From assembly GCA_029261035.1 (NCBI GenBank), contig JAJDCD010000010.1, positions 142,612 through 206,611 of the forward strand: a DNA stretch of 64,000 bases, in the 5' to 3' direction. The DNA is from Candidatus Omnitrophota bacterium (GTDB lineage: Bacteria > Omnitrophota > Omnitrophia > Omnitrophales > JACROU01). Each line of letters opens with the position of its first letter. Within the stretch, counting starts at the first letter, position 1. Below, in pieces: positions 1 to 64,000 of this stretch. The position numbers and the translations under genes were made by a program. The notes below the pieces were generated by a model. That model was not told where the DNA came from. It was given only the letters and a program-made list of their open reading frames with translations, and made no database searches.

Positions 1-297
1 TTGCAATCAAAAGTTTTTTTACGACGGTTGCTTGTCCTGATGTTTGATAAGTGGAGAGTTCTTTTCCTAAAATGCTTTCCACAGCTGTTTTTAACTCTTC
101 TTCAGAACTTACCAACTTTACCCCACCCCCCTTACCTCTTCCACCTGCAAGAATCTGCGCTTTTACTACCAGGCTAAAAGTGCCTAAAGTCTTTGCTGCT
201 TCAAGAGCCTGCTCTAAAGATTCCACAGCAACTCCTTCTTGAACAGGAAGGCCTTCTTGACCCAAAATTTCCTTTGCTTGATACTCATGAATTTTCA
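1..297 (-). CDS. sucC: Succinyl-CoA synthetase beta subunit, N-terminal part. The gene continues beyond the left window edge.
   Basis: Minus-strand translation from ATG at 297 gives MKIHEYQAKEILGQEGLPVQEG...AQILAGGRGKGGGVKLV. This is the conserved SucC ATP-grasp N-terminus. The ORF runs off the window. Confidence 0.8.
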
Positions 298-313
298 TTT
301 TATTTCTCCATAT

Positions 314-856
314 CTATGAATTAAATGTTCTGAATTTTCCTTGGCGATGCGCTTCTGCAAGAGCCGCGTATTTCTCTGCCCAATAACGGTTTCGAGCTAA
401 CTCTTCCGAGGTAAGCATTCGAACCTTTCTTGCAGGCCGTCCAACATAAACAGCTCCAGGCTCCAACTCTTTACCTTCTGTAATTAAACTTCCAGCACCA
501 ATAATCGTGCCTTTTCCAATATGAGCTCGATTCATAACGACAGTACCCATACCCACAAGAACATCATCTTCGACGGTACATGCATGCAAAATAACTCGAT
601 GCCCTACGGTAACATAATTTCCAACCACACAGGCTGTTTCGTTTTCAACATGGCAAACAGACAAATCTTGAATATTAGAATACTTTCCAACAACAATTTT
701 ATTGATATCCGCTCTAAGAACGCTTCCGGGCCATATACTAGAATTTTCCCCAAGCTGTACTCGTCCTGAAACCACAGCGGATGGTGCTACATATGCTAAT
801 GGATGTACTTGGGGTTCGAAAACTTGCTCTGAATTTTGTTCGGGCCAAAACGTCAT
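314..856 (-). CDS. Hexapeptide-repeat protein of the gamma-carbonic-anhydrase / YrdA / PaaY family
   Basis: 180 aa with left-handed beta-helix hexapeptide repeats and a gamma-CA-like His pattern (HVENET..., GHRVILHACTV). Sits between sdhB and sucC in the same orientation. Confidence 0.75.
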   Translation of the reverse strand: MTFWPEQNSEQVFEPQVHPLAYVAPSAVVSGRVQLGENSSIWPGSVLRADINKIVVGKYSNIQDLSVCHVENETACVVGNYVTVGHRVILHACTVEDDVLVGMGTVVMNRAHIGKGTIIGAGSLITEGKELEPGAVYVGRPARKVRMLTSEELARNRYWAEKYAALAEAHRQGKFRTFNS

Positions 857-859
857 TAT

Positions 860-1618
860 TTACTCTTTCAAAAATCCGAAAAGTTCTTTTGTGATATCTC
901 GATTCATTTCTGCGATAGATTGTGTGAGAGGAATATTTTGAGGGCATACCTGAACACAATTTTGAGCATTACCACAATCTTGAGCTCCTCCAGAAACCAT
1001 CAAAGATCGGGTTCTCTCTGAAGCATTTCTTTTTCCCGTAGGATGCGCATTAAATAAAACTGCTTGGCTGATAGCTGCAGGACCAATAAATGCAGATTGA
1101 GGGTTATATTGAGGGCATGCTTCTAAACAACATCCACAAGTCATACACTTAGATAATTCATAGCGATACTGAGCTTCTTTAGGAGACATACGAGGCCCTG
1201 GGCCTAAATCATAAGTCCCATCAACAGGCACCCAAGCTTTTACCTTCTTTAAGCTTTCAAACATAGAAGACCGGTTCACAACCAAATCACGAACCAAAGG
1301 AAATTTACTCATTGGCTCAATGCGAAGGGGATGCTCTAACTTATCTACCAACGCGGTACAGCTTTGACGCACTCTTCCATTAATCACCATCGTACAAGCG
1401 CCACACACTTCTTCCAAACAATTCTGCTCCCAACAAACTGGAGTCGTCTTCATTCCTTCTTTCGTTTGAGGTTTTTTCCTAATCTCCATCAAACAGCTAA
1501 TCACATTCATTCCTGGCCGATATTTCAAGCTAAACGTTTCCCAGCGAGCAGGACTGTTAGGCCCTTCTTGACGTTTTATTTTAATTTCAATATCTTCACG
1601 CTTAATCGTCTGGTTCAC
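860..1618 (-). CDS. sdhB: Succinate dehydrogenase / fumarate reductase iron-sulfur subunit
   Basis: CGACTMVINGRVRQSC 2Fe-2S motif and CMTCGCCLEACP...CVQVCP 4Fe-4S/3Fe-4S motifs. The track ORF starts at 1672, but the likely start is GTG at 1618 preceded by AAAGGAA. The extra N-terminus in the track is translation of an upstream heptamer-repeat element. Confidence 0.85.
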   Translation of the reverse strand: MNQTIKREDIEIKIKRQEGPNSPARWETFSLKYRPGMNVISCLMEIRKKPQTKEGMKTTPVCWEQNCLEEVCGACTMVINGRVRQSCTALVDKLEHPLRIEPMSKFPLVRDLVVNRSSMFESLKKVKAWVPVDGTYDLGPGPRMSPKEAQYRYELSKCMTCGCCLEACPQYNPQSAFIGPAAISQAVLFNAHPTGKRNASERTRSLMVSGGAQDCGNAQNCVQVCPQNIPLTQSIAEMNRDITKELFGFLKE

Positions 1619-1630
1619 TTTATTCCTTTG

Positions 1631-1666
1631 TCTATTAGCGTTTAGCGTAGAGCGTAGAGCGGATAG
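1631..1666. repeat. SD-abutting heptamer-repeat leader element upstream of sdhB (TCTATTAGCGTTTAGCGTAGAGCGTAGAGCGGATAG)
   Basis: Tandem NNTAGCG heptamers directly 5' of the SD (CCTTTGTCTATTAGCG... = mRNA ...CGCUAAUAGACAAAGG). The same unit is found at 4159-4196, 50005-50027 and 58812-58848. Confidence 0.65.
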
Positions 1667-1748
1667 AATCACCCACTCACCTTACCTTCTCCCGATCGGG
1701 GAGAGAAAAAAACAAAGGCTCACTCTTCACTAAATACGCGTAGCGTAT

Positions 1749-3494
1749 TTAGTACTTTCTCTCTTTAGGTTTAACCAAAGAGGTGTCTACTTCTTCATAA
1801 GTAATCACAGGCCCTTCAGGCGTATAAGAAGCAAGGGTCGTTTTTAAAAAATTCTTATCATCTCTTTTTGGAAACTCGGGTTTATAATGAGACCCTCTGC
1901 TTTCATTTCTTAACAAAGCTCCTTTGACAATAGCCTGCGCTATCGAGATCATATTTCCCAGTTGACGCGTAAATTGAAGAGGCTGATTCATCCACTCCGA
2001 AACATCGCTGACATTAACTTGTTTATAACGCTCTTGTAGCTCTTTTAATTTTTGTTCTGTTTTTTCTAAATCTTTATTATTCCTAACAACCGTAACATTC
2101 TTAGTCATCCAATCTGCCATTTCTTCCCAAATCACATATGGATTTTCTTTACCTCTTAATGTAAGTAGTCTTTCATTCGCATCCTGCTCTTTCTTAACTT
2201 GTTGTCCTGCCAACTTAGAAACCTCAGCATCCACATCGCCCTCAAGGCCACTCAAGTATTCTCCAGCTGTCTTAGCAGAAACTTCACCTCCATAAAAACA
2301 AGATAAAAGAGAATTCGCTCCCAATCGATTCGCTCCATGATATTGATAATCACATTCCCCAGCAGCTAAAAGCCCTTGCACATTCGTCATGTGATTCTGG
2401 TCAATATAAATCCCCCCCATCGAATAATGAACCGAAGGGAAAATTTTCATCGGAACTTTTGTTGGATCTTCCCCAACAAATTTTTCATAAATATGCAAGA
2501 TTCCACCTAAACGCTCCATGAGAAAATCGTGCGGTAAATGAGAGACATCTAAATAAACCTGATCCTCTCCATCAATCCCCAAATTCATTTCTCGGCAAAC
2601 TTTAAAAATAGCTCGTGTCGCAATATCTCGAGGAACCAAATTTCCATAATCGGGATACATCTCTTCTAAAAAGTACCAGCGCTCTCCATTTTTATAGGTC
2701 CAAACACGTCCCCCATCCCCTCTTGCAGATTCGGACATCAACCTATTTTTATCTTTACCAGGAATGGCTGTTGGATGCACCTGAATAAACTCTCCGTTAG
2801 CATAATGAACACCTTGTTGATATACAGCCCCTGCAGCACTACCCGTACAAGCAACAGAGTTCGTGCTACGACCATAAATAAGTCCACAACCCCCCGTAGC
2901 AAGAATCACTGCCCCTGATTTGAATGCCTGGACTTCCATATTATTCAAGTTCATTGCTACTATGCCGCGACACACTTGTTTGTCATCCATGATTGTGGAT
3001 AAAAATTCCCAACCTTCAAATTTTCGAACCTTTCCTTCAACTTCAAATCGACGAACTTGTTCGTCCAATGCATAAAGTAACTGCTGTCCTGTTGTCGCTC
3101 CAGAAAAAGCGGTTCGATGAAATTTAGTTCCTCCAAAACGACGAAAATCTAAAAGCCCTTCTGGAGTTCTGTTAAATGGAACGCCCATCCGATCCAGCAT
3201 ATCAATATAATGAGGTGCTTTCTCACACATTCCTTTAACCAAAGCCTGGTTGGCTAAATAATCTCCACCATAAAGTGTTTCTTCAAAATGAATTTGAGGA
3301 GAATCCCCTTCACCCTTTGTATTGACCGCTGCATTCATTCCACCTTGAGCACAAGCAGAATGAGAACGCTTTACCGGTACAATAGAAAATAAATCTACGT
3401 GATAACCGGCCTCCGCCAGCTTGATCACAGCCATTAAACCTGCAAGGCCTCCGCCAACAACAATTACTTTTTTCTTCAAACTAACTTCTGCCAT
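1749..3494 (-). CDS. sdhA: Succinate dehydrogenase flavoprotein subunit
   Basis: 581 aa. FAD-binding VIVVGGGLAGLMA, covalent-FAD histidine context RSHSACAQGGMNAA, and an SdhA/FrdA-like C-terminal domain. Confidence 0.9.
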   Translation of the reverse strand: MAEVSLKKKVIVVGGGLAGLMAVIKLAEAGYHVDLFSIVPVKRSHSACAQGGMNAAVNTKGEGDSPQIHFEETLYGGDYLANQALVKGMCEKAPHYIDMLDRMGVPFNRTPEGLLDFRRFGGTKFHRTAFSGATTGQQLLYALDEQVRRFEVEGKVRKFEGWEFLSTIMDDKQVCRGIVAMNLNNMEVQAFKSGAVILATGGCGLIYGRSTNSVACTGSAAGAVYQQGVHYANGEFIQVHPTAIPGKDKNRLMSESARGDGGRVWTYKNGERWYFLEEMYPDYGNLVPRDIATRAIFKVCREMNLGIDGEDQVYLDVSHLPHDFLMERLGGILHIYEKFVGEDPTKVPMKIFPSVHYSMGGIYIDQNHMTNVQGLLAAGECDYQYHGANRLGANSLLSCFYGGEVSAKTAGEYLSGLEGDVDAEVSKLAGQQVKKEQDANERLLTLRGKENPYVIWEEMADWMTKNVTVVRNNKDLEKTEQKLKELQERYKQVNVSDVSEWMNQPLQFTRQLGNMISIAQAIVKGALLRNESRGSHYKPEFPKRDDKNFLKTTLASYTPEGPVITYEEVDTSLVKPKERKY

Positions 3495-3511
3495 TTTCTC
3501 TAATTCCTTTT

Positions 3512-4147
3512 TTAACCTCTAACAACAATAATTGATTGTAACGCCATAGCAAACAAAGCAAAACCAATCACACTAAAAATAATTCCTGAAATTCGCTGTG
3601 ATTTTTTCCCAATTGTAATTCCCCATGTAATACAGAATAACCAAAGCCCATTCGCAAAATGAAACATGGTTGCAACGAGACCCACAACATAAAACGAAAA
3701 AATCCATGGAACTCTCATAGACCTTCTCACCGCTTCGTAATTAACTTCAAAATGAAATACTTCACTCGCAATTCGGAAATCCCAAATATGATATGCGATA
3801 AAAGCAAGAGCAATAAGCCCAGAAACACGCTGAAGAAAATAAAACCAGTTTTTAGCATAACCATAGCTCTTCAAATTTAAAGAGCTGGTATAGCAAATAT
3901 AAATCCCATAGACTGCGTGCAAAAAGATAGGTAGTCCAATAAAGGTAATCTCGATAGGAATTAAGTAAGGAAGACTGCGAAGCAGATTAATAACACCATT
4001 GTAAGCTTCAGGACCTTTAAGGATAAATGCGTTAGCAATCATATGCTCTACAAGAAAAATAGAGACTGGAAACACCCCTAAAAGAGAGTGTATGCGTCGT
4101 AAGTAAAAATGTTTAACATCTATTTTTTCTGCAACAGATTCAGACAT
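3512..4147 (-). CDS. sdhC: Succinate dehydrogenase membrane anchor / cytochrome b subunit
   Basis: 211-aa polytopic membrane protein with His residues, directly upstream of sdhA in the same orientation. SD AAAGGA precedes the ATG at 4147. Confidence 0.65.
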   Translation of the reverse strand: MSESVAEKIDVKHFYLRRIHSLLGVFPVSIFLVEHMIANAFILKGPEAYNGVINLLRSLPYLIPIEITFIGLPIFLHAVYGIYICYTSSLNLKSYGYAKNWFYFLQRVSGLIALAFIAYHIWDFRIASEVFHFEVNYEAVRRSMRVPWIFSFYVVGLVATMFHFANGLWLFCITWGITIGKKSQRISGIIFSVIGFALFAMALQSIIVVRG

Positions 4148-4158
4148 GAGGTCCTTTG

Positions 4159-4196
4159 TCTATTAGCGGATAGCGTTTAGCGTAGAGCGGATAGGA
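4159..4196. repeat. SD-abutting heptamer-repeat leader element upstream of sdhC (TCTATTAGCGGATAGCGTTTAGCGTAGAGCGGATAGG)
   Basis: Same element and the same position relative to the SD/start as at sdhB. Confidence 0.65.
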
Positions 4197-4232
4197 AAAC
4201 ACTATTCCTTTGTCATAAAAATACAAGAAAAT

Positions 4233-4337
4233 GTCATTGCGAGGTGTCATTCAAGGAGCCGTGGCAATCTCGGATGATGATTGTCACCATTACCCCTGAG
4301 ATTGCCGCAGCTCTTTTGTCACACACTTCGCAATGAC
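4233..4337. repeat. MITE-like nested palindromic element, family E, in the mdh-sdhC spacer
   Basis: GTCATTGCGAGG...GAGCCGTGGCAATCTCGG...CCTGAGATTGCCGCAGCTC...CTTCGCAATGAC. Confidence 0.65.
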
Positions 4338-4346
4338 AAGCACTTC

Positions 4347-5300
4347 TTAAGCGAGAACAGCTATGAGTTCTTTTACATGCGATGCTGAAGTTTGAAGAGC
4401 TTCTAATGAGTTCGGCTCCAACTTCAACTCAATCACTTCTTTCACGCCTGAACGATCCAACCGTACAGGAACACCACAATACAAATCTTTAATACCATAA
4501 GCATCTTTGACCAAAGCACAACAAGGAAGAATTCGACCGGAGTCATTTAAAATAGCTTCGACCATGGCAACAGCAGAAGCGGAAGGAGCATAATAAGCAC
4601 TTCCTGTTTTTAAATAATTAACAATCTCAATACCACCGTTACGAGTACGATCATTTATTTCTTCTATTTTTTCTGCTGGTAATAATTGAGTAATTGGAAT
4701 TCCATTCACAGTAGAGTATTCTGGCACAGGCACCATTGAATCCCCATGCCCACCGAGCACCATAGCACAAACATCTTTAGGAGATACCCCAAGTTCCATC
4801 GCAATAAAAGAAGCATAACGTGAGGAATCCAAAACACCCGCCATTCCCACGACACGAGAAGCCTCAAAACCAGAACGTTGCCATGCAATATACGTCATCA
4901 CATCCAGTGGATTACTAACCACAACAAGAATGCTCTTCGGAGAAGTCTTTACTACTTCAGAAACAACTCCACCCACAATATCCGCATTCTTCTTTAATAA
5001 ATCGTCACGACTCATTCCTGGCTTTCTCGCTAAACCTGCTGTAATCACCACAATATCGGAATCTTTAGTAAGCGCATAATCATTCGACCCTACGATCTTA
5101 GCATCAAAACCTTCAATGGGAGCAGACTCCATCATATCCAAAGCTTTTCCTTGAGGAACTCCATCAACAATATCCACTAGAACAACATCTGCTAAATCTT
5201 TTTCGACAATACGTTGAGCTGCTGTAGCGCCTACAAAGCCAGCGCCCACAACTGTAACTTTAGGTCTTTTACCTGTAATTTCTGGAAATGTTTTAATCAC
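4347..5300 (-). CDS. mdh: Malate dehydrogenase (LDH-like NAD-dependent type)
   Basis: 317 aa. N-terminal Rossmann motif [15 protein letters not shown] and an LDH/MDH family catalytic region. Confidence 0.85.
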
Positions 5301-5317
5301 AATATATCCTTTACCTA

Positions 5318-5435
5318 ATTAAAAGCTAAAAAGTCAAAAGTAAAAAACATAATTCAAAGCTCAAATCCAAATACTTATTTGGTCTTTAAATTTTTTAATT
5401 TTAAACTATAGCTTTTACTTTTTACTTTTAAATCT
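5318..5435. repeat. AT-rich MITE-like element family H in the icd-mdh spacer, core palindrome CCAAATActTATTTGG (5366-5381)
   Basis: Arms CTAAAAAGTCAAAAGTAAAAAAC / GCTTTTACTTTTTACTTTTAAA. Homologous to 30820-30925. Confidence 0.55.
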
Positions 5436-5443
5436 TTACTTCT

Positions 5444-6541
5444 TCAACCTTCTTGAACTTTTCTGGCAATGGCTTCTGCCATTTCTTGTGTTCCTACAAT
5501 TGTTGGGTCATTACGATCCTCTTTAAGATCGTAAGTCACTTCTTTTCCTTCACGAATAATATCTGCAACTGCTTTTTCTAAACGCGCCGCAGCTTCTGCT
5601 TCACCCATATATTCCAACATCAATTTTCCTGAAAGAATCAAAGCCGTTGGATTTACTTTATTTAAACCTTTATATTTTGGAGCAGAACCATGAGTTGCTT
5701 CAAAAATAGCGCCAAACTCTCCAATATTACCTCCAGGAGCAACTCCCAAACCACCCACCAAACCAGCGCAAAGATCCGAAAGGATATCTCCATAAAGATT
5801 AGGAAGTACAAGAACATCATATTCTTCAGGTTTCTGAACGAGTTGCATACACATGTTGTCTACAATACGTTCTTCAAATTCGATATCGTTATAATCTTTA
5901 GCAACTTGCTCTGCAACTTCCAAGAAAAGACCATCTGAAAATTTCATAATGTTTGCTTTATGAACCGCAGTCACCTTCTTACGCTTCATTTTTCGAGCTG
6001 TTTCAAAAGCAAATCGAACAATTCGTTCTGATCCGGAAACTGTAATGGGTTTAATACTAATGCCCGCGTCAGCTCCAATCTTTTTCCCATCATAGAGTGC
6101 TGCTATTTCATCAATCAGCTTAAGAGCTTCTTTGGTTCCCTTTTGGAACTCAATCCCTGCATATAAATCCTCGGTATTTTCACGCACAATCACTAAATCA
6201 ATATCATCATACCGACTGCTAACACCCTCATACGTTTTACAAGGACGAAGACAAGCGTATAAATCAAACTCTTTTCTCAACGCAACATTCACAGAGCGAA
6301 AACCTTTTCCTACAGGAGTTGTAATAGGTGCTTTAATCGCTAGCTTATTTTTCCTAATAGACGCTAATGTTTTCTCAGGAAGTGGCGTTCCCTCTGTTTC
6401 CATCACATCCACACCTGCTTCTTGTATATCCCAATTAATTTTAACGCCTGTTGCATCTAAACACTTTTTAGTGGCTTCTGCCAATTCTGGCCCTGTACCA
6501 TCCCCAGTAATCAATGTAATATCATATGTTTTGTCCGACAT
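5444..6541 (-). CDS. icd: Isocitrate dehydrogenase (isocitrate/isopropylmalate dehydrogenase family)
   Basis: 365 aa beginning [14 protein letters not shown], the beta-decarboxylating dehydrogenase signature. The TCA context favours isocitrate DH over LeuB. Confidence 0.7.
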
Positions 6542-6747
6542 CTTAAGTCTCCTAATTCTATAAATTTAAAAGTTTAAAGTGAAAATTCAAAAGCATAATT
6601 CAAAATTTAAATACTCTTGTTGAAAAACCTATTTCTTTACTCTATAGATTCATCTAAAATAGTGAATTCAATCTTAAGTAAGCAGTCTATAAAGCTATTC
6701 ACACAGATCAAGACCTTTGATCTTATCAAAAGGAGAGTCCCCTTTCA

Positions 6748-7551
6748 ATGGTTTCTTCACAAAAAACCCTTTTAAATCAATGCAAAAAAACCATGGTGCA
6801 AGCCCTAAAATCCTCCGGGAAAATACTAAAGAAGAACCTAACCGTAAAAAAGCACATTAAGGACAAGGGAAACGCTGGAATCGATATCGTGACTCAAGTG
6901 GATCTTAAGTCAGAGAAGAACATTATCGGACTCATTTCAAAGGCATTTCCTAACCACGCCATTCTAGCAGAGGAATCCAAAGCACAAGACGGAGATGATT
7001 ATAAATGGATCATAGATCCCCTGGACGGCACTCTTAATTATTCCCATGGATTCCCTAACACAACCGTATCTATTGCTCTAGAGCATAAAGGAAAGATCCT
7101 TATGGGAGGCGTTTACGACCCATTCAGAGACGAGCTATTCTTTGCCCAAAAAGGAAATGGCTCTTTTCTAAATGGCAAAAAAATTCACGTATCTTCCACC
7201 CCCAAACTCAACCGCTCTCTTCTCTGCACAGGATTTCCCTACGACTTAAGGGTAGGCAACAACGCAAACAAATATCTGAAAATATTTAAGAAATTCCTAC
7301 TCTCATCTCAAGCAGTCCGAAGATGCGGATCCGCAGCAATGGATCTAAGTTACCTCGCCTGCGGACGCTTCGATGGTTTCTGGGAGCTCAAACTAAAACC
7401 GTGGGACACCGCAGCAGCAGTCCTCATCGTCCAAGAAGCCGGCGGAAAAGTCACAACCTACAGCGGCAAACCTTTTTCCATTTACCAAAACGAACTCCTA
7501 GCCTCAAACGGAAAAATCCACACAGAAATGAAAAAACACGTCCGCCCTTAA
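6748..7551 (+). CDS. suhB: Inositol monophosphatase family protein
   Basis: 267 aa with the WIIDPLDGTLNYSHGFP metal-binding motif and the C-terminal WDTAAAVLIVQEAGG motif. Confidence 0.8.
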   Translation: MVSSQKTLLNQCKKTMVQALKSSGKILKKNLTVKKHIKDKGNAGIDIVTQVDLKSEKNIIGLISKAFPNHAILAEESKAQDGDDYKWIIDPLDGTLNYSHGFPNTTVSIALEHKGKILMGGVYDPFRDELFFAQKGNGSFLNGKKIHVSSTPKLNRSLLCTGFPYDLRVGNNANKYLKIFKKFLLSSQAVRRCGSAAMDLSYLACGRFDGFWELKLKPWDTAAAVLIVQEAGGKVTTYSGKPFSIYQNELLASNGKIHTEMKKHVRP

Positions 7552-7568
7552 CCTCGACGCCCGATGCG

Positions 7569-7591
7569 AATCCTCCAAACTTTTTGGAGGA
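7569..7591 (+). terminator. Stem-loop directly after suhB stop (ATCCTCCAAA-ctt-TTTGGAGGAT)
   Basis: Perfect 10-bp inverted repeat seen in sequence 18 nt after the suhB stop. No clean T-run follows. Confidence 0.4.
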
Positions 7592-7792
7592 TCCTAAATC
7601 CACTTTCACCCTTCATTTTGCAAATAACGCTTTTATCCCAATCAAACGTAAAATCGCCAACAACAAACAAGCGTTTCGTTATGAATAACATAATGAAACA
7701 CCCTAAACCAAGAAAGCCAGAGCTGCTCGATGCAGCTCTGGCTTTCAACCCTCTAACACCCACCACCGTGGTTAACTTAAAGGAAAATGGAA

Positions 7793-7870
7793 AGGTCCCG
7801 CCGCGAGTTCACAAAAATCGCTTCACAATTTTTGTGCTGTCTGAGCGCCGGGACCTTTTCATTTTCCAAC
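7793..7870. terminator. GC-rich nested hairpin between convergent suhB and the RND gene. Likely a bidirectional terminator.
   Basis: Outer stem AAAGGTCCCGCCGCGAG / CTGAGCGCCGGGACCTTT and inner stem CACAAAAAT / ATTTTTGTG. TTTTCATTTT follows on plus and TTTTCCATTTTCC on minus. Confidence 0.5.
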
Positions 7871-7887
7871 AACCAAAAAATATATTC

Positions 7888-10800
7888 CTACTCCACTTCC
7901 ACCTTAACCACCTTCCGAAAAACCCCCTCAACCCCCAGCCGAATATCATCCAAAACCGTATAAATACAAGGAATAATAACCAACGTCAACCCCGTAGCAA
8001 AAAACAATCCCCACCCAATCGCAAGCGCCATAGGCTTAATAAAAGGATCCGACCCCCCAATACCGTAAGCCACAGGAGTCAAACCCAACACCGTTGTAAC
8101 CGAAGTCAAAATCACAGGCCGTATTCTCAAACGCCCTGCCTCAAAAATCGCACTGGCTCGCGACCAATTCGCTTTCCGACGTTTATTAATAAAATCCACA
8201 AGCACAATCGAATCATTCACCACCACACCACTCAAACCAATCAATCCCAAAAGGGCCATGAAACTTAAAGGCTGTCCATGAAGATAAAAAGCAAAAATAA
8301 CCCCCAAAATCCCAAAAGGAATAGCAACCATAACGACAAGCGGTTGAATAACCGAATTAAACATACATGCCAAAATAATATAAATAAGAAATAAAGCCAT
8401 CAACATCGCTTTAAAAAAGTTACCCAAGGCTTCTGACGTTTCTTCTTGCTCTCCTCCAAAACTAACAGCCACGTCTTGGTGTTGCAGCTCTATTTCTTTT
8501 TCATAAAATCGATCCATAATCGTTTTAATTTGAAGCGGAGTGATAACTTCTTCATCCACATTAGCTGTTACCTGAATCATCCGTTTACGATCAAAACGTT
8601 TAATTGCATGAATCCCAGGAACCTCCTCCATCCTAGCCACTTTCTTCAGTGCAATCAGCTTACCATTTTCATTAGGAACAAAAAATCGATCAAAACTATC
8701 TTTGGAACGTCGTTGTTTTTCAGGGTAACGCACAATCACATCAATCTCTTCATCTGTTTTTTGAATGGTTGTAGCCACACCTCCATCAATTGCATTACGA
8801 ATAGTAAAAGCAATGTCACGCACAGACAAAAAGTTCTTTTTTGCTTCCTCCGCGTTCACAATCACTCTAATTTCATTTTTCCCAACATCAAAGTCATCTC
8901 GAATGTCATAAACGCCTTTCATGGTAGAAAGTTGTGCTTTAAATTTTTCAGCAACTTCCTCCAAAACGTCAAACTGGTCTCCTCTCAAACGAATATTAAC
9001 AGGCTTGCCCACAGGAGGTCCGGCTCTCACTTTTTCGAAAGTAATTTCTTCAAAAATCCCTTTGGACGCTTCTTCTCGCCCCTCTTTCTTTATGATGAGC
9101 GGCTCAAATTTTTCACGGAACTCCTCAATAATCATATCCGCAGTACGTGTACGATCTTTCTCAGGAGTTAAATAAATCCATATCTGGCCAATATGAGTTC
9201 CTCGGTTGGCATAGGGGTCTGAAGGTTCATCCTGTGTCAATCCAACCTGGGTAATAAAATTGTCTAGCTCTCCCTTAGGTAGCTGGGATACAATTTTTTC
9301 AAGAGAAGCAAAGCGCCTTTCGTTCTCCTCCAAAGAAGTCCCAATAGGTGCTTTAACTCGAATAAAAAATTGTTCAATCAATCCTTGAGGAAACAAAATA
9401 AATCTCATTTGAGTTTGAAATAGAATAATTCCTGCAATAAAAATCATCACAACAAGACTCAGAGCTTTATATCGATGATGCACAACCCAACGTAGTAACA
9501 TTAGATAAAATATTCTAAAATTTTGAAAACCCTTTTCAAACCAACCTTTTGACTTCGCTTTTCGATCATGAGTTTTAGATTTACGCGCGAAATCGGCTAA
9601 ATGGCTGGGTAATACAAATATCGCTTCTAACAAAGAGGAGGATAGAGCGGCTATCACGACTAAGGGGATTTCAAAACAAAATTTTCCCATCATTCCTGTC
9701 ATAAAAAAAATCGGCGTAAAAGCAGCAATCGTCGTTAGCACCGTACACAAAACAGGAGTCGCGACCTCACTCGCTCCACGAATAGCCGCTTCCTTTGGAG
9801 AGTAACCTTGCTGAACATACCGATACACATTCTCTGCAATGACAATAGAATCATCCACGATAATCCCCATCACCATAATAAGGGTAAACATGGTAATCAA
9901 ATTAATACTCAAACCCAAACCACTCATCGCCAAAAAAGTAAATCCAACAGCAAGAGGAATACCCACTGCCGTAACACCCGCTACAGATCTGCTTAAGAAA
10001 AATAAAAGAGAAATAAGAACCAATACGATACCAATAGCTCCATTATTCACAAGCACATTCAAACGACGCTTTACGTAATAAGAAAGATCATCAAAATAAG
10101 AAATCTCAATACCTTCAGGCGCAACCTTTTGAAACTCTTCCGATTGTATTTTTACTTTATTCACAACATCGATAATATCAGCTGATTCTTTTTTAATCAC
10201 CGTAAGCGTAATTGTTTTTTTACCTCGGGTCTTTTCTATCAAATTATCATCTTCAAAGGTGTCTCGAATTTCAGCAACATCCTCCACTCGAATCCAATTA
10301 CCAACATCATTCGCACGAATAATCACTTTATTAATTTCTTCAGGAGTTTCAAACTCACCCACAGTCCGAACCAGAAACTCTCCTTCTGTACTTGTGTCTA
10401 GATTACCTCCTGGCAAATTTAAATTTCGTGTTTTTAAAGCAGAAATAACCTCCTCTAAAGACAGACGATATTCATCCACAAGCTGAGGATTCACCTCCAC
10501 CCAGATCTCACGATCTCTCCATCCAATTCGAGACACCTTTGCAACGTCCGGAATATCGAGTAAGCGTGTTTCAAGCCCCTTCGCTATTTTTTGTAATTCC
10601 TTCTCTTCAAAATCTCCTGAAACAGAAACATTAATCACTGGGAAATTTTTAGATTCCAGTTCTGTGACAATGGGGTCATCCTCTAAATCATCCGGCAGAT
10701 CTTTAACACGGTCCACCGCTCTTTGAATATCATTTACTACTTTCCACTTATCTTTTTTGTCTGGATCTAATTTAATAACAAGAAGAGAAATGTTTTCGGT

Positions 10801-11058
10801 CGAAACAGAGGTAAGTTCATCAATTCCATCAATCTCTTTAACTTCATCCTCGATTTTAATGGAAATCAATTTTTCAATTTCTTGAGCAGGCGCTCCAAAG
10901 TAATCCGTACGGACCGTTACTAAATCATAGGATATATTAGGAAATGCTTCACGAGACATATTCGCTAAGGCAAACAAACCGGCCACAATCAAAAACACAG
11001 ACAGCAAGTTCACAAACAAAGAGTTGTTTACTGAGAATGTAATCAGGCGTTTCATCAT
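7888..11058 (-). CDS. RND family efflux transporter permease (AcrB/CzcA-like)
   Basis: 1056 aa with a 12-TM topology and two large periplasmic loops. The typical RND N-terminus is present: MMKRLITFSVNNSLFVNLLSVFLIVAGL. Confidence 0.9.
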   Translation of the reverse strand: MMKRLITFSVNNSLFVNLLSVFLIVAGLFALANMSREAFPNISYDLVTVRTDYFGAPAQEIEKLISIKIEDEVKEIDGIDELTSVSTENISLLVIKLDPDKKDKWKVVNDIQRAVDRVKDLPDDLEDDPIVTELESKNFPVINVSVSGDFEEKELQKIAKGLETRLLDIPDVAKVSRIGWRDREIWVEVNPQLVDEYRLSLEEVISALKTRNLNLPGGNLDTSTEGEFLVRTVGEFETPEEINKVIIRANDVGNWIRVEDVAEIRDTFEDDNLIEKTRGKKTITLTVIKKESADIIDVVNKVKIQSEEFQKVAPEGIEISYFDDLSYYVKRRLNVLVNNGAIGIVLVLISLLFFLSRSVAGVTAVGIPLAVGFTFLAMSGLGLSINLITMFTLIMVMGIIVDDSIVIAENVYRYVQQGYSPKEAAIRGASEVATPVLCTVLTTIAAFTPIFFMTGMMGKFCFEIPLVVIAALSSSLLEAIFVLPSHLADFARKSKTHDRKAKSKGWFEKGFQNFRIFYLMLLRWVVHHRYKALSLVVMIFIAGIILFQTQMRFILFPQGLIEQFFIRVKAPIGTSLEENERRFASLEKIVSQLPKGELDNFITQVGLTQDEPSDPYANRGTHIGQIWIYLTPEKDRTRTADMIIEEFREKFEPLIIKKEGREEASKGIFEEITFEKVRAGPPVGKPVNIRLRGDQFDVLEEVAEKFKAQLSTMKGVYDIRDDFDVGKNEIRVIVNAEEAKKNFLSVRDIAFTIRNAIDGGVATTIQKTDEEIDVIVRYPEKQRRSKDSFDRFFVPNENGKLIALKKVARMEEVPGIHAIKRFDRKRMIQVTANVDEEVITPLQIKTIMDRFYEKEIELQHQDVAVSFGGEQEETSEALGNFFKAMLMALFLIYIILACMFNSVIQPLVVMVAIPFGILGVIFAFYLHGQPLSFMALLGLIGLSGVVVNDSIVLVDFINKRRKANWSRASAIFEAGRLRIRPVILTSVTTVLGLTPVAYGIGGSDPFIKPMALAIGWGLFFATGLTLVIIPCIYTVLDDIRLGVEGVFRKVVKVEVE

Positions 11059-11095
11059 AACTTTTTCCTTTGTCGGCCAAAATTTAATAACGGGT

Positions 11096-11230
11096 CAAAT
11101 TGTCATCCTTGAGCGTAGCGAAGGATCTATGAGAAAGGAGTTTTCTTTAAAAACCAGAGATTCTTCGTCGTTACACTCCTCAGAATGACACCCCAACTGG
11201 CTTCCCGACCAAGTAGGGAATGACAAATTA
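11096..11230. repeat. MITE-like nested palindromic element (family F arms TGTCATCCTTGAGCGTAGCGAAGGATC ... CTCAGAATGACA ... GGAATGACAAATT)
   Basis: Inverted repeats seen in sequence. The same family is found at 57431-57456 and 57585-57610. Confidence 0.6.
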
Positions 11231-11258
11231 TCTGACCTCGGCATTCTGTTCCTTATGA

Positions 11259-12758
11259 CTATATCTCCACTACCAAATCAAGTTGTTCTAGTAATTTATT
11301 TTGTGTCCGAAGCACTTTGTCTTTAGCTTTTTCATATTCAATAAAAGCTTCTATCTTATCTGTTTTAGCATCTAATAAGTCGTCTTGATAATCAATCATC
11401 ACTTTACTTGAAGAGCGGCCAACTTTAAATTGTTTCGATTCTTCCTTTAATTTTTCTCTCTGTAATTCTTCAATTTTTATAGCCTGTTTAAATTTTTGCT
11501 GTGATACTTGCAGTTCTTTATAAACATTTTCTATTTCTAATATAATTTCCTGAATCAAACGCTCCAATTCTAACTTAGCCTGCTTCAGCTCAAACTTCGC
11601 TTTTTCAGTACCAGCTCTTGCTTCTCTATTTTCCAACGGATAATCAAGGTCAAAGCCAATGAAATAACGAGGGTGATTAAATCCAAAAATTTCCCCTTCC
11701 GTTGGCTTTAAGTTCTCATCAAATGCATTTGTTTGAACTGTGGCAAAAACATCCAGTTGAGGCAGTTTTCTCATCTTATTTACTTTTACATTCAAACCCT
11801 TGCTTTCAATTTCAATGAGCTTCTGCTTATAATCTCTTCTAGATTCAATGATGTTCTTCATAACTTCCGCCAAAGACACGTTCACTTCACGAAACTTAAG
11901 ATCTTCACTTGGAATCACATCTTCTTCATAGGAAAGTAACAATTTCAAATCATTCATCGAAACTTGAGATGCCAGCTGCGCATCAAGTATATTCTGAATA
12001 CGATCTCTTAAATTAGCTTCCGAAGCATAAAAATCCGGAAGTTCTGACAAGCCTGTATCTAATTGTTTTTTGACAATATCATAAAATTTTTCAGCAATCG
12101 TATAAGCTTCTTTCCTAGCAGCCAATAGACGTAATTCCTTAACATAAGTCCAATAAGCTTCTCTAGTTTCAAAAACAATTTGTTCTATATTGTCTATCAC
12201 CTCTTCTTTGAATCCTCTCACATCCAAGCGCACTTGCTGAATCTCTGATCGATCGATAATTCCAAAAGCATTTCTAAGAAGAGGCTGCCTCACTTCAACT
12301 CCAGCATGCGCTTCATAATTAGGGTTTAATGCCGCAAAAGCAGAGTCCGTAGAATTTCTCTGACTTTCATGAAACACATCTACCTCCAAACCGACAGCCG
12401 TCTTTTTTGATAAACGCGCACTCACACGACTTGTTATTGTTTTTTCTCCCAAAATAATTGTAGGTTGCTGTTCTTTTTCCCAGTCATAGGTAGCTTCTGC
12501 AGTCAGTTGAGTATCGTAACGAGCCTTCTCTTTCATAATATCCGTTTTTCGCGCAGAATAATCTAGTTTCGTTACTTGAATATCAAGGCTTTTAAGCAAC
12601 GCCATTCGAGCCACATCATTAGCTGTAACCTTGTCCGCTTCTAAAGGAGGAAACTGCTCATTAAGCATTGCAGGCTTCTCAATCCCTTCCGCAAAAAGAA
12701 AACATGTCTGACTCGCAAACAATACTAAAAGAAAAATAGTGAAAAATGGATTTCTCAT
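11259..12758 (-). CDS. Outer membrane efflux protein (TolC/OEP family)
   Basis: 499 aa with a signal peptide and two OEP-type coiled-coil repeats. Sits immediately downstream of the MarR gene and upstream of the RND gene. Confidence 0.8.
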   Translation of the reverse strand: MRNPFFTIFLLVLFASQTCFLFAEGIEKPAMLNEQFPPLEADKVTANDVARMALLKSLDIQVTKLDYSARKTDIMKEKARYDTQLTAEATYDWEKEQQPTIILGEKTITSRVSARLSKKTAVGLEVDVFHESQRNSTDSAFAALNPNYEAHAGVEVRQPLLRNAFGIIDRSEIQQVRLDVRGFKEEVIDNIEQIVFETREAYWTYVKELRLLAARKEAYTIAEKFYDIVKKQLDTGLSELPDFYASEANLRDRIQNILDAQLASQVSMNDLKLLLSYEEDVIPSEDLKFREVNVSLAEVMKNIIESRRDYKQKLIEIESKGLNVKVNKMRKLPQLDVFATVQTNAFDENLKPTEGEIFGFNHPRYFIGFDLDYPLENREARAGTEKAKFELKQAKLELERLIQEIILEIENVYKELQVSQQKFKQAIKIEELQREKLKEESKQFKVGRSSSKVMIDYQDDLLDAKTDKIEAFIEYEKAKDKVLRTQNKLLEQLDLVVEI

Positions 12759-12762
12759 TGTC

Positions 12763-13215
12763 TTATCCTTTATTACTAAAAAATTGATTCAAATAAGTGT
12801 CTAAAGATACATTGATAGCTTCATAAAATTTCTTTATGGTTTTAACTTCACCACCAGAAAAGGCTCCCAATTGCTTGGCAATACGACCCACGGTCATCTT
12901 GCGAATGTAACTGACAACAGACTTCCCCGACTCTGTTACCTGAATAAAGTAAACGCGACGATCTTTAGAGTCTTTAACACGTTTTATTAATTTTTGCTTT
13001 TCTAAACGGTCTACAAGGTTCGTAATTGAGGAGGATGCTAAATAAAGCTTCTCTGCAATCTCATTCATTCTCAGAGAGCCTTCATCAACAATAAGAATCA
13101 ACAGCGAAAACTGAGGAATAGTTAGATTTTTTTCTGTTAAAATTTTTGAGTAGAAACGAGAAAATTTACCCTGAATACTTCTTAAAATACTTTCCAACTC
13201 TTTTCGATCGGCCAT
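12763..13215 (-). CDS. MarR family transcriptional regulator
   Basis: Winged-helix region LTIPQFSLLILIVDEGSLRMNEIAEKLYLASSSITNLVDRLEKQKLIKRVKDSKDRRVYFIQVTESG. The likely start is ATG 13215 (MADRKELE...). The track extension to 13317 is probably upstream read-through. Confidence 0.8.
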   Translation of the reverse strand: MADRKELESILRSIQGKFSRFYSKILTEKNLTIPQFSLLILIVDEGSLRMNEIAEKLYLASSSITNLVDRLEKQKLIKRVKDSKDRRVYFIQVTESGKSVVSYIRKMTVGRIAKQLGAFSGGEVKTIKKFYEAINVSLDTYLNQFFSNKG

Positions 13216-13314
13216 TGAACAACCCCTATAATTACTTTGAATATCAAATAGTTTGAACTTCGAAGTAATTATAATACTTTTCCCCATTTTTGTCAAAATG
13301 ACAGCGTCTCTGGA

Positions 13315-13348
13315 CAAAAAAAAGGCCCGAATCGAATAGATTCGGGCC
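13315..13348 (-). terminator. Rho-independent terminator of the bc-complex operon
   Basis: On minus: GGCCCGAATC-tattc-GATTCGGGCC followed by TTTTTTTTT. Perfect 10-bp stem, immediately downstream of the cytochrome c gene stop. Confidence 0.8.
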
Positions 13349-13373
13349 TAAGAATAAATTATTATAAAAAAGT

Positions 13374-16217
13374 TTACTTCTTTTTCTTCTTATCGTTCTC
13401 TTCAGGTAATTGAACCACATAATCACGAAGCGCAATAATTTGCTTCATAGCATCCCCTTCTAAAATATCCGGTAGCGGAGACTGAAGATCTGGAAAATAA
13501 CCCGGCATACCTGTTCCTGGCATTAATGCGTCTGGATTCTTCAACCAATCAACAATCCACTCATGTCGGAGTCGATCACGAGATAACAATAAGTTTGGTG
13601 CTAATTCACTGGCGGATACTTCTCCACTACTTCCTACCATTCCCTCTGTGACTGCGTGACATTGGATACAACGCAATTGATCAAACAATAAAGCTCCTGC
13701 AGCCAAAGACTCTTCTGTTGGTTGCGCTTTAGTTTCAGAGAATGTCTCTTCAACACCATCTTCAGCTCTAAAATGTTTGATAATCACATCAATCTCTTCA
13801 TCTGTAAATCCAAAGGTAGGCATACGTGTTTTAAGCCATGGACGTATCTCAGAAGGCGCTTTTAAGAACTCATGGAACCAATCCCCTTGGACACGAGCTC
13901 CTTGACCTACAATACTTGGAGGTGCCATTACTGAATCATCTACATATTTTCCAATATCTCCACCAACCCCTGTATCTACTTCATGACAGCCCGCACAGTT
14001 CATATCGCGAATCAGTCGTTTTCCATCTTCAACGAGCCTCTCTTGTTCATCTAATAATTTTAAACGATTCATTGGCACATGATTCACTTTAAGCCCTGAT
14101 AAGTATGTTACAAGCGAATTTCTTTGATCCTCTGTTAAATTAAATTGAGGCATCCTCAGCTTTTCTTTTCTTGTCTTCTCTTTGCCTTGATCAAAAATAC
14201 GAGGCTGTTTGATTTTAGTTTGATAAAACGATTGATGCGTATGCGGCACGTCCACAAAACCAAAGTCAAATTGCTCCATAGGCTTACTCGACTCATGCGT
14301 CAACTCAACACCAATTCGAGTCGCATCTTCAAAACCTGAAATATCATGACAAGCATAACAACCATAGAAATTAGTCAGCTTCTCTCCCAAATAAACCACC
14401 TTTTCATCTTGAGACATGGAAGCTAACTTTTCATTCACTTGTTTATCTGTCAAACCTTCTCTTAGGTCTTCTCTAACCATTTCTTCCAGAGCATCTTGGT
14501 TTAGTTCAGGCTCTGCAAGTTCTTCAAAGGGTTCATTTTTAAGTGTTACTAAGAAAGCCGCTACATCCAAAGCCTCTTGATCTGTGAGTCGGAGGCTAGG
14601 CATGCTGGTCTCTGGATTATAATGCTTTGGATTCTTTAACCAATCTACCAACCAAGGAACATTTACCTTACTACCAATCTGAGAAAGGTTCGGAGCAAAA
14701 TCACTGACCTTATCTTCACCGACAGAGTGACAACCCAAACAACCTATTTCTTTAACAAGCTTTTGTCCTTGTTCTGCATCTCCCTCACCTGTAATTTCTT
14801 CTGGAACAAACTCTTCAGATTGATCAAACAAATAAGTCACAATAGCATGCACTTGTGTATCTTCAACTTCTTCTGAGGCTGCATTCGATAACCCAAAGAA
14901 ACTTGGCATTTTAGTATCTGGTCTAAAACTTTTTGGATCTTTCAACCATTTCGCAGTCCAACCCGGATCCACCTTTCCTCTAATTCTCTTCAAGGAAGGT
15001 CCTGCTTTTCGAATTTCTTCTTCAGGTAAACCTTTTACTTCATGACAACCAACACAACCCATCTCTTCAAACAATTGACGTCCTTCATTCAACTCAACAG
15101 CTTCTGGAATCACTAGTTGTTGATCATGGCATTGCAAACAAGAGGATTCTACATACTTTAAAGGCAACATTGGCTCTGCCCAATGCTTTAAAGGATGCCA
15201 ATCGTATTTCTCTTCCCATTCATGAGCTTGCTCATTTGAGTTTGCAGCATGACCCGCGTGATAAAAATCAATCGCTTGCCCATTTCCACTATGACAAGAG
15301 GTGCAACCGAATGTTTCCATTGCATGAGGTGAGCTCGAAGAAACGTAAAGATCTAAGTTTGGATGTGTTGTAAACGGTTGAGGAGCATCTTCAAAACCTT
15401 TAAGATCAATTCCTAAATGACAAGTGGTACAACGATCAATTTTAGGAACCTGAACAAAACTTAAGTCATCATAAAGGTCTTCCATCACTAATTGACGGAT
15501 TCTTAATGTTGGGGCAATAAAGTCAAACATAGGACTATTTCTAAAAGCATTAAAAAGGCTGGGCTTTAAATTCTTAATCTTATCCTTAACACGCTTCTCT
15601 TCACTTCTCATCAAGGCTAGACTTTCCACTAACTCCGATTTATTTTCTAGAATGGAGTTAATTTCATTCTCAAGAGTTGTCCTCTGAAAAATAAGTTCGC
15701 CCTTAATACTCTTATTTTCGCCAACAAGAATTTTCCAGCGATTTAGCTCTTCTTTAAGAAGAGCTAATTTACTTTCTTGAGAGACTTCAACCTGAACAAG
15801 ATGTTCATCAGAATGGGCTCTCTGTTCTTCAAATTGATATTTAATCGCCTCCAGCTCCGCTTGTTGACTCTTAAGGTCCGTATCTAATAACAAAATCTCT
15901 TTATCTAACTGCTTCAGCTGTTTTTCTTTTTCTTTCAAAACTGTTTTTTGTTCTTTCAGAGATTCTTCTTCTTCTTTTAATTTTTTTTCTATACGAGCCA
16001 TTTTTTTCTGGCGCGTTTTTTTCGTTAACTCCTCTAACTCCCCTTTTGTTTGCTCAACCTGCATTTTGTTAAAAGAACGCTGATACTTTTTCCACTCACG
16101 AGAGTAGTCATCCACAATAACACACAGAACCACTAAGAATAGAATCACACTAGCGATTCCAAAGATCACTGAAAGCTTTGCTGTATTGTATAAAAATTCG
16201 TTTTTTTTATCGGCCAT
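13374..16217 (-). CDS. Membrane-anchored octaheme c-type cytochrome with a long N-terminal coiled coil (cytochrome c subunit of the bc complex)
   Basis: 947 aa. N-terminal TM helix, then about 220 aa of heptad-rich K/E/L sequence. Eight CxxCH motifs follow: CTTCH, CTSCH, CLQCH, CVGCH, CLGCH, CYACH, CAGCH, CIQCH. Last gene of the Rieske / cytochrome b operon. Confidence 0.8.
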   Translation of the reverse strand: MADKKNEFLYNTAKLSVIFGIASVILFLVVLCVIVDDYSREWKKYQRSFNKMQVEQTKGELEELTKKTRQKKMARIEKKLKEEEESLKEQKTVLKEKEKQLKQLDKEILLLDTDLKSQQAELEAIKYQFEEQRAHSDEHLVQVEVSQESKLALLKEELNRWKILVGENKSIKGELIFQRTTLENEINSILENKSELVESLALMRSEEKRVKDKIKNLKPSLFNAFRNSPMFDFIAPTLRIRQLVMEDLYDDLSFVQVPKIDRCTTCHLGIDLKGFEDAPQPFTTHPNLDLYVSSSSPHAMETFGCTSCHSGNGQAIDFYHAGHAANSNEQAHEWEEKYDWHPLKHWAEPMLPLKYVESSCLQCHDQQLVIPEAVELNEGRQLFEEMGCVGCHEVKGLPEEEIRKAGPSLKRIRGKVDPGWTAKWLKDPKSFRPDTKMPSFFGLSNAASEEVEDTQVHAIVTYLFDQSEEFVPEEITGEGDAEQGQKLVKEIGCLGCHSVGEDKVSDFAPNLSQIGSKVNVPWLVDWLKNPKHYNPETSMPSLRLTDQEALDVAAFLVTLKNEPFEELAEPELNQDALEEMVREDLREGLTDKQVNEKLASMSQDEKVVYLGEKLTNFYGCYACHDISGFEDATRIGVELTHESSKPMEQFDFGFVDVPHTHQSFYQTKIKQPRIFDQGKEKTRKEKLRMPQFNLTEDQRNSLVTYLSGLKVNHVPMNRLKLLDEQERLVEDGKRLIRDMNCAGCHEVDTGVGGDIGKYVDDSVMAPPSIVGQGARVQGDWFHEFLKAPSEIRPWLKTRMPTFGFTDEEIDVIIKHFRAEDGVEETFSETKAQPTEESLAAGALLFDQLRCIQCHAVTEGMVGSSGEVSASELAPNLLLSRDRLRHEWIVDWLKNPDALMPGTGMPGYFPDLQSPLPDILEGDAMKQIIALRDYVVQLPEENDKKKKK

Positions 16218-16233
16218 TTTAATTCACTAACTA

Positions 16234-17313
16234 TTAGATGTTGAAAAAATATTCTGGAATAGCAACGATGTATTTAATGTTAAACAACCATCTTAAATAC
16301 ATTTTGATGGGAAGCGCTACCGTAGTTAACAATAACATCATCAAGAAACCATAACGAATGGCTCCCATTTCCATAAAAAACTTTTTAAATAACGTTTTGG
16401 CTAAAACAATTGGAATCAAACCAAAATAAACAAAAACCAAAATAATTCCAAAAATTTCACGTGTAAACCAAAACCGAGGCATGGCTGTTTGGAACCATTT
16501 AATAAAAATAATTTCAGATAAGTTAATATTCACCGAAGGAACCACTTTATGAACATCCCAAACCTCATAGGGTCCAAAGAAGTTCCAGTTAGGCCCTCTC
16601 AGAAAGGTGCCTATCACAATCAAAAAAATCCAAAGCACCAAAAATCCAAAAAGAAATGAAACAATCGCGAACTTTCTTTCTTTAAAAGTGTAATATCCAT
16701 TTCCTTTTTTGTTCTTATCTAAATAAGGAATCGCCATCAAACCCACAATAATTAAAACAGGCAATACAACACCCGCAATCCAAGGGTCAAAGTAAACAAG
16801 CATCTCTTGAAGTCCTAAGAAATACCAAGGGGCCTTTGAAGGATTAGGTGAAATTGTAGGATTCGCAGGTTCTTCTAGAGGAGCCTGAAGCGCTAAAGCC
16901 CAAATCAAAAGAACAATCGTCGCCAAAATCATACATAAAAATTCAGTGTAAACAAGGTTGGGCCAAACAAAAAGTTTTTCGTTGGCTTCCGACTTTTCGA
17001 ACGTAGGCTCTCCTTTTTCGGTACGGATATCATTATCCACACCTTTACGCAAAGAAAACCATGTAAAGAAAATAATTAAAAACAACATCCCAACAATCGG
17101 AACATTATCGGGTAGGGTTACAATTTTTCTGAAATGATCATCTGTAAGACTCACTAGAAAGAATGTCGTAAACAATCCTAGAAAAGTTAAAAATACAGGG
17201 GTCTTAGTAAAAAAACGCACATAGTGCATTACTACAAAAAAACCGATGATCGTAGCTGTAATAAACAGCTGAGGTGAAGAAATTGTATCTATAAAATTTT
17301 TTAATGCGTCCAT
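16234..17313 (-). CDS. Cytochrome b C-terminal-half / subunit IV-like membrane protein (extended)
   Basis: 359-aa polytopic protein containing APWYFLGLQEMLVYFDPW. This is the PEWYFL signature of cytochrome b C-terminal domain / PetD. It sits between the cyt b6-like and cytochrome c genes. Confidence 0.7.
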   Translation of the reverse strand: MDALKNFIDTISSPQLFITATIIGFFVVMHYVRFFTKTPVFLTFLGLFTTFFLVSLTDDHFRKIVTLPDNVPIVGMLFLIIFFTWFSLRKGVDNDIRTEKGEPTFEKSEANEKLFVWPNLVYTEFLCMILATIVLLIWALALQAPLEEPANPTISPNPSKAPWYFLGLQEMLVYFDPWIAGVVLPVLIIVGLMAIPYLDKNKKGNGYYTFKERKFAIVSFLFGFLVLWIFLIVIGTFLRGPNWNFFGPYEVWDVHKVVPSVNINLSEIIFIKWFQTAMPRFWFTREIFGIILVFVYFGLIPIVLAKTLFKKFFMEMGAIRYGFLMMLLLTTVALPIKMYLRWLFNIKYIVAIPEYFFNI

Positions 17314-17339
17314 CTGCTTCCTTTGTCTTTCGCGAAGGT

Positions 17340-18131
17340 TTATACGGGAGTTGAAATCCCACCGTCTTTACGAATTCTCCAAAAGTGAACAGCCATTAAA
17401 ACTGCTGCAGCCAATGGAATAGCGACACAATGTAATATATAAAATCGAAGTAAAGTAGCAGCGCCCACAAATCGACCGCCTAATAATGCAAAACGCACAT
17501 CGTCTCCAGAGTGAACCAAGCTCACTCCAGCAATATTTAAGAAAGAGGCTCCAGGTCCTTCATGCCCCAAGAATGGCGTTGCTCTCGCCATATTAGATCC
17601 AACAGTAATAGCCCAAATAGCCAATTGGTCCCAAGGCAATAAGTACCCCGTAAAACTTAAAAGAAGGGTCAGAACTAATAAAATAACACCAATATTCCAA
17701 TTAAACTCGCGTGGCGGTTTATAAGAACCTGTCATAAAAACACGAAACATATGAAGCCAAACAGCAATAACCATCGCATGAGCACCCCAACGATGAATTT
17801 CTCTCATAATACCTAAAGGAACATGATCCCTTAAAGCCATAATATCGCTAAACGCATACTCTGCTGTTGGACGATAATAAAACATCAACAAAACACCTGT
17901 AATCACTTCCACAAGAAAAATAAAAAAAGCCAAGCCACCCATACACCAGGTATAGCTGATTCGGATTCCCGACTTACGTGCGGTAACGGGATGAAGATGG
18001 AGGAAAACATTCGACAAAATTACAAGCGAACGATTTCTCTTATCCGTAGGCTTTCCATGACGAAAAATAGATTTCCAAATTTGAGATTGTCTAAAATTTT
18101 CCCACAAAGATTTTTTCGGTGCTGTTGCCAT
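17340..18131 (-). CDS. Cytochrome b6-like (N-terminal heme-binding half of cytochrome b)
   Basis: 263 aa, four TM helices with paired His (HRWGAHAM..., LHCVAIPL...). Typical of split cytochrome b6. Confidence 0.85.
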   Translation of the reverse strand: MATAPKKSLWENFRQSQIWKSIFRHGKPTDKRNRSLVILSNVFLHLHPVTARKSGIRISYTWCMGGLAFFIFLVEVITGVLLMFYYRPTAEYAFSDIMALRDHVPLGIMREIHRWGAHAMVIAVWLHMFRVFMTGSYKPPREFNWNIGVILLVLTLLLSFTGYLLPWDQLAIWAITVGSNMARATPFLGHEGPGASFLNIAGVSLVHSGDDVRFALLGGRFVGAATLLRFYILHCVAIPLAAAVLMAVHFWRIRKDGGISTPV

Positions 18132-18132
18132 A

Positions 18133-18780
18133 TTAAACCTTCAGAATGGATTGAGGATCTTTCCATTCCCCTTTCTCTTGTTGATATATTTTTCCTTTAT
18201 CTACTAGAACTTGTCCATCATCAGCCAAACTAATACGGTACCGTTCTAACGGTCTTGGGGCTGGACCTTCAAAGTTAATACCCGTTTTATAAAAACCACT
18301 CCCATGACAAGGACACTTAAACTTTTCTTCTCCTGGCAACCAAGTAGGAGTACACCCTAAATGAGTGCATACCGTAGACAATGCATAAATACCTTCTGGT
18401 GAACGAACCATCCACACACCAAATTTATTTTTGAAACGCTCATCAACTTGTCCGATTTGAAACTCAGATGGAATACCTGCTTTAAAGGTCATTGGCGGTT
18501 CAAATAAAACATTGGGAAAGAAAAAACGTAAAACTGAAGTTAAAAAACCGGCCATTGCTGCAGAAAAACCAATCCAACCAATTGCAAACCATGAAATAAA
18601 TTTTCTTCTAGATACTCCAGGTTGTTGGGGTGGAGATGTTTTTTGAGCAGCCGAACTCACGGCAGGCTTAGCTGCAGGAGCTGGAGTTACAGGCTTGGTT
18701 TCCTCAGACGGTTTAGGTTGAGATTCGGAAGCAGGTTGTTTTTGCTCCTCTGGTTTTTCTGGTTGTTTTTCGTCAGTCAT
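18133..18780 (-). CDS. Rieske 2Fe-2S protein with twin-arginine signal and a Pro/Lys/Glu-rich N-terminal extension
   Basis: CTHLGCTPTW and CPCHGSGF Rieske boxes. Tat-like SRRKFIS motif ahead of the TM anchor. About 55 low-complexity residues (PEKPEEQKQPASESQPKPSEETKP...) precede it. Confidence 0.85.
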   Translation of the reverse strand: MTDEKQPEKPEEQKQPASESQPKPSEETKPVTPAPAAKPAVSSAAQKTSPPQQPGVSRRKFISWFAIGWIGFSAAMAGFLTSVLRFFFPNVLFEPPMTFKAGIPSEFQIGQVDERFKNKFGVWMVRSPEGIYALSTVCTHLGCTPTWLPGEEKFKCPCHGSGFYKTGINFEGPAPRPLERYRISLADDGQVLVDKGKIYQQEKGEWKDPQSILKV

Positions 18781-18923
18781 AAACTCGATCCAAGGTTAAG
18801 TACGGAACTCAATATAAGGGTCAAATGCCCATTAAAAAAACGTCTATTTTATTCGAACTGCTTGATTTCTCAAGAGAAAAATTACAGTAGGGGCTACAAA
18901 CCCTATTATATCGTTAAACTTTA

Positions 18924-19790
18924 TTAAAATTCATGGGTTAATACCAGAATTGCGGCCTGCCTTACCTTCAAACTAGGGTCTTTTTCGGATAAGGTTTCAA
19001 TCTGAGTTTGAAGCTCTGTCACTCTAAGATTCGCTACTCCCTGAAGAGCACTCAGAATAATAACCTCTTTTTCATTGTCATTTAACTTTGGGAAAGTATC
19101 TAAATAAGCTCGATCTAACAATCTTTCTAAAATAAAAACACCGCTACCATCCTTTAATTGCGATAATGAAAGAGCTGCATTCCAAGCAACATCAGGTTCT
19201 GTATCTCCCAACAAAGGTTTCAAATCTGAGACAACCGAAGTGTCCCTAAAAGTCCCCATAGCAAATGCCGCAATTTTTCTTACGGGAGCGCGAGAATCTT
19301 TCAACAAGGGAAGAACTGAATCTTTAGCCCGAGGGTCTTCCAAAACAGATAAGGCCCAGACACTATAAATCACCGTATCTTCTTCAGCATCACTCAAACT
19401 CTCAATCAACACGGGCACCGACTCCGACTGCTTTAAATAACCTAATGCCAGCGCTAAATAATTTCTTACTCGAAGATCGTATCGAGCACGATTTTTAAAC
19501 ATCGGAATAATTTCTCGGGTGAGTTCTTTTTGTAACTGAGGGTCTGCTTTATCTTCAGTTACTAAAAGCCCTGCCATACTATAAGCCGCTTGCCATTTCT
19601 TATTATCACTTCCCGTTTTAATTTCGACTAAATAGTCTTGAACTGTTTTCGTTTTGAATGTAATAAACCCAAAAGCGTAAAACATCCCTACAGAAATGGT
19701 GACAATTAACAATGGAATTAAAAAAAGACGCATTACCGAGTTATAAGGTGAGTCTTGTTGTTCATCAACTTGATTTTGTTCTTCGCTCAT
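18924..19790 (-). CDS. HEAT-repeat (PBS-lyase-like) protein with N-terminal TM helix
   Basis: 288 aa. Repeated segments (LALALGYLKQSESVPVLIESL, SVWALSVLEDPRAKDSVLPLL, AAFAMGTFRDTSVVSDLKPLL) match HEAT-like repeats. Directly upstream of the Rieske gene in the same orientation. Confidence 0.55.
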   Translation of the reverse strand: MSEEQNQVDEQQDSPYNSVMRLFLIPLLIVTISVGMFYAFGFITFKTKTVQDYLVEIKTGSDNKKWQAAYSMAGLLVTEDKADPQLQKELTREIIPMFKNRARYDLRVRNYLALALGYLKQSESVPVLIESLSDAEEDTVIYSVWALSVLEDPRAKDSVLPLLKDSRAPVRKIAAFAMGTFRDTSVVSDLKPLLGDTEPDVAWNAALSLSQLKDGSGVFILERLLDRAYLDTFPKLNDNEKEVIILSALQGVANLRVTELQTQIETLSEKDPSLKVRQAAILVLTHEF

Positions 19791-19801
19791 ACTTCTTTCC
19801 T

Positions 19802-20161
19802 TTATTTAAAAAATAACTGGATTGAAATAACTAATAAAAATACGGAAAATACTTTCTGTAAAACATAAGAGGGCAAAGCGACATTCATCCGAACCCCAAT
19901 AAAACTACCCAAAACACAAAAAACAGCAACAACGGCTGCGATTTTCCAGTTCACCTGTCCTGAATTCGCGTGGTTGAGCGCTCCAAATAAAGCCGTAGGG
20001 ATAATCACTGCCAAAGAAGTTCCTGTAGCCACATGAATATCCATCTTCAACAAATATAAAAACAAAGGAACTAAAACAGTTCCTCCCCCAACTCCAAACA
20101 AACCACTTAAAATCCCTGCCAACAAACCTATCCCTAAGATCAAGCCCCAATTCATAAACAC
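19802..20161 (-). CDS. Small TSUP/TauE-like (DUF81) membrane protein, single-repeat form
   Basis: 119 aa with the GVGGGTVLVPLFLYLL motif typical of the TauE/SafE family. Half the size of canonical members. Confidence 0.5.
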   Translation of the reverse strand: MFMNWGLILGIGLLAGILSGLFGVGGGTVLVPLFLYLLKMDIHVATGTSLAVIIPTALFGALNHANSGQVNWKIAAVVAVFCVLGSFIGVRMNVALPSYVLQKVFSVFLLVISIQLFFK

Positions 20162-20172
20162 TCCATTGGTTT

Positions 20173-20583
20173 TTAAGTTCGTTCGTCTAACTCCTGATTT
20201 ACAAGCAGATCAACAATCTGAATTTTAGGATGTGTACGAGGGACATGATTATAGCTTACTTTTTCTAACTGTTGTTCCACCTGCTTCACTTTTAGATACA
20301 TTTGCTTCATCTTGGGATCTTTAACTCGATATTGACCTAAAAGTTGTTTGATCACTAATTCACTATCGCAAAAAGCATCCACTTCTTTCGCTTCTGCCTG
20401 CACCGCAAGTTCTAACGCCTTAAGCACGCCATTATACTCAGCAACGTTATTCGTCGTCTCCCCTAAGTATGCACGGTACTCCGTAAGAATCGCTCCTTTA
20501 GCATCGACTAAGATAACACCATAGGCCGCCGGCCCTGGATTACCACGAGCCCCACCATCGGAATAAACAGAAATCGCACTCAT
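20173..20583 (-). CDS. rnhA: Ribonuclease HI
   Basis: MSAISVYSDGGARGNPGPAAYGVIL... with RNase H catalytic DEDD context. The likely start is the internal ATG at 20583, not the track start at 20661. Confidence 0.8.
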   Translation of the reverse strand: MSAISVYSDGGARGNPGPAAYGVILVDAKGAILTEYRAYLGETTNNVAEYNGVLKALELAVQAEAKEVDAFCDSELVIKQLLGQYRVKDPKMKQMYLKVKQVEQQLEKVSYNHVPRTHPKIQIVDLLVNQELDERT

Positions 20584-20677
20584 TCCATACTCTCTTATCG
20601 TTTTAAGTCTATTAATTGATCTTGAAGTCAATAATAATAAAGGAAGCCCTTGAAAGGTCAAGGGATAAGTTCATAAA

Positions 20678-20720
20678 TAAAAAAAGAGGCACACCTTACA
20701 ACATAAAAGGTATGCCTCTT
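20678..20720 (-). terminator. Rho-independent terminator downstream of the small-peptide gene pair
   Basis: Minus strand: AGAGGCATACC-loop-GGTGTGCCTCT followed by TTTTTTTAT. Confidence 0.65.
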
Positions 20721-20802
20721 GTCTTGATAGGGCTTTTCAGTTAAAAACGATTAAACGCTCCCTCTCGGGTCATTATGCGTTTTTGCCCTTTTAAATGACT
20801 CT

Positions 20803-20946
20803 CTATTTTGCATGGATATATCGGATTACGAATACAATAGTTGCCAATACAAACAAAGGCAAATAAACAGAAAGCTTATCCATGTACCATAATCCAATAG
20901 TAATCCCCAAAAAGAGTCCTGTCAGAAGATGATAATCATACTTCAT
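20803..20946 (-). CDS. 47-aa hydrophobic small membrane peptide (copy 1). Not in the ORF track.
   Basis: ATG at 20946 preceded by GGGGGGTGAG. Translation: MKYDYHLLTGLFLGITIGLWYMDKLSVYLPLFVLATIVFVIRYIHAK. Paralogous to the adjacent peptide. Confidence 0.5.
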   Translation of the reverse strand: MKYDYHLLTGLFLGITIGLWYMDKLSVYLPLFVLATIVFVIRYIHAK

Positions 20947-20996
20947 GTTCTCACCCCCCCATCCAAAATTTAGTAGAGCTGATCCTTCAGCCCCTC

Positions 20997-21140
20997 TTAT
21001 TTAGCTGTTATATATCTAATCAATAGGACAACAGCTCCTATAATAAACAAGGGTAAATAAGGTGTTAACTGAGCTCCATACCACAGAGCTACCACCACCC
21101 CTAGGAACATGCCCATAATTAGGCTGTGGTCTAAATGCAT
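20997..21140 (-). CDS. 47-aa hydrophobic small membrane peptide (copy 2). Not in the ORF track.
   Basis: ATG at 21140 preceded by GGGGGTGAG. Translation: MHLDHSLIMGMFLGVVVALWYGAQLTPYLPLFIIGAVVLLIRYITAK. Shares the LWY...YLPLF...IRYI.AK core with copy 1. Confidence 0.5.
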   Translation of the reverse strand: MHLDHSLIMGMFLGVVVALWYGAQLTPYLPLFIIGAVVLLIRYITAK

Positions 21141-21196
21141 ATCGCTCACCCCCTATTCTTTACTTTTCTTTCCTACACAAAAAGATTAGCACTATA

Positions 21197-21211
21197 TTGA
21201 CACATTGTCAA
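21197..21211. promoter_or_regulatory. Perfect palindrome TTGACAcatTGTCAA. Shared -35 / operator of the divergent XRE and small-peptide promoters.
   Basis: A 6-3-6 inverted repeat that reads TTGACA on both strands. On the minus strand, 17 nt downstream lies TAATCT. A near-palindrome TGACATATAGTCA follows at 21249-21261. Confidence 0.5.
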
Positions 21212-21361
21212 AATAGCATAACTTTATAGGATTATATTCGTTTAAAATTGACATATAGTCATGTTTCTAGTTATACTTAGTTTAGAAGTGAAAAAACAGT
21301 GAAGTATCTGTAAGCCATTTATTTAAAAAGAGTTATATCTTATTTAGAAGAGAGAGAAATA

Positions 21362-21670
21362 ATGAATATTGGAAAACAAATCAGAGCAATTCGGCAGAAG
21401 AAGAGAATGACTCAAAAAAAACTAGCAGAACTCATTGGAAGAGAAGGCAGTTTTGTGAGTCATATTGAAAGAAACTCCCGGAATGTCTCTGTCAGACTCC
21501 TCAGCCAAATTGCACAAGCTCTAGAAACGGCCCCTATGGAATTTTTCATTACTGGAAAAGATGATTATGAGAAAAGTATAGAAAAGATGAGCACGCTCAA
21601 TGAAGAAAGCCTACATAAACTAAATGATTATATCGACTTTCTTCATCTCACTCAAAATAAAGAGAATTAA
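21362..21670 (+). CDS. XRE-family helix-turn-helix transcriptional regulator
   Basis: 102 aa. HTH region IRAIRQKKRMTQKKLAELIGREGSFVSHIERNSRNVSVRLLSQIAQAL. Confidence 0.8.
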   Translation: MNIGKQIRAIRQKKRMTQKKLAELIGREGSFVSHIERNSRNVSVRLLSQIAQALETAPMEFFITGKDDYEKSIEKMSTLNEESLHKLNDYIDFLHLTQNKEN

Positions 21671-21681
21671 TTTGAAGCTGA

Positions 21682-21778
21682 GTGACAGTCACATTGCTCT
21701 GCGTTTCACGCAGGCATTTGACAGTCACTTTAAAGTTGAGTGAAAAAAGGGTGACTGTCACTTTACGTGACTGTCACC
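21682..21778. repeat. Cluster of four GTGAC(A/T)GTCAC palindromes with an internal CTGCG...CGCAG hairpin (family P, copy 1)
   Basis: Copies at 21682, 21718 (degenerate TTGACAGTCAC), 21751 and 21768. The last copy lies inside the final codons of cysE (encodes ...GDSHVK). Confidence 0.7.
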
Positions 21779-22429
21779 CTTTTTTACCTTCTTCTTAGCC
21801 AACGCTTGCTCAATCACGTCAATTTCTTTTTGAAGAAAAACGATGCGTTCTCTCAGCTCTTCAACAGGATCTGGTAAATCACAATGATCTAGAGGCTCTA
21901 CTTTATTTCCATCACGACGCACAACTTCACCAGGCACTCCAACGACGGTGCAACTTTCTGGCACGGGATGAATCACAACAGAACCAGCACCTACTTTAGA
22001 GTGACTCCCAACAGTAATATTTCCCAAAACTTTAGCCCCAGCACCCACAACAACATTATCTCCTAATGTAGGATGCCGTTTCCCGCGATCTTTTCCAGTT
22101 CCACCTAAAGTAACTCCTTGATACAAGGTCACATCATTTCCAATCTCAGCCGTTTCCCCGATCACAACACCCATTCCATGATCGATAAAAAACCCGCTGC
22201 CAATCTTTGCTCCAGGATGAATCTCAACACCCGTTAAGAAACGAGCCATCTGAGAAATTAAACGTGGAATCACAGGAATCTTAATCACGTGAAGTAAGTG
22301 TGCCAATCGGTAATAAAGAATCGCGTGAAAACCCGAATTAGACAAAATTGCTTCAAGCCATCCGAACAGAGTCTTAGCCGCAGGGTCACGATCAAATATT
22401 GCTTTGTAATCTCTAAAAATTGCTTTCAT
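21758..22429 (-). CDS. cysE: Serine O-acetyltransferase
   Basis: 223 aa. N-terminal SATase helical domain plus hexapeptide repeats (GAKIGSGFFIDHGMGVVIGETAEIGNDVTLYQGVTLGG). Confidence 0.85.
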   Translation of the reverse strand: MKAIFRDYKAIFDRDPAAKTLFGWLEAILSNSGFHAILYYRLAHLLHVIKIPVIPRLISQMARFLTGVEIHPGAKIGSGFFIDHGMGVVIGETAEIGNDVTLYQGVTLGGTGKDRGKRHPTLGDNVVVGAGAKVLGNITVGSHSKVGAGSVVIHPVPESCTVVGVPGEVVRRDGNKVEPLDHCDLPDPVEELRERIVFLQKEIDVIEQALAKKKVKKGDSHVK

Positions 22430-22569
22430 AAATAAACACCTAAACCTCTATTTAAAATTTAATAAAAAAGGGAATCTATTATGGCTCTAGCACGAGAAAT
22501 GTCAAGAAATAGAAAAGGCCTGAGCTCTAGAGCTCAGGCCTGAAACCATCTAATCTTCCGTACTGTATC

Positions 22570-25500
22570 TTACGCCGAAATAAGAATGCGAAGCTGTGCA
22601 TGTATCTCAGTAACCCATCGAGCCACCATATCATTCAAGAAACTATCCCGCATATGGAATATAGAATCAATTTGATCGAGCTTGTCTGGATGCGGATTCG
22701 TAATCGGTGTTGCTAAGAAATCAAGCCCAATATCAATAGCGGCAATTCTAGCAACCAAACGATTCTCATCTCGAACAGAGTCGAGACTGTTCCCTCGGAT
22801 TACTTGATCTGAAGAAATCTTTCGAACCCCTTTAACAAAAACACCTTCTAAGTCAACCGATGGCGCAACAACAACAACTTGTCCTTTAGGAAAACGTGCT
22901 GTTTGCATCGTAACAAAAAACTCAAGAGCTTCCGCAACTGTTTTACGACCCACTTTTTGAAAAGTGATAAATTTATTTTTTACTTCTGGATCCACTTTTA
23001 AGTTCTTAAGAACACTAAGAACTCTATCTTTTGTGCTATTATTTGGCACCAAGAAAGCAATATTCTTTTTGTTTGGGCCTCTTAATGCGAGCGCAACAGG
23101 AATTAAAGTTTCTTCTAACACCTTCTCTGAAACATCTCCCAAAGGAAGTACAAGTTGTCCAGGTAAGCTACTGGTACTTTTATTAAAAATTCGAAGAGCT
23201 GCTGCTTTTGCATCTAATGTAACTGGCGAAATTTCAATACTTGTTGGATCTAACAAAGCAGTTCCTGAAATAGTAACAGACGTTGTGATCGAATCGCCCA
23301 AGCTACTTGCGACAGCTAAATTTGTTTTCTTAGCAAACAAACTAACCAAACCCTGAATTTGTCTTTTAGCACTAGAATCCTCTATCTCAACCTCTTGTAT
23401 GGCATCTAAATGATATTGCGTAAATTTTGTAGGCGCTTTTGCCAACAAACTTCTAAGAGAAGTTAATAGATGTCGTAAATGTCCCACACTTCTAAAATTT
23501 TGCAATTCTGTAACAAGTCCATCTACTTTTGCTACTGTAATCTCTTCCGGAGCTAAAGTCTGCCTTGCAGAAGACCCTCTCTCTTTTTTATGACGATGAT
23601 CTCTAAGATGATCATTTCTCCGTCCTAAGCTATCGGCAGTAACCTCTTCTAAAATTTTTGCTACAGCTGATTTAGCTTGAGGAGTTACAAAAACTTGATT
23701 TACACCTAGGCTAGAAGCAGATAAAGGTTTCGCTGAAATAGGTGTAATATCTTCCTCTCCCACAAACATGGTAAAAAATCCGGAGTTTCTTAAACTTTCT
23801 TTTGCACCTGCCAACAACCTGTTTTCTCCACTTTCAATAAGTGGAATTCCTGCCTCTAACATTTGCTTTTTATTACGAGCAAGCAACATATTTCTTGCAT
23901 CCATAATCACAGGAACTTCAACTCTACGACCACCAATCACAACACTTTTAATAGGTTCCATTATTTGATGCGCTTCCACTAAATCTAAATTTTTTATTTC
24001 GTCCCAGTCCGTCATGAGCGCTATCAAGTTGCTTCCCTTAATTGCTTGTTTCATCGTTTTCGCAACTTCCACCTTATCGTCAAACTTAACAGTAATTAAA
24101 CGTTTCCATCCCTTTTTAACAATTCCTTCAATTTCTCTTTGGGTTAAATTTAAACTTACTGTATCAACATCCGCATCATATTTATCTTCACCCCTACTAC
24201 CAGACAAAACTTGATTCCGTACTTGTCGCAACAACCCTGATATATCTTTATCTAAAATACTCATATCTTCTTTTAAAATCTGGTACGTAAAATCAAATAC
24301 AAAGTTTTGTTGTGCTTCTTCTAAAGGATCATGAAAAGAAACCGTTGCTCCCAAATCCAATAACTCTCGGATCACAACCATCGAACGCGTTTCACGAACA
24401 TCGTCTGTATTCGCTTTAAATGCAAGTCCTAAAACACCAATACGAACACCCTCTAATGGGAGATCTGTATTTTCTGCTACATCTCCTATCGAAGCTAATG
24501 TGCTTTTGATTTTACCCACAACAACCATAGGTGCTCGTCCGTTTGTTGAAATCGCTTTCTCAGCAATTTTAAAATCAACTCCACTTTCTTTAGCACGATA
24601 AAGAGCTTCAGCGGTATCTTTAGGAAAACAAGAGCCTCCATACCCTGCTCCAGCAGCCAAAAATGCTGCATTAGGGTTACGAACATCATTTTTCATGATA
24701 CGAACTACTTCTTGATAAGAAGCTCCAACTTCTTCACTCAGCCAAGCAAGTGCATTTGCAAAAGAGATACTGATAGCCAACCAAACATTGGCCGAATATT
24801 TAATCATAGGCGAACTTTTACGGTCTGTCACAACTACAGGATGCTTGTGCCGTGCCTGCAAAGGAGCCCATAACTCTTGTAATTTTTTTGATGCGAATTC
24901 TGATTCCACACCAAATACATTTCTGTCTGGATTTAAAACATCGTGAACCGCACTCCCTTCTCTTAAGAACTCGGGATTACTTGCGATATCAAAATGGCTC
25001 CCTTCTTTAAGATCCATTTCAACTAGAACTTCTTTCATTTTATCGAACGCAATTGGAGGTACTGTTGACTTCACAACAATAACTTTCCTTCTAGGAGTTC
25101 TTCTGTCACTACTCCTTAGATTACTTTTAATACCCCAACCAGCAGTTCTTGTTGCTGAAAGTAAATAAGCTAAATTAGCTTCCCCTTTATTAGGTCCTTC
25201 TTTAATTTCTGGAGTTCCAACTGCAATATAAATAATATTAGCATCATGAATCGCTGCTTCAGCACCACTGCTATAGAACTCCGACTCTTCCAATGGAGAA
25301 TGTTGAAAGTGAAGTCGCCCATCATCACGATTCTTTTTTACCAATTCTTCTAATCCAGGCTCCCAAATAGGCAGCCTTACTTCGGGTTGATTAAGCCCTT
25401 CAATCTTATTTCTATCGATATCCAGAGTCGTAACATCATGACCCAAATCAGACAAAACAGTTCCTGTAATTAATCCCACATAACCCGTTCCGACCATAAC

Positions 25501-28500
25501 CACTTTTTTTCTATCTACAGCTGCAGGATCGTCAAATTTTATAACCTTGTCCATATTGGCTCTATCTTTAACCTTTTTAAAACTAGGACCAACAGAAGGA
25601 CGGCCTAAGCTAAGGTAGTTAATCCCTACATCTGCTACTTCCGTAAGAGAAACTTCCTGAGTTCCATCAGATTGGCGACCAAAAATATTACGCCCATCAA
25701 AAAGAGGCTTTAGTTTCAAAACTCTCTTCATCTTTTGTAACCCAATATTGCGAATCACATCATGATCCGCTGCAATCACCACTGCATTACTTTTTCGGAT
25801 AGCCTCTTCTGGAGAGTCTACAAACTCAAAAAAGTTTACGTTTAATCGACTTCTAATAATTTTATCCAACGATGTATCTTCTCTAGCTTCCGTAACCCAT
25901 TTCATAAACTCTTCTTGAACGTCAGGGTCATAGATATAAATTTTCTTAATTCCTTTAGCCGCTAACCACAACACTAAATCTTTAGCAGGGGAAGCTAGCA
26001 AACGCGCTCCATTTCCTTTAAAAGCAACTCCTAATAACGCCATCTTAATATCTGAAACTCTTTTTCCACTTATGGTCGACATATTTTGATCGATCATAGA
26101 TTTAAACCAATCAATTTGCGCATTATTAGAATCGCGCACCTCTGTAACACCATGAAATGCGAGTTGAGGTGGTAAAACATCATTTTCCCCAGCCCTTTCA
26201 TTTCGCTTAAATAACTCATCAAATTCCGAGGCCGCTCTTTCTAGAAAAGCTCTTAACTTTCCCCCAAAAGCAAAAGAAGGACTAATATTATGCAACCCCA
26301 CACGCCTATCCAAACCAGCACCAAACGCAACCATTCCCATATCTCCTTTTAACTTACGTACAACTTGTGCAATCGTATTAAAAGAAGCAAGCTTGGTACC
26401 CAAATAAGAGAGAATTCCCAAGTAGCCCAACTCCGCACTCGCAGAGTCCGTCACAACAAACATTTTTTCATCTAAGCCTTTCGGAAAAAGAAGCGCTTTC
26501 AAACTTTCCTTTGTGTTTTCTTGAGCTTGTTTCAAATTTCTAAATTTATCTGCATCATCTTCATCTACAATCGATTCCACCTTAGGAAATCCTAAAATCA
26601 ACTGCTGACTATTCATATCCTCGATTTGAGATCCTTTACGCAACAACTCTGGAGCGTACACAACCGTAAAATTATCATCCTCTCCACTAACATCATAAAT
26701 CGTCTGCATAATATTTTCTGTTCGTCCTGTAGGCATATGGCTTCGAACAATAAATGTTTTATGACTTCGATCTCCCAAAGCTCTGAGCCTCTTTAACGCT
26801 TCACCAAATCCTCTACTACGCTGATTGACAACTTTCTCAAATCGATCCGCATCTTTGTCTAAGAAAAGACCCGCATCAATCATAATGACATTATGTTCCT
26901 CTAAAACCATAATCTGTGCAATTTGATATTTCAACTCTTTAAGCTTTGCACCCGATCCTTGTAAAACAGATGAATAAAAAAGATCCTCTTTTATACTAAT
27001 TAATGTTGGAGTCACTTCTCCACTATGTCCAAAGAGCACTTTTTCTTGAATAAAATCTTTTATCCAAGTCAAATGCTTCTCAATCTGGATCATTCTTTGC
27101 GTAAGAACCTCGTCTACAGTCTGTTCTCCTAAGTCCAATTGCTGCAAACCTACTTTGTCATCTAATTTCTGTAGTTCTTTAACTTTTATTTTTTCTACAT
27201 TCAATTTCAACCTTAACCAATCCGAAACATCATCAATATTTATTTCTGTAATATCCGCATCTTTCTTTCCTTGTAAAATAACCTCAGATCTTCCTGGTTC
27301 ATGGTTCTTTGAATTTGCAGAATCCAAATTTCTCTGCGTATCATACCAATCAATCGAGATCTGACGCCCTGCATCTGTTGCTCTTTTAAGCAACACAGCA
27401 CTCGTCGTTACACCCACATCACCAACACCCCAAAAAGCAATTTTTTCTATTGGGGTTATTTCAGTAACCACCTGATCAGCACCCAAAGATGCCGCCGTAG
27501 AAACGGAAACATCCACCCAAAGACTAGACTGATTTGGGCCTAAAAATTGAACACGCAACTTATCGCCCTCTTGAGCCGTAACTTTTGCTGACGTTAAAGA
27601 CGATAAAGCTGTGCCATCAAAAGCTCGTCTTCGAAGAAGAGAGTTTGCTCGTCTTTCTAAGCCGCGTTGATAAGCTTTAGAATCTAATTGATAAGCAGAA
27701 GATACAGGTTCTGTAACCAAAGATCGAATTAACATGTGCCCTAAAGTTTCCGGAGCATCCAAAGAGTTCCTTGTTAATCGTGCTGCGATTGAAATTTTAT
27801 TTAATTCTGATTTAATAAATGCATCTGAATTAATTTGATCTTTTCCTAAAATTAAATTTAAATATTCATGCGCTTGCTCAGACAACTCTGCTTTTGGACG
27901 AATAGATAAGAAGGAAACATCTTCTTCTGTAAGTTTTTGCTGAATTCCACCACCATGAAAACCACCAGTAATAAGAACCGCCTTTGATTTACGTTCTTGC
28001 TTCAAGAAAGAAAGAGACTTTTGAATCATCGCACCTTCTCGCTCGCGAGCCACTTCATAAAAACGAAGCGCACGATCGAAAAACGAATCCTCCAATTGAG
28101 ACAAGAGAGAAACTCTATTTTCCATCTCTCTTTGAATCGTTTGGATCTTTTCCGTTAGTAAAGAAGGCTTCCAGTCAGAAGCTAAAGATTGAATTTTTTG
28201 AGCTTCATCACGACTTAATTCGAGCTTAAATAATTTTTCATAAAGATTAATAGTTTCATCTGCTTTGAAAATTTGTTTTTCCAACCGTGTTTCAAGAAGA
28301 GCTTCAGCAATGCTATTTTCCAAAGCACTTTTCTCCTGAAACAAATCAGACCCTACTAATTCTTTTTGATAAATAAGTTGACGAACCAAGGAGGGTAATA
28401 CCTTACTGCGATCTAATGAAAACTCATATTCTTCTGCAGCACTCCAAAGAAGCTCAAAATAACCTCTTGGATCTTGAAACAAAAGTAAATCACTTTGAGA

Positions 28501-29448
28501 GCTTGCATTCAATGAAGGAACTCCCTGTCTTAAGGAACTCCAATTTTCTGACAAAATCTTTTTAAACGGATTACTTTCTGGGATTTTAGTTAAAAGAAGA
28601 TGTTGAATGTATAACCATTCTTGAGCCCAAACCTTAAGATCAATATCCTTACTTTCTCTTTCAAGGGTAAATAGCTTACGAATATTCTTTAAATCAAGAG
28701 GCGAGGCTACATATTTCTGTTCCAGTTCATTTAAATGTCTTAAATAATTTAATAAGTGCAGTTTTCCATTTTCAAACTCGCTCTTTTTCTGATCCCATAC
28801 CCGTAAATCACCTAAATAAACTTTATCTTTTGCTTTTTGAATCTGGGTTTTCCACTGACCCACTGCCTTGAGCGCCTGTGGAGAGAATTTGTAAATTTCA
28901 CGAAAAAGCTTTAAATTTTCTTTGTATAACTCAGGGTTCTCCACCCCTAACACTTTAACTTTTGATTGTTTCTCAATAGCAAAAACTTCAGCCGCTGAAA
29001 ATTGTCCTTTTTTCATCCAACGATGAGCAGCACTTACATTCATTTTCGCATCAGGGAATAAGTTAAAAAGACTAGAATCAATAGAACTATCGGCCCCTTC
29101 AACAAAAACAACGTCAACACCTTCTGTTCGATAAAGGTAATCTAAAATTTGTTTAATTCTATTTTGCGTTCCTAAATGAGCATGCGCATCTTCCAAATGA
29201 TAAATTTTCATTCTTTCTTGCTTTGTTTGATAAGCATCAACAACAAAGCCTAATTCATTTGGGAAACCAAAAGAAGAAGACATGGACTGTTGTGTAACTG
29301 AAGGGGTGCTTACAAACACCTCGGCCCAAGCAGGATTAACTCCTGAAAAAATCATAAAAAATGCCAATGCTAAGGAAAGCATTTTCATAATCATCTTCTT
29401 TTTTAAAGTTTTTAATCTTCTTCGCATAAGTTTTTCTTCTTTCATCAA
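22570..29448 (-). CDS. Giant (2292 aa) signal-peptide protein with tandem UDP-glucose/GDP-mannose dehydrogenase-family modules (the first degenerate, the second intact) flanked by unknown domains
   Basis: N-terminus MMKEEKLMRRRLKTLKKKMIMKMLSLALAFFMIFSGVNPAWA|EV resembles a Sec signal. Residues about 1410-1850 form a complete UGDH (Rossmann KVVMVGTGYVGLITG, NPEFLREGSAV, catalytic GAGYGGSCFPKD, GLAFKANTDDVRETRS). Residues about 640-1400 form a divergent UGDH-like copy with the catalytic Cys replaced (IAFWGVGDVGVTT, YAPELLRKGSQ, SFAFGGKLRAF, LLGVAFKGNGARLL). Confidence 0.8.
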   Translation of the reverse strand: MMKEEKLMRRRLKTLKKKMIMKMLSLALAFFMIFSGVNPAWAEVFVSTPSVTQQSMSSSFGFPNELGFVVDAYQTKQERMKIYHLEDAHAHLGTQNRIKQILDYLYRTEGVDVVFVEGADSSIDSSLFNLFPDAKMNVSAAHRWMKKGQFSAAEVFAIEKQSKVKVLGVENPELYKENLKLFREIYKFSPQALKAVGQWKTQIQKAKDKVYLGDLRVWDQKKSEFENGKLHLLNYLRHLNELEQKYVASPLDLKNIRKLFTLERESKDIDLKVWAQEWLYIQHLLLTKIPESNPFKKILSENWSSLRQGVPSLNASSQSDLLLFQDPRGYFELLWSAAEEYEFSLDRSKVLPSLVRQLIYQKELVGSDLFQEKSALENSIAEALLETRLEKQIFKADETINLYEKLFKLELSRDEAQKIQSLASDWKPSLLTEKIQTIQREMENRVSLLSQLEDSFFDRALRFYEVAREREGAMIQKSLSFLKQERKSKAVLITGGFHGGGIQQKLTEEDVSFLSIRPKAELSEQAHEYLNLILGKDQINSDAFIKSELNKISIAARLTRNSLDAPETLGHMLIRSLVTEPVSSAYQLDSKAYQRGLERRANSLLRRRAFDGTALSSLTSAKVTAQEGDKLRVQFLGPNQSSLWVDVSVSTAASLGADQVVTEITPIEKIAFWGVGDVGVTTSAVLLKRATDAGRQISIDWYDTQRNLDSANSKNHEPGRSEVILQGKKDADITEINIDDVSDWLRLKLNVEKIKVKELQKLDDKVGLQQLDLGEQTVDEVLTQRMIQIEKHLTWIKDFIQEKVLFGHSGEVTPTLISIKEDLFYSSVLQGSGAKLKELKYQIAQIMVLEEHNVIMIDAGLFLDKDADRFEKVVNQRSRGFGEALKRLRALGDRSHKTFIVRSHMPTGRTENIMQTIYDVSGEDDNFTVVYAPELLRKGSQIEDMNSQQLILGFPKVESIVDEDDADKFRNLKQAQENTKESLKALLFPKGLDEKMFVVTDSASAELGYLGILSYLGTKLASFNTIAQVVRKLKGDMGMVAFGAGLDRRVGLHNISPSFAFGGKLRAFLERAASEFDELFKRNERAGENDVLPPQLAFHGVTEVRDSNNAQIDWFKSMIDQNMSTISGKRVSDIKMALLGVAFKGNGARLLASPAKDLVLWLAAKGIKKIYIYDPDVQEEFMKWVTEAREDTSLDKIIRSRLNVNFFEFVDSPEEAIRKSNAVVIAADHDVIRNIGLQKMKRVLKLKPLFDGRNIFGRQSDGTQEVSLTEVADVGINYLSLGRPSVGPSFKKVKDRANMDKVIKFDDPAAVDRKKVVMVGTGYVGLITGTVLSDLGHDVTTLDIDRNKIEGLNQPEVRLPIWEPGLEELVKKNRDDGRLHFQHSPLEESEFYSSGAEAAIHDANIIYIAVGTPEIKEGPNKGEANLAYLLSATRTAGWGIKSNLRSSDRRTPRRKVIVVKSTVPPIAFDKMKEVLVEMDLKEGSHFDIASNPEFLREGSAVHDVLNPDRNVFGVESEFASKKLQELWAPLQARHKHPVVVTDRKSSPMIKYSANVWLAISISFANALAWLSEEVGASYQEVVRIMKNDVRNPNAAFLAAGAGYGGSCFPKDTAEALYRAKESGVDFKIAEKAISTNGRAPMVVVGKIKSTLASIGDVAENTDLPLEGVRIGVLGLAFKANTDDVRETRSMVVIRELLDLGATVSFHDPLEEAQQNFVFDFTYQILKEDMSILDKDISGLLRQVRNQVLSGSRGEDKYDADVDTVSLNLTQREIEGIVKKGWKRLITVKFDDKVEVAKTMKQAIKGSNLIALMTDWDEIKNLDLVEAHQIMEPIKSVVIGGRRVEVPVIMDARNMLLARNKKQMLEAGIPLIESGENRLLAGAKESLRNSGFFTMFVGEEDITPISAKPLSASSLGVNQVFVTPQAKSAVAKILEEVTADSLGRRNDHLRDHRHKKERGSSARQTLAPEEITVAKVDGLVTELQNFRSVGHLRHLLTSLRSLLAKAPTKFTQYHLDAIQEVEIEDSSAKRQIQGLVSLFAKKTNLAVASSLGDSITTSVTISGTALLDPTSIEISPVTLDAKAAALRIFNKSTSSLPGQLVLPLGDVSEKVLEETLIPVALALRGPNKKNIAFLVPNNSTKDRVLSVLKNLKVDPEVKNKFITFQKVGRKTVAEALEFFVTMQTARFPKGQVVVVAPSVDLEGVFVKGVRKISSDQVIRGNSLDSVRDENRLVARIAAIDIGLDFLATPITNPHPDKLDQIDSIFHMRDSFLNDMVARWVTEIHAQLRILISA

Positions 29449-29697
29449 AATTTTTTGTCCCGTAAATATTCCACAGCATTCTCAGTTTGTCAAACTAAGG
29501 AAGATAAGTTTCTAATATTTCTATCTGAACGATAAAAATAAGGCATAGATTCTTATCAAAAGGAACGAAAATAGTACCATATGTTTATATAGAGTACAAG
29601 TAAAGACCCGTAAAACAGAGGCGAAATCAACTTAAACCCTTATTTTTAAGGAATTAACGTCAATTTTAAGGGTTTTTTAACAGAATTTAAAAAAACA

Positions 29698-30792
29698 TTA
29701 AACACTAAAGCGAAAAAACATGATATCACCATCTTTTACTTGGTATTCTTTGCCTTCCAGACGCATAAGCCCCTTCTCTTTAATGCCTTTTTCAGAGCCT
29801 AGTTCGTTTAATGCGGTGTAGTCAAATACCTCAGCCCGAATGAAACCTCTCTCGAAGTCCGTGTGAATTTCTCCAGCGGCCTGAGGCGCTGTCACAAGGT
29901 TTTGTACGGTCCAAGCTCGAACCTCTTGCTTTCCTGCAGTAAAAAAGGTGATTAACCCTAAAAGACTGTAACCCGTGCGAATAAGCTGGTTCAGACCGGA
30001 CTCTTCAAGGCCCATATCTTTCAAAAACTCCACCTTCTCATCTTCTTCCAACTCAGCAAGCTCAGCTTCCACTTTTCCAGACACCACAACCACCTGGGAA
30101 TTCTCTTTTTCCGCCAACTCTCTTACTTGCTGAACCAAAGGCCCACCTTCCGGTAAATCATTTTCATTAACGTTACAGCAGTACAAAACAGGCTTGGATG
30201 TTAAGAGCTGAAGGTCTAATAACACTTTTTTTTCATCCTCAGACAAACCTTGTTTTCTAACAGGAGTTCCATCTTCAAGACTTTCTTTCACTTTAACGCA
30301 AACTTCTTGCTGCGCTTTAGCATCCTTGTCTCCAGTCCGTACTAGTTTTTCATTTCTTTCTACACGCTTAGTCACCGTATCTATGTCTTTAAGACATAGT
30401 TCTGTATCAATAACCTCGATATCCCCGACAGGATCCACCTTGCCTGCAACATGCACAATATCATCATCTTCAAAGCAACGCACCACATGAAGAACAGCAT
30501 CTACCTCTTTAATGTTTCCTAAAAACTGATTTCCTAAACCTTCTCCTCTACTCGCTCCTGCAACTAAGCCTGCAATATCAACAAACTGCATCGAAGTAGG
30601 CGTTATTTTATCGGGTTGGTATATTTCAACTAAACGATCCAATCGCTTATCCGGGACAGAAACAATTCCTACGTTCGGTTCTATGGTACAAAAAGGATAA
30701 TTCGAAGCGCCTGCTCCTGCTTTAGTCAACGAGTTAAAAACAGTCGATTTTCCTACGTTCGGTAATCCTACAATTCCACATTTAAATCCCAC
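29698..30792 (-). CDS. ychF: Ribosome-binding ATPase YchF (Obg-family GTPase with TGS domain)
   Basis: GIVGLPNVGKSTVFN P-loop, FCTIEPN, DIAGLVAGAS, C-terminal TGS domain. The likely start is GTG 30792 after AAGGAG. The track start at 30855 adds an unlikely leader. Confidence 0.85.
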   Translation of the reverse strand: MGFKCGIVGLPNVGKSTVFNSLTKAGAGASNYPFCTIEPNVGIVSVPDKRLDRLVEIYQPDKITPTSMQFVDIAGLVAGASRGEGLGNQFLGNIKEVDAVLHVVRCFEDDDIVHVAGKVDPVGDIEVIDTELCLKDIDTVTKRVERNEKLVRTGDKDAKAQQEVCVKVKESLEDGTPVRKQGLSEDEKKVLLDLQLLTSKPVLYCCNVNENDLPEGGPLVQQVRELAEKENSQVVVVSGKVEAELAELEEDEKVEFLKDMGLEESGLNQLIRTGYSLLGLITFFTAGKQEVRAWTVQNLVTAPQAAGEIHTDFERGFIRAEVFDYTALNELGSEKGIKEKGLMRLEGKEYQVKDGDIMFFRFSV

Positions 30793-30819
30793 AGAAATCT
30801 CCTTATCAAAATTTAAAAA

Positions 30820-30925
30820 TAAAAAGTATAAAGTAAAAACTATGGACACATCCAAATATTTGGATGTGTTTATTTTTAAATTTTAAATTATGGTTTTTAA
30901 TTTTTACTTTAAAATTTTGAATCTC
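30820..30925. repeat. AT-rich MITE-like element (family H) with central perfect palindrome ACACATCCAAATATTTGGATGTGT (30846-30869)
   Basis: Arms AAAAGTATAAAGTAAAAAC / GTTTTTAATTTTTACTTT around the core. Homologous to the element at 5318-5435. Probably also acts as the terminator of the upstream ychF paralog. Confidence 0.6.
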
Positions 30926-32020
30926 TCACACATTAAATCTAAAGTGAACAACATCCCCATCTTGAATTTCGTAATCTTTTCCTTCTACTTTAAAACAACC
31001 GTTTTCCCTAGCTTTTTGAAGAGATCCCGAATCAATTAAATCCTGACACTTTACAACCTCTACCCGAATGAAGCCTCTTTCCATATCGGAGTGCACATGC
31101 CCCGCAGCCTGAGGAGCCTTCGTTTCTTTAGGAACGGTCCAAGCCCGAACTTCACCATGGTCATGGGTAAAGAAAGTAACCTTATCCAAAAGTTCATAAC
31201 CCATATGCACCACTTTAGCAGGCCCTGATTTTTCAAGTAAAAACTCTTCTATAATTTCTTCCTTTTTCTCCGCATCTTCCATTCGGGACATCTCTTCTTC
31301 AAGAATGCCACATAGATATACAATTCGAGACATATCCTCCTCAGAAAAAGCATTTAACTCTTTTTCCCACTTCCCTCCGCCCGGCAAATCATCTTGGCTT
31401 ACATTAACGCAATATAAATAAGGTTTGATTGTAAATAACTGAATATCTTTTAAGGAGTGTACTTGTTCATGCGTAAGATCCAAATGTCGAATCGGATGAC
31501 CACTTTCCAAAGCATCTTTTAATCCATGCAACAAATCAAAAAGATCTTCATCAAATTTTCCTGAAGCTTTCTTTGCTTCGAGCTTGGCAATGCGTCGCCC
31601 AACGGTTTCACTGTCTTTATGAATCAGTTCATTATTTACGATCCGAATATCGCGCATGGGATCAATGGAACCTAAAAAGTGAACGGCATCTTCACTGTCA
31701 AAAATTCGAACTACATGAAGTAATACATCTACATCTCTAAGGTGAGAAAGAAATTGGTTCCCCATTCCCTCTCCTTTAGAAGCTCCTTCTACCAAACCCG
31801 CCACATCCAAAAATTCCAAATGGGCCCGAACTACGTGTTTCGGATCAATAATCTTAACGATTTTTTCCAGCCGCTCATCCGGGACAGGAACAACCCCTTT
31901 TTTAGGTTGAATCGTAGAAAAAGGAGCAATTGAGATTTCCTCTTTTCCATTAGCTAAAGTATTAAAAATCGTGGTCTTACCTACATTAGGCAACCCCACA
32001 ATTCCACAACGAAAACCCAT
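30926..32020 (-). CDS. Second, divergent YchF-family GTPase paralog
   Basis: MGFRCGIVGLPNVGKTTIFN, FSTIQP (instead of FCTIEPN), DVAGLVEGAS, and a C-terminal TGS-like domain. SD GAGGAG lies upstream. Confidence 0.8.
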   Translation of the reverse strand: MGFRCGIVGLPNVGKTTIFNTLANGKEEISIAPFSTIQPKKGVVPVPDERLEKIVKIIDPKHVVRAHLEFLDVAGLVEGASKGEGMGNQFLSHLRDVDVLLHVVRIFDSEDAVHFLGSIDPMRDIRIVNNELIHKDSETVGRRIAKLEAKKASGKFDEDLFDLLHGLKDALESGHPIRHLDLTHEQVHSLKDIQLFTIKPYLYCVNVSQDDLPGGGKWEKELNAFSEEDMSRIVYLCGILEEEMSRMEDAEKKEEIIEEFLLEKSGPAKVVHMGYELLDKVTFFTHDHGEVRAWTVPKETKAPQAAGHVHSDMERGFIRVEVVKCQDLIDSGSLQKARENGCFKVEGKDYEIQDGDVVHFRFNV

Positions 32021-32149
32021 CGAATCTCCTCGTTAAATTCTATATAAATCGAATACGGAACATAAACAGCCACACAGTTTATCAAGAACGCTGATATTTC
32101 TCAATAGGTCATCCTTTGGATATAAAATATTCATTTTATATATATTTTT

Positions 32150-32178
32150 ATTGACATTAATAAAATTTAAATTACACT
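32150..32178 (+). promoter_or_regulatory. Putative sigma70-type promoter for the BNR-repeat protein gene
   Basis: TTGACA, about 17 nt, then TACACT (TAnnnT). AAGGAG SD sits 6 nt before the ATG at 32209. Confidence 0.35.
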
Positions 32179-32208
32179 ATCTAAAAATCACCCTTTAAGG
32201 AGAAAACA

Positions 32209-33828
32209 ATGAAAACCTGTTCGATTTTATTCTTTATACTTATTTTACTACTTACAATCGTGAGCGCTCCAACAGAAGCTCTTTCGCAAACACGTTCATG
32301 GAAAAGCATTTCGAGCTCTATTCCTGAAAATCAATTCCGTTCCATTTATCTTGTAAATACTCATCCGGAAATCATTTTTCTTATTTCCTCACAGCATATT
32401 TACAAAACAGAAAGTCATGGAAAAGAATGGAAGCATATTTTTGACTTACCTCTTTCTCCAGATATAAAAATCAACCAACTCCTCTCTTCTCCCTATGACT
32501 CAAATAGGATTTACATTACAACATCAGAAGGACTTTATATTAGCAAAGACTTAGGAACTCGATTTAAACTCAGCTTCACTTCTCTAAACGAAAAAGAAAA
32601 AAATTGTTTCGCAATCGCTTTTGATCCAAACAAAAAAAATACGATTTATCTAGGCACTGAAGCCGGACTCTTTACATCTGAAAATCTTGGTGAAGATTGG
32701 AAAAAAAATAATCTCTCCTTAACAAATGAATTGATAAAAAAAATAATCCCTTTAAATAATGGGATCGCCTCATTCATAATCATGACCGACAAGGGGCTCT
32801 ATCATTACAATCAACAAAATGAAAGTTTTAAAACTCTATTTAAATCAAATAGCTTTTCAAGAGAAGAAGCCGTTGACGAAGAAATTTTTCTCTCTAACCT
32901 TATAGAAGATGTCGCACTGATTGATAAGAATATCCTGCTAGCAACACGACAAGGCTTACTGATCAGCAATGATGAAGGATTAACATGGTCGTCCTTTCCT
33001 TCTTTTGGACTACAATCTCAAGAAATAAAAGCGATTGTTTCCGTTACCCCGGATCTCATCTTTGCTTCTACCTCATCGGGTGTTTATCAATACACTAATC
33101 AAAAAAAACGTTGGGAGCTTTTAAATTTAGGACTTCACGAAAACGAAACTACAGACCTTGTTTATCACCCGCTAGACAATGGATCTTTATTTACAGTGAC
33201 TCCAACAGGTGCTTTTACCTTGTCTCATATGAACCCTGTTTACAGTCCTGAAATTCGAATCCAATCGCCCTTTAACATGCAGCAAAATAAACTTAACGAA
33301 TACTTACAAAAAGAACCCAGCATTCAAAACATTCAAGAAGCTTCTGTCCTCTATAGTGATCTAAGTGATCAAAAAATAAAACGCTGGCATCAACAGTCCC
33401 GTTTGAAACACTTACTTCCAACGCTATCCGGAGGAATTGATCAAAATGCCTCTAAGAATGTAAATCTAGATCGAGGGAGCACAAATCAACCAGATGTCTT
33501 TATTTTGGGGCCAGATGAAAAATCTTGGGGGTGGGACATTAATGTGAGTTGGGACTTATCTGATTTCATATGGAGCTCGAGCCAGACCTCGATTGATTCC
33601 CGTAGTAAACTTATGGTCGATCTTAGAAATGAAATTTTAACAAACTTAACTCGAATTTATTTTGAGCGCAGAAGATTAATTGCAGATTTCTTTCTAAAAG
33701 AAACACAAAACCCTATTGAATTATCCCTTAAATTAGAAGAACTCACAGCACTTATCGATGCTTACACAGGGGGCTACTTAAGCAACCATCTCGCAGAAAA
33801 AAAGATTACCCCTCCGTGGAAAGAGTAA
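32209..33828 (+). CDS. Secreted BNR/Asp-box repeat beta-propeller protein
   Basis: Signal peptide MKTCSILFFILILLLTIVSAPTEA. Repeated S-x-D-x-G-x-(T/E)-W/F motifs (TESHGKEW, SKDLGTRF, SENLGEDW, SNDEGLTW). The C-terminal about 150 aa are unassigned. Confidence 0.6.
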   Translation: MKTCSILFFILILLLTIVSAPTEALSQTRSWKSISSSIPENQFRSIYLVNTHPEIIFLISSQHIYKTESHGKEWKHIFDLPLSPDIKINQLLSSPYDSNRIYITTSEGLYISKDLGTRFKLSFTSLNEKEKNCFAIAFDPNKKNTIYLGTEAGLFTSENLGEDWKKNNLSLTNELIKKIIPLNNGIASFIIMTDKGLYHYNQQNESFKTLFKSNSFSREEAVDEEIFLSNLIEDVALIDKNILLATRQGLLISNDEGLTWSSFPSFGLQSQEIKAIVSVTPDLIFASTSSGVYQYTNQKKRWELLNLGLHENETTDLVYHPLDNGSLFTVTPTGAFTLSHMNPVYSPEIRIQSPFNMQQNKLNEYLQKEPSIQNIQEASVLYSDLSDQKIKRWHQQSRLKHLLPTLSGGIDQNASKNVNLDRGSTNQPDVFILGPDEKSWGWDINVSWDLSDFIWSSSQTSIDSRSKLMVDLRNEILTNLTRIYFERRRLIADFFLKETQNPIELSLKLEELTALIDAYTGGYLSNHLAEKKITPPWKE

Positions 33829-33860
33829 AAAAGGCTCCTAATCGTATTCATCTTGAGGCT

Positions 33861-34925
33861 TTATCCTTTTTGTTCTCTGTGTCTTTGTAGGCGAAGTTGA
33901 CCACAGGCGGCATCAATATCAGCTCCGGAACTGATGCGTAATGTATTTCTAATTTTTTTCTTATCTAAAATCTCTCTAAATCTTCGCATAACTGCTAAGG
34001 AAGACCTTTCGAATGAAGCATCTGGAATTGGATTATAAGCAATTAGATTTACTTTTGCGCCTACATCATTAGCCATTTTAGAAAGCTCGACGGCATCTTC
34101 AGGCCGATCATTAATTCCTTTCAATAAAGTGTATTCAAACGTGTATTCTCTTCCATAGCGTCCTTTTTCATTACGAAGCACGTCCATCAACTCCGTTAAA
34201 TCATACTTTCTATTAATAGGAACAATTTCCCGTCTCACATCATCAAAAGGAGAATGAACAGAAATAGATAACCGTATTTGGCGTAATTTTTCTTGAGAAA
34301 ATTTTTTAATTGCAGGAACCAAGCCAACTGTTGAAACAGTTATCTTTCTAGCTCCAATATGAAAACCCCAATCCGAATTAAAAATTTCAATCGACTTCAT
34401 TACTGCATCAAAGTTTTCCAAAGGCTCACCCATCCCCATATAGACAATGTTATCAACTCTTTCTCCCGTAATTTGTTTCAATAAAAATAGCTGGCTAACA
34501 ATCTCAGTAGCTTTTAAGTTACGAATAAACCCCTCTTTCGAACTCGCACAAAAAGAACAGTTCATTTTACAGCCCAACTGAGACGAGACACAAATCGTAT
34601 GTCTTCCGTTTTTTCGAATAAGCACTGTTTCTAAAAAATAACCATCTTTAGATCGGAATAAACATTTGATTGAATCATCCGAAGAAAACTTCGATTCCAC
34701 AAATTCGATATTCGATATCGTAGTTCCCTCTTCTAATTTTTGTTTGAATGATTTTGGGAAGTTCTTAACTTCATCCCAAGAAGAGATGTTTTGATGATAA
34801 AGCCAGTTAGCAAGTTGCTTACCTCGATAAGCTGGCTCATCAAAAGATAAGGCTAACTCTTGTAGCTCTTTCTGAGTTAGCCCTAAAAGACATTTTTTTG
34901 TATTTTGAAGATTGGCTTCGATCAT
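33861..34925 (-). CDS. rlmN: 23S rRNA (adenine2503-C2)-methyltransferase, radical SAM
   Basis: CVSSQLGCKMNCSFCAS radical SAM motif, RlmN N-terminal domain, and conserved C-terminal Cys (AACGQL). Confidence 0.85.
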   Translation of the reverse strand: MIEANLQNTKKCLLGLTQKELQELALSFDEPAYRGKQLANWLYHQNISSWDEVKNFPKSFKQKLEEGTTISNIEFVESKFSSDDSIKCLFRSKDGYFLETVLIRKNGRHTICVSSQLGCKMNCSFCASSKEGFIRNLKATEIVSQLFLLKQITGERVDNIVYMGMGEPLENFDAVMKSIEIFNSDWGFHIGARKITVSTVGLVPAIKKFSQEKLRQIRLSISVHSPFDDVRREIVPINRKYDLTELMDVLRNEKGRYGREYTFEYTLLKGINDRPEDAVELSKMANDVGAKVNLIAYNPIPDASFERSSLAVMRRFREILDKKKIRNTLRISSGADIDAACGQLRLQRHREQKG

Positions 34926-34955
34926 TTTAAATACTAATTTAAAAAACCTTTCTTA

Positions 34956-35345
34956 CTAAAATTTTCTTTCATGCTCCGTAACAGGCAGAGGATCTACTTC
35001 CCCCTTCAAACTCCCTTTAATGGGTTTGTCTCCGGTCCCCAACTGATCAAACCAACTACCCATACGATCAAAAGTAGAATAAAAGAACTCTGAAACACTT
35101 TTTGTAATTCCAAGAAACTTATTCTCTTCCTTCTGCTCTACTTTGATAGCATCCTTTGCAGCTTCAGGAACCACTTTAAGACCAGAAACAACTGATTTAC
35201 TTAAATTACTAGGAACATCTTTAATCATTTTTTCTGTATTGTCTGTTCTCGGCTCATATTGAGTATCCGCAAAACCAATTTGCGGAACAGCCATTATGAT
35301 GAGTATCAAAACAAGTTTTGCAATCAACGGTCTATTAAACTTCAT
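34956..35345 (-). CDS. Small secreted hypothetical protein
   Basis: 129 aa with an N-terminal signal-like hydrophobic segment (LIAKLVLILIIMAVPQIGFA). No recognisable domain. Confidence 0.4.
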   Translation of the reverse strand: MKFNRPLIAKLVLILIIMAVPQIGFADTQYEPRTDNTEKMIKDVPSNLSKSVVSGLKVVPEAAKDAIKVEQKEENKFLGITKSVSEFFYSTFDRMGSWFDQLGTGDKPIKGSLKGEVDPLPVTEHERKF

Positions 35346-35360
35346 AACTCCCCCTTAACA

Positions 35361-35948
35361 TTAATGTTTTAAAACAACTTTCAATAAAACAAATCCACCA
35401 ATCAGTAGTAAAACAAACAAGATGGTAAAAAGACCAAAATACTTCTGTATCCATACTTTCACGGTAGGCCCAAACAAACGCAACAACAAAGCTACAATAA
35501 AAAATCGAGCCCCACGACTTGTAATCGAGGCTAATAAAAAAACTGAAAAATCAACTGTACACACACCCGCAGCTATCGTGAAAATTTTATACGGTATCGG
35601 AGTAAAGCCAGCTGTAAAAATAGCCCAAAAGTTATACTCTCTAAACAAATCACGAACTCTTTCAAATACATCTTGATGAAAAACATAGGCAAAGAAGAAA
35701 TCGTCCACCAGCACCCACATTTGCCATCCAATCAAATAACCAAGCATACCCCCTAAAACAGACCCTGCTAAACAAATTAAGGCGTCCGTCCACCATTGTT
35801 TAGGGCAGATTAAAATAAGAGCCATAAGTAAAATGTCCGGAGGGACAGGAAAAACAGAGGCTTCAATAAAAGCCACAAAGAAAAGTGCCCAGCGAGAGTA
35901 AGGAGATTCTGAAAAATGCAGAACCCACCCTTTTAATTGTTGAAACAA
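35361..35948 (-). CDS. DedA/YqaA-family inner membrane protein
   Basis: 195 aa. The FIEASVFPVPPD motif and 4-5 TM helices are typical of the YqaA/DedA (SNARE-associated) family. Confidence 0.65.
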   Translation of the reverse strand: MFQQLKGWVLHFSESPYSRWALFFVAFIEASVFPVPPDILLMALILICPKQWWTDALICLAGSVLGGMLGYLIGWQMWVLVDDFFFAYVFHQDVFERVRDLFREYNFWAIFTAGFTPIPYKIFTIAAGVCTVDFSVFLLASITSRGARFFIVALLLRLFGPTVKVWIQKYFGLFTILFVLLLIGGFVLLKVVLKH

Positions 35949-36005
35949 AAACGCCTCCTTTTTTAAAGATTATATCAGAAACCCGAGAAGAGAGTTGGTA
36001 GAATC

Positions 36006-36389
36006 TTATGAAGATATATTTAAACACTCTCGAATAGAATCAATAAGCTCCGATGTATCGAAAGGCTTATAAAACACTTTTTGAACGCCTAACTCTTGGC
36101 ATTGCTCTGCCACATTCGTTGTATACTTACTTAAAGCCGTAATAATAAAAATAGGCAGCGCTTTGGTTTTATCATTATCCCTTAGTTTTTTTGTCACTTT
36201 ATACCCATTTAATCTTGGCATTTTAATATCCATCAACACCAGATCCGGAGTTTCCCGCTCCACTTGCTCCAAAGCTTCTATTCCATCTAAAGCTGTAACC
36301 ACAATAAAATTATTAATCTCCAACCTTAGCTTAAGCAACTCCACAATATCAATTTCGTCATCTACAATTAATATTTTAACATTCTCCAT
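36006..36389 (-). CDS. Single-domain response regulator (CheY-like receiver)
   Basis: 127 aa: ILIVDDE...LVLMDIKMP...K receiver signature. No output domain. Confidence 0.8.
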   Translation of the reverse strand: MENVKILIVDDEIDIVELLKLRLEINNFIVVTALDGIEALEQVERETPDLVLMDIKMPRLNGYKVTKKLRDNDKTKALPIFIITALSKYTTNVAEQCQELGVQKVFYKPFDTSELIDSIRECLNISS

Positions 36390-36406
36390 GATGCCACCTT
36401 CTTCTC

Positions 36407-38485
36407 TTAGGGTTGAAACTGAGACAAAGCTTCTTGCTCAATTCCTAAAAACTGTAATAACTTTTCTTTTGTCTCACCTTGCTTCAAATAGACTGCCTTA
36501 ACAATATGATACCTTAAATCAAACTCTTTGTGACCAAGAAAGAAACTAGAGTTTTTAAGGGTTGTGTCCACCTTCTTAACTTCTTCGTCGATATTTTTCT
36601 GATATGCATTCTTTAATATGAGTACAAAACCTTTTTCCGAATCCGCTACAACATGAGAATCTTTTTGAGTAGCCCCTACCACAAGCTCCATAAATTGGTC
36701 AAATAATTCTTTCACCTGTTTATGCTTTGCATCCATTTTCAAAAAGCCAAAACCTAATATTTTATAAAGAATAAAAGAAACATCCTTGTCCTGAATTTCG
36801 GCGTTTTCAACCATTGTCTGAAACACATCTTCAATATATTTTTCTGTCGAAAAAATAGGCAAAGTAAAAGTAAACTTGCTACCTCTCCCCAATTCACTTT
36901 CAGCCCAAACCTTACCTCCATGATGCTGAACAATTTCCTGACAAATAGGCAGACCCAAACCCGTTCCGTGATACCCCGGACCAACCTCTCTTCCAATCTG
37001 ATGAAACTTATTAAAGATATCTCCAATTTCTTCTTTGGCCATACCTTTTCCTGTGTCCACAACAGAAACATGAACACTATCTTCATTAGGAACTTGAAAA
37101 GCTCCTACAGCAATCATTCCATCTTCCGCAGTAAATTTGATTGCATTCCCAATCAGATTAAACAAAACTTGCGAAACCCGGTATTCATCTGCATACACGC
37201 GAGGCAAGTTCTTTCCAAAAGATGTTTCAATACGTATTTTTCTTTTTAACGCCATCGTCTGCATCGAATCTACGGTTTCTTTGATAATCTGAGACAAATC
37301 CACAGCTTTCCTTTGCAACTCAAGCTTCCCCACTTCAAGCTGAGATAAATCTAGAATGTCATGAATCAAACCGCTCAATCTATTTACATTTTTTTGAACA
37401 ATCTCCATAAATTTATCTTGTTTTTTGTTAAGAGATCCCAAAGCCTTCTCCTGAACCAAAGAAACCCCTTCGCGAATTGAAGTCAAAGGGGTTCTGATTT
37501 CATGACTCACAGTTGAAATAAATTCTGATTTCATTTGATCCAATTGCTGTAGGTTAATATTTGCTTTTTCAAGCTCCGCAGCTGTTTTAAGTAACTCTTC
37601 TTGTTTTCTTAATAATTTTTTATTCAGAGTCTCTAACTCATCTTTTCTGTGCTCAAGTTCTTTTCCCTGAAGCCTTAAACGTTTATTCACTTCTTCTATA
37701 TTATGCATCAAACGAAACAAAGATTCTTTCGTTTGTTCTAATTCATCATTTTTTGATTGTAGTTCTTTGCGCCTATCTTCAGATAGCTCTAATAACCGCC
37801 TCATCTCTTTTGATTGTTTTTCCATCATTTGGTTCGAGGATTGTAAGTCTTTCCTCTTTTGATTAAGTCTAAAAATAATCAAACTTAAAAACAGAGCCCC
37901 AATAGCGTAAAGAGTTAGCATGCTAACCATATGAGCTATAAGGTGAGGAAGTTGATCATTTGGAGTTAGACTACTAAAAAAAGATTCTTTCATAGAAAAC
38001 TTTCCGCTCACCTCCAACAAAACCAACGAGAGAAAAATAAGAACATCCATGATGGCAACAATCACGCCACGAACGGGCGAAAGAAAGATAATAAGTTCTG
38101 ATATGGTTAAAAAATAAAGCCAATGAGCAGGACTAACAATACCTCCAGAAAAATAAATCACTAGAGATTCTGCGAGTGTTACAAAACAAACATAAAACCA
38201 GAGCAAGGGTTTAATGGCTTGCTTGTCTTTCCAAAGATAAGCAAGAAACAAAATGGCAAGAGTAATCCCAACAGAGAAACCACCTAAAGATGAGAACTGG
38301 AAAACAGGAAAATAAAATCCAAGCTCCCATAAACCCCATCCCCCTAGCAGACAAACAGGAACCAACGCCAAAGTGGTATAGCATAGTATACGGGTTGCAT
38401 GAAAGTAGTCATACAAACTCACTTTTTCCTTAGCATCCATAATTTTAGTCAACTTAAGCCTTACTTTCATTGCTCTTCCTCGCAT
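36407..38485 (-). CDS. Sensor histidine kinase with polytopic N-terminal sensor, long coiled-coil linker, HisKA/HATPase core and about 150-aa C-terminal extension
   Basis: 692 aa. Multiple N-terminal TM helices, about 120-aa heptad-rich linker, H-box VSHEIRTPLTSI, and G-boxes GTGLGLPICQEIV. About 150 aa of unassigned sequence follow the ATPase domain. Confidence 0.85.
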   Translation of the reverse strand: MRGRAMKVRLKLTKIMDAKEKVSLYDYFHATRILCYTTLALVPVCLLGGWGLWELGFYFPVFQFSSLGGFSVGITLAILFLAYLWKDKQAIKPLLWFYVCFVTLAESLVIYFSGGIVSPAHWLYFLTISELIIFLSPVRGVIVAIMDVLIFLSLVLLEVSGKFSMKESFFSSLTPNDQLPHLIAHMVSMLTLYAIGALFLSLIIFRLNQKRKDLQSSNQMMEKQSKEMRRLLELSEDRRKELQSKNDELEQTKESLFRLMHNIEEVNKRLRLQGKELEHRKDELETLNKKLLRKQEELLKTAAELEKANINLQQLDQMKSEFISTVSHEIRTPLTSIREGVSLVQEKALGSLNKKQDKFMEIVQKNVNRLSGLIHDILDLSQLEVGKLELQRKAVDLSQIIKETVDSMQTMALKRKIRIETSFGKNLPRVYADEYRVSQVLFNLIGNAIKFTAEDGMIAVGAFQVPNEDSVHVSVVDTGKGMAKEEIGDIFNKFHQIGREVGPGYHGTGLGLPICQEIVQHHGGKVWAESELGRGSKFTFTLPIFSTEKYIEDVFQTMVENAEIQDKDVSFILYKILGFGFLKMDAKHKQVKELFDQFMELVVGATQKDSHVVADSEKGFVLILKNAYQKNIDEEVKKVDTTLKNSSFFLGHKEFDLRYHIVKAVYLKQGETKEKLLQFLGIEQEALSQFQP

Positions 38486-38719
38486 TTAATACCCCACTGT
38501 ATTAAAAACAATTCGAGCTCCCCTTCAAATAACACCTAACTGGTTCTTATTATTAAGTTTACCTCCTAAATGCCAATAGCACAAATCGCTGCAAATAAGG
38601 ATAGATTGATTGTAAGTCTATATTTTGTAGTAAGTTATAACTAGATTTAAAAGAAGAAAATCAGAAAAAAACATTCAAACAAGATCCGTTTCTTTGAAAA
38701 TGCCCAGAGGAAATCTATT

Positions 38720-40522
38720 TTAGATTCGTTTGAAATGTTTCTCAAAATCATGCAGGGTGAGCTTAAGCAACACAGGACGACCATGAGGACAAGTAAATGG
38801 AGACTGAGTCTTATTTAGAAGTTCAACTAACGATTCCATTTCCTCAATAACCATTCGATCCTTAGCTTTGACGGAGCGGCTTTTACAGGCAATCAATGCA
38901 GAAACCTCTTCTTGCTTCTCTTTAAGAGGGTCTGAGTGACTTAACATTTGAGAACGCTCAAGGTAACCTCGCAAAACATCCTCAACAGCTGCCTCCTTGA
39001 TAAAAGCAGGTATCGACTGAATCGCATAAGTCCGATCGCCAAAAGGTTCAATAGAAAATCCAACTTGATTTAAAAAAGGTAATACATGTTTAAAATGCGC
39101 TTCTTCATTAACCTTTAAATTAAACGTAATGGGCATAAGCAAACCTTGAGTTTCAACCTTACTCTTTTCTAATGAAGAAAGAACGCTCTCATACTGAACG
39201 CGCTCGTGTGCGGCATGCTGATCAATCACAACAAGCCCACCTTCGTATTCGCCCACAATAAAACTAGAATGAATATGCCCCAACACACGAACTCCTCCTA
39301 GCTGCAACTGATCTTGATTGCTATTCGCGTCTCTAAAATCTGTTTGTTTTTCAAAGGACTGTTCTTGAAGATCTAGGCCCTGAATTGTTTCCTTGCCCAA
39401 AAGATTGGTTAGACCTTCTCGCACCTCATAAGAAGAAGCGTTATCCTTCATAAATTCTTGTTCATATTTATTAGTAGAAACAATTCTTTTATCTTCTGTT
39501 ACTCTCATCTGCGGATACAAATCCTCTCCCAACAATTGTTCTCGAATAATCTGTATCATTAAATTTTGAATCGCTTTTTCATTCGAGAGCTTCACTTCCC
39601 GTTTGGTTGGATGGACATTCACATCTACTTGCTTAGGATCAACATCAATAAAAATAATGCCCACAGGAAATTTCCCATCCATTACAAGCCCATGAAAAGC
39701 ACGGCTTAAAGCAAAGCTTAGAGAAACACTTTTTATTGGTCTCTTATTAATAAAGAAGATTTGATCCCGTCTATGCACCTGCGCCAATTCTGGTTTTCCG
39801 ACAAGCCCTTCCATCGTAACCCCTGATAGTTCCCCTGAAAAATCAATTAAGCGTTCTTCGTAACCCGCATCATAAAGAGTTTTCACTCGATCTCGAAGCG
39901 ATTGAGATTTTTTAACATCAATAATCGTTTTCTTTTCATCTGAAAATAAAAATTTAATCTCTGGGTATGCCAAAGCTAACAAGGTTAAAGCCTCTGTAAT
40001 CCGAGACAGCTCTGTTCGCTCTGTTTTAACAAATTTTCTTCGTGCAGGAGTATTAAAAAATAAATCTTTAACTTCAATAATAGTTCCTTCTCGAATCCCC
40101 TTTTCTGATTCTTGAACAATTTTCCCACCTTCAATCGAAAGTTCAAATCCTACAGACTCTCCTTGCACTCTTGTGGCTAAACGAAATTTAGAAACAGCAG
40201 AAATACTAGGAAGAGCTTCTCCTCTAAACCCAAATGTATCAATACTAAAAATATCTTCAACAGATTCTATCTTGCTCGTCGCATGCCGAATCAAACTGAG
40301 CTTAGCATCTTCTGGGCTCATTCCACATCCATTGTCTGCGACCCGAATAAAAGTTAAACCTCCATGTTTTACAGAAACCTCAATCTCTGTCGCTCCAGCA
40401 TCAATCGAATTCTCAACCAACTCTTTAACAACGGAGGCAGGCCGTTCAACAACCTCACCCGCCGCAATTTTATTAGCCACATCCTCTGGAAGCACCCGAA
40501 TAATTCTCGATAATGTTTTCAA
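38720..40522 (-). CDS. mutL: DNA mismatch repair protein MutL
   Basis: N-terminal GHKL ATPase (LPEDVANKIAAGEVVERPASVVKELVENSIDAGA) and C-terminal dimerisation domain. The likely start is TTG 40522 after AAAGGAG. The track start at 40570 is an upstream extension. Confidence 0.85.
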   Translation of the reverse strand: MKTLSRIIRVLPEDVANKIAAGEVVERPASVVKELVENSIDAGATEIEVSVKHGGLTFIRVADNGCGMSPEDAKLSLIRHATSKIESVEDIFSIDTFGFRGEALPSISAVSKFRLATRVQGESVGFELSIEGGKIVQESEKGIREGTIIEVKDLFFNTPARRKFVKTERTELSRITEALTLLALAYPEIKFLFSDEKKTIIDVKKSQSLRDRVKTLYDAGYEERLIDFSGELSGVTMEGLVGKPELAQVHRRDQIFFINKRPIKSVSLSFALSRAFHGLVMDGKFPVGIIFIDVDPKQVDVNVHPTKREVKLSNEKAIQNLMIQIIREQLLGEDLYPQMRVTEDKRIVSTNKYEQEFMKDNASSYEVREGLTNLLGKETIQGLDLQEQSFEKQTDFRDANSNQDQLQLGGVRVLGHIHSSFIVGEYEGGLVVIDQHAAHERVQYESVLSSLEKSKVETQGLLMPITFNLKVNEEAHFKHVLPFLNQVGFSIEPFGDRTYAIQSIPAFIKEAAVEDVLRGYLERSQMLSHSDPLKEKQEEVSALIACKSRSVKAKDRMVIEEMESLVELLNKTQSPFTCPHGRPVLLKLTLHDFEKHFKRI

Positions 40523-40699
40523 TGTAAATCTCCTTTGTAAAATTAAAATAGAAGTAGAAGATGGGGACATAGACTTTTGTAACCATTGCGCAGCAATTGT
40601 GACAAAAGTGTGTGTCCCCTAGGCAAAAGGTAGGCTGTACCCATTAAAACACTCTACCTAAAGTAATATACTTGCAAAACTTCCTTATATAGCATGATA

Positions 40700-40710
40700 G
40701 TGACAGTCAC
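40700..40710. repeat. Isolated GTGACAGTCAC palindrome abutting the mutS stop codon
   Basis: Single copy of the family P core in the mutL-mutS spacer. Confidence 0.5.
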
Positions 40711-43223
40711 TACTCAGCAAAAAGAGGCAACTCTTCCCCTTGCTCTTTCTTCATCTTTCGAACCTTGGGTCTCTGTTTCGCACCCTTTGATGAATCATCG
40801 TCCTTTTCTAACTCTTCTAATATTTCATGCGCTCTAGAAATCACTTCTTCCGGCAAGCCGGCAAGTTTTGCTACATGAATCCCATAACTCTTATCGGTTC
40901 CGCCCCGTACAATTTTTCTCAAGAAAGAAATTCCATTTTCTCCTTCATGAACAGTTACATTATAATTTTTAACTCCAGGAAACAAATCCTCGAGTTGAGT
41001 TAATTCATGATAATGCGTAGCAAATAAAGCTCTAGGTCGTGGCCCACCTTCCTTAGCTAGGTATTCACAAACACTCCAAGCGATACTAACACCATCATAG
41101 GTTGAGGTGCCTCTCCCAATTTCATCCATCACAATAAGACTTCGAGAAGTTGCGTTATTCAATATGTTTGCCGTCTCAATCATCTCAACCATAAACGTAC
41201 TTTCTCCTCGAGTCAAAAAGTCGGAAGCTCCAATTCGTGTAAAAATACGATCGCAAATTCCAAGCTGTGCTTTTTTAGCTGGAACAAAACAGCCTACCTG
41301 TGCCAATAGTGAAATAAGAGCTACTTGACGAATATAAGTCGACTTACCCGCCATATTAGGCCCGGTAATTAAAATCAGTTGAAAATCTTCTCCGTTAAGT
41401 AAAATGTCATTTTCCACAAACTCTCCACTGGGAAGAACCATTTCCACCACAGGATGACGCCCCGCATCTACTTGAATCGATGTTTCTTCTGACATCTCAG
41501 GGCGAACATAATCTCTTCTGACAGCAACTTCCGAAAAAGCACTGACCACATCTACAAAAGCAATAGCTTCAGCCGATTGCTGCAATGCATCAATTTGCTC
41601 TCGGACCTGATTGCGAAAAGTTTCAAAAATTTCATATTCTTTCGCATTCGCCTTATCGGTTGCATTAAGAACTTTTTCTTCATACTCTTTCAATTCAGGA
41701 ACGATAAAACGCTCTGCATTAACTAATGTTTGCTTACGGATATACTCTGGCGGCACAGCATCTAAATTAGTTTTTCTTATTTCTATATAATAACCAAACA
41801 CCCTGTTGTACCTGATTTTTAACGATTTAATCCCCGTTCTCTCAATCTCTCTTTTTTGAAGTTCTGCAATATAGTCTTTTCCATGTTCTGAAATATTTCT
41901 TAGTTCATCCAGCTCGGAGTTATATCCAACCTGAATCAAGCCGCCTTCTTTAATCGTAATTGGAGGTTGTTCTACAAATGCTTTTTCTAGAGAATCTACT
42001 AAGCTTAGAAAATCATTTAACGAGCCGTTCACTTTTTGAAAAACAGAAAATTCCGTTTTCTTCAGCATCTCCTTCAAAGCAGGAATTTTAGATAACGATA
42101 CTTTTAACGCAACCAAATCTCTCGCATTGCCTAGATCACAGTTCAAACGTGCCACAATACGCTCGATGTCTCTAATTTCAGACAAACCTTCTCTCAATTG
42201 GTCTCGAACAGCCGTTGAATCAACCAATTCTTGAACACAACCCAAACGTTGATTAATTTTTTCTAAATTCAATAGAGGCCGTTTCAACCATAAACGAAGC
42301 ATACGTCCTCCCATAGGAGTTAAAGTCTCATCCACGGAGCTCAATAGCGTAGGCGCCTTTTTATCCCCTGTCATCGACTTGACGATCTCTAAGTTTCTTT
42401 GAGTCATTGAATCTAGAACCATATACTCTTCAGAAGAATATGCAGAAGGTTTCTTAACATGTTCTAAACTTTTATGAAGGTGGTCTTGTAAGTAATAAAG
42501 AATTCCCCCAACAGCAATCGTTGCTAAAGAAAAGTCTTTAAGCCCCATCCCTTCAATCGAAGCCACTTGAAATACGCTCTGAATTCGATCTTTAGAGCGA
42601 TCTAAATCAAAAATTCGATCTTCATAATGATTGTTCGAACAATTAAATTCTGTTTGTAAAAATTGAAATAATTCAGACTCAAACGAAATGCTTTCTGGCA
42701 AAATACTTTCGACGGGCTGTATACGCATCAATTCGCTTTTTAAATTAGATAAGCTATCTACCTCGGTAACTTTAAACTCCCCTGTCCCTAAATCTAAAAA
42801 AGCAACTCCATAAGAACCCTCTTTGTCGGGGAAACATGAAACTAAATATTTGTTAGAGACAACTTCTCCTTCAGACTCTTCAACGTAAGTCCCTTGACTA
42901 ATAATTCGAGTCACTTCTCGCTTAACCAACCCCTTCGACGCTCGAGGGTCTCCGACTTGCTCACAAATAGCCACCTTCAGTCCTGCTTCAATTAATTTGG
43001 CGATATAGCCTTTTCCAGCATGAAAAGGAACTCCGCACATAGGAATTCTTCCTTGCTCCCCTCCCTCACGCCCTGTTAAGGTAATATTTAAAATTCGAGA
43101 AGCAAGCGCTGCATCTTCAAAAAACATTTCATAGAAATCCCCTAGTCGAAAAAATAGAATCGTATTGGAAGGTAAAGCCTTTTTAATATCCAAATACTGC
43201 TGCATCATGGGGGTGAGTTTCAC
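40710..43223 (-). CDS. mutS: DNA mismatch repair protein MutS
   Basis: 837 aa. Mismatch-binding N-terminus (GDFYEMFFEDA), Walker A GPNMAGKSTYIRQ, and the MutS signature TGRGTSTYDG. Confidence 0.9.
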   Translation of the reverse strand: MKLTPMMQQYLDIKKALPSNTILFFRLGDFYEMFFEDAALASRILNITLTGREGGEQGRIPMCGVPFHAGKGYIAKLIEAGLKVAICEQVGDPRASKGLVKREVTRIISQGTYVEESEGEVVSNKYLVSCFPDKEGSYGVAFLDLGTGEFKVTEVDSLSNLKSELMRIQPVESILPESISFESELFQFLQTEFNCSNNHYEDRIFDLDRSKDRIQSVFQVASIEGMGLKDFSLATIAVGGILYYLQDHLHKSLEHVKKPSAYSSEEYMVLDSMTQRNLEIVKSMTGDKKAPTLLSSVDETLTPMGGRMLRLWLKRPLLNLEKINQRLGCVQELVDSTAVRDQLREGLSEIRDIERIVARLNCDLGNARDLVALKVSLSKIPALKEMLKKTEFSVFQKVNGSLNDFLSLVDSLEKAFVEQPPITIKEGGLIQVGYNSELDELRNISEHGKDYIAELQKREIERTGIKSLKIRYNRVFGYYIEIRKTNLDAVPPEYIRKQTLVNAERFIVPELKEYEEKVLNATDKANAKEYEIFETFRNQVREQIDALQQSAEAIAFVDVVSAFSEVAVRRDYVRPEMSEETSIQVDAGRHPVVEMVLPSGEFVENDILLNGEDFQLILITGPNMAGKSTYIRQVALISLLAQVGCFVPAKKAQLGICDRIFTRIGASDFLTRGESTFMVEMIETANILNNATSRSLIVMDEIGRGTSTYDGVSIAWSVCEYLAKEGGPRPRALFATHYHELTQLEDLFPGVKNYNVTVHEGENGISFLRKIVRGGTDKSYGIHVAKLAGLPEEVISRAHEILEELEKDDDSSKGAKQRPKVRKMKKEQGEELPLFAE

Positions 43224-43309
43224 GAATAATCTCCTTCTTTGGTAGGTACAGACCGGTTATTATGCTGACACCCTAAAAGAGTGTCAAGGGTTAATGCGTA
43301 TAGAGAGAT

Positions 43310-43346
43310 AACCCTCACCCCAACCCTCACCCTATCAGGGAGAGGG
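43310..43346. repeat. Small palindromic repeat (family G: CCCTCACCCCAACCCTCACCCTATCAGGGAGAGGGAG)
   Basis: Hairpin CCCTCACCC / AGGGAGAGGG. Related copies at 50027-50066 and 58855-58880. Confidence 0.55.
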
Positions 43347-43427
43347 AGCTCCGCTGCCTTCTGGCTTCTGACTTCCGTTATATGCTATAATTCTGCTCAT
43401 TACTGAGTAAACACAAGGGAAAAGCTC

Positions 43428-44246
43428 ATGTCTGATAATAAAATTCATTCTTCAGCAATCGTCAATTCAAAGGCTATTTTGGGGAAAAACAATGAAATTG
43501 GCCCCAATGTAACGATAGAAGAAGGCGTTAAAATGGGTGATAATAATAAGGTTCTACAAGGAGCCTTTATTGCTCAAGGGACAACTCTTGGGGATGAAAA
43601 TCAAATTCATATGAATGCCGTAGTTGGACATGAACCTCAAGATCTAGCTTTTTCTGGAACTCCAAGTTTTACCCAAATCGGAAACCATAATGTTATTCGT
43701 GAATTTGTAACCATTCACAGAGGGACCAAAGAAGGTTCTGCTACGGTTATCGGAAATCACAACTTTTTTATGGCCTATTCCCACATCGCTCACAACTGCC
43801 GCGTTCATAATCACGTCGTTCTTGTAAACAATGCTTCCTTAACAGGCCATTGTGAAATAGAAGATTATGCTTTCCTTTCAGGCTTTGTAGGCCTTCATCA
43901 GTTTACTAAAATAGGCGCTTATGTCATTGTCTCAGCTCTTTCAGCTGTAAACAAAGATGTTCCTCCATTTATGTTGTCCGGAGGAAGACCTGCTGTCATC
44001 CAAGGAATTAATGTCATTGGACTTAGACGTGGAGGATTTGATGCTACAGTCCGAAGTGAAATTAAAAAAGCATACAAAGTTCTCTACCGTTCAGAAAACA
44101 ATGTTTCACAAGCCTTAGAAATTTTGGAAAAAGATTTTGAAACTGAGGAAGTAAAACGAATTGTAGAATTTATAAAGTCTTCAGACCGAGGAATCTGTTC
44201 GGGGCAAGGAGACGAAAAAGAAACTCTCCTAAGCAAAAAGGGCTAG
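43428..44246 (+). CDS. lpxA: Acyl-ACP--UDP-N-acetylglucosamine O-acyltransferase
   Basis: 272 aa. Left-handed beta-helix hexapeptide repeats over about 190 aa plus the LpxA-type helical C-terminus. Starts MSDNKIHSSAIV. Confidence 0.8.
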   Translation: MSDNKIHSSAIVNSKAILGKNNEIGPNVTIEEGVKMGDNNKVLQGAFIAQGTTLGDENQIHMNAVVGHEPQDLAFSGTPSFTQIGNHNVIREFVTIHRGTKEGSATVIGNHNFFMAYSHIAHNCRVHNHVVLVNNASLTGHCEIEDYAFLSGFVGLHQFTKIGAYVIVSALSAVNKDVPPFMLSGGRPAVIQGINVIGLRRGGFDATVRSEIKKAYKVLYRSENNVSQALEILEKDFETEEVKRIVEFIKSSDRGICSGQGDEKETLLSKKG

Positions 44247-44318
44247 GTCTTTTTGCTCGTGAGGCATGAAGCGTATTTCGTGGAAATTCTACCCGAAAAA
44301 AACATCCTTCAAACACCT

Positions 44319-44421
44319 GTCATTGCGAGGTGTAAACAAAAAGAGCCGTGGCAATCTCAGGTTTAAAGAATTATCTCTGTCTGAGATTGCCACGGCTCTT
44401 TTGCTCTTGCCTCGCAATGAC
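44319..44421. repeat. MITE-like nested palindromic element (family E: terminal inverted repeats GTCATTGCGAGG / CCTCGCAATGAC, inner GAGCCGTGGCAATCTCAG / GAGATTGCCACGGCTC)
   Basis: Seen in sequence. Same family at 4233-4337, 52286-52395, 57467-57573 and a truncated copy at 56385-56424. Confidence 0.7.
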
Positions 44422-44425
44422 AATT

Positions 44426-45688
44426 TTATCTCTTTCCTACAATCAAAATAGAATTTTTTCCGCCGAAACCAAAAGAATTTTTCATAATCGTTTTAATCTC
44501 TGCAGGACGAGATTTATTAGGCACGTAATCCAGATCACAGTCAGGGTCCGGAACTTCATAATTAATCGTTGGCGGCAAAATTTGTTTTTCCATCGCTAGC
44601 AACGTTGCTGCCAATTCCACACTTCCAGCTGCTCCAATCAAATGACCCACCATAGATTTCGTAGAACTCACTGGGGTGTGATAAGCTTCTTCTCCAAACA
44701 CTTTTCGAATGACAGCTGTTTCTGTTTTATCATTCAAAGGGGTCGATGTTCCATGCGCATTAATATAGTCAATATCCTTTGGAGTCACTTCCGCTTCTTC
44801 TAACGCCATCTCCATCGCACGAGCCGCTTGCTCTAATGAAGGGTCTGGCGCTGTCATATGATGCGCGTCACAAGTCATCCCATGACCTAACACTTCCGCA
44901 TAAATATGTGCCCCTCTAGCTTTTGCATGTTCATATTCTTCTAAGACAAACATAGCGGATCCTTCTCCTAAAACAAATCCATCTCGGTCCATATTAAAAG
45001 GACGCGATGCTTTAGTCGGATCATCATTGCGGGTGGACATAGCGCGAGCAACACAAAAAGAAGCAAAAATAGGCGAGTACATTGTTGCCTCACTTCCCCC
45101 TGTCAAAATAACATCTTGGTGATTCAACTCAATAGCCTCAACCGCAGCGCCTAAAGCATCCGAAGCAGAAGAACAAGCTGTAGACAAAGCGTAACTCGGA
45201 CCTTTGAGCCCCAAGAACATAGAAACTTGGCTTGCACAAGCATCTGGAAAAGAAGCTAAAGCAGTAAAAGGACTAATTCTCATAGGACCTGAATCGATAA
45301 AAACATCATGTTGTTCTAGTATATAACCAATGCCACACATCGAAGTCCCAATAACAACTCCAGCCCTCTCAGGGGGCACTTGGGATAAATCAATTTTAGA
45401 ATCTTCAACGGCCATAGAGGAAGTCGCAATAGCAAAATGAGCAGTTCGATCCATACGTCGAACCAAACGCTTATGAAGATATTTCTCGGGGTCAAAATCT
45501 CTTACTTGTCCTGCCATCTGTGTTGGAAAGGGAGTTCTGTCAAAACGATCAATCGTTGTAACGCCCGATTTTCCACTTTCTATAGCATCCCAAAATACAT
45601 CTTTCCCAATTCCATTAGCTGCAATAACACCTAATCCTGTAATAACAACCCGTCGTTTTTTTGACATAGTTTCCTTTGCCCACTGCAA
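44426..45688 (-). CDS. fabF: 3-oxoacyl-ACP synthase II
   Basis: 420 aa. KAS II fold with active-site Cys context (ALSTACSSASDALG) and His-His (HGTSTPLND, GHLIGAAG). Confidence 0.9.
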   Translation of the reverse strand: MQWAKETMSKKRRVVITGLGVIAANGIGKDVFWDAIESGKSGVTTIDRFDRTPFPTQMAGQVRDFDPEKYLHKRLVRRMDRTAHFAIATSSMAVEDSKIDLSQVPPERAGVVIGTSMCGIGYILEQHDVFIDSGPMRISPFTALASFPDACASQVSMFLGLKGPSYALSTACSSASDALGAAVEAIELNHQDVILTGGSEATMYSPIFASFCVARAMSTRNDDPTKASRPFNMDRDGFVLGEGSAMFVLEEYEHAKARGAHIYAEVLGHGMTCDAHHMTAPDPSLEQAARAMEMALEEAEVTPKDIDYINAHGTSTPLNDKTETAVIRKVFGEEAYHTPVSSTKSMVGHLIGAAGSVELAATLLAMEKQILPPTINYEVPDPDCDLDYVPNKSRPAEIKTIMKNSFGFGGKNSILIVGKR

Positions 45689-45835
45689 TCTCAGTTAATT
45701 TAGTTAGATTCAAATCGAATCACTTCATTTGGAACCACTGCGTTAAGGACCTAGTGTGTCGGGTCTTTAGACCTGGCACACATTACAAGCTTTACTTCCA
45801 TACCTTTTTTGGCGGGCTTAATTGAATTACCTTAA

Positions 45836-47002
45836 CTAATATCGAGGGACTGTTGAATCCACCTGAAGAGACCATTCATCAATGCCACCTTCAAGGTTTT
45901 TAAGATGTTCAAAACCCTGTTCACTCAAAAATTGCACAGCTCTCATACTTCTACCACCATGATGACAATGAACAACAATCTCTTTATTTTTATATTGTTC
46001 TAATTCTGAAAAACGGGTGGATACTTCCCCTAGAGGAATTAAAATAGACCCCGGAATTTTTGCTATTTCATATTCATGAGTTTCACGAACATCCACCAAA
46101 ACAAAATCTTCTTTTTCTTCAATTTTTTTCTTTAATTGAGCTACATCAAGTACACCATAATTTATATTTTCTTCTTCGTTCACAGAAGCATCTCCTTGTT
46201 GTGGAATACCACAAAACTCTTGGTAATCAATCAATTCAGTAATTGTAGGTTTGTCGCCACATATGGGGCACTCAGGATCTTTTTTTAGTTTTAGTTCTCG
46301 AAACTTCATCGCAAGCGCATCATAAACAAGCAATCGACCCACAAGAGAGGTCCCTTGTCCCACAATCAACTTAACCGCTTCGGTTGCTTGAATCAACCCA
46401 ATCGTTCCAGGGAGAATTCCCAACACACCACCTTCAGCGCAACTAGGAACCATGCCTGGCGGTGGAGGTTCTGGATATAAGCAACGATAACAAGGGCCTT
46501 CATCTGCTTTAAAAACGGTCGCCTGTCCATCAAAACGAAAAATAGAACCATAAATATTTGTTTTGTTTAACAACACGCAAGTATCATTAACCAAATAACG
46601 GGTTGGGAAATTATCCGTGCCATCAATCACAATATCAAAATCTTTGATGATTTCCATCGCATTTTCAGAAGTGATTTGAGTTTTAAATTTTATAATATTT
46701 GTATCTGGATTCATGGCTTTAATTCTTTTCTCAGCAGAATCCAATTTCAAATTGCCAATCTCATCATTCGTATGAAGTATTTGTCTTTGTAAGTTACTTA
46801 AATCAACCACATCAAAATCAACAATACCTAATGTTCCAACCCCTGCTGCTGCTAAATAAATTCCCAAGGGTGAGCCCAACCCTCCAGCCCCAATTAAAAG
46901 CACTTTTGCTTTTAATAATTTTTTCTGGCCTTCCAATCCAACCTCAGGAAGAATTAAGTGGCGACTATAACGTTGATATTGTTCTTGTGTCAATTCACTC
47001 AT
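45836..47002 (-). CDS. MoeZ/MoeB-type E1-like adenylyltransferase with C-terminal rhodanese domain
   Basis: RYSRHLILPEVG...VLLIGAGGLGSPLGIYLAAAGVG nucleotide-binding region, CYRC...CPICG zinc motif, and C-terminal rhodanese with active Cys (VVHCHHGGRS). The likely start is ATG 47002 (MSELTQEQ). Confidence 0.8.
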   Translation of the reverse strand: MSELTQEQYQRYSRHLILPEVGLEGQKKLLKAKVLLIGAGGLGSPLGIYLAAAGVGTLGIVDFDVVDLSNLQRQILHTNDEIGNLKLDSAEKRIKAMNPDTNIIKFKTQITSENAMEIIKDFDIVIDGTDNFPTRYLVNDTCVLLNKTNIYGSIFRFDGQATVFKADEGPCYRCLYPEPPPPGMVPSCAEGGVLGILPGTIGLIQATEAVKLIVGQGTSLVGRLLVYDALAMKFRELKLKKDPECPICGDKPTITELIDYQEFCGIPQQGDASVNEEENINYGVLDVAQLKKKIEEKEDFVLVDVRETHEYEIAKIPGSILIPLGEVSTRFSELEQYKNKEIVVHCHHGGRSMRAVQFLSEQGFEHLKNLEGGIDEWSLQVDSTVPRY

Positions 47003-47044
47003 TTCATCTCTATCTTTCTGAATATAAATTTGTCTTATAAACAC

Positions 47045-47071
47045 AAAAAACCCGTCGGAAACGGGTTTTTT
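47045..47071. terminator. Rho-independent terminator between the ferredoxin gene and moeZ-like gene
   Basis: AAAAAACCCGT-cggaa-ACGGGTTTTTT. Perfect stem with poly-A/T on both sides. Confidence 0.75.
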
Positions 47072-47109
47072 GCACATTTAAATCAATCTTTATCTGATAA
47101 AACTAAAAA

Positions 47110-47340
47110 CTACGCGCCATCATTACCAATGGCTTCAACAGGACACTCAGAAAGTGCTTGTTCGCATTGTTCTTCTTCTTCAGGAGATTCTGCTTGTTTC
47201 TTAACAAAAGAATAACCATTATCACTTCGATCAAAATTCTCTGGAGCAGTTTGACGACACAAGTCACAGTCAATACACTGAGCATCGACATAAAACTTAC
47301 CCGCTACCGTCTCTTCTACTTTATTTTCTTTATCTGCCAT
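47110..47340 (-). CDS. Small ferredoxin (single Fe-S cluster type)
   Basis: 76 aa. CIDCDLC...CP Cys cluster and an acidic C-terminus. Confidence 0.65.
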   Translation of the reverse strand: MADKENKVEETVAGKFYVDAQCIDCDLCRQTAPENFDRSDNGYSFVKKQAESPEEEEQCEQALSECPVEAIGNDGA

Positions 47341-47454
47341 TTTTATTAACTCCTTAATACTGTGTTGAACTTAATTTACTCATTTATTATCCTTGATTAT
47401 ACGGCTTTTGACAAGAGTTCTTTAGCACTAAAAGCCAAGTTATACCCTCCCCTC

Positions 47455-47802
47455 CTATTGATCATAGGTAATCCACTTATCTACTTTCCCATCATAATCA
47501 ACGTCCTTCTCAGCGCTCACTATTTTTTCTCCGCTGACCTTCGCCCACTCATCCACAGAACCATCATAATTAGTATCTGCTTCAATACGCACCAAAGTCC
47601 CCCGATCAAAGTATTCCCAGCGATCCGGTTTTCCATCCTTGTTTTTATCACTAGCCACATTGCTAACTGTCGGAGCTGCTATCGTATCTCCAATTGTAGC
47701 CTGAATTTGATTTTTCTTACTTTCTCTTTTTTTCGCAAATGCATCAGAGGTAACTCCAATAGAAAAACAAAGAATTAGGATATATATATAGTATCTCATC
47801 AT
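47455..47802 (-). CDS. Small secreted protein with three DxDxDG-type (EF-hand/dockerin-like) calcium-binding loop repeats
   Basis: Signal peptide MMRYYIYILILCFSIGVTSDAFA. Repeats DKNKDGKPDRWEY, DTNYDGSVDEWAK, DVDYDGKVDKWITY. Confidence 0.45.
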   Translation of the reverse strand: MMRYYIYILILCFSIGVTSDAFAKKRESKKNQIQATIGDTIAAPTVSNVASDKNKDGKPDRWEYFDRGTLVRIEADTNYDGSVDEWAKVSGEKIVSAEKDVDYDGKVDKWITYDQ

Positions 47803-47834
47803 ACTTTTCTCCTTTAAATTGTTAGGCTTACTTT

Positions 47835-48803
47835 TTATTTCTTTTTCTCAAAAAAGCCTTGTTTAAAGATATCGTTTGTTTCGTACAATTCCTGAAGCTC
47901 CTTAAATATTTCTATTGAGACCGGGTTGTTCTCAGAAGCTAAAAGATTCATCGCTACCTGTTCGGACGTTTTTGCTCCTGGAATAACTACAGAAACTGGT
48001 TTCTGTCTTAGAACAAACCCTAAACTAAAAGGGATTGGCTCCGTTTTTAATTTTTCATATCTAGTCTTTAAAACTTCTACCTTTTTAAGAATTAACTCGA
48101 TTTTTTCTTTAGACCAACGCCTCCGATGATCATTTTTTGGAAACTCCACTTCTTTCGTATATTTACCTGTCAGCATTCCACACTCTAAAGGCTCTCTGGC
48201 AATAACCCCTATTTTCTTTTCTTCTGCAAAAGATAAAAAATTCTCTCCAACTCTCTGATCAACTAAGTTGTATATACATTGGACGGTATCCATCACACCC
48301 GTATTCACCCAAGCTTCCCCTTGCCATGGAACAAAAATAGAGACACCAATAAAACGGATTTTTCCCTCTTTCTGAGCTAATAGTAATTGGGATAATAGGG
48401 CTTCAAAATTCTCCAACAAAGAATCAGGTGGGTTATGAAGTTGATAAACATCGATATAGTCAGTATTCAAACGCTTCAAACTAGAATGGATTGCTTCCTT
48501 AATATAACTAGGGTCATAATTCGAGCGAACGGCTCCTTGAGTAAAGTCCCAACCTCCCTTAGTCGCAAGAACAACTTGGCCTCGCTTCCCTTTAAGCGCT
48601 GTCCCAACAAGCTCTTCGCTTTTACCAAAACCATAAATGTCTGCTGTATCAATAAAATTGACGCCCTGATCCAGAGCAAAGGAAAGTGCTTTCAAAGACT
48701 CGGAATCTGAAGTGGCACCGTAGCTATTCCCACTAATGCCCCATGATCCGAAACCAATTTCCGAAACGTTAAGCTGAGTTCTTCCTAAAATTCTATATTT
48801 CAT
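47835..48803 (-). CDS. Aldo/keto reductase family oxidoreductase
   Basis: 322 aa. The AKR N-terminus (LGRTQLNVSEIGFGSW...FIDTADIYG) carries the catalytic Asp/Tyr/Lys context. Confidence 0.8.
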   Translation of the reverse strand: MKYRILGRTQLNVSEIGFGSWGISGNSYGATSDSESLKALSFALDQGVNFIDTADIYGFGKSEELVGTALKGKRGQVVLATKGGWDFTQGAVRSNYDPSYIKEAIHSSLKRLNTDYIDVYQLHNPPDSLLENFEALLSQLLLAQKEGKIRFIGVSIFVPWQGEAWVNTGVMDTVQCIYNLVDQRVGENFLSFAEEKKIGVIAREPLECGMLTGKYTKEVEFPKNDHRRRWSKEKIELILKKVEVLKTRYEKLKTEPIPFSLGFVLRQKPVSVVIPGAKTSEQVAMNLLASENNPVSIEIFKELQELYETNDIFKQGFFEKKK

Positions 48804-48834
48804 GAGTAGAGGTGCGAAACAACCTTAGACTTGT

Positions 48835-49989
48835 TTATTCTTGTTTCGTTAACTGTCGTAGAGCATTGAGCAAAGATTCAATATCTTTTTCAGAATTAAA
48901 AAAACCTGGGCTAACACGAATGGTTCCTGTAGGAAACGTTCCCAAAAACTCATGGCACAAAGGGGCGCAATGAATTCCAGAACGAAGTGCTAAATTAAAA
49001 GATTGATCCAAAATAATTCCAACATCTGCAGGATCTAAACCTTCAAGAACAAAAGAAAGAGTTGCTGTGCTCTGCTTTACAGAATCTAGCCCAAACGTTT
49101 TAACCCCTTTAATGGACTTAAGACCTTCCCTCAGTTGTTTCATTAATTTAAATTCATGATCTCGAATAACATCAATTCCCGTGTCATAAACAAACTTCAA
49201 ACCTTCCGCTAAGCCAACAATACCAACGGTATTAGGCGTTCCTCCTTCTAAAACAAAGGGAAAGTCTTCAGGGTGAGTCGGGTTTTCGGAGCCCATCCCC
49301 GTTCCCCCTTCACGCCATGGAGTAATCTCTTCAACTCGCTTACCCACATAAAGGCCTCCTGTGCCCGTAGGCCCCAACAAAGATTTATGTCCTGGAAAAG
49401 CGAGTAAATCGATAAAATCTGTTTCAACATCAATAGGAAAAACACCAATTGTTTGAGCTCCATCAACTAGAAAAAGAGCTCCTCGTTCACGAACAATTTT
49501 TCCGATTTCACAAATAGGCTGTAAGGTTCCGGTAACATTAGAAGCATGGGTTAAAGCAACCAGTCGAGTTTTATGTGTAAAAGCCTTTCCAATATCCTCT
49601 GGATTAATCACACAGTCCTTATTAGGTTTTACTTTTGTCAATGTAATCACACCATCTTCTTCAAGGCTATGAAGCGGTCTCAAAACAGAATTATGCTCCA
49701 ATACAGACGTGATAACATGGTCTCCTTTTTTTAGAATTCCCTTCATACCCATATTCAATGCATCCGTACAATTTAAAGCAAAAGCAATACGTGAGGCATC
49801 TTGAGCTCCGATAAATTTCGCAATTAACGCACGCGCGCTTTCCACAGAAGCTTCTGCCTCAACAGACATACGATGTCCCGATCTTCCAGGATTAGCTGCT
49901 TCTTCTCTTAAAAACTTTTCCATACGCTCATACACGCGCGCAGGTTTTGGAAATGATGTTGCTGCATTATCTAAATAGGTAACACTCAT
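48835..49989 (-). CDS. SufS/CsdA-like (group II) cysteine desulfurase, class V aminotransferase
   Basis: YLDNAATSFPKP, LTHASNVTGT, DGAQ, AFPGHKSLLGPTGTGGLYV (PLP-Lys), and ALRSGIHCA active-site Cys loop. The likely start is ATG 49989 (MSVTYL) after AAGGAAG. The track start at 50079 translates a repeat element. Confidence 0.8.
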   Translation of the reverse strand: MSVTYLDNAATSFPKPARVYERMEKFLREEAANPGRSGHRMSVEAEASVESARALIAKFIGAQDASRIAFALNCTDALNMGMKGILKKGDHVITSVLEHNSVLRPLHSLEEDGVITLTKVKPNKDCVINPEDIGKAFTHKTRLVALTHASNVTGTLQPICEIGKIVRERGALFLVDGAQTIGVFPIDVETDFIDLLAFPGHKSLLGPTGTGGLYVGKRVEEITPWREGGTGMGSENPTHPEDFPFVLEGGTPNTVGIVGLAEGLKFVYDTGIDVIRDHEFKLMKQLREGLKSIKGVKTFGLDSVKQSTATLSFVLEGLDPADVGIILDQSFNLALRSGIHCAPLCHEFLGTFPTGTIRVSPGFFNSEKDIESLLNALRQLTKQE

Positions 49990-50004
49990 GATTCTTCCTT
50001 TTTT

Positions 50005-50066
50005 AATAGTGTTTAGCGTAGAGCGTTTAACCCTCACCCCAGCCCTCTCCCTGTTAGGTAGAGGAA
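50005..50066. repeat. Heptamer-repeat leader (AATAGTGTTTAGCGTAGAGCG) fused to a family G palindromic repeat, between the E1 gene stop and the SufS-like start
   Basis: TTTTTTAATAGTGTTTAGCGTAGAGCGTTTAACCCTCACCCCAGCCCTCTCCCTGTTAGGTAGAGG. Immediately 5' of SD AAGGAAG of the desulfurase. Confidence 0.6.
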
Positions 50067-50078
50067 AACCCTTGGTCA

Positions 50079-51122
50079 TTAAACACTGATATATTTTGAG
50101 TAGATCGATTTAGCTCGGGAAATATCATTTGTTCCCTTAATAATCGCTCTTCCATCTAAAAATAAAGTTAATTCGTAATCTTTTCCCGATTCATTAAAGT
50201 CACACTTTAACAAAAAAGCATTCGATGTAACTTTTCCAATGTGCTCTAATTTTTCTGCAATAATTTTAAAATCAATTTTCAATTGATCATCCCGACTGAT
50301 TTGAACCGCATTACGGCCACACAATGTGCTGGTCCGCATTCCTTTGTCACCAGACAAGTATTCAAATTTCTCTTTTTGACATACGGGGCATTCCGGATCA
50401 ATTTCTTGTTTCGTTCCAAAAACCTGAGAGCGTTTTTCCCACACATTATAGCTATAAAGCCCTTCCGTGGTCTGCTCTATTTGCCCAGATAAAATTTTAA
50501 TCGCTTCCATCGATTGTAACGAAGAAACAATATTTACAATAGGCGACAAAATTCCTGCCGTATCACAAGTAGGCGTTAATTCAGGTGGTGGGGCTGACTG
50601 AAAATAACAAGAAAGACACGGGGTCTTCTTAGGGATCACAACCATAGTTAAACCTTGATCCCCCACACAACCTCCATAAATCCATGGGATATTATGTTTT
50701 ACACAAGCTTCATTAATCGTATACCGAACATCAAAATTATCTGTTCCGTCTAAAACCAAGTCGCGGCCTTTAACCAAATTTTCAATGTTAGAATAATTAG
50801 CATCTGCAACAATGGCTTCTATATTTGCTTGGCTATTTATTTTCTCCAGCTTCTGCTTTGCAGCAATAGCTTTGGGTAAATTATTTTCAACATCTTCCTC
50901 ATTAAAAAGTACCTGGCGTTGAAGATTATTTAATTCCACAAAATCACGATCAACAATCGTTAAGTTTTCTACACCACAACGAACCAAAGTATTAGCAATC
51001 ACAGTTCCCAGAGCTCCGCAACCAATCAAAGTAACTTTACTCGACGAAATCTTTCGCTGCCTCTCTTCTCCAATTTTAGGAAAAAGATACTGACGTTGGT
51101 ATCGGGAAATATCTTTACTCAA
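50079..51122 (-). CDS. ThiF/MoeB-family E1-like enzyme with about 95-aa uncharacterised C-terminal extension
   Basis: YQRQYLFPKIGEERQ...VTLIGCGALGTVIANTLVRCGV nucleotide-binding region, and CLSC...CPVC zinc motif at MoeB-like spacing. The tail has no rhodanese and no C-terminal Gly-Gly. TTG start at 51122 overlaps the upstream stop by 8 nt. Confidence 0.75.
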   Translation of the reverse strand: MSKDISRYQRQYLFPKIGEERQRKISSSKVTLIGCGALGTVIANTLVRCGVENLTIVDRDFVELNNLQRQVLFNEEDVENNLPKAIAAKQKLEKINSQANIEAIVADANYSNIENLVKGRDLVLDGTDNFDVRYTINEACVKHNIPWIYGGCVGDQGLTMVVIPKKTPCLSCYFQSAPPPELTPTCDTAGILSPIVNIVSSLQSMEAIKILSGQIEQTTEGLYSYNVWEKRSQVFGTKQEIDPECPVCQKEKFEYLSGDKGMRTSTLCGRNAVQISRDDQLKIDFKIIAEKLEHIGKVTSNAFLLKCDFNESGKDYELTLFLDGRAIIKGTNDISRAKSIYSKYISV

Positions 51123-52254
51123 TTTCTTGTCCTCTTACAGCAGAGGTCAAAAGATGCGACTCTTCTGACTTCTGAAAAGAATATACGGTATCCCTTTGAA
51201 TGGGCACTTTTCCAATTTTCTCTATTCGTTGTTCAAACGCATCCACGCTCACATATTCCCCATGAGTTCCACCCGCATTACGCGTAATAGTTTCAGAATA
51301 AAGCGTTCCTCCCACATCATTCGCACCACATTGTAAAGACTGAATTGCAAAGTCCAGTCCCATCTTCACCCAACTAGTCTGAATGTTTCGAATTGTATTC
51401 TGAAAATAAATTCTAGAAACAGCAAGCATTCTCAGCTGTAAACTCGATCGATCTTGCTCGATGCCTTTACGTTCTAAAACACGTCCTAAAGGCGCATTGT
51501 CTGGCATAAAAAGAAGCGGGATAAACTCTGTAATCATTCCGGTCTCTTTCTGCAAGTCTCTTATCCTATTTAAATGCCTCACCCAATGCTTGGGTTCCTC
51601 AATATGGCCAAATAAAATGGTGCTTGTCGAATGAAGCCCTAATTCATGGCCACATTTAATAATCTCGATCCAAGTATCACTATTAATTTTCGTAGGGCAC
51701 ACTTTTGCTCTGATTTCATCATCTAAAATTTCCGCCGCCGTTCCACACATGGAATCCATTCCAGATTGAATAGAGTCTGCTATAACCTCTCGATAACTTT
51801 TTCCTGTCTTCTCAGAATAATAAGCAATTTCTTCTGGAGAAAAAGCATGACAATGAATTTCACGGTCATAATCTTTAACTGCCCTCAGCAAGGATAATGC
51901 TTTTTCCAAAGGAACCCGATCTGTAAGTCCGCCTTGATAGGTAATCTCAGTAATACCTTTACCCCGTACCTTCTCTACAATTCCTTCTTCCGATAAAACA
52001 AAAGCGTCTTCCTCATTCCCGTTTCGTCTAAAAGCACAAAAAGTACAATGCAACTCACACACATTAGTAAAATTGATATTCATATTATGAACAAAGCTAA
52101 CCACATTCCCATTTTGCTCTTCATTAATATAGTTCGCTAAATCAAAAACATCCTGAAGCAGTTCCTTATCTTCAATTTCAAAAAGATAAAGAGCTTCCTC
52201 ATTTGTGATGTCTTGATGATTTAAAACTTTACGTTTAATTTCCGGGAACATCAT
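51115..52254 (-). CDS. Radical SAM enzyme of the MqnC/MqnE/CofG/CofH family (futalosine-pathway-type)
   Basis: NINFTNVCELHCTFCAF cluster motif characteristic of this family. FIPLLFMPDNAPL, LRMLAVSRIYFQNTIRNIQTSWVKMGL, GANDVGGTL and QRDTVY blocks match MqnC/MqnE. Confidence 0.75.
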   Translation of the reverse strand: MMFPEIKRKVLNHQDITNEEALYLFEIEDKELLQDVFDLANYINEEQNGNVVSFVHNMNINFTNVCELHCTFCAFRRNGNEEDAFVLSEEGIVEKVRGKGITEITYQGGLTDRVPLEKALSLLRAVKDYDREIHCHAFSPEEIAYYSEKTGKSYREVIADSIQSGMDSMCGTAAEILDDEIRAKVCPTKINSDTWIEIIKCGHELGLHSTSTILFGHIEEPKHWVRHLNRIRDLQKETGMITEFIPLLFMPDNAPLGRVLERKGIEQDRSSLQLRMLAVSRIYFQNTIRNIQTSWVKMGLDFAIQSLQCGANDVGGTLYSETITRNAGGTHGEYVSVDAFEQRIEKIGKVPIQRDTVYSFQKSEESHLLTSAVRGQEIE

Positions 52255-52285
52255 TTTTCCTTATTTAACAAAATAACATTTTTTC

Positions 52286-52395
52286 GTCATTGCGAGGCGT
52301 TCAACAAAAAGAGTCGCGGCAATCTCAGGAAGAAGAGAAAATCTTATTTAGTCCGAGATTGCTTCGGCTCGTTCTACTTAAGGCCTCGCAATGAC
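52286..52395. repeat. MITE-like nested palindromic element, family E
   Basis: GTCATTGCGAGGCG ... GAGTCGCGGCAATCTCAG ... GAGATTGCTTCGGCTC ... CCTCGCAATGAC. Confidence 0.65.
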
Positions 52396-52400
52396 GAACT

Positions 52401-53471
52401 CTAACAAATGGAGAACATTTTTTCTAACGCGGCAATGGAATCTTTTTTAACTTCATCTTTAACAAATACTTCATTCACATTACCCAAATGATCTAAAGTG
52501 AAAAGTAAATTCTTTAGATTAATCTTAAACATATTAGGGCACAAAGAACGATCTAGTTCGATAATCTTCTTATCTGGATTTCGAATAGCGGTATTTCTTA
52601 CATGGTTAATTTCCGTGCCAATAATAATGGTGGCTCCCGGCTCGGCCTGAGCTACAAAATCATTAATAAACTTGGTGCTTCCTGCATAATCCGCTTCACG
52701 AACTACAGGCTCTGGACACTCAGGATGAACAACGATCGAAGCCTCTGGATAACGTTGTCTCATATCTTGAACCATTTTTGGAGTAAAGTGCGTATGCACA
52801 TGGCAAAAACCTTTCCATAACAAAACAGTGGAATCTTTAATTTTCTCTACAGACAGACCTCCGTTTTCTTGGTATGGATCAAAAATATTTAATTTCTCTC
52901 GAGGCACACCTAACTTCAAAGCAGTGTTATGAGCTAAATGTTGATCGGGCATAAAAAAGATTTTCTTACCTTGATTGAAATAATGAGTAAAGACCTTGTC
53001 ACAGTTAGAAGAAGTAACCGTGGTCCCCCCATATTTTCCGCAGAGTGCTTTAATTAAAACGGTAGAATTAATATAAGCAACCGGAACAATATTTTCTTCA
53101 CCCACAATCTTAGACACTTCTTCCCATGCTGTTTCCGCTTGATCAATTTCCGCAAAATCAGACAACGGGCATCCTGCTAAATGATTGGGTAAATATACTT
53201 TTTGATTCTCACTTGCCAACACTCGACTTGTTTGAGCCATAAAATGAACACCGCAAAATACAATATGTTTCGCATCCTTATTCTCTTTACCCTTTTGGGC
53301 CATAGCAAGAGAATCTCCTGTAAAATCAGCCAACTCCGTAATCTCATAACGCTGATAGTTATGAGCTAGAATGAGCAGATCTTTTCCAAGCTCTTTTTTA
53401 TGCGCTTTAATTCGCTCAATAGCTTCTTCATCGGTTAAGTTTTGAATATCTTCATTTACAAGAGTAACCAC
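52401..53471 (-). CDS. nadA: Quinolinate synthase
   Basis: 356 aa. NadA motifs (ILAHNYQ, VFCGVHFMAQT, C113/C200/C297-type Cys: LAGCPL, GFCHVH, SLCPNM). GTG start after AGGAGG. Confidence 0.85.
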   Translation of the reverse strand: MVTLVNEDIQNLTDEEAIERIKAHKKELGKDLLILAHNYQRYEITELADFTGDSLAMAQKGKENKDAKHIVFCGVHFMAQTSRVLASENQKVYLPNHLAGCPLSDFAEIDQAETAWEEVSKIVGEENIVPVAYINSTVLIKALCGKYGGTTVTSSNCDKVFTHYFNQGKKIFFMPDQHLAHNTALKLGVPREKLNIFDPYQENGGLSVEKIKDSTVLLWKGFCHVHTHFTPKMVQDMRQRYPEASIVVHPECPEPVVREADYAGSTKFINDFVAQAEPGATIIIGTEINHVRNTAIRNPDKKIIELDRSLCPNMFKINLKNLLFTLDHLGNVNEVFVKDEVKKDSIAALEKMFSIC

Positions 53472-53497
53472 AATTTCCTCCTACACGGGAATGAAGG

Positions 53498-53596
53498 TGA
53501 CTGTCACTTAAAGTGACTGTCACCGAGCTAAACTTCATCACAACTTCACAAGTGACAGTCACTTTGCTCTGCTTCTGCAGGCAAGTGACAGTCACT
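53498..53596. repeat. Cluster of four GTGAC(A/T)GTCAC palindromes with internal CTGC...GCAG hairpin (family P, copy 2). Fills the thiC-nadA spacer.
   Basis: Copies at 53498, 53513, 53552 and 53586. Internal sequence TTTGCTCTGCTTCTGCAGGCAAGTGACAGTCAC parallels the 21693-21728 copy. Confidence 0.7.
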
Positions 53597-53599
53597 AAT

Positions 53600-54976
<1,377 letters not shown>

Positions 54977-55118
54977 TCATCTAAATAGATATAGATACAC
55001 TTTTCGTGTGAATAGAACCAAGTATTTTATCATAAGCCCCTCTAAGGGTCCAATGAAAGCCTGTTAACGTCTTATAATGTTCTTTTTTAATGCCTCTCAC
55101 TCAAGAAAGCTAAGAATG

Positions 55119-56327
55119 TTAGGTGTTTTTGATTATTTCTCGGAGAACAGAGGTTGCATAGCAACCTTTGGGGAGCTCAAAAGATAACTGAACCCCTTTC
55201 AAGATAGGCTCCACTTCTATTTCTTTAATAGGAAACCGGTAAGCACGGCGGGTACCAGACAACTCAATTTTAGGAAAAGGAGATTTAAATATTTCTGGAG
55301 ATATTTCTTCTTCATCTAAAACCTGTTTTTCTAAATCCAATTCAAAACCTTTTGCCATTTTCATTTTTGGGCCAAACACAGGTCCGGACGGAGATATTTC
55401 AAAAGCATGACACCGTTCTTTTTCAACTTCAACTTCTTCGACATCAAACAACGCACGATTCGCAACTTTTTCGGCCACATCGCCTTCAAATAATTGACTT
55501 ATCGTTTCAAGCCGTTTCTCCAAACAGCGATTAAAAATATAGGATTGATAAGACGACATATAAAAATATTTCATTTTTCGTGGCAAATTAACAATAACTT
55601 TTTCAGCATTTTGATCTGTTTTAATCCAATCGTACAATAATCTTCTTTCCATCTTAAAAAAATGCGGCCATTGGCTTAAAGAGGGCTCCCACTTACCTTC
55701 ATCAAAAAGTTTTCTTGCCTCAAAACTGACATCCTCTGGAGCGTTATTTTCTGAAGCTCCTAAAATAATCCGAATCGCTTCTTCGTATTTTTCTTGAAGT
55801 AATGCTTTCCCGATTAAATGGTTATCCCCATAACGCCCGAAACGCTGCTCCCCAAAATAATTGGGAACACCTTGCTTTTCTAAAACCTTTAAAATATTTT
55901 GAATCGGCTCCACACTAGATGCCGCAATGTCTCTTAAAACAATCTGAAAACGATTTCCTCGAAGATGGCCTATTCTTAATTTGTTTTTATGCAACGAAAC
56001 CTGAAGAAACTTCAATTTGGGATGCTCACATTGTTTAAACTGTTCTTCAGTAACGAGCCTCAAAGAAAACCACTGTCGGGAAATCGCTTTTGCATCCTTT
56101 AAACCCGCATACCCAATCTCTCGTTCTTTAATTTTTAAACTCTCACAAAAAAAACGAACAACCTCATAAGTTGTGATATTTTGCTTCTCCACCAAAACAT
56201 AAAGATGCTCACCTTCTCCTTCTGGCAAATAAGAAGGGATTTCTTCCACAATAAAATCTGAGGCTTCTGATTTAAATGTTGCTGGAATACCCGGAATAGA
56301 AGATGTCAAATAAGGAAGGTTGTTCAT
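55119..56327 (-). CDS. truD: tRNA pseudouridine(13) synthase
   Basis: 402 aa. TruD signature (FIVEEIP, YAGLKDAKAISRQWFS with catalytic Asp, NYFGEQRFG). Confidence 0.8.
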   Translation of the reverse strand: MNNLPYLTSSIPGIPATFKSEASDFIVEEIPSYLPEGEGEHLYVLVEKQNITTYEVVRFFCESLKIKEREIGYAGLKDAKAISRQWFSLRLVTEEQFKQCEHPKLKFLQVSLHKNKLRIGHLRGNRFQIVLRDIAASSVEPIQNILKVLEKQGVPNYFGEQRFGRYGDNHLIGKALLQEKYEEAIRIILGASENNAPEDVSFEARKLFDEGKWEPSLSQWPHFFKMERRLLYDWIKTDQNAEKVIVNLPRKMKYFYMSSYQSYIFNRCLEKRLETISQLFEGDVAEKVANRALFDVEEVEVEKERCHAFEISPSGPVFGPKMKMAKGFELDLEKQVLDEEEISPEIFKSPFPKIELSGTRRAYRFPIKEIEVEPILKGVQLSFELPKGCYATSVLREIIKNT

Positions 56328-56384
56328 AGGGTCACTGGATCATGGCTTTCAGTCTATAGCTGTTAGCAAAATCCTTTTCTCTCC

Positions 56385-56424
56385 GTCATTGCGAGACAAT
56401 TGAAAATTAAGTCGTGGCAATGAC
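56385..56424. repeat. Truncated family E element (GTCATTGCGAG...GTCGTGGCAATGAC)
   Basis: Shares the TIR and inner-arm sequence of family E. Confidence 0.5.
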
Positions 56425-56432
56425 AAAACCAT

Positions 56433-56981
56433 CTAACTTTCGGAAATTTCTAAAAAGAGGGTTGTTGCTAATATTAGATTAACGCCTCGATTCACATTGT
56501 TGGGTGTCTTTTTCATTAATACCTGAATATCTCTACACAACTTTTTGTTTAATTCTTGAATTTTTTTATCGTTCTCTTCACACAAAATCGTATTCACATC
56601 TACCTGATTAATAAAGGCCTCTGATTTAAGTTTAAAATTTTCCAAAATTAGATTAGAAAACACAGGCAAATCTTCATACGCCTTCAATTGAGGCTCTTCG
56701 TTAATATTAAAACTGAGCTGAGCTAATTGTTTCAACTTTCGATTAACAAGAAAATACTTCTGAAGCTCTTCAACACCTTCAAGGTAAGGCTCCGATATCA
56801 CTTTAAATTCTTGTTTCAGATTGAGAACCGTTACCTCACTGTGTTCGATCAGCTTAATTGCTTCATCCGCATAAGGAAAATGTCTCTGAAAGAGTGCCTC
56901 TTCGACTTTCTGAAAAGCCTGAACAGTTAGATTGTATAAGGATAAAAATTCGCTCTTAAATTGTGTTTGATTTTGAGACAT
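56433..56981 (-). CDS. Hypothetical alpha-helical protein
   Basis: 182-aa ORF between truD and iscA in the same orientation. No motif recognised. Confidence 0.35.
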   Translation of the reverse strand: MSQNQTQFKSEFLSLYNLTVQAFQKVEEALFQRHFPYADEAIKLIEHSEVTVLNLKQEFKVISEPYLEGVEELQKYFLVNRKLKQLAQLSFNINEEPQLKAYEDLPVFSNLILENFKLKSEAFINQVDVNTILCEENDKKIQELNKKLCRDIQVLMKKTPNNVNRGVNLILATTLFLEISES

Positions 56982-56999
56982 AATAAACTCGGAAATAAA

Positions 57000-57320
57000 T
57001 TAAACGGAGAAGGACTCTCCGCAGCCACAGGTTCCGGAAGCATTTGGATTGATAAATCTAAACCCGCGATTATTCAGTCCGTCCATAAAATCCAAAGTAA
57101 TTCCTTTTAAATAAAGATAACTTTTTGGGTCACAAAAAACCTTAACGCCATTAACTTCAAATTCATTATCATTCTCTTTTTTTGCGTCAAAGTCCATATC
57201 ATAGGAAAGACCCGAGCAACCGCCCCCCTTAACCAAAAGACGGAGTCCTAGCTCATCTTTTCCTTCTTTTTCCAACAATCTTTTTACTTCTTCCGCAGCT
57301 TGCGGTGTTACTTGAATCAT
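57000..57320 (-). CDS. iscA: Iron-sulfur cluster insertion protein (HesB/IscA/ErpA family)
   Basis: 106 aa. GGGCSGLSY and C-terminal GTCGCGESF motif. Confidence 0.85.
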   Translation of the reverse strand: MIQVTPQAAEEVKRLLEKEGKDELGLRLLVKGGGCSGLSYDMDFDAKKENDNEFEVNGVKVFCDPKSYLYLKGITLDFMDGLNNRGFRFINPNASGTCGCGESFSV

Positions 57321-57430
57321 TTTAATCTTCCCCCTATATTCAATACTAACCCCATCATACAGACCCAGTCAAGCCTATAGGCTAGATCTCTTCAAATTCC
57401 TCTGTCAGAATTTCATCCTAAAGAAAAACA

Positions 57431-57610
57431 GATCCTTCGCTTCGCTCAGAATGACAACCTTCTAGAGTCATTGCAAGGTAAAAGCAAAAGGAGCCGTGGC
57501 AATCTCAGATGCTTGAAATCACTCCTTTTTCCCGAGATTGCCGCGGCTCACTTTTTAGACACCTCGCAATGACATTATTTTGCTTGTCATCCTGAGTGAA
57601 GCGAAGGATC
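57431..57610. repeat. Composite nested repeat: a family E element (57467-57573) bracketed by inverted family F arms (GATCCTTCGCTTCGCTCAGAATGACA ... TGTCATCCTGAGTGAAGCGAAGGATC)
   Basis: Seen in sequence in the iscA-iscS spacer. The 26-bp arms are reverse complements. Confidence 0.65.
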
Positions 57611-57636
57611 TCTGAAAAAAGATTGTTTTAGCCTTT

Positions 57637-58800
57637 TCAGCTTTTCGTCATCAATCGTAGTTTATGAACAACCTCTATCACTTTATTTGAGGCATATTCT
57701 ATTTCTTCACGCGTATTGCTTCTCCCAATCCCAAAACGAATAGCGGCATTCGCAACATCCGTGCTTAACCCAATCTCTTTAAGCACATAGGAAGGCTCTA
57801 ACTTTTCAGAATCACAAGCGGAGCCGGACGACGCCCCTACTTCTTGGTTCAAACCTAGAAGCACAGCATCGCTCTCTGTATGTTCAAAACTCATATTTAA
57901 ATTACCGGGCAACCGATGTTCTAAAGATCCATTCACTCTAATTTCGTCTAAATTTTTCTCAAATTTCTCTAGCAGATCATTTCTAAGCTCCGTTATTCGT
58001 TTTATATCCTCTTCCAAATTTTCTTTTGCAATCTCACACGCTTTTCCGAAACCCACAATCCCAGGGACATTCATCGTACCTGAGCGAACACCCTCTTCTT
58101 GTCCTCCTCCATGCATTTGAGCGACCAAATGAACTTTTGGATCGTAGGACCGAACCCATAAAGCTCCCACTCCTTTAGGGCCATACATTTTATGTGCAGA
58201 AAAAGACATAAGATCCACATTTAATTTTTGTACATCAACGGAAATTTTACCCAAGGCTTGTGCCGCATCCGAATGCAACAGAACCCCTCGTTTTTTTGCG
58301 ATCTTCCCCACCTCTTCCAATGGCTGAACCACGCCAATTTCATTATTCGCCAGCATCACAGAAATTAAAATGGTTTTATCCATAATTAAAGAATTTAATT
58401 CTTCAACATCAATCAAGCCCTCGGAATTAACTCCAAGATAAGAAACTTCAAAACCTTTTTTCTCCAAATGTTTAAGAGGATCCAAAACAGACTTATGCTC
58501 TGTCGTTACAGAAATAATATGATTTCCTTTAGAAGCATATTGCTCGCACACCCCTTTCAAAGCCAAATTATTCGCCTCGGTAGCACCGCTTGTAAACACA
58601 ACTTCCCCCGGCTTTCCTCCAATAAGCTTTGCCAACTGCTCGCGTGCTTGCCAGACCAATTCACCCGCTTTAATCCCCCAAGGGTGCATAGAGCTCGCCG
58701 CATTTCCAAAGCTCTCCCCAAAACAAGGTAGCATCGCCTCAACCACTCGAGGATCTACCGGAGTCGTCGCATGATGATCTAAATAGATAGGTAATTTCAT
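57637..58800 (-). CDS. iscS: Cysteine desulfurase IscS/NifS (group I)
   Basis: 387 aa. LDHHATTPVDPRV, SAHKMYGPKGVGALWV (PLP-Lys), SSGSACDS active-site Cys loop. Confidence 0.9.
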   Translation of the reverse strand: MKLPIYLDHHATTPVDPRVVEAMLPCFGESFGNAASSMHPWGIKAGELVWQAREQLAKLIGGKPGEVVFTSGATEANNLALKGVCEQYASKGNHIISVTTEHKSVLDPLKHLEKKGFEVSYLGVNSEGLIDVEELNSLIMDKTILISVMLANNEIGVVQPLEEVGKIAKKRGVLLHSDAAQALGKISVDVQKLNVDLMSFSAHKMYGPKGVGALWVRSYDPKVHLVAQMHGGGQEEGVRSGTMNVPGIVGFGKACEIAKENLEEDIKRITELRNDLLEKFEKNLDEIRVNGSLEHRLPGNLNMSFEHTESDAVLLGLNQEVGASSGSACDSEKLEPSYVLKEIGLSTDVANAAIRFGIGRSNTREEIEYASNKVIEVVHKLRLMTKS

Positions 58801-58811
58801 GGCATTCCTTT

Positions 58812-58935
58812 ATCTATTAGCGAATAGCGTAGAGCGTTTAGCGTATAGGAGTAAAACCCTCTCCTTATCAGGGAGAGGGGAAATTGAATTTGAATTACTA
58901 TACGCTCCACGCTAAATGCTCTACGCTATTATTAC
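58812..58935. repeat. Inverted pair of heptamer-repeat arrays (TAGCG-type) flanking a family G hairpin (CCCTCTCCTTATCAGGGAGAGGG)
   Basis: Forward array TCTATTAGCGAATAGCGTAGAGCGTTTAGCGTATAGG at 58812-58848. Reverse-complement array CTATACGCTCCACGCTAAATGCTCTACGCTATTAT at 58899-58933. Confidence 0.65.
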
Positions 58936-61900
58936 GCCATACTCGCAATCAAGTTCACAACTTTTTGTTTCAACAAAGCATTCTTCAAGAAACGTTCAAT
59001 GAAACGCTCTGTCACTCGATAACGATCATTTTCAAAAACAACATAGCCTTGTTTCAATAAGGCTTCAGGATCCTGCAACAGCTTCATCGCTAAAGCAAGA
59101 CTCACAAAATCCGTATAGAGCTGTTCTTCTTCAGACGCAGCTCTCTCGCCTATCGTCATCGGCCTGTTTCGATGGATCTCCAGCTCCCTTAAAACAGAAT
59201 CAATCACTCCATCGTCATCCATCCAAACCACTTCATCCCTAGATTCTAAACCACTATCCTTTTTTATCCAATTCAAACTTCTTCTTCCCTGCTCATCAAA
59301 CTCTACGGTTTTACCCGAAAGCAACGAATCTAAAAATTCATCGGGTTGCATCTTAACGTTTGGTAACGAAACAAAATAACCATGTTTTCTCATTTGAGCT
59401 TCTGTAAGAGAACCTTTTCGAATCATCTCCATCGCTAAACGGCTCATCGTTTCCTTATAAGCCTTATTATCATAATAGATCACAACCGTCTTTCCCTGAG
59501 CAATTTGCTGCAACACTGCATCAGGACTCATTTCTCCAGAAATCACAACCGCAAAGTTCGCGACTCCAAGGACATCAAACAACTCCTTCAAAGCAGGCTC
59601 ATCCTGAATTAATGTATTCATACGTTGTTGCATGGATTCCCATTCAGAAAATAAAATATCATAAATTTGCTGATAAATCGTTGGGAAATAAACACGCAAA
59701 TCCAAACTAATCATTCGACCTGCAGCATCCGTCATAATCAATATAGACTCAACTGAATTCTGATATTCCACATCTAAGACAGCACCCAAACTCTCCGCTT
59801 CGGCCTTATCCAACCATTCTTCTTCTAGTTCACCTTTAAGCAATGTGTCTGACAATCGATCTTTTCTTAACGCTTCAGCATACTGAACCAGCTGACCTTG
59901 TACTGTATCTAATTTTAAAACCTCTATTTTTTCTATAATTTCCAGAATCTCAGGTGTTTTTTCCAAGCGAATAAAATCCAGTTCTCTTTTTTCGTTGTGA
60001 CCTAAATTAATTAAATTAAAGGTAACTGTCTGCCTAAAACGCATTCTGTATTCTTGAGAAATAGAATGAATGGCCTTTTCCGCTCTATCCATATAACCCC
60101 TTTTACCCTCTCGACTCAAACTCTGCGGTAAAGCCAAGTACAGAGCAATCAAAATAAAAGCACTCTGGGATTCTTCACTTTCTTCTGAGAGGCTTAAAAC
60201 ATCTTCCACAAATGCTTCATCAATCGATTTATCTGAAGCAGCATAAGCCTCTAACGTATTTAAAAAAGACATTAAAACTCCCGAGGCATTTTTGGACTGA
60301 GCTATATCTATAAGAAATTGAAGGTTTAAAAACTCCTGATAAATGGGATTCTTAAAAGCCAATTCAACAAACATCTTCCAAGATCCAAAAGTAACATGCT
60401 CGGGAGGAACATTTTTAAGAGCCAGAAGTTTTTTTATTTTCTCTATATCTTCTTCAGAAAGGGCTCCAAAATATTCATCAACCCTTTTCAAGTTAAGAAA
60501 ACTTTTATATGCATTTTGAGAACGAGAATAAAATTGAAATAACAAATCAAGCCATTTTGCACAATCTGCCTTTTTGATGGAGTCCGTACGTTTCACTGAT
60601 TCAAGAATTTGATACACTTTTTCAGAATTATCTTGGGATAATATTGTTTTCCAGCTTGGATCAAGCTCTTCCCAAGGGCCCAATGCATGCTCTAAGTTCT
60701 TTTCATATTGTCCCAAGCTCTGAGCCTTAACTCGATCGAGCCATTCTCCTTCGAGCTTTTCTTCTCCCTTTGGTTGCTGGGTCTTTTCTTCCTTTTTCCA
60801 AATCTGATCCAGATTATATAATTGTTCTTGAACAGATTTTGGGTCCGAGATAGATAACCTTTCTAATACTTCTAAAAGTTCATCTCCTTTCTGATGTTTG
60901 ATTACAAAAGCCTCATGAACCATAGCTTCTCTCTCAGGCCCTATATGGATGATTTCACTTAACACTGAGGATAAATCTTTCTTTTGGTCGAGTTCTATAT
61001 CGCTTATAGTCATAAATATTTTTTTAAGCCTTTCGAACACTTGACCCCTCTCAAACACTGTTAAATCATTGGGGAAACTTAACAGAAGGATAAAAAATAT
61101 ATTTCTTTCTACAGATATCATTTTCTGCAATTCATGTAATTGACTTAATAACAAGGTATCAATAATACCTCCCCCATCAGCATAAGTCTCTAATTGATCA
61201 AAATATATTCCCGCATCCGTATCTGTATTATTTCTCTGAGAAATCATATAAGTAATTAAATCCCAATCTAATAATTCTTGATACTCTCTGTGTTTTTTTG
61301 TAAGTATTAAAAATGCTGTCCATGCGTTGATATAATAAATAAACCCATCTCCCTGAAGACTAAACTGATTAAAAAGTTGCTGCATTAACTGTAAAATATT
61401 TGTATTTAAAGAGTTCGTTGGGTCTGTATATACATGGAATGCAAATCTTTTCCATACCCCAGGAACTTCTTCCAAATCCAGACGCTGAGCCCTTGCCGTC
61501 AAAGACTGAAAAAAATCAAGCCAATCAACCAAATCTTCTGTCGTCTTAATGACTTGCTTGTCAACAAACAGGCTAAACACATCAATTAAATCAGCATAAG
61601 AAGAAATTACTTCCTGAGACTGGTCCGACAATAACTCAAAAGGAATCAGCTGAGAGAGATTAGACTCTTCATACTGCTCCTGTGCATTTCCCAAACTCTG
61701 CGCCACAGAAAGATCTAACCATTCCGTTTCTGTATTATTAGGCTCTATTATTTGCTCAGAGCTCATGTACTCATCAATCCATTCGTCTATTATTCTGTTA
61801 ACAGTTTTTGTTATTTCCTCTATAGGCAACACGTCAAGTCGTTCTAAAATTTCCAGAAGCTCTAAACCTTGCCGCTTGTCAATAAACAAACGTGCATATC

Positions 61901-63989
61901 TTTTAGATAGTCTGTTAAGAGCTCTATACAGTTCCTGATTTAGTCCCGTAAGATCACTGATAGAGTTAAAAATAGTTTCTATTCTATTAATATGATTTTG
62001 GTCTGTATTTGGAATGGCTAATGCTATTAGTATTGCTAGAGATTGAGAGCGCTGATCCCCATAGAAAATATAGTTTTGGCCGAATTTTTGAACGATACGT
62101 ATAAAACGGTTTAAGATATCAGGAAAAATCACCGGATTTATTAAATAAAATTCTCTAAGACGCTTTTTCCACTTATGGTAATCTAGACTAGAATTAACAA
62201 ACCCTTTATCTGTTAAAATTTGAATGAATTTTATAATGTCTGGGTGTTGATTCAACATTTCACGGTCTGAACTCTTAAAGTTATTGAACGGCATTCTACC
62301 TTCAAAAAATTCAACCGCAGAGCCTGGATAAAGGTCCTCTGCAGACTTTTCTCCTAAACTCTTTGCTTCTACTTGTTGTTGTCTTGCTCTATACCCCTTT
62401 CGCCTTAACTCACGCACTCTCCGTTGAAATCTTTTAAATGCGTGCTCTCCATGATAATCAACAAATTCTTTCTCATATTTGTATAGTCTTGAGAGGAAGT
62501 CGGATTGAGCTTCTCCAAGCAAAATTTGGGTTTCATAATCATCATTCTCATTTGCCGCCCTCATAATTTTTTTTGAGACATTTATCATAGAATGAGGCCA
62601 TCTTCGATCCATATTTTCTATCATCACTCGTGCTGGAATATTTTTAAGGTAATAAATAAAAAGAGGGGCTAACTCACGGTAGCCTAACCCTCTAGAAATA
62701 CCATACAATTCATCAAAATCTAAACTGAAGGCGCTTGTTTGAGCTACTTTTTCGTAGAACTCTTCTATGTCGCCTCTTTTTTCAATTTGCCGAAGAACTA
62801 TGATAAATTTTCTTGCGTTGTAGGCAATCAACTTCTTTTCTCTCTCCCATAAATTAAAAAAGGGCATTTTATATTTATCGTAGTCTAATTGAATCAAGGT
62901 TGAGAGAACATTGAATTGAATCATATCCACTTTATACAGTGTCTTTTTAAAAGGGTTCTGATACATATACTCTAAAGCTACTTTATTTTTTTCATTAATG
63001 GCTCTTCTGTACAAAGTATCAAAAAGCTCCTGAATTGGAACTCCCTCTTCCATCGCCTGCATTACAAGAGGTAAAAGCTTCTCTGTTTGCTTTCCTTTTT
63101 CAGCCACATCCGTCCACTCCAAAATAACATCATGTATTTCATTGTATCTCTCGATAGCTTTCGGAGTTCCTGTGTAAACGACTGGATTAACAGCGAAACG
63201 TTTTGGAAATAACTTCAAATCCATAACTGCTTCGTAAGCATATTTTTCAGGATTAAGTTTAGACAAATATTTTAAGGTTTTAGCTCTCTTTCGATACCAG
63301 TAAACATGATTCGCAGGACCCGCCATCATCATAGCGTACCAATTATTCACCGTTTTGTTATAAGCCACTTCAGGAGAGGCAAAGCCAAAGAAAAGATAAT
63401 AAAGAAGAGGGGCTATTAGTACCAATGCTAAGAAGCTCTTTTTCCACCAAGACATTTTCTGAGGAGGCGCTCTTTCAGCATTGATTAAACCGTCATCCCC
63501 TTCAGCATATTCATCTCCAGCATCTACATCCCCCAAACTAAACCCTTCTGCTTCCGGATCAAATTGATACACTTCCTGTTCTGTGTCTTTCGTGTAGGGT
63601 TCGTAAACGTTTGTGTTGGGGTTCCATTGAATGCGTGCAGGCTCCGATCTAAATTCCTCTTCTCCTTCTTTTTGGTATTTAAACTCTAATACCCATTTTC
63701 CGGTTTCATTGTGAAGGGTCAGTTCTACCTTTTTTAGATTAGTCACAGCTCCAAAAGCGAGCACCTTCTTCATTCGCTCTCCATTCGGTTGGGGGAAACT
63801 TTTCCGTAATTGTCCTTTAGACATCTGAACCAACTCTTCAACCCCTCCGACTTTTCGACTCTCTCCTTCTCTTAACTCATCAAAGGCTTCTTCTATTTTT
63901 CTTTCTAGCCTTTGCTTTTCGGTCTCATACTTCTTTCCATTCCAATAGACTCTTGCGATTCCTTCTTCTTTGCTCTCAGACTCATACAT
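58932..63989 (-). CDS. Giant (1685 aa) hypothetical protein with one TM helix and three repeated EWLD...(A/K)(Q/E)SLG modules
   Basis: Acidic N-terminal about 175 aa, a single TM (FLALVLIAPLLYYLFFGF), then about 1480 aa predicted helical. Internal repeats: EWLDLSVAQSLGNAQEQYEE, EWLDRVKAQSLGQYEKNLEH, EWLDKAEAESLGAVLDVEYQ. No catalytic motif recognised. Confidence 0.7.
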   Translation of the reverse strand: MYESESKEEGIARVYWNGKKYETEKQRLERKIEEAFDELREGESRKVGGVEELVQMSKGQLRKSFPQPNGERMKKVLAFGAVTNLKKVELTLHNETGKWVLEFKYQKEGEEEFRSEPARIQWNPNTNVYEPYTKDTEQEVYQFDPEAEGFSLGDVDAGDEYAEGDDGLINAERAPPQKMSWWKKSFLALVLIAPLLYYLFFGFASPEVAYNKTVNNWYAMMMAGPANHVYWYRKRAKTLKYLSKLNPEKYAYEAVMDLKLFPKRFAVNPVVYTGTPKAIERYNEIHDVILEWTDVAEKGKQTEKLLPLVMQAMEEGVPIQELFDTLYRRAINEKNKVALEYMYQNPFKKTLYKVDMIQFNVLSTLIQLDYDKYKMPFFNLWEREKKLIAYNARKFIIVLRQIEKRGDIEEFYEKVAQTSAFSLDFDELYGISRGLGYRELAPLFIYYLKNIPARVMIENMDRRWPHSMINVSKKIMRAANENDDYETQILLGEAQSDFLSRLYKYEKEFVDYHGEHAFKRFQRRVRELRRKGYRARQQQVEAKSLGEKSAEDLYPGSAVEFFEGRMPFNNFKSSDREMLNQHPDIIKFIQILTDKGFVNSSLDYHKWKKRLREFYLINPVIFPDILNRFIRIVQKFGQNYIFYGDQRSQSLAILIALAIPNTDQNHINRIETIFNSISDLTGLNQELYRALNRLSKRYARLFIDKRQGLELLEILERLDVLPIEEITKTVNRIIDEWIDEYMSSEQIIEPNNTETEWLDLSVAQSLGNAQEQYEESNLSQLIPFELLSDQSQEVISSYADLIDVFSLFVDKQVIKTTEDLVDWLDFFQSLTARAQRLDLEEVPGVWKRFAFHVYTDPTNSLNTNILQLMQQLFNQFSLQGDGFIYYINAWTAFLILTKKHREYQELLDWDLITYMISQRNNTDTDAGIYFDQLETYADGGGIIDTLLLSQLHELQKMISVERNIFFILLLSFPNDLTVFERGQVFERLKKIFMTISDIELDQKKDLSSVLSEIIHIGPEREAMVHEAFVIKHQKGDELLEVLERLSISDPKSVQEQLYNLDQIWKKEEKTQQPKGEEKLEGEWLDRVKAQSLGQYEKNLEHALGPWEELDPSWKTILSQDNSEKVYQILESVKRTDSIKKADCAKWLDLLFQFYSRSQNAYKSFLNLKRVDEYFGALSEEDIEKIKKLLALKNVPPEHVTFGSWKMFVELAFKNPIYQEFLNLQFLIDIAQSKNASGVLMSFLNTLEAYAASDKSIDEAFVEDVLSLSEESEESQSAFILIALYLALPQSLSREGKRGYMDRAEKAIHSISQEYRMRFRQTVTFNLINLGHNEKRELDFIRLEKTPEILEIIEKIEVLKLDTVQGQLVQYAEALRKDRLSDTLLKGELEEEWLDKAEAESLGAVLDVEYQNSVESILIMTDAAGRMISLDLRVYFPTIYQQIYDILFSEWESMQQRMNTLIQDEPALKELFDVLGVANFAVVISGEMSPDAVLQQIAQGKTVVIYYDNKAYKETMSRLAMEMIRKGSLTEAQMRKHGYFVSLPNVKMQPDEFLDSLLSGKTVEFDEQGRRSLNWIKKDSGLESRDEVVWMDDDGVIDSVLRELEIHRNRPMTIGERAASEEEQLYTDFVSLALAMKLLQDPEALLKQGYVVFENDRYRVTERFIERFLKNALLKQKVVNLIASMA

Positions 63990-64000
63990 AAACTCTAATT

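Follow-up and report, generated by a model that had tools for sequence, protein, structure and literature searches.

The window, that is the whole stretch of 64,000 nucleotides from a Candidatus Omnitrophota bacterium that was analyzed here, holds between rnhA and cysE two short tandem genes on the minus strand, pepA and pepB, and a divergent gene for an XRE-family helix–turn–helix (HTH) protein (Table 1). The earlier note on this DNA had described two paralogous open reading frames of 47 amino acids at this place, each with the same Shine–Dalgarno sequence, and both statements hold: the frames are present, GGGGGTGAG stands in front of each of them and the two products are 49% identical. The 23 of 47 residues which they have in common include the LWY, YLPLF and IRYI.AK motifs that had been taken for their shared core. 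Every member of the peptide family that we have seen is preceded by the conserved sequence GG(A/G)GGTGA. The pepA product is identical to cluster P0001, and pepB is left uncalled on the Logan contigs of the same organism.

Table 1. Features of the pepAB–XRE locus, with positions counted in the window.
Feature	Position	Strand	Description
Predicted intrinsic terminator of the pepAB unit	20677..20720	-	From the fold: 14-bp stem, 9-nt loop, U7
pepB	20803..20946 (ATG side 20946)	-	47-aa B-type paralogue; stop codon included; encodes MKYDYHLLTGLFLGITIGLWYMDKLSVYLPLFVLATIVFVIRYIHAK
pepB Shine–Dalgarno sequence	20950..20958	-	GGGGGTGAG; read from the sequence; 3-4 nt 5' of the ATG; kept in relatives
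pepA	20997..21140 (ATG side 21140)	-	47-aa A-type small membrane protein (predicted); stop codon included; encodes MHLDHSLIMGMFLGVVVALWYGAQLTPYLPLFIIGAVVLLIRYITAK
pepA Shine–Dalgarno sequence	21145..21153	-	GGGGGTGAG; read from the sequence; 3-4 nt 5' of the ATG
Predicted peptide promoter P_pep	21183..21211	-	-35 TTGACA 21211-21206; 17-nt spacer; extended -10 TGC-TAATCT 21191-21183
O_pep, putative operator	21197..21211	.	Perfect palindrome TTGACAcatTGTCAA; covers -35 and spacer of P_pep
O_xre, putative operator	21248..21262	.	TTGACAtatAGTCAt; covers -35 and spacer of the XRE promoter; 2 mismatches to the same palindrome
Predicted XRE promoter	21248..21277	+	-35 TTGACA; 18-nt spacer; -10 TATACT 21272-21277; promoter scan 11/12 match
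XRE-family HTH gene (putative repressor)	21362..21670	+	102 aa; HTH residues 1-65 and conserved C-terminal helical tail (~35 aa)
Repeat element of GTGACWGTCAC palindromes	21675..21790	.	Between XRE stop and cysE stop; from the fold

The two genes are surrounded by the signals of a separate unit. The leader of pepA (21141–21182) is unstructured with an MFE of 0 kcal/mol and leaves the Shine–Dalgarno sequence exposed. The claim that the unit ends at a strong terminator is borne out by the 14-bp stem and U7 run, and the region 3′ of pepB has a fold z-score of −4.6. Terminator-like hairpins follow pepB in several relatives as well (L017, L022, L028 and L036), and a promoter-like TTGACA for rnhA is found after pepB in all relatives examined. 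Judged by its own promoter, unstructured leader, strong Shine–Dalgarno sequences and own terminator, pepAB appears to be a bicistronic stand-alone operon. A hairpin in the gap between pepA and pepB (20975–20994) was considered as an attenuator and rejected; its z-score of −1.7 is not significant and the gap sequence differs among the relatives.

pepA and pepB are genuine genes which are conserved across related loci. The ordered pair, A followed by B, is kept in about 25 of these; in about 20 loci an A-type orthologue stands first, and the B-type is always the second. Synonymous sites are saturated (pS 0.7–0.96 as compared to a pN of 0.12–0.4), median dN/dS is about 0.15 for pepA and about 0.18 for pepB, and variability by codon position follows the order 3>1>2. 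Both frames are thus under purifying selection, and the conservation in relatives on which the earlier note had made its small genes depend is found. The peptides are conserved along their full length of 47 amino acids including both hydrophobic helices. The nearest neighbor is of the same type in 35 of 36 cases. A and B are orthologous groups of their own and of ancient origin, not tandem copies that arose recently.

Clustered at 50% identity, the family has 44 representatives in a set of 1.84 billion proteins; in a set of 5.8 billion it makes up 161 clusters. All of these are unnamed or 'hypothetical' proteins of 46–48 amino acids with no Pfam domain, and where a source is named, which is the case for a few clusters, it is Omnitrophota or labelled Omnitrophica. 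The statement that the peptides belong to no recognized family was confirmed with Pfam-A and NCBIfam (no family matched at E ≤ 1), PADLOC and PHROG (no matches) and with the PDB, where a sequence search at E ≤ 10 gave chance matches to transmembrane segments only, the best one (E = 0.12) being TM1 of an unrelated transporter. Foldseek found no match in BFVD, and the phage, plasmid and IMG/VR collections contain no relatives of the peptides. Our literature search on XRE proteins with small membrane proteins and on small proteins of Omnitrophota gave nothing relevant. By these comparisons the pepAB family is an uncharacterized one which matches no described family of small membrane proteins. It exposes an annotation gap, being a well-supported, phylum-restricted family of 46–48 amino acid membrane proteins which is often missed by the pipelines.

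The gene order cysE-pepA-pepB-rnhA-tauE(-resB-ccsA)-HEAT-Rieske-cytb is conserved in all lineages that have the pair, also in the distant L036. The GC content of these about 25 lineages ranges from 37 to 55%. The window shows no anomaly in GC content or composition and no tRNA gene at the locus. The pair is bordered by cysE, the XRE gene and rnhA in a neighborhood of housekeeping genes, and there are no lysis or defense genes nearby. The distribution argues that pepAB is an old operon of the chromosome, which has been passed on vertically at a single fixed place, and no mobile toxin or phage-exclusion cassette.

Such constant synteny could also reflect a functional link, in which case PepA and PepB would be accessory subunits of an adjacent system, namely the half-size TSUP/TauE protein, the system II proteins ResB/CcsA or the Rieske/cytochrome b proteins. 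The neighboring tauE gene is oddly half-sized, its product of 119 amino acids matching only positions 128–237 of Pfam TauE, and there is a weak local likeness between the peptide pattern GL[WF]x5Tx2[LV]P[LF]F and TM1–TM2 of TauE. However, pepAB and rnhA each have their own promoter, that of rnhA being present throughout the lineages examined, several of which also show a terminator-like hairpin behind pepB; therefore an unrelated gene, rnhA, intervenes between the pair and these systems. Single-copy members of the family are moreover found in unrelated contexts, with bioF-bioD/PilZ in two lineages (L029, L030) and with ferredoxins/ShlB in two others (L027, L031). An hhalign comparison with the TauE halves gave a probability of 7%, with a score no better than for unrelated proteins of the window. 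We consider an accessory role in one of these systems to have a low, though not negligible, probability. The idea of a split TauE, in which the peptide hairpin would correspond by eye and by hhalign to TM1–TM2, was rejected (7.3% probability, and a score of 20.2 as compared to 18–20 for unrelated open reading frames of the window).

On the other side of the locus lies the repeat element, which folds with −56.7 kcal/mol (z = −8.8). The window contains 8 copies of its GTGACWGTCAC motif where 0 are expected, and the element aligns with a second copy at 53480–53600. The last of its hairpins has A6 on one side and T6 on the other and is therefore probably a bidirectional terminator.

The divergent gene had been assigned to the XRE HTH proteins, and rightly so: the protein matches Pfam HTH_3 (PF01381) with 38.8 bits over residues 7–58, well above the gathering cut-off of 23 bits. 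Its best matches in the other libraries are generic models which score below the curated cut-offs, i.e., HTH_VI, Control_protein and capH of PADLOC and RstR of NCBIfam. Within the recognition-helix stretch SFVSHIERNSRN, 10 of 12 positions are invariant. Homologues fall into 7 clusters only. The gene is confined to the subclade of the window, where it sits between cysE and pepA. A search of other genomes for the peptide pair beside XRE genes, as suggested in the earlier note, is positive in one direction; every homologue whose context was read lies at this locus beside cysE and a family peptide gene, but most lineages with the pair carry no XRE gene.

The intergenic region between pepA and the XRE gene contains two operator-like palindromes. 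A single palindrome had been proposed to supply the −35 element on both strands. This is correct for P_pep, whose −35 lies in the perfect palindrome TTGACAcatTGTCAA, a sequence expected 0.01 times per window, whereas the predicted XRE promoter uses a separate palindrome, TTGACAtatAGTCAt. Both are of the form TTGACA-N3-TGTCAA (15 bp) with the half-site consensus TTGACAA. O_xre is conserved in all eight XRE-bearing lineages at a distance of 51–52 bp from O_pep, centre to centre (51 bp in the window). A −10-like hexamer is found 17–18 nt after the −35 of the XRE promoter in the relatives L010, L003, L033 and L035, and in L012 the only candidate, TAGGCT, is a weak one. Together with a −10 TAGGAT, which is kept in some lineages only, the TTGTCA half of O_pep could be read as an alternative XRE promoter, a weak possibility in our opinion.

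A comparison of lineages with and without the XRE gene is informative. The pattern TTGACA-N14-TGC-TAnnnT of P_pep is kept in 8/8 XRE-bearing lineages and is also present in 9/9 XRE-less lineages, a few of them with looser −35 and −10 hexamers. The distal half-site of O_pep (GTC at +10 to +12), in contrast, is present in all of the former and in none of the latter. As this half-site occurs in an otherwise common promoter only where the XRE gene is present, operator and regulator can be assigned to each other without experiment, and the same conserved promoter provides a natural experiment. The two 15-bp inverted repeats over both −35 elements, conserved in the eight XRE lineages, are putative dimer sites. 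When we searched the window for the operator with up to two mismatches, 3 sites were found where 4.4 are expected. Two of them belong to the intergenic region described here, and there is no sign of other operator targets within the window at this stringency. XRE control of pepAB appears to have been added by the lineage of the window and to be dedicated to this operon; its regulatory logic is conventional.

In most lineages pepAB is under a consensus promoter with no repressor gene adjacent. The XRE-less relatives have conserved leader boxes, TAGCAT and GATCA repeats. A conserved RNA fold in their long pepA leaders was considered and rejected (RNAalifold −0.44 kcal/mol, one compensatory pair), and the boxes resemble sequence motifs more than parts of an RNA structure. 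Given these boxes, tight regulation of pepAB may be universal, which would also be expected of a harmful product.

The latter point bears on the proposal of the earlier note that the locus is a type I-like toxin or phage-exclusion module. The peptides would then damage the membrane as toxins of a type I-like or holin-like kind, or serve as effectors of abortive infection, and they would be silenced by the XRE protein and freed under stress or infection. They are indeed small hydrophobic peptides with a GxxxGxxxG motif, tight repression from the divergent gene, with an operator on each promoter, would suit such a function, the XRE protein scores against generic defense-linked HTH models (capH and control proteins of restriction–modification systems), and the leader boxes of the XRE-less relatives could be regulatory. 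Over deep divergence the pair has, however, been inherited vertically and has stayed at the same housekeeping locus. Its A and B orthologues separated long ago, which sets them apart from the lineage-specific repeats of toxins, and in most lineages a consensus promoter stands without an adjacent repressor gene. An unstructured leader with an exposed strong Shine–Dalgarno sequence is the opposite of a type I toxin mRNA, in which a structured 5′ UTR occludes this site. As to the antisense small RNA that serves as type I antitoxin, Rfam gave no match in the whole window, and the opposite strand has only weak promoter-like (9/12) and terminator-like (5-bp) matches, no credible antisense unit. Neither a defense model nor a defense island, prophage or mobile element is found at the locus, which has housekeeping neighbors, and the endolysin, lysis cassette or holin match typical of class II holins is missing in Pfam, PHROG and BFVD and in the neighborhood. 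We therefore do not follow the note in this respect and regard a toxin, exclusion or lysis function as unlikely. Glycine zippers are also known from pore-forming toxins and pinholins, and by this analogy PepA and PepB could conceivably be toxic on over-expression.

The reading we prefer is that of a membrane-protein operon with a normal physiological role. The hydropathy profile has two peaks with short hydrophobic stretches of 15–17 residues. AF2 predicts for PepA a helix from residue 5 to 20, a break at Y21 and a second helix from 22 to 46 (pLDDT 92); with a shallow alignment it gives one continuous helix instead, and the hairpin topology is thus model-dependent. PepA and PepB would be efficiently translated small integral-membrane proteins. 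Helix 1 (~5–20) would carry the glycine zipper G10xxxG14xxxG18, and helix 2 (~22–46) would start at the conserved Y-L-P-F, the two being joined by a short polar turn. Together with the basic C-terminal end this suggests an N-in/C-in hairpin. Because the order A-then-B has been kept since before the lineages split, PepA and PepB would come together in the cytoplasmic membrane as a hetero-oligomer; a glycine-zipper hetero-oligomer is their most likely role, and it might act as a small channel or as a membrane subunit of a structural or accessory kind. We consider a toxic action unlikely. Membrane topology, hetero-oligomerization and non-toxicity are in this respect what we infer for the two proteins.

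In the subclade of the window, XRE dimers would bind both operators. At 51 bp these are about five helical turns apart and therefore lie on one side of the helix, each of them over the −35 and the spacer of one of the two back-to-back promoters. The outcome would be that pepAB is repressed and XRE is autoregulated. That the protein represses rather than activates is suggested by the operator position. To sum up, we hold it for moderately probable that pepAB is an old operon for membrane proteins which form a hetero-oligomer with a normal role and which came under XRE repression in this subclade. A more far-reaching version, to which we give a small chance, is that PepA and PepB build a previously unknown hetero-oligomeric channel or pore of the glycine-zipper type, or else belong to a membrane complex as an essential small subunit. 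In either form it would be specific to Omnitrophota, and its dosage would be so critical that two dedicated control systems have evolved, the XRE repressor and its twin operators in one clade, TAGCAT/GATCA boxes in the leader in the other. Omnitrophota is a phylum of ultra-small, probably host-dependent bacteria of which we know no cultured model. Conserved and probably highly expressed, PepA and PepB are candidates for clade-defining membrane components.

A short peptide gene divergent from an XRE-family gene is the layout of rgg/shp loci, and the Rgg/SHP and RRNPP pairs resemble pepAB–XRE in having a short hydrophobic peptide gene next to a divergent XRE-family HTH gene. The peptides could accordingly be precursors of secreted signals which are sensed by the adjacent XRE protein. 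The RRNPP and Rgg regulators, however, consist of an HTH and a TPR-like domain (~280 amino acids), whereas the regulator here has only the HTH and a tail of ~35 amino acids, with no TPR or other peptide-binding domain in its 102 residues. The whole 47-amino-acid peptide rather than a short C-terminal pheromone is conserved, the peptides occur without the regulator in most lineages, and PepA and PepB look like resident membrane proteins. We consider a signaling function very improbable.

With the type I toxins Hok, TisB, Ldr, Ibs and Fst, pepAB shares hydrophobic chromosomal products of less than 60 amino acids and the possibility of tandem copies. The toxins have one hydrophobic segment and the pepAB products two. 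pepAB further differs by its unstructured leader, by having no antisense RNA unit, by the deep orthology of both copies at a fixed locus and by a protein repressor which is present in one subclade only. The regulator itself is comparable to the Cro/CI and C-protein-type repressors (restriction–modification control, CapH, RstR), which are likewise small HTH_3 proteins with 15-bp inverted repeats over the −35 and spacer of both divergent promoters. Its target, however, would be a chromosomal operon for small membrane proteins and not a phage, restriction–modification or defense operon, and its family is tiny (7 clusters), tied to one locus and without a partner protease or anti-repressor.

The paired small membrane proteins, i.e., the SMR pairs EbrAB and YkkCD and the CrcB pairs, are alike in that tandem paralogues have been kept as distinct A and B over long times. 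They have four transmembrane helices per subunit and known substrates, whereas PepA and PepB would have about two short helices, and there is no sequence relation between them and the pepAB products. That A and B have been kept distinct here as in the SMR and CrcB pairs nevertheless suggests a heteromeric assembly.

Downstream of cysE, on the opposite strand to the gene of an XRE-family regulator, lie two paralogous genes for small hydrophobic peptides, pepA and pepB. The peptides have 23 of 47 positions in common, including the motifs LWY, YLPLF and IRYI.AK, both ATG codons are preceded at a distance of 3–4 nt by the Shine–Dalgarno sequence GGGGGTGAG, and folding gives a 14-bp stem with a U7 tail downstream of pepB (20677-20720). 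The layout described in the earlier note, i.e., the paralogous pair with its shared core, its Shine–Dalgarno sequences, a terminator and a divergent XRE gene, was confirmed.

Among 5.8 billion proteins, a profile of the two peptides matched no more than four clusters, and the contigs carrying these clusters have the same layout as the window. A further 21 loci came from scanning species genomes and metagenomes; two matches were in species genomes, one of them named Candidatus Omnitrophota. Almost every locus of sufficient length carries a tandem pair. Genes in first position and genes in second position fall into separate orthologous groups: 35 of 36 sequences have their nearest neighbour within their own type (A-type consensus ..LITGIFxGVTVGL.YTGQL..YLPFFVIGAV.., B-type consensus ..LLTGLFLGITxGLWYAG.L..FMPFFVLLT..). 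Across family pairs synonymous sites are saturated (pS 0.7–0.96 versus pN 0.12–0.40), the median dN/dS of the unsaturated pairs is 0.15 for A and 0.18 for B, and the variability of the codon positions follows 3>1>2. The reading frames, whose loss in relatives would have spoken against the earlier note, are therefore conserved and under purifying selection in both genes, and judged from these substitution patterns selection clearly acts on the protein sequence. On the Logan contigs identical to the window (L001, L006, L007) automated gene calling gave pepA and missed pepB, and the exact pepB sequence has no record as a gene product, an example of the systematic under-annotation of this peptide family.

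Searched exhaustively with HMMER, 1.84 billion representatives yielded 44 matches, nearly all of 45–78 aa, and a broader profile gave 161 clusters at 90% identity. None of the latter contains a Pfam domain and their sole names are "hypothetical protein", e.g., from a Candidatus Omnitrophica MAG. PepA and PepB of the window have no match at E <= 1 in Pfam, NCBIfam, PADLOC or PHROGs, and the family profile retrieved only chance transmembrane matches from the PDB sequences, in agreement with the earlier statement that the peptides belong to no recognised family. We regard them as a new, uncharacterised family of small membrane proteins, which stems from Omnitrophota wherever the source is named. 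With a 90-sequence alignment AlphaFold2 predicts a helix from 5 to 20, a break at Tyr21 and a helix from 22 to 46 (pLDDT 92); with five sequences instead, one continuous helix is predicted. Foldseek found no structural neighbour in the PDB and BFVD. Conserved are Asp4, the G10xxxG14xxxG18 zipper of helix 1, four residues where helix 2 begins (L25, Y/F28, P30, F32) and the basic character of the C-terminus, and the hydropathy plot has two peaks with a polar turn between them. The likeliest topology would be a hairpin of two helices with cytoplasmic N- and C-termini.

At every locus carrying the pair the gene order is cysE, pepA, pepB, rnhA, half-size tauE, (resB, ccsA), HEAT-repeat protein, Rieske and cytochrome b, the loci compared having a GC content of 37–55% and a cysE 64–82% identical to that of the window. 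No tRNA gene, mobile-element gene or compositional anomaly was found at the pepAB locus. This synteny is the one argument for PepA and PepB being an accessory subunit of a neighbouring system, namely the TauE half-transporter, ResB/CcsA or the bc complex, a reading weakened because pepAB has independent transcription signals, rnhA lies in between and distant homologues occur in other surroundings. By its signals pepAB is a separate transcription unit in every lineage examined: upstream of pepA there is a promoter of the form TTGACA-N14-TGC-TAGCTT with a perfect or near-perfect -35 and an extended -10, GG(A/G)GGTGA precedes each peptide ORF, several lineages have terminator-like hairpins 3′ of pepB, and rnhA has its own promoter (TTGACA-N17-TACACT). 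Distant single-copy family members are found in unrelated contexts, in one lineage after bioF-bioD and in another between ferredoxin genes and a ShlB/TPS pair. We take pepAB to be an ancient two-gene operon.

The TauE/TSUP-family gene of the window (19802-20161, minus strand; 119 aa) covers only positions 128–237 of the Pfam model; this half size is conserved in all relatives (about 118–122 aa), and the product is presumably a homodimeric 4-TM half-transporter. The likeness of the peptides to TauE does not exceed background level.

Features of the pepAB–XRE region and copies of the palindromic repeat (window positions)
Feature	Position	Strand	Sequence or basis
pepA	21140->20997	minus	47 residues; ORF read from sequence
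pepB	20946->20803	minus	47 residues; ORF read from sequence
XRE-family HTH gene	21362-21670	plus	Pfam HTH_3, 38.8 bits vs 23-bit cut-off
O_pep (putative operator)	21197-21211		TTGACA-AT(G/A)-TGTC(A/T)N; alignment of 8 XRE-bearing lineages
O_xre (putative operator)	21248-21262		(T/A)T(G/T)AC(T/G)-(A/T)(T/A)(A/T)-TGTCAA on peptide strand; same alignment
P_pep (pepAB promoter)	-35 21211-21206; extended -10 21191-21183	minus	-10 TGC-TAATCT
P_xre (XRE promoter)	-35 21248-21253; -10 21272-21277	plus	-10 TATACT; 11/12 match (promoter scan)
GTGACWGTCAC repeat copies	21675-21790; 40700-40710; 53480-53600		first copy between XRE and cysE stops

Only the window and its closest relatives (L002/L010, L003/L004/L011, L012, L033/L034, L035, L032) carry the XRE gene; in the more distant majority it is absent and the pepA promoter directly follows cysE. 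With identities reaching down to 44%, the XRE family comprises just seven clusters. Since each cluster with its context read is flanked by cysE on one side and a family peptide gene on the other, XRE appears to be a dedicated, locus-bound regulator. In the recognition-helix stretch SFVSHIERNSRN 10 of 12 positions are invariant, and the C-terminal tail has the conserved pattern L(D/N)EE.L.K.NDY.DFL. L032, the XRE-bearing locus that has diverged most (XRE 46% identical), keeps both operators and has a single diverged peptide gene (1961-2110, minus strand; MHKNRDLVTGLVLGVILGMHYGVHFEAYKMVLYIGAIVLALPVIQKLVK) without the conserved Pro30.

The eight aligned XRE-bearing intergenic regions contain two 15-bp palindromes, not one, with the half-site consensus TTGACAA and a centre-to-centre distance of 51–52 bp in all eight; in the window O_pep is the exact palindrome TTGACAcatTGTCAA (expectation 0.01 per shuffled window). 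Two promoters stand back to back here, and each takes its -35 from the outer half of one palindrome. The earlier proposal of one palindrome providing the -35 for both strands thus holds for P_pep and not for XRE, whose promoter uses the second palindrome. A candidate second XRE promoter, combining the TTGTCA half of O_pep with a -10 TAGGAT, is weak (9/12) and not conserved in all lineages. The inner half-site of O_pep (GTC at +10 to +12) occurs in 8/8 XRE lineages versus 0/9 XRE-less ones, although the latter retain the same P_pep. The palindrome therefore belongs with the regulator rather than with promoter function, and the assignment of the putative operators to XRE is strongly supported by this comparison.

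Some XRE-less loci (L009, L013, L016, L019-L023) have a longer pepA leader with about 100 nt between promoter and pepA, in which the conserved elements are (A)AATAGCAT just 3′ of the -10 and, further on, two to three GATCA(T/A) motifs. RNAalifold gives little support for a fold of the RNA (-0.44 kcal/mol). A different regulator not linked to the locus may bind these boxes at the DNA level; the same operon would then have an alternative control system.

The size, hydrophobicity, glycine zipper and tight control of the peptides would fit a type I-like toxin or phage-exclusion module, as the earlier note had suggested, but this interpretation is not supported: inheritance is deeply vertical, the A/B orthology is ancient, most lineages express the pair without an adjacent repressor, the leader is open (unstructured in the window, 0 kcal/mol), antisense signals are absent, and GenBank phages, PLSDB plasmids and IMG/VR contain no relatives of the peptides.

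The window also contains an intergenic palindromic element with the unit GTGACWGTCAC (eight occurrences versus 0 expected). Its roughly 110-nt copy next to XRE aligns with the last copy on the opposite strand, folds with -56.7 kcal/mol (z = -8.8) and is missing at the equivalent spot in L010; the element looks REP/MITE-like and probably doubles as a bidirectional terminator. Two giant ORFs (22570-29448, 2292 aa; 58932-63989, at least 1685 aa) and two tandem paralogues (29698-30855 and 30926-32020; 385 and 364 aa, 44% identical) are all on the minus strand. The counterparts of the paralogues in the closest relative, L002, have YchF-type GTPase domains (MMR_HSR1 and YchF-GTPase_C), the duplicated pair being kept there.

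We infer repression, cooperativity, topology and hetero-oligomerisation as follows. XRE dimers on O_pep and O_xre would lie on the same face of the DNA about five turns apart, so that they could bind cooperatively, and each operator would block the -35 and spacer of one promoter. In this way XRE would repress pepAB and also hold down its own synthesis until some signal relieved the repression, with its C-terminal tail as a candidate region for oligomerisation or sensing. The two peptides would insert into the cytoplasmic membrane and, as their genes are long-separated paralogues whose order has stayed fixed, probably join into a hetero-oligomer via the glycine zipper. Rgg/SHP-like signalling by the peptides and XRE is excluded by a 102-aa regulator without sensor domain and by peptides conserved along their whole length. 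One subclade seems to have placed pepAB under a conventional, autoregulated repressor of the XRE type: the protein family is new to the databases, and the regulatory logic is ordinary.

Follow-up and report, generated by a model that had tools for sequence, protein, structure and literature searches.

What are the short palindromes of the form GTGAC(W)GTCAC that cluster at the ends of several genes in the 64-kb window analysed here (the window being the whole stretch of Omnitrophota DNA under study)? The initial annotation offered two answers, operator arrays for the XRE regulator encoded beside one of the clusters, or a mobile palindromic element able to insert in frame. The exact pattern GTGACNGTCAC, which defines family P, occurs eight times in the window against 0.02 copies expected from dinucleotide shuffles (0 of 100 shuffles reached eight), and because copies of the 11-mer with two mismatches are present at chance level, the family is sharply defined. 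The exact sites start at 21682, 21751 and 21767 (cluster E1, extending over 21682-21777), at 53497, 53513, 53552 and 53585 (cluster E2, 53497-53595) and at 40700, and form two clusters of about 97 nt plus a lone copy, all at gene ends. The earlier description of two elements of roughly 100 bp with four perfect palindromes each holds for E2, but E1 has three perfect copies and a mismatched one, TTGACAGTCAC, at 21718. The parts of the family in the window are the following.

21682 to 21728: E1 REP-a, with arms GTGACAGTCAC (21682-21692) and a degenerate TTGACAGTCAC (21718-21728); both strands fold, z about -7.5
21729 to 21742: spacer between the two hairpins of E1; a similar AAGTTG.GTGA spacer occurs in E2 on the opposite strand
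21743 to 21785: E1 REP-b with its private outer stem, AAAAAAGG + GTGACTGTCAC + TTTAC + GTGACTGTCAC + CCTTTTTT
21758 to 21778, minus strand: last six codons of cysE (GDSHVK) and its TGA stop, encoded by E1 REP-b
40700 to 40710: lone GTGACAGTCAC, partner arm not detectable, local fold not significant (z -1.3)
53497 to 53523: E2 REP-b, GTGACTGTCAC TTAAA GTGACTGTCAC
53524 to 53551: E2 spacer
53552 to 53595: E2 REP-a, GTGACAGTCAC (53552-53562) + TTTGCTCTGCTTCTGCAGGCAA (53563-53584) + GTGACAGTCAC (53585-53595)

Alignments in both orientations showed that E1 and E2 are built from the same two modules in swapped order, and the extended similarity between them that had been quoted earlier is real. The internal hairpins noticed at the outset are also present, as CTGCG/CGCAG at 21699-21713 in E1 and as CTGC/GCAG at 53570-53581 in E2; the 25-nt 'loop' of E1 REP-a contains the inner hairpin GC-CTGCG/CGCAG-GC (21696-21715), and TTTGCTCTGCTTCTGCAGGCAA is its counterpart as the inner hairpin of E2 REP-a. 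This REP-a loop of 22-25 nt, itself a small hairpin, was seen only in the genome of the window. In E1 REP-b the two GTGACTGTCAC arms occupy 21751-21761 and 21767-21777, with TTTAC at 21762-21766 between them. The lone copy at 40700-40710 is probably a remnant half-REP.

The basic unit of the family is not the 11-mer itself but a hairpin of about 27 nt, in which two GTGAC(W)GTCAC 11-mers form the arms around a loop of 4-7 nt; its 27-nt core has an 11-bp stem with one central mismatch. In the low-GC lineage of the window this unit reads (A-rich)G GTGACTGTCAC TTTAY GTGACTGTCAC C(T-rich). Each of E1 and E2 is a doublet whose two units face opposite ways, resembling REPIN or BIME elements, and the relative described below has both module orders (that of E1 in L137 and L150, that of E2 in L147 and L152); seven doublets and nine singlets were counted in the window lineage. 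Either strand of E1 folds into a pair of strong hairpins (z about -7.5), the whole of E2 into one long compound hairpin (z -7.6), and the fold of E1 REP-b reaches -26.9 and -26.7 kcal/mol (z -7.9 and -8.7) with an A6GG/CCT6 outer stem.

The composition of the arms and flanks fits these folds. Among the matches listed, 79 of 102 pairs of arms have complementary centre bases, where 50 would be expected, and the complementary pairs include G..C and C..G variants, as fits a base-paired stem; in the Omnitrophota hairpins the centre is a constant T.T (or A.A) mismatch. Outside the arms each copy has a private outer stem: complementarity between a copy's own flanks averages 5.9 bp, compared with 0.97 bp in a control that paired flanks across different copies, and is 5 bp or longer in 67% of the copies (3% in the control). 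Where a gene ends in a hairpin, its last 8-13 bases recur as their reverse complement in the downstream flank.

These flanks also bear on whether family P could be a Correia-like MITE, derived from an element with a DDE transposase and having terminal inverted repeats, a direct target-site duplication and an IS transposase acting in trans. Palindromic doublets of about 100 nt that are intergenic and able to overlap gene ends would suit such an origin. However, direct target-site duplications, raised by the initial annotation as a mark of element boundaries, were not detected, the flanks being inverted complements that differ from copy to copy instead of direct repeats, and the combination of terminal inverted repeats with a direct duplication was not found. 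In addition, single 27-nt hairpins are as frequent as doublets, a DDE transposase was not found beside any copy, and the sole gene recurrently linked to the hairpins encodes a Y1/HUH protein of the RAYT type, described below. A MITE of this kind is accordingly a very improbable source of the family.

E1 sits between the convergent genes XRE (21362-21670, plus strand) and cysE (21758-22429, minus strand). Immediately upstream of cysE, and sharing its strand, is an ORF of 2292 aa (22570-29448, minus strand). E2 takes up the region that separates thiC (53600-54967, minus strand) from nadA (52401-53471, minus strand), 4 nt past the thiC stop (53600-53602) and 25 nt ahead of the nadA GTG start; that it occupies the whole spacer had been recognized before, but the distance to the nadA SD, given then as 20 nt, is 13 nt to the AGGAGG. 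The lone copy at the mutS stop was confirmed, sharing 1 nt with the TAG (40710-40712), and the mutL start is 129 nt downstream.

The cysE ORF ends in ...KKGDSHVK*, and as had been proposed, its C-terminus is recoded by E1, with GDSHVK and the TGA stop deriving from both palindromes and the loop at 21751-21777; the tails of the orthologs, which were to be compared with it, are Lys-rich, variable and unlike that of the window. The same GDSHVK* terminates three unrelated genes (cysE in the window and two genes of a relative, in L137 and L163), and VTVT* terminates two (in L150 and L155). On the GGTGACAGTCACGTAAAGTGA strand of the hairpin all three frames close within 21 nt, and on the other strand two of three do. 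Because the GGTGACAGTCACGTAAAGTGA strand closes every frame, a copy that falls on the last codons of a gene costs only a short new tail.

Turning to the RNA, the stem of E1 REP-b is followed by U6 on both strands, between XRE on the plus strand and cysE on the minus strand, so that it has the shape, as judged by shape only, of an intrinsic terminator, in which a transcription unit closes with a G+C-containing stem-loop leading directly into a U tract. From this shape E1 REP-b is predicted to be a bidirectional intrinsic terminator for both genes. A consensus terminator scanner did not call REP-b, which we attribute to the central T.T mismatch. Over the 23 units compared, each of positions +3 to +8 in the 3' flank is T in 14-21 units, and the sequence on the 5' side is A-rich; copies of P would act, to judge by this architecture, as RNA 3'-end hairpins in this genome. 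In E2 REP-b there is no U tract on the transcribed minus strand ahead of the nadA SD, and E2 is more likely a putative intercistronic hairpin allowing incomplete termination before nadA. REPs in E. coli operons act as intercistronic hairpins.

The closest accessible relative is represented by the JGI contig Ga0315338_1000003 (2.17 Mb), whose cysE and nadA are 82% and 78% identical to those of the window; the best named matches of both genes are from Omnitrophota. With the strict pattern this contig has at least 11 hairpin loci over its 2.17 Mb, and a metagenome scan for two 11-mers with TTNNN between them returned 55 loci, including at least 11 on this contig and two on Ga0315338_1000074. The positional bias that the initial annotation had proposed to look for was evident in 194 kb of DNA from the lineage (87% coding by a crude ORF call), where 47 sites fall into 17 clusters, none lying more than 25 nt inside an ORF. 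Spacers between divergent genes contain no P cluster in the window lineage, and in spacers between co-directional genes the cluster is nearer the upstream stop in 10 of 12 cases; this is the extragenic location of REPs, downstream of genes and between co-directional or convergent ORFs.

At the orthologous sites the family turns over. In the 20-kb cysE-XRE locus of the relative (L120) there is no P with zero or one mismatch, and the spacer holds a GTCATTGCGAG-type repeat; two further loci that keep the cysE-XRE pair (L180 and L182) have no exact P anywhere in the retrieved locus and other repeats in the spacer. The thiC-nadA spacer likewise lacks P in relatives, holding a different repeat in L183 and being only 27 nt long in L184. 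Since relatives lack P at the orthologous spacers, P is lineage-specific at both window sites; the closest relative has its copies elsewhere.

Several other repeats were observed near these loci. A second family, of inverted pairs GTCATTGCGAG...GCCGTGGCAATCTCAG, fills other spacers of the window and, in relatives, stands in place of P in the cysE-XRE and thiC-nadA spacers; TAGCGTTTAGCGTAGAGCG units and AACCCTCACCC...GGGAGAGGG hairpins often adjoin each other. Their positions are given below.

Window 4219-4338, 44318-44435, 52283-52398, 56385-56426 and 57467-57574; L120:10690-10800; L183:3940-3990: GTCATTGCGAG...GCCGTGGCAATCTCAG family
Window 1624-1666, 4152-4194, 49995-50037 and 58806-58848: TAGCGTTTAGCGTAGAGCG-type tandem-like units
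Window 1683-1707, 43309-43346, 50028-50065 and 58855-58879: AACCCTCACCC...GGGAGAGGG hairpins
Window 5317-5441, 6563-6612 and 30810-30926: AT-rich repeats of about 50 nt, direct and inverted (families D3, D13, I3 and I7)

In L120 (10806-10842), the relative's XRE gene has its stop codon within a hairpin loop; this hairpin, AAAGGGGAATATC-TTTTACGT-GATATTCCCCTTTTT, resembles E1 REP-b in its outer stem and loop, by homology or by coincidence.

The distribution of the family also permits weighing whether the copies are ordinary intrinsic terminators, immobile and alike through convergence or locus-wise descent. Their A-tract, stem and T-tract architecture and their location at gene ends agree with this explanation, but 17 unrelated loci within a single lineage share an identical 27-nt core and differ only in the outer stem, the core is missing from the orthologous sites of relatives, and the same arms are found beside RAYT genes in other phyla. 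Furthermore, E2 and L147 lie inside apparent operons without a U tract. It is hence very unlikely that terminator function by itself explains the family.

Outside the lineage, contigs were scanned across phyla with the pattern P, a gap of 2-32 nt and P, and among the matches listed the paired 11-mers occur in numerous Chloroflexota, where the spacer is mostly 7 nt, and also in Omnitrophota, Bacteroidota, Ignavibacteriota and Sphingomonadales. A scan of viral contigs gave only 5 hits, which makes a phage origin unlikely. In Rfam nothing reached the gathering score, generic hairpin matches appearing only below threshold, and a literature search for the 11-mers retrieved primers and shRNAs only and no paper quoting the sequence of family P. 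In Anaerolineae/Chloroflexota (L007, L008, L009, L012, L032, L060, L066 and L112) P-N7-P is often placed 10-30 nt ahead of an SD and start codon, a position that, among the matches listed, contrasts with the preference of the Omnitrophota copies for gene ends. The 11-mer also occurs, among the matches listed, in tandem arrays similar to BIMEs, its copies separated by regular spacers of 12-32 nt, at L002:5673-5770, L004:1908-3001 and L082:7586-7830, on contigs of Chloroflexota, Bacteroidota and Sphingomonadales.

The first proposal of the initial annotation was that the clusters are operator arrays, each 11-bp palindrome binding a dimeric regulator such as the adjacent XRE protein and the clusters controlling their neighbours. 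The 11-mers are indeed perfect palindromes of a size bound by HTH dimers, the XRE gene adjoins E1, and the paired motif of Anaerolineae is often found, among the matches listed, 10-30 nt upstream of a start codon. The XRE promoter (window 21195-21265; L120 11230-11305, minus strand) contains two TTGACA-N3-(T/A)GTCA palindromes. One of these overlaps a good -35/-10 pair, both are conserved in L120, and they are likely the regulator's own operators. The TGACA/TGTCA half-sites pointed out earlier as common to the promoter and to P are present in both, but the TTGACA-N3-TGTCAA spacing and the outer bases differ from those of P.

The relatives speak against the operator proposal, given that L120 keeps both XRE and the TTGACA-N3-TGTCAA palindromes without any P (zero or one mismatch) in 20 kb, and the XRE orthologues of L180 and L182 are likewise retained with no exact P in the locus. 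The P clusters lie at gene 3' ends and not at promoters, copies are present at many unrelated loci, and the motif tracks RAYT genes and not a regulator gene; the arrays are neither conserved with the regulator nor placed as operators of promoters would be. Moreover, pairing of the centre bases between arms and the private outer stems fit a hairpin and not independent dimer sites. We consider it extremely unlikely that family P consists of operators.

What the hairpins do track is a gene. ORFs starting beside a hairpin were clustered without prior bias, and among the matches listed a single recurrent neighbour emerged, a protein of about 205 aa found on three unrelated contigs; the same clustering yielded no other recurrent neighbour gene. 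This protein matches Pfam Y1_Tnp with E-values down to 7e-12 and NCBIfam REP_Tyr_transpos with E-values of 1e-19 to 3e-21, the scores of 69-76 bits being under the curated cutoff of 80. A profile of 23 RAYT proteins had as its best solved match 4ER8, the E. coli TnpA-REP (E=1.7e-15), with IS200/IS605 TnpA at about 0.009; phmmer with a single RAYT against PDB found nothing.

P hairpins are present on both sides of RAYT in nine contigs (L002, L016, L062, L142, L149, L177, L178, L179 and L185), from Omnitrophota and Chloroflexota, two of which (L062 and L142) were added by tblastn. Four of them (L177, L178, L179 and L185) are 20-kb loci that were retrieved through the protein alone, and in each of them one P hairpin precedes RAYT by 25-45 nt and another P lies at the 3' end of RAYT. 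The TGA stop of RAYT lies inside the 3' P in three of these four loci, and in L178 RAYT ends in TAA 12 nt before P. In L177, L178 and L179 every exact P is within about 450 nt of RAYT, and in L185 the remaining two copies belong to a duplicated segment (comM-3'/REP) some 2.1 kb distant. This arrangement of P hairpins flanking RAYT is the layout of a REPtron (PMC3733652, PMC5581495, PMC6006769) and argues that family P is REP/REPIN-like.

A homologue search retrieved 111 RAYT relatives, the named ones all from Omnitrophota and mostly with one contig per protein. In six Omnitrophota loci, from lineages 55-75% identical, RAYT is located downstream of comM, which indicates vertical inheritance as a single copy. 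Four loci (L016, L149, L177 and L185) have the order comM, P hairpin, an 88-aa ORF (orf88), P hairpin, RAYT and P. Insertions of DNA with serine recombinases or AbiEi have broken up or duplicated comM in L178, L179 and L185. The RAYTs of Omnitrophota and Chloroflexota are only about 22% identical, yet they are associated with the same P arm sequence.

Instead of a domesticated RAYT, the linked protein could be the ordinary transposase of an insertion sequence, with the hairpins as remnants derived from IS200/IS605 ends (PATE-like). Its match to Pfam Y1_Tnp and the NCBIfam RAYT scores of 69-76 bits, below the cutoff of 80, leave room for this, and the ends of IS200/IS605 elements are subterminal hairpins whose insertion makes no duplications. 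On the other hand, the match to the TnpA-REP structure 4ER8 is about 13 orders of magnitude better than to IS200/IS605 TnpA structures, there is mostly one contig per protein, and the place downstream of comM is fixed in Omnitrophota lineages of 55-75% identity. No tnpB accompanies RAYT in the Omnitrophota loci, and the short repeats far outnumber the RAYT gene. We therefore regard an origin from IS200/IS605 ends as improbable.

The features above are those of REPs in most respects. The unit is a repeated imperfect palindrome of 20-40 nt that forms a stem-loop; the same repeats flank a single-copy RAYT, as established for the family in nine contigs other than that of the window; and E1 and E2 are doublets of inverted units of the REPIN kind, corresponding to HH and TT dimers, both of which have been described for REPs (PMC3733652). 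The feature that is missing is an unpaired GTAG (GT[AG]G) tag, the flanks in the window and its relatives being an A-run-G and a C-T-run, and CTAC, which is GTAG on the other strand, lies beside P at only two of five RAYT 3' flanks; REPtrons without GT[AG]G are on record (PMC6006769). Taken together, family P is quite likely a family of REP-type repeats (repetitive extragenic palindromes), and the second proposal of the initial annotation, a mobile palindromic element able to sit in frame, is supported in kind, as a REP/REPIN tied to RAYT, but not in its likeness to Correia elements as a TIR-type MITE.

Compared with the REP/BIME/REPIN and RAYT (TnpA-REP) systems of Proteobacteria, family P is alike in its hairpins of 20-40 nt and in its singlets and HH/TT doublets (PMC3116915, PMC3733652, PMC5581495, PMC3479197). 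As in E. coli, Pseudomonas and Stenotrophomonas, the repeats are extragenic and lie downstream of genes, between co-directional or convergent ORFs, with an occasional overlap of a coding end and a presence that differs between related genomes, and as in proteobacterial REPtrons a single-copy Y1/HUH transposase gene lies between the same repeats. Family P differs from these REPs in lacking the GTAG or GT[AG]G tag (in the window), in having arms that are each palindromic, in the fixed central T.T mismatch (in Omnitrophota) and copy-specific outer stems, in the RAYT stop codon inside the repeat and in one arm sequence extending across Omnitrophota and Chloroflexota. Its copy number is also much lower; in E. 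coli or Pseudomonas, REPs typically number in the hundreds. A REPtron-like layout with repeats that lack a GT[AG]G consensus has also been described for TnpA-Y1 classes 2.6 and 3 (Quentin et al. 2018, PMC6006769), but those atypical REP-like repeats have weaker secondary structure or a CnGA foot, whereas P is very stable and footless.

Two groups of repeats outside the REPs share some of these traits. Like the RPE of Rickettsia and the Correia elements of Neisseria, family P consists of palindromic repeats in or at gene ends that can change how a protein terminates. Correia elements also affect transcript ends, and they are marked by terminal inverted repeats together with a TA duplication. 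RPE are 100-150 nt long, lie within genes, have a CGTC tag and no dedicated transposase, and are classed as a CGTC-tagged REP (PMC3733652). Family P has neither the terminal inverted repeats, the TA duplication nor the CGTC tag of these elements, and is linked to RAYT. With the inverted pairs of DNA uptake sequences in Neisseria and Haemophilus it has in common a fixed short sequence that, inverted, makes a terminator stem at gene ends. Such pairs form terminators; uptake sequences are found about once every kb, inside genes too, whereas P is rare, strictly extragenic and RAYT-linked. Uptake sequences were ruled out as an identity for P, the density of which is too low, and so was a tyrosine-recombinase core site, which the 11-7-11 layout could recall, on account of the many copies per genome and the variable loop length.

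How copies would arise can be sketched from what is known of RAYT and IS200/IS605 enzymes: a Y1/HUH enzyme would cut and rejoin the single-stranded hairpin, giving new copies of P. For such mobility, the lack of P at orthologous sites of relatives is indirect evidence. In the window, however, no RAYT gene is present in the 64 kb, the relative L151 has none downstream of comM, its site in other Omnitrophota, and none of the 111 RAYT homologues was placed on the window's contig or on the contigs of the relative. Because RAYT is absent from the window and was not found in the closest relatives, the copies in the window may be orphans that have lost their mobility; genomes that keep REPs without a RAYT gene are known (PMC6006769). 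A palindromic repeat, GTCATCCCGGACYTGATCCGGGAT, was observed in the low-GC relative at L151:10940-11110 and L183:5075-5165, in L151 downstream of comM, where RAYT is located elsewhere.

The known RAYT mechanism leaves the private outer stems unexplained. We tentatively suggest, as a possibility that we hold to be rather doubtful, that P is a REP type of unusual age or mobility, with a palindrome-extending step during insertion or maintenance, and that it serves as a portable 'stop and terminate' module. The age or mobility is suggested by 11-mer arms that are identical across Omnitrophota, Chloroflexota and other phyla despite an identity of only about 22% between the flanked RAYTs. The extending step might be an inverted target duplication or an outward growth by template switching, and we know of no description of either in REP/RAYT systems. 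The portable role is proposed because the hairpin combines stops in five of six frames with the shape of a terminator.

Work on REP/RAYT systems has, to our knowledge, dealt almost exclusively with Proteobacteria, and family P would provide a clearly defined REP family, together with its REPtron, in the uncultivated phylum Omnitrophota, with the same hairpin being used by distant RAYTs in Chloroflexota. For annotation, P clusters are best labelled as repeats or terminators, and the tail of cysE should be read as derived from the repeat and not as a conserved part of the enzyme. The recurrent endings GDSHVK* and VTVT* document how one repeat has repeatedly rewritten protein C-termini, and the copy-specific outer stems may inform how such hairpins insert or grow.

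Follow-up and report, generated by a model that had tools for sequence, protein, structure and literature searches.

A predicted Sec-targeted protein of a Candidatus Omnitrophota bacterium carries a degenerate and a complete UDP-glucose dehydrogenase behind a TIKI/TraB-like module

Why should a cytoplasmic-type enzyme such as UDP-glucose dehydrogenase (UGDH) be found twice, once degenerate and once complete, behind a signal peptide in a single protein chain? The ORF that raises this question occupies positions 22570..29448 (minus strand) of a 64-kb window, i.e., the whole stretch of DNA analysed. It starts with TTG and encodes 2292 aa followed by a stop codon. Amino acids are numbered here from TTG as 1; the next codon is ATG, where an identical public protein (P0001) starts, and P0001 numbers run one lower. 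A fusion of separate genes by sequencing or assembly, or a mis-annotation, is hardly credible. No evidence supporting it was found, and the frame is unbroken over all 2292 codons, just as the single 6.9-kb frame of an earlier sequence-only reading implied. A public 207-kb contig encodes the identical protein, and two orthologues from independent assemblies (NCBI, ENA, JGI, Logan), P0002 and P0003, keep the module order at 35–37% identity. Upstream, the query and P0003 share the gene order RlmN – Sortilin-like – YchF – YchF, and the layout is common to the whole family described below. The gene is genuine, and the Omnitrophota family to which it belongs as a small member is very large and has hardly been described. 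Next to the gene are CysE, RNase H, cytochrome bc-type genes and two copies of YchF; no protease or secretion gene was found among these neighbours, and no tRNA or Rfam feature in the 64-kb window.

The predicted Sec-type signal peptide covers aa 1–42 (29323..29448, minus strand), with the cut expected before E43. The N-terminus, MKEEKLMRRRLKTLKKKMIMK-MLSLALAFFMIFSGV-NPAWA followed by E43, shows the n/h/c organisation of a Sec signal: a basic n-region, an h-region of 15 aa (within the 10–15 residues typical of such signals) and small residues at -3 and -1 of the A-W-A c-region. The segment was judged by inspection and a hydropathy scan, an approach that does not separate a cleaved signal from an anchor; inspection and scan agree with the Sec-type N-terminus proposed in the earlier reading. 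No further TM-like segment was detected in the query after the signal by the hydropathy scan, and a second TM segment is absent in 124 of 150 family members. A signal-like segment is present in 155 of 174 family proteins. Their n-region has a median net charge of +3 (at least +1 in 97% of members), and the short h-region is followed by A-x-A-like ends. Such features predict an N-in/C-out orientation or cleavage. The query N-terminus carries RRR. Tat export of a folded, NAD-loaded enzyme was considered and rejected, since the relatives lack a conserved twin-arginine and proteins of this family are much too long for it.

The amino acid composition points in the same direction. Cys1607, the UGDH nucleophile (codon at 24628..24630, minus strand, located by alignment to 4a7p and by residue count), is the sole cysteine among 2292 residues, while the 1.55% Cys of the cytoplasmic-type ORFs in the window would predict about 35 (P 1e-14). 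P0002 likewise has a single Cys, the catalytic one. Exported proteins are known to exclude cysteine (PMC2823432). The extreme exclusion seen here speaks for an extracytoplasmic site of action. Taken together with the signal peptide, it leads us to infer that the protein is exported.

The signal peptide is followed by the N-module (aa 56–549; 27802..29283, minus strand), an alpha/beta core of the TIKI/TraB/Ere/ChaN fold. Its AF2 model (pLDDT 85.3) has the parallel beta-sheet core with flanking helices characteristic of TIKI, interrupted by an inserted helical stretch of about 310 aa. The conserved residues are D87-x-H89, E117, R470 and H498 in the query, and this D-x-H...E...R...H set is 93–100% conserved among 43 sequences. 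His and Glu are spaced by 28, as they are in Bcr135 and RRSP. The catalytic set of the superfamily is 2His/2Glu (PMC6254334); the N-module has it, but with Asp instead of Glu as the first acidic residue. Sequence searches were far less telling. The query N-module had no Pfam match at E<=0.1 (TraB_PrgY_gumN, Erythro_esteras, Cofac_haem_bdg), had no relative in PDB at the sequence level and gave no significant Foldseek match against PDB. PF04187 ("Tiki superfamily, ChaN") was touched by 3 out of 22 relatives, weakly (best E 0.021). The N-module is best explained as a predicted hydrolase whose catalytic set is intact and which belongs to the TIKI/TraB/erythromycin-esterase/RRSP superfamily; the predicted structure supports the earlier guess that the first 600 aa or so are TraB/TIKI-like. 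It differs from TIKI, TraB-PrgY, Ere, ChaN and RRSP proteins in falling below every Pfam family threshold, in the interrupted core and in being joined to a signal peptide and kilobases of cargo.

The cargo consists of two UGDH modules. Module 1 (aa ~668–1290; 25579..27447, minus strand), delimited by Pfam and by alignment to the UGDH 2y0c (E 1e-16), has an N-domain enlarged by a long insertion and a well-kept C-terminal, UDP-binding-type domain. The catalytic Cys is replaced by Leu (FGGKL) along with a 4-residue deletion, Lys by Tyr and Asn by Leu, and NPEF has become APEL. The same losses are present in P0002 and P0003. By alignment, module 1 is a pseudoenzyme that retains the family fold. 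Module 2 (aa ~1313–1880; 23809..25512, minus strand; Pfam/NCBIfam and alignment to 4a7p) has all three domains, PF03721, PF00984 and PF03720 (E 2e-54, 4e-31, and 2e-37), and scores 410 bits with TIGR03026 against a cut-off of 189.8. It aligns over its full length to the solved UGDH 4a7p (E 1e-74), matching it residue for residue in GGSCFPKD, and its GTGYVG and NPEFLREG likewise fall on the corresponding motifs of that enzyme. About 80 aa are inserted in its C-terminal domain. Module 2 stays below the equivalog cut-offs, with 397 bits against 700 for TuaD, the best of them, and 319 against 670 for AglM, which makes UDP-glucose a candidate substrate. The dead and the complete UGDH had both been recognised before from the letters alone, and both calls stand. 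Bacterial UDP-glucose 6-dehydrogenases dimerise via their central domain. Module 2 shares the three domains and the catalytic residues with the bacterial enzymes 4a7p and BceC (2y0c), but the "dimer" of the query is a tandem in one chain with one copy dead, placed behind a signal peptide and stripped of all non-catalytic cysteines. The tandem would be a clean natural case of a pseudoenzyme as a built-in dimer partner.

The modules are bracketed by a short peptide, A-x-S-L-G. Junction 1 (A-A-S-L-G, aa 652–656; 27481..27495) lies about 15 aa ahead of the Rossmann strand of module 1, junction 2 (A-S-S-L-G, aa 1911–1915; 23704..23718) directly past module 2, junction 3 (A-D-S-L-G, aa 1938–1942; 23623..23637) soon after it, and junction 4 (A-S-S-L-G, aa 2047–2051; 23296..23310) abuts the C-module, all on the minus strand. 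Junctions 3 and 4 are separated by a spacer of about 104 aa (aa 1943–2046; 23311..23622, minus strand), basic and histidine-rich at its start and not conserved in the orthologues. Four occurrences of A.SLG were observed against 0.089 expected (Poisson 2e-6), and none of 3000 shuffles reached four. The codons differ from site to site, and among the three orthologues the motif forms a conserved island within indel-rich linkers. The LSLG between the UGDH modules (SLG at aa 1280–1282) was rejected as a fifth junction, having no A at -2 and no conservation in the orthologues.

Repeated peptides of this kind are not limited to the query. The second giant ORF of the window (58932..63998, minus strand; at least 1688 aa, open to the window end) has A-x-S-L-G four times, a single Cys and the end ...A-S-M-A. 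A giant gene adjoining that of P0003 has the same motif seven times, bracketing complete His_Phos_1 and Inositol_P domains. Other lineages have their own motifs: RSESR nine times (p 1e-15), RSEMR five, RSEVR six, SSLG six and SSAG four times. The first junction always comes after the N-module and the last one 225–420 aa ahead of the C-terminus. Among 150 long family members, just 12 have a statistically clear exact junction 4-mer, and the motif may therefore not be a rule for the whole family. Judged by their sequence and placement, the junction peptides look like processing sites. A motif that varies between lineages, next to a conserved N-module active site, is not by itself a pointer to the N-module as the protease.

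The C-module (aa 2052–2292; 22573..23295, minus strand) is a Rossmann-like alpha/beta module with a terminal amphipathic helix and the end ...L-I-S-A-COOH. A search with its alignment gave no matches, in line with the "unknown C-terminus" of the earlier reading. No homology between C-modules of different subgroups was detected by phmmer, jackhmmer or hhalign, and the claim of a conserved C-module is limited to P0001–P0003. The family-wide feature is the [S/A]-[aliphatic]-COOH end. Junctions as internal copies of a protein's own C-terminal tri- or tetrapeptide were tried and rejected: observed/expected was 1.14, inside the permutation control.

An exhaustive HMMER search placed the N-module in at least 10,263 protein clusters (representatives at 50% identity), nearly all from Candidatus Omnitrophota. 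Family members are 519 to 5568 aa long, and their N-module always starts at aa ~40–65. In GTDB species genomes, at least 535 family loci were found, again nearly all titled Candidatus Omnitrophota. The sequence-only reading had considered the architecture not described before. This holds for the dead/live UGDH tandem, which is rare (3 protein clusters only), but not for the general design of so many clusters. That reading had also named, as a point against itself, an N-terminus that is no functional signal peptide together with an architecture common among relatives; the second half of this applies, as the combination of signal peptide, N-module and enzymes is common (at least 535 loci).

Multi-enzyme giants of Omnitrophota bearing signal peptides or TM segments have already been described in two preprints (10.1101/2023.11.21.568195; 10.64898/2026.06.07.730766). 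The "Archaeovorins" and "multi-enzyme metabolic cluster" giants resemble the query in phylum, in signal peptide and/or TM anchoring and in sugar-metabolism domains of cytoplasmic type (PGM, PGI, FBPase, and others), extracellular by prediction. Post-translational cleavage is suspected there too, at unknown sites (10.1101/2023.11.21.568195). The query shares the Omnitrophota origin of its relatives, the signal peptide and a chain that combines several metabolic Pfam domains. However, the giants of those studies exceed 10,000 aa or have genes longer than 30 kb and contain many TM helices, whereas the query has a signal peptide only and, at 2292 aa, is below the catalogue threshold for giant proteins (at least 10,000 aa) and the gene size of more than 30 kb. 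Term searches of the two preprints gave no passage on a TIKI-like N-module, junction motifs or a UGDH pseudo/active tandem. The junction peptides, the near-exclusion of Cys and the C-terminal end are features new to us.

MARTX toxins provide another comparison. They are very large secreted proteins with constant ends and a mosaic of exchangeable enzymatic cargo, released by cuts in inter-domain linkers, and the design logic proposed for the query is the same; the MARTX protease cleaves after Leu. One of their cargoes, RRSP, has the fold of the N-module, but a TIKI-fold domain is cargo in MARTX and the constant head in the query. MARTX proteins have RTX/glycine-rich repeats and a cysteine protease domain, neither of which was found in the query by Pfam, use type I secretion rather than a predicted Sec signal and carry cytotoxic effectors instead of metabolic enzymes. 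The query is MARTX-like in layout only.

To our mind, there is about an even chance that the protein is a Sec-targeted modular enzyme carrier which is probably cut at its junctions, freeing the UGDH pair outside the cytoplasm as a covalent pseudo-dimer. Such a carrier would consist of the signal peptide, the TIKI-type hydrolase head, one or more cargo modules of cytoplasmic-type enzymes and, at the C-terminus, an alpha/beta module whose last residues are [S/A]-[aliphatic], with short lineage-specific junction peptides between modules, A-x-S-L-G in this organism. The degenerate UGDH copy would be a permanent partner of the active one, and an enzyme that normally needs dimerisation would therefore remain assembled at dilution. 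Sec export, suggested by the signal peptide and Cys exclusion, would be followed by cleavage at the junctions, performed either by a trans-acting protease of the lineage or by the N-module itself, as the motif pattern may indicate. The freed UGDH unit would then use NAD+ to oxidise UDP-glucose or a related NDP-sugar beyond the producer cytoplasm; prey or host cytoplasm or lysate, or a periplasm-derived space, are candidate sites. Against this carrier reading, UGDH needs NAD+ and a UDP-sugar, which are not expected in the periplasm or in open water.

The export evidence (signal features and Cys exclusion) fits equally well with an exported multi-enzyme scaffold, anchored or free, that is left intact. 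Its junctions would have another linker role, as O-glycosylation sequons, partner docking sites or protease-resistant hinges. The Ser present in every junction motif (ASSLG, RSExR, SSAG) resembles a glycosylation or phosphorylation site, there is no dedicated protease near the gene, and a sharp repeated motif is absent from most of the family. However, exact pentapeptide islands in drifting linkers, repeated across the giants of one genome, are more typical of a site recognised by one enzyme, and the family always has a predicted hydrolase whose superfamily includes site-specific endopeptidases. We regard the intact scaffold as possible, though somewhat doubtful.

The cofactor problem would disappear if the enzymes faced the cytoplasm, the source of NAD+, ATP and sugar nucleotides, as in a membrane-tethered metabolon with an uncleaved N-terminal anchor, whose UGDH feeds UDP-glucuronate to envelope polysaccharide synthesis. 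Every recognisable cargo enzyme of the family is cytoplasmic-type and cofactor-dependent. TM-only giants are read in this way in one preprint (10.64898/2026.06.07.730766), and West-Roberts et al. note that an extracellular prediction might be a topology error. Such an arrangement is unlikely given the strongly positive n-region (median +3), the short h-region with A-x-A-like ends and the lack of a second TM segment in the query and most members. The near-total Cys exclusion is also unexpected where cytoplasmic-type proteins average 1.55%. NAD+ and UDP-glucose would equally be on hand in a host cytoplasm if the whole protein or its UGDH unit were a strict host or prey effector, injected to drain or rewire UDP-sugar pools. 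The earlier reading had suggested a host-directed effector or, alternatively, a machine that modifies envelope polysaccharides. Omnitrophota are ultra-small, many with traits of host dependence or predation and giant surface proteins. The constant ends, variable cargo and junction sites recall MARTX toxins, and the helical insertion of the N-module has weak Foldseek matches to ClyA-family pore-forming toxin components. These matches are below significance, though, and neither a translocation domain nor the corresponding machinery was identified. Housekeeping genes surround the ORF, and nothing ties this organism to a host, which leaves a strict effector role rather improbable.

The carrier reading can be extended, tentatively, to an Omnitrophota polyprotein system. 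Thousands of Sec-exported carriers would have an N-terminal TIKI-fold protease that cuts itself or other carriers at RSExR, SSAG, and between Leu and Gly of S-L-G, freeing cysteine-free cytoplasmic-type metabolic enzymes for work outside the producer cytoplasm. Their site would be a metabolic compartment derived from the periplasm, or the cytoplasm or lysate of prey. If so, these motifs would provide the giant proteins of the phylum with their first predicted cleavage points. Giant proteins are a hallmark of Omnitrophota, and this compact member of 2.3 kaa exposes the chassis rules common to more than 10,000 protein clusters: signal peptide, TIKI-fold head, bracketed cargo, a fixed type of C-terminus and almost no Cys except where it is catalytic. 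Confirmation would mean that a whole phylum puts glycolytic and sugar-nucleotide enzymes outside the cytoplasm, which bears directly on how these nanobacteria feed on other cells. The cargo is variable across the family and comprises PGM, PFK, PGI, transaldolase, GDH, and GlmS-type domains.

The giant gene is a single ORF of 2292 codons located at 22570..29448 on the minus strand of the window. A public 207-kb NCBI contig encodes a protein identical to its product from the second codon (ATG) on. The N-terminus, MKEEKLMRRRLKTLKKKMIMK / MLSLALAFFMIFSGV / NPAWA|E, combines a basic n-region with an h-region of 15 residues, and positions -3 and -1 are occupied by small residues; the rest of the protein has no TM-like segment. 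It has orthologues in P0002 (1930 aa) and P0003 (2161 aa), at 35-37% identity. Both keep the module order, P0003 is present in independent NCBI, ENA, JGI and Logan assemblies, and the gene string ahead of it (RlmN, a Sortilin/Vps10-like protein and two YchF paralogues) is that of the window; the giant gene is thus not the fusion artefact that was considered earlier as a possible refutation. The YchF-type GTPase paralogues form a tandem immediately upstream of it (29698-30855 and 30926-32020, minus strand), as they do beside P0003.

A Pfam and NCBIfam scan of the query detected UDP-glucose/GDP-mannose dehydrogenase domains only (TIGR03026, 410 bits at a cut-off of 189.8). Over its whole length, module 2 (aa ~1313-1880) aligns with the UGDH of known structure 4a7p (E 1e-74), and its GTGYVG, NPEFLREG and GGSCFPKD coincide with the corresponding 4a7p motifs. 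Module 1 (~668-1290) aligns with UGDH 2y0c (E 1e-16), but its nucleophile Cys is replaced (FGGKL, plus a four-residue deletion), Tyr and Leu stand in for Lys and Asn in the catalytic helix, and APEL for NPEF. The ORF and these domain and template alignments thus confirm the sequence-only reading of a signal peptide and a dead plus a live UGDH in one ORF. In P0002 and P0003, too, the Cys, Lys, Asn and NPEF residues are missing from module 1, whose GxGxxG is degenerate; module 2 retains them. Since the pseudoenzyme has been maintained over the divergence of 35-37%-identical orthologues, the dead module has a role. Bacterial UGDHs are dimers formed via the central domain, so the simplest role would be that of a built-in dimer partner of live module 2.

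Of the query's 2292 residues a single one is cysteine: Cys1607, the UGDH nucleophile. P0002 has the catalytic Cys only, and P0003 has one more in an insertion. Cytoplasmic-type ORFs of the window average 1.55% Cys, which corresponds to ~35 expected in the query (P 1e-14); non-haem exported/membrane proteins of the window have 0-0.6%. Exported proteins are documented to exclude cysteine (PMC2823432), and the exclusion seen here is independent evidence for the query leaving the cytoplasm. It also indicates selection on the single catalytic thiol, and hence that module 2 functions as an enzyme.

A search with the full-length query also yielded ~40 proteins that are 1500-3900 aa long and for the most part annotated as Candidatus Omnitrophica. 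What they share with the query is confined to its residues ~15-535, and the enzymes they carry are quite unlike its own: for example phosphoglucomutase, phosphofructokinase, glucose-6-phosphate isomerase, transaldolase, glutamate dehydrogenase, GlmS-type domains, glycosyltransferase and protein kinase. The shared head domain (N-module, aa 56-549) was aligned for 22 family members (alignment A1), with invariant H, Q, E, Y, FY, R, GG-H, P and Y positions. It has no Pfam family, and no sequence relative was found in PDB. The AlphaFold2 model built on this alignment is confident (pLDDT 85.3, pTM 0.79) and shows a small alpha/beta core broken by a helical insertion of ~310 residues. Foldseek gave no significant match for this model, probably owing to the dominance of the insertion.

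Active members of the TIKI/TraB/RRSP-type superfamily have a 2His/2Glu signature, whose His-Glu pair has a spacing of 28 residues in both Bcr135 and RRSP (PMC6254334). In the N-module D87-x-H89, E117 (28 residues on), H498 and R470 are all 93-100% conserved, and three of the 22 N-modules have sub-threshold Pfam matches to PF04187 ("Tiki superfamily, ChaN"). The modelled fold and the catalytic motif place the N-module in this superfamily, though in no curated family; the earlier suggestion that the first ~600 aa are possibly TraB/TIKI-like is supported by the modelled structure. The superfamily includes site-specific endopeptidases: RRSP cuts Ras (PMC6254334), and TIKI trims Wnt3a. For the helical insertion (residues ~117-429 of model m3597638011a5, ORF aa ~172-484), Foldseek listed the ClyA-family alpha-pore-forming toxin components SmhB, AhlB, XaxA, YaxA and ClyA as weak matches below significance (E 0.1-1.5, probability <=0.15). 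This resemblance may be taken as a lead to a membrane-active role, not as evidence for it.

The N-module profile was run with HMMER exhaustively against 1.84 billion cluster representatives and matched 10,263 proteins at E<=1e-3, 7,243 of them at E<=1e-30. Among the best 150 of the 10,263, the N-module always starts at residue ~40-65, with protein lengths of 519-5568 aa. One degenerate pattern scan confirmed at least 535 loci in GTDB species genomes (a set to which the window's own genome does not belong), several per genome and nearly all in genomes titled Candidatus Omnitrophota. An N-terminal hydrophobic segment is present in 155 of 174 family proteins starting with Met; it is preceded by a median net charge of +3, and the uncharged stretch, with a median length of 22 residues, often has A-x-A at its end. 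Of 150 long members, 124 have no further TM-like segment; the median Cys content of the family is 0.35%. The apparently complete P0174 (887 aa, ending ...ILRSL) consists of the signal segment, N-module and C-module (aa 2052-2292 in the query) only; therefore the two ends form the chassis and the cargo enzymes between them are optional. [S/A]-[L/V/A/M/I]-COOH ends 134 of 178 family proteins (75% vs ~5% expected), with SL (50), SV (26), SA (22), AA (16) and AL (10) as the dipeptide counts; the query ends in LISA. The dipeptide follows an amphipathic helix. Such tails resemble those recognised by C-terminal processing (Prc/Ctp-type, PDZ-bearing) proteases.

Short motifs between modules were spotted by reading the sequences and then confirmed by statistics. 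RSESR occurs nine times in P0039 (P 1e-15), RSEMR five times in P0037 (P 1e-10), RSEVR six times in P0013 (P 9e-10), RSELR six times in P0035 (P 4e-8), SSLG six times in P0011 (P 3e-9) and SSAG four times in P0022 (P 2e-7). In every such protein the first copy is 545-720 residues from the N-terminus, just past the N-module, the last is 225-420 residues from the C-terminus, and intermediate spacings are domain-sized. The query has A-x-S-L-G at aa 652-656, 1911-1915, 1938-1942 and 2047-2051 (4 observed vs 0.089 expected, Poisson 2e-6; 0 of 3000 shuffles reach four). Codons differ among the four sites, which rules out recent DNA repeats. When the query and its two orthologues are aligned, the motif stands out as an identity island within indel-rich, otherwise unconserved linkers: it precedes the first Rossmann strand of module 1 by 12-25 residues and recurs directly behind module 2. 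Bracketed in this way by A-x-S-L-G, the two UGDH copies make up one unit. A cut at S-L|G would yield the commonest natural ending, ...SL. Just 12 of the 150 long members have so sharp and exact a motif; any junctions that the bulk of the family may have are more degenerate. The idea that junctions are copies of the protein's own C-terminal peptide was tested and rejected.

A second giant ORF (58932..63998, minus strand) runs open to the window end and codes for at least 1688 aa, with 1 Cys in 1685 residues, one TM-like segment and no Pfam match. It has four A-x-S-L-G copies, the last 285 residues ahead of the C-terminus ...NLIASMA, and modules of ~220-330 aa, three of which end in ...EWLD...A-x-S-L-G. 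Probably, it is another member of the carrier system with its N-terminus beyond the window. In the P0003 genome a 3769-aa gene (L081, 12488-18486) starts 2 nt past the UGDH giant, so carriers can stand in tandem; the matching position in the window is occupied by cysE. This gene codes for a signal segment, an N-module (E 3e-74) and His_Phos_1, Inositol_P and PfkB cargo, with seven x-S-L-G sites in the first 1999 residues enclosing a complete His_Phos_1 domain and the start of Inositol_P. Since both this gene and the second giant ORF carry (A-)x-S-L-G, the motif is a property of the lineage and not of the gene.

We consider it quite likely that the query is exported; this would proceed via Sec, with the signal peptide either cleaved or kept as an anchor. 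Proteolytic processing at the junction peptides is a tentative proposal, somewhat below even odds. The obvious candidate protease would be the always-present TIKI-fold hydrolase of the N-module, though this assignment is less likely still; a protease of the lineage acting in trans is just as possible, since the junction motif varies while the N-module active site does not. Processing at the junctions would release a covalent UGDH pseudo-dimer of ~140 kDa, "dimeric" at any dilution, which could oxidise a UDP-sugar where NAD+ and substrate exist: for an exported enzyme, in prey/host cytoplasm or lysate, or in an unusual periplasm-derived compartment.

Two preprints (bioRxiv 10.1101/2023.11.21.568195 and 10.64898/2026.06.07.730766) report Omnitrophota proteins >10,000 aa that have a signal peptide and/or are TM-anchored and whose content is "multi-enzyme metabolic"; PGM, PGI and FBPase are among the enzymes predicted there to be extracellular. 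Cleavage is suggested in these preprints, with cleavage points stated to be unknown. A Nature Microbiology study linked giant ORFs to host-dependent lifestyles. Neither term searches of the two preprints nor searches for literature pairing Omnitrophota with TraB or UDP-glucose 6-dehydrogenase turned up a description of the N-module, junction motifs or UGDH tandem. The claim of an undescribed architecture holds for the UGDH tandem only, the general design being common in Omnitrophota. MARTX toxins have a parallel layout of constant ends, mosaic cargo and cleavage in linkers, but Pfam found none of their defining domains in the query, so the likeness is functional and does not mean membership. 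The UGDH giant is real and of greater interest than an isolated fusion would be. It is a small, tractable representative of a very large, essentially uncharacterised protein family.

An ordinary stand-alone inositol monophosphatase-family gene is located at 6748-7551 (plus strand; 267 aa, 1.5% Cys). As this family is also cysteine-poor cargo in a related carrier, housekeeping and cargo copies of one enzyme family may coexist. A 947-aa multihaem cytochrome c adjoins cytochrome b and Rieske genes (13374-18780, minus strand), and these are followed by a signal-bearing HEAT-repeat protein without any cysteine (18924-19790, minus strand). GC skew is negative in all 2-kb bins over 1-64000 (-0.12 to -0.31), with almost every long ORF on the minus strand: the whole window is on one replichore with a strong gene-strand bias.
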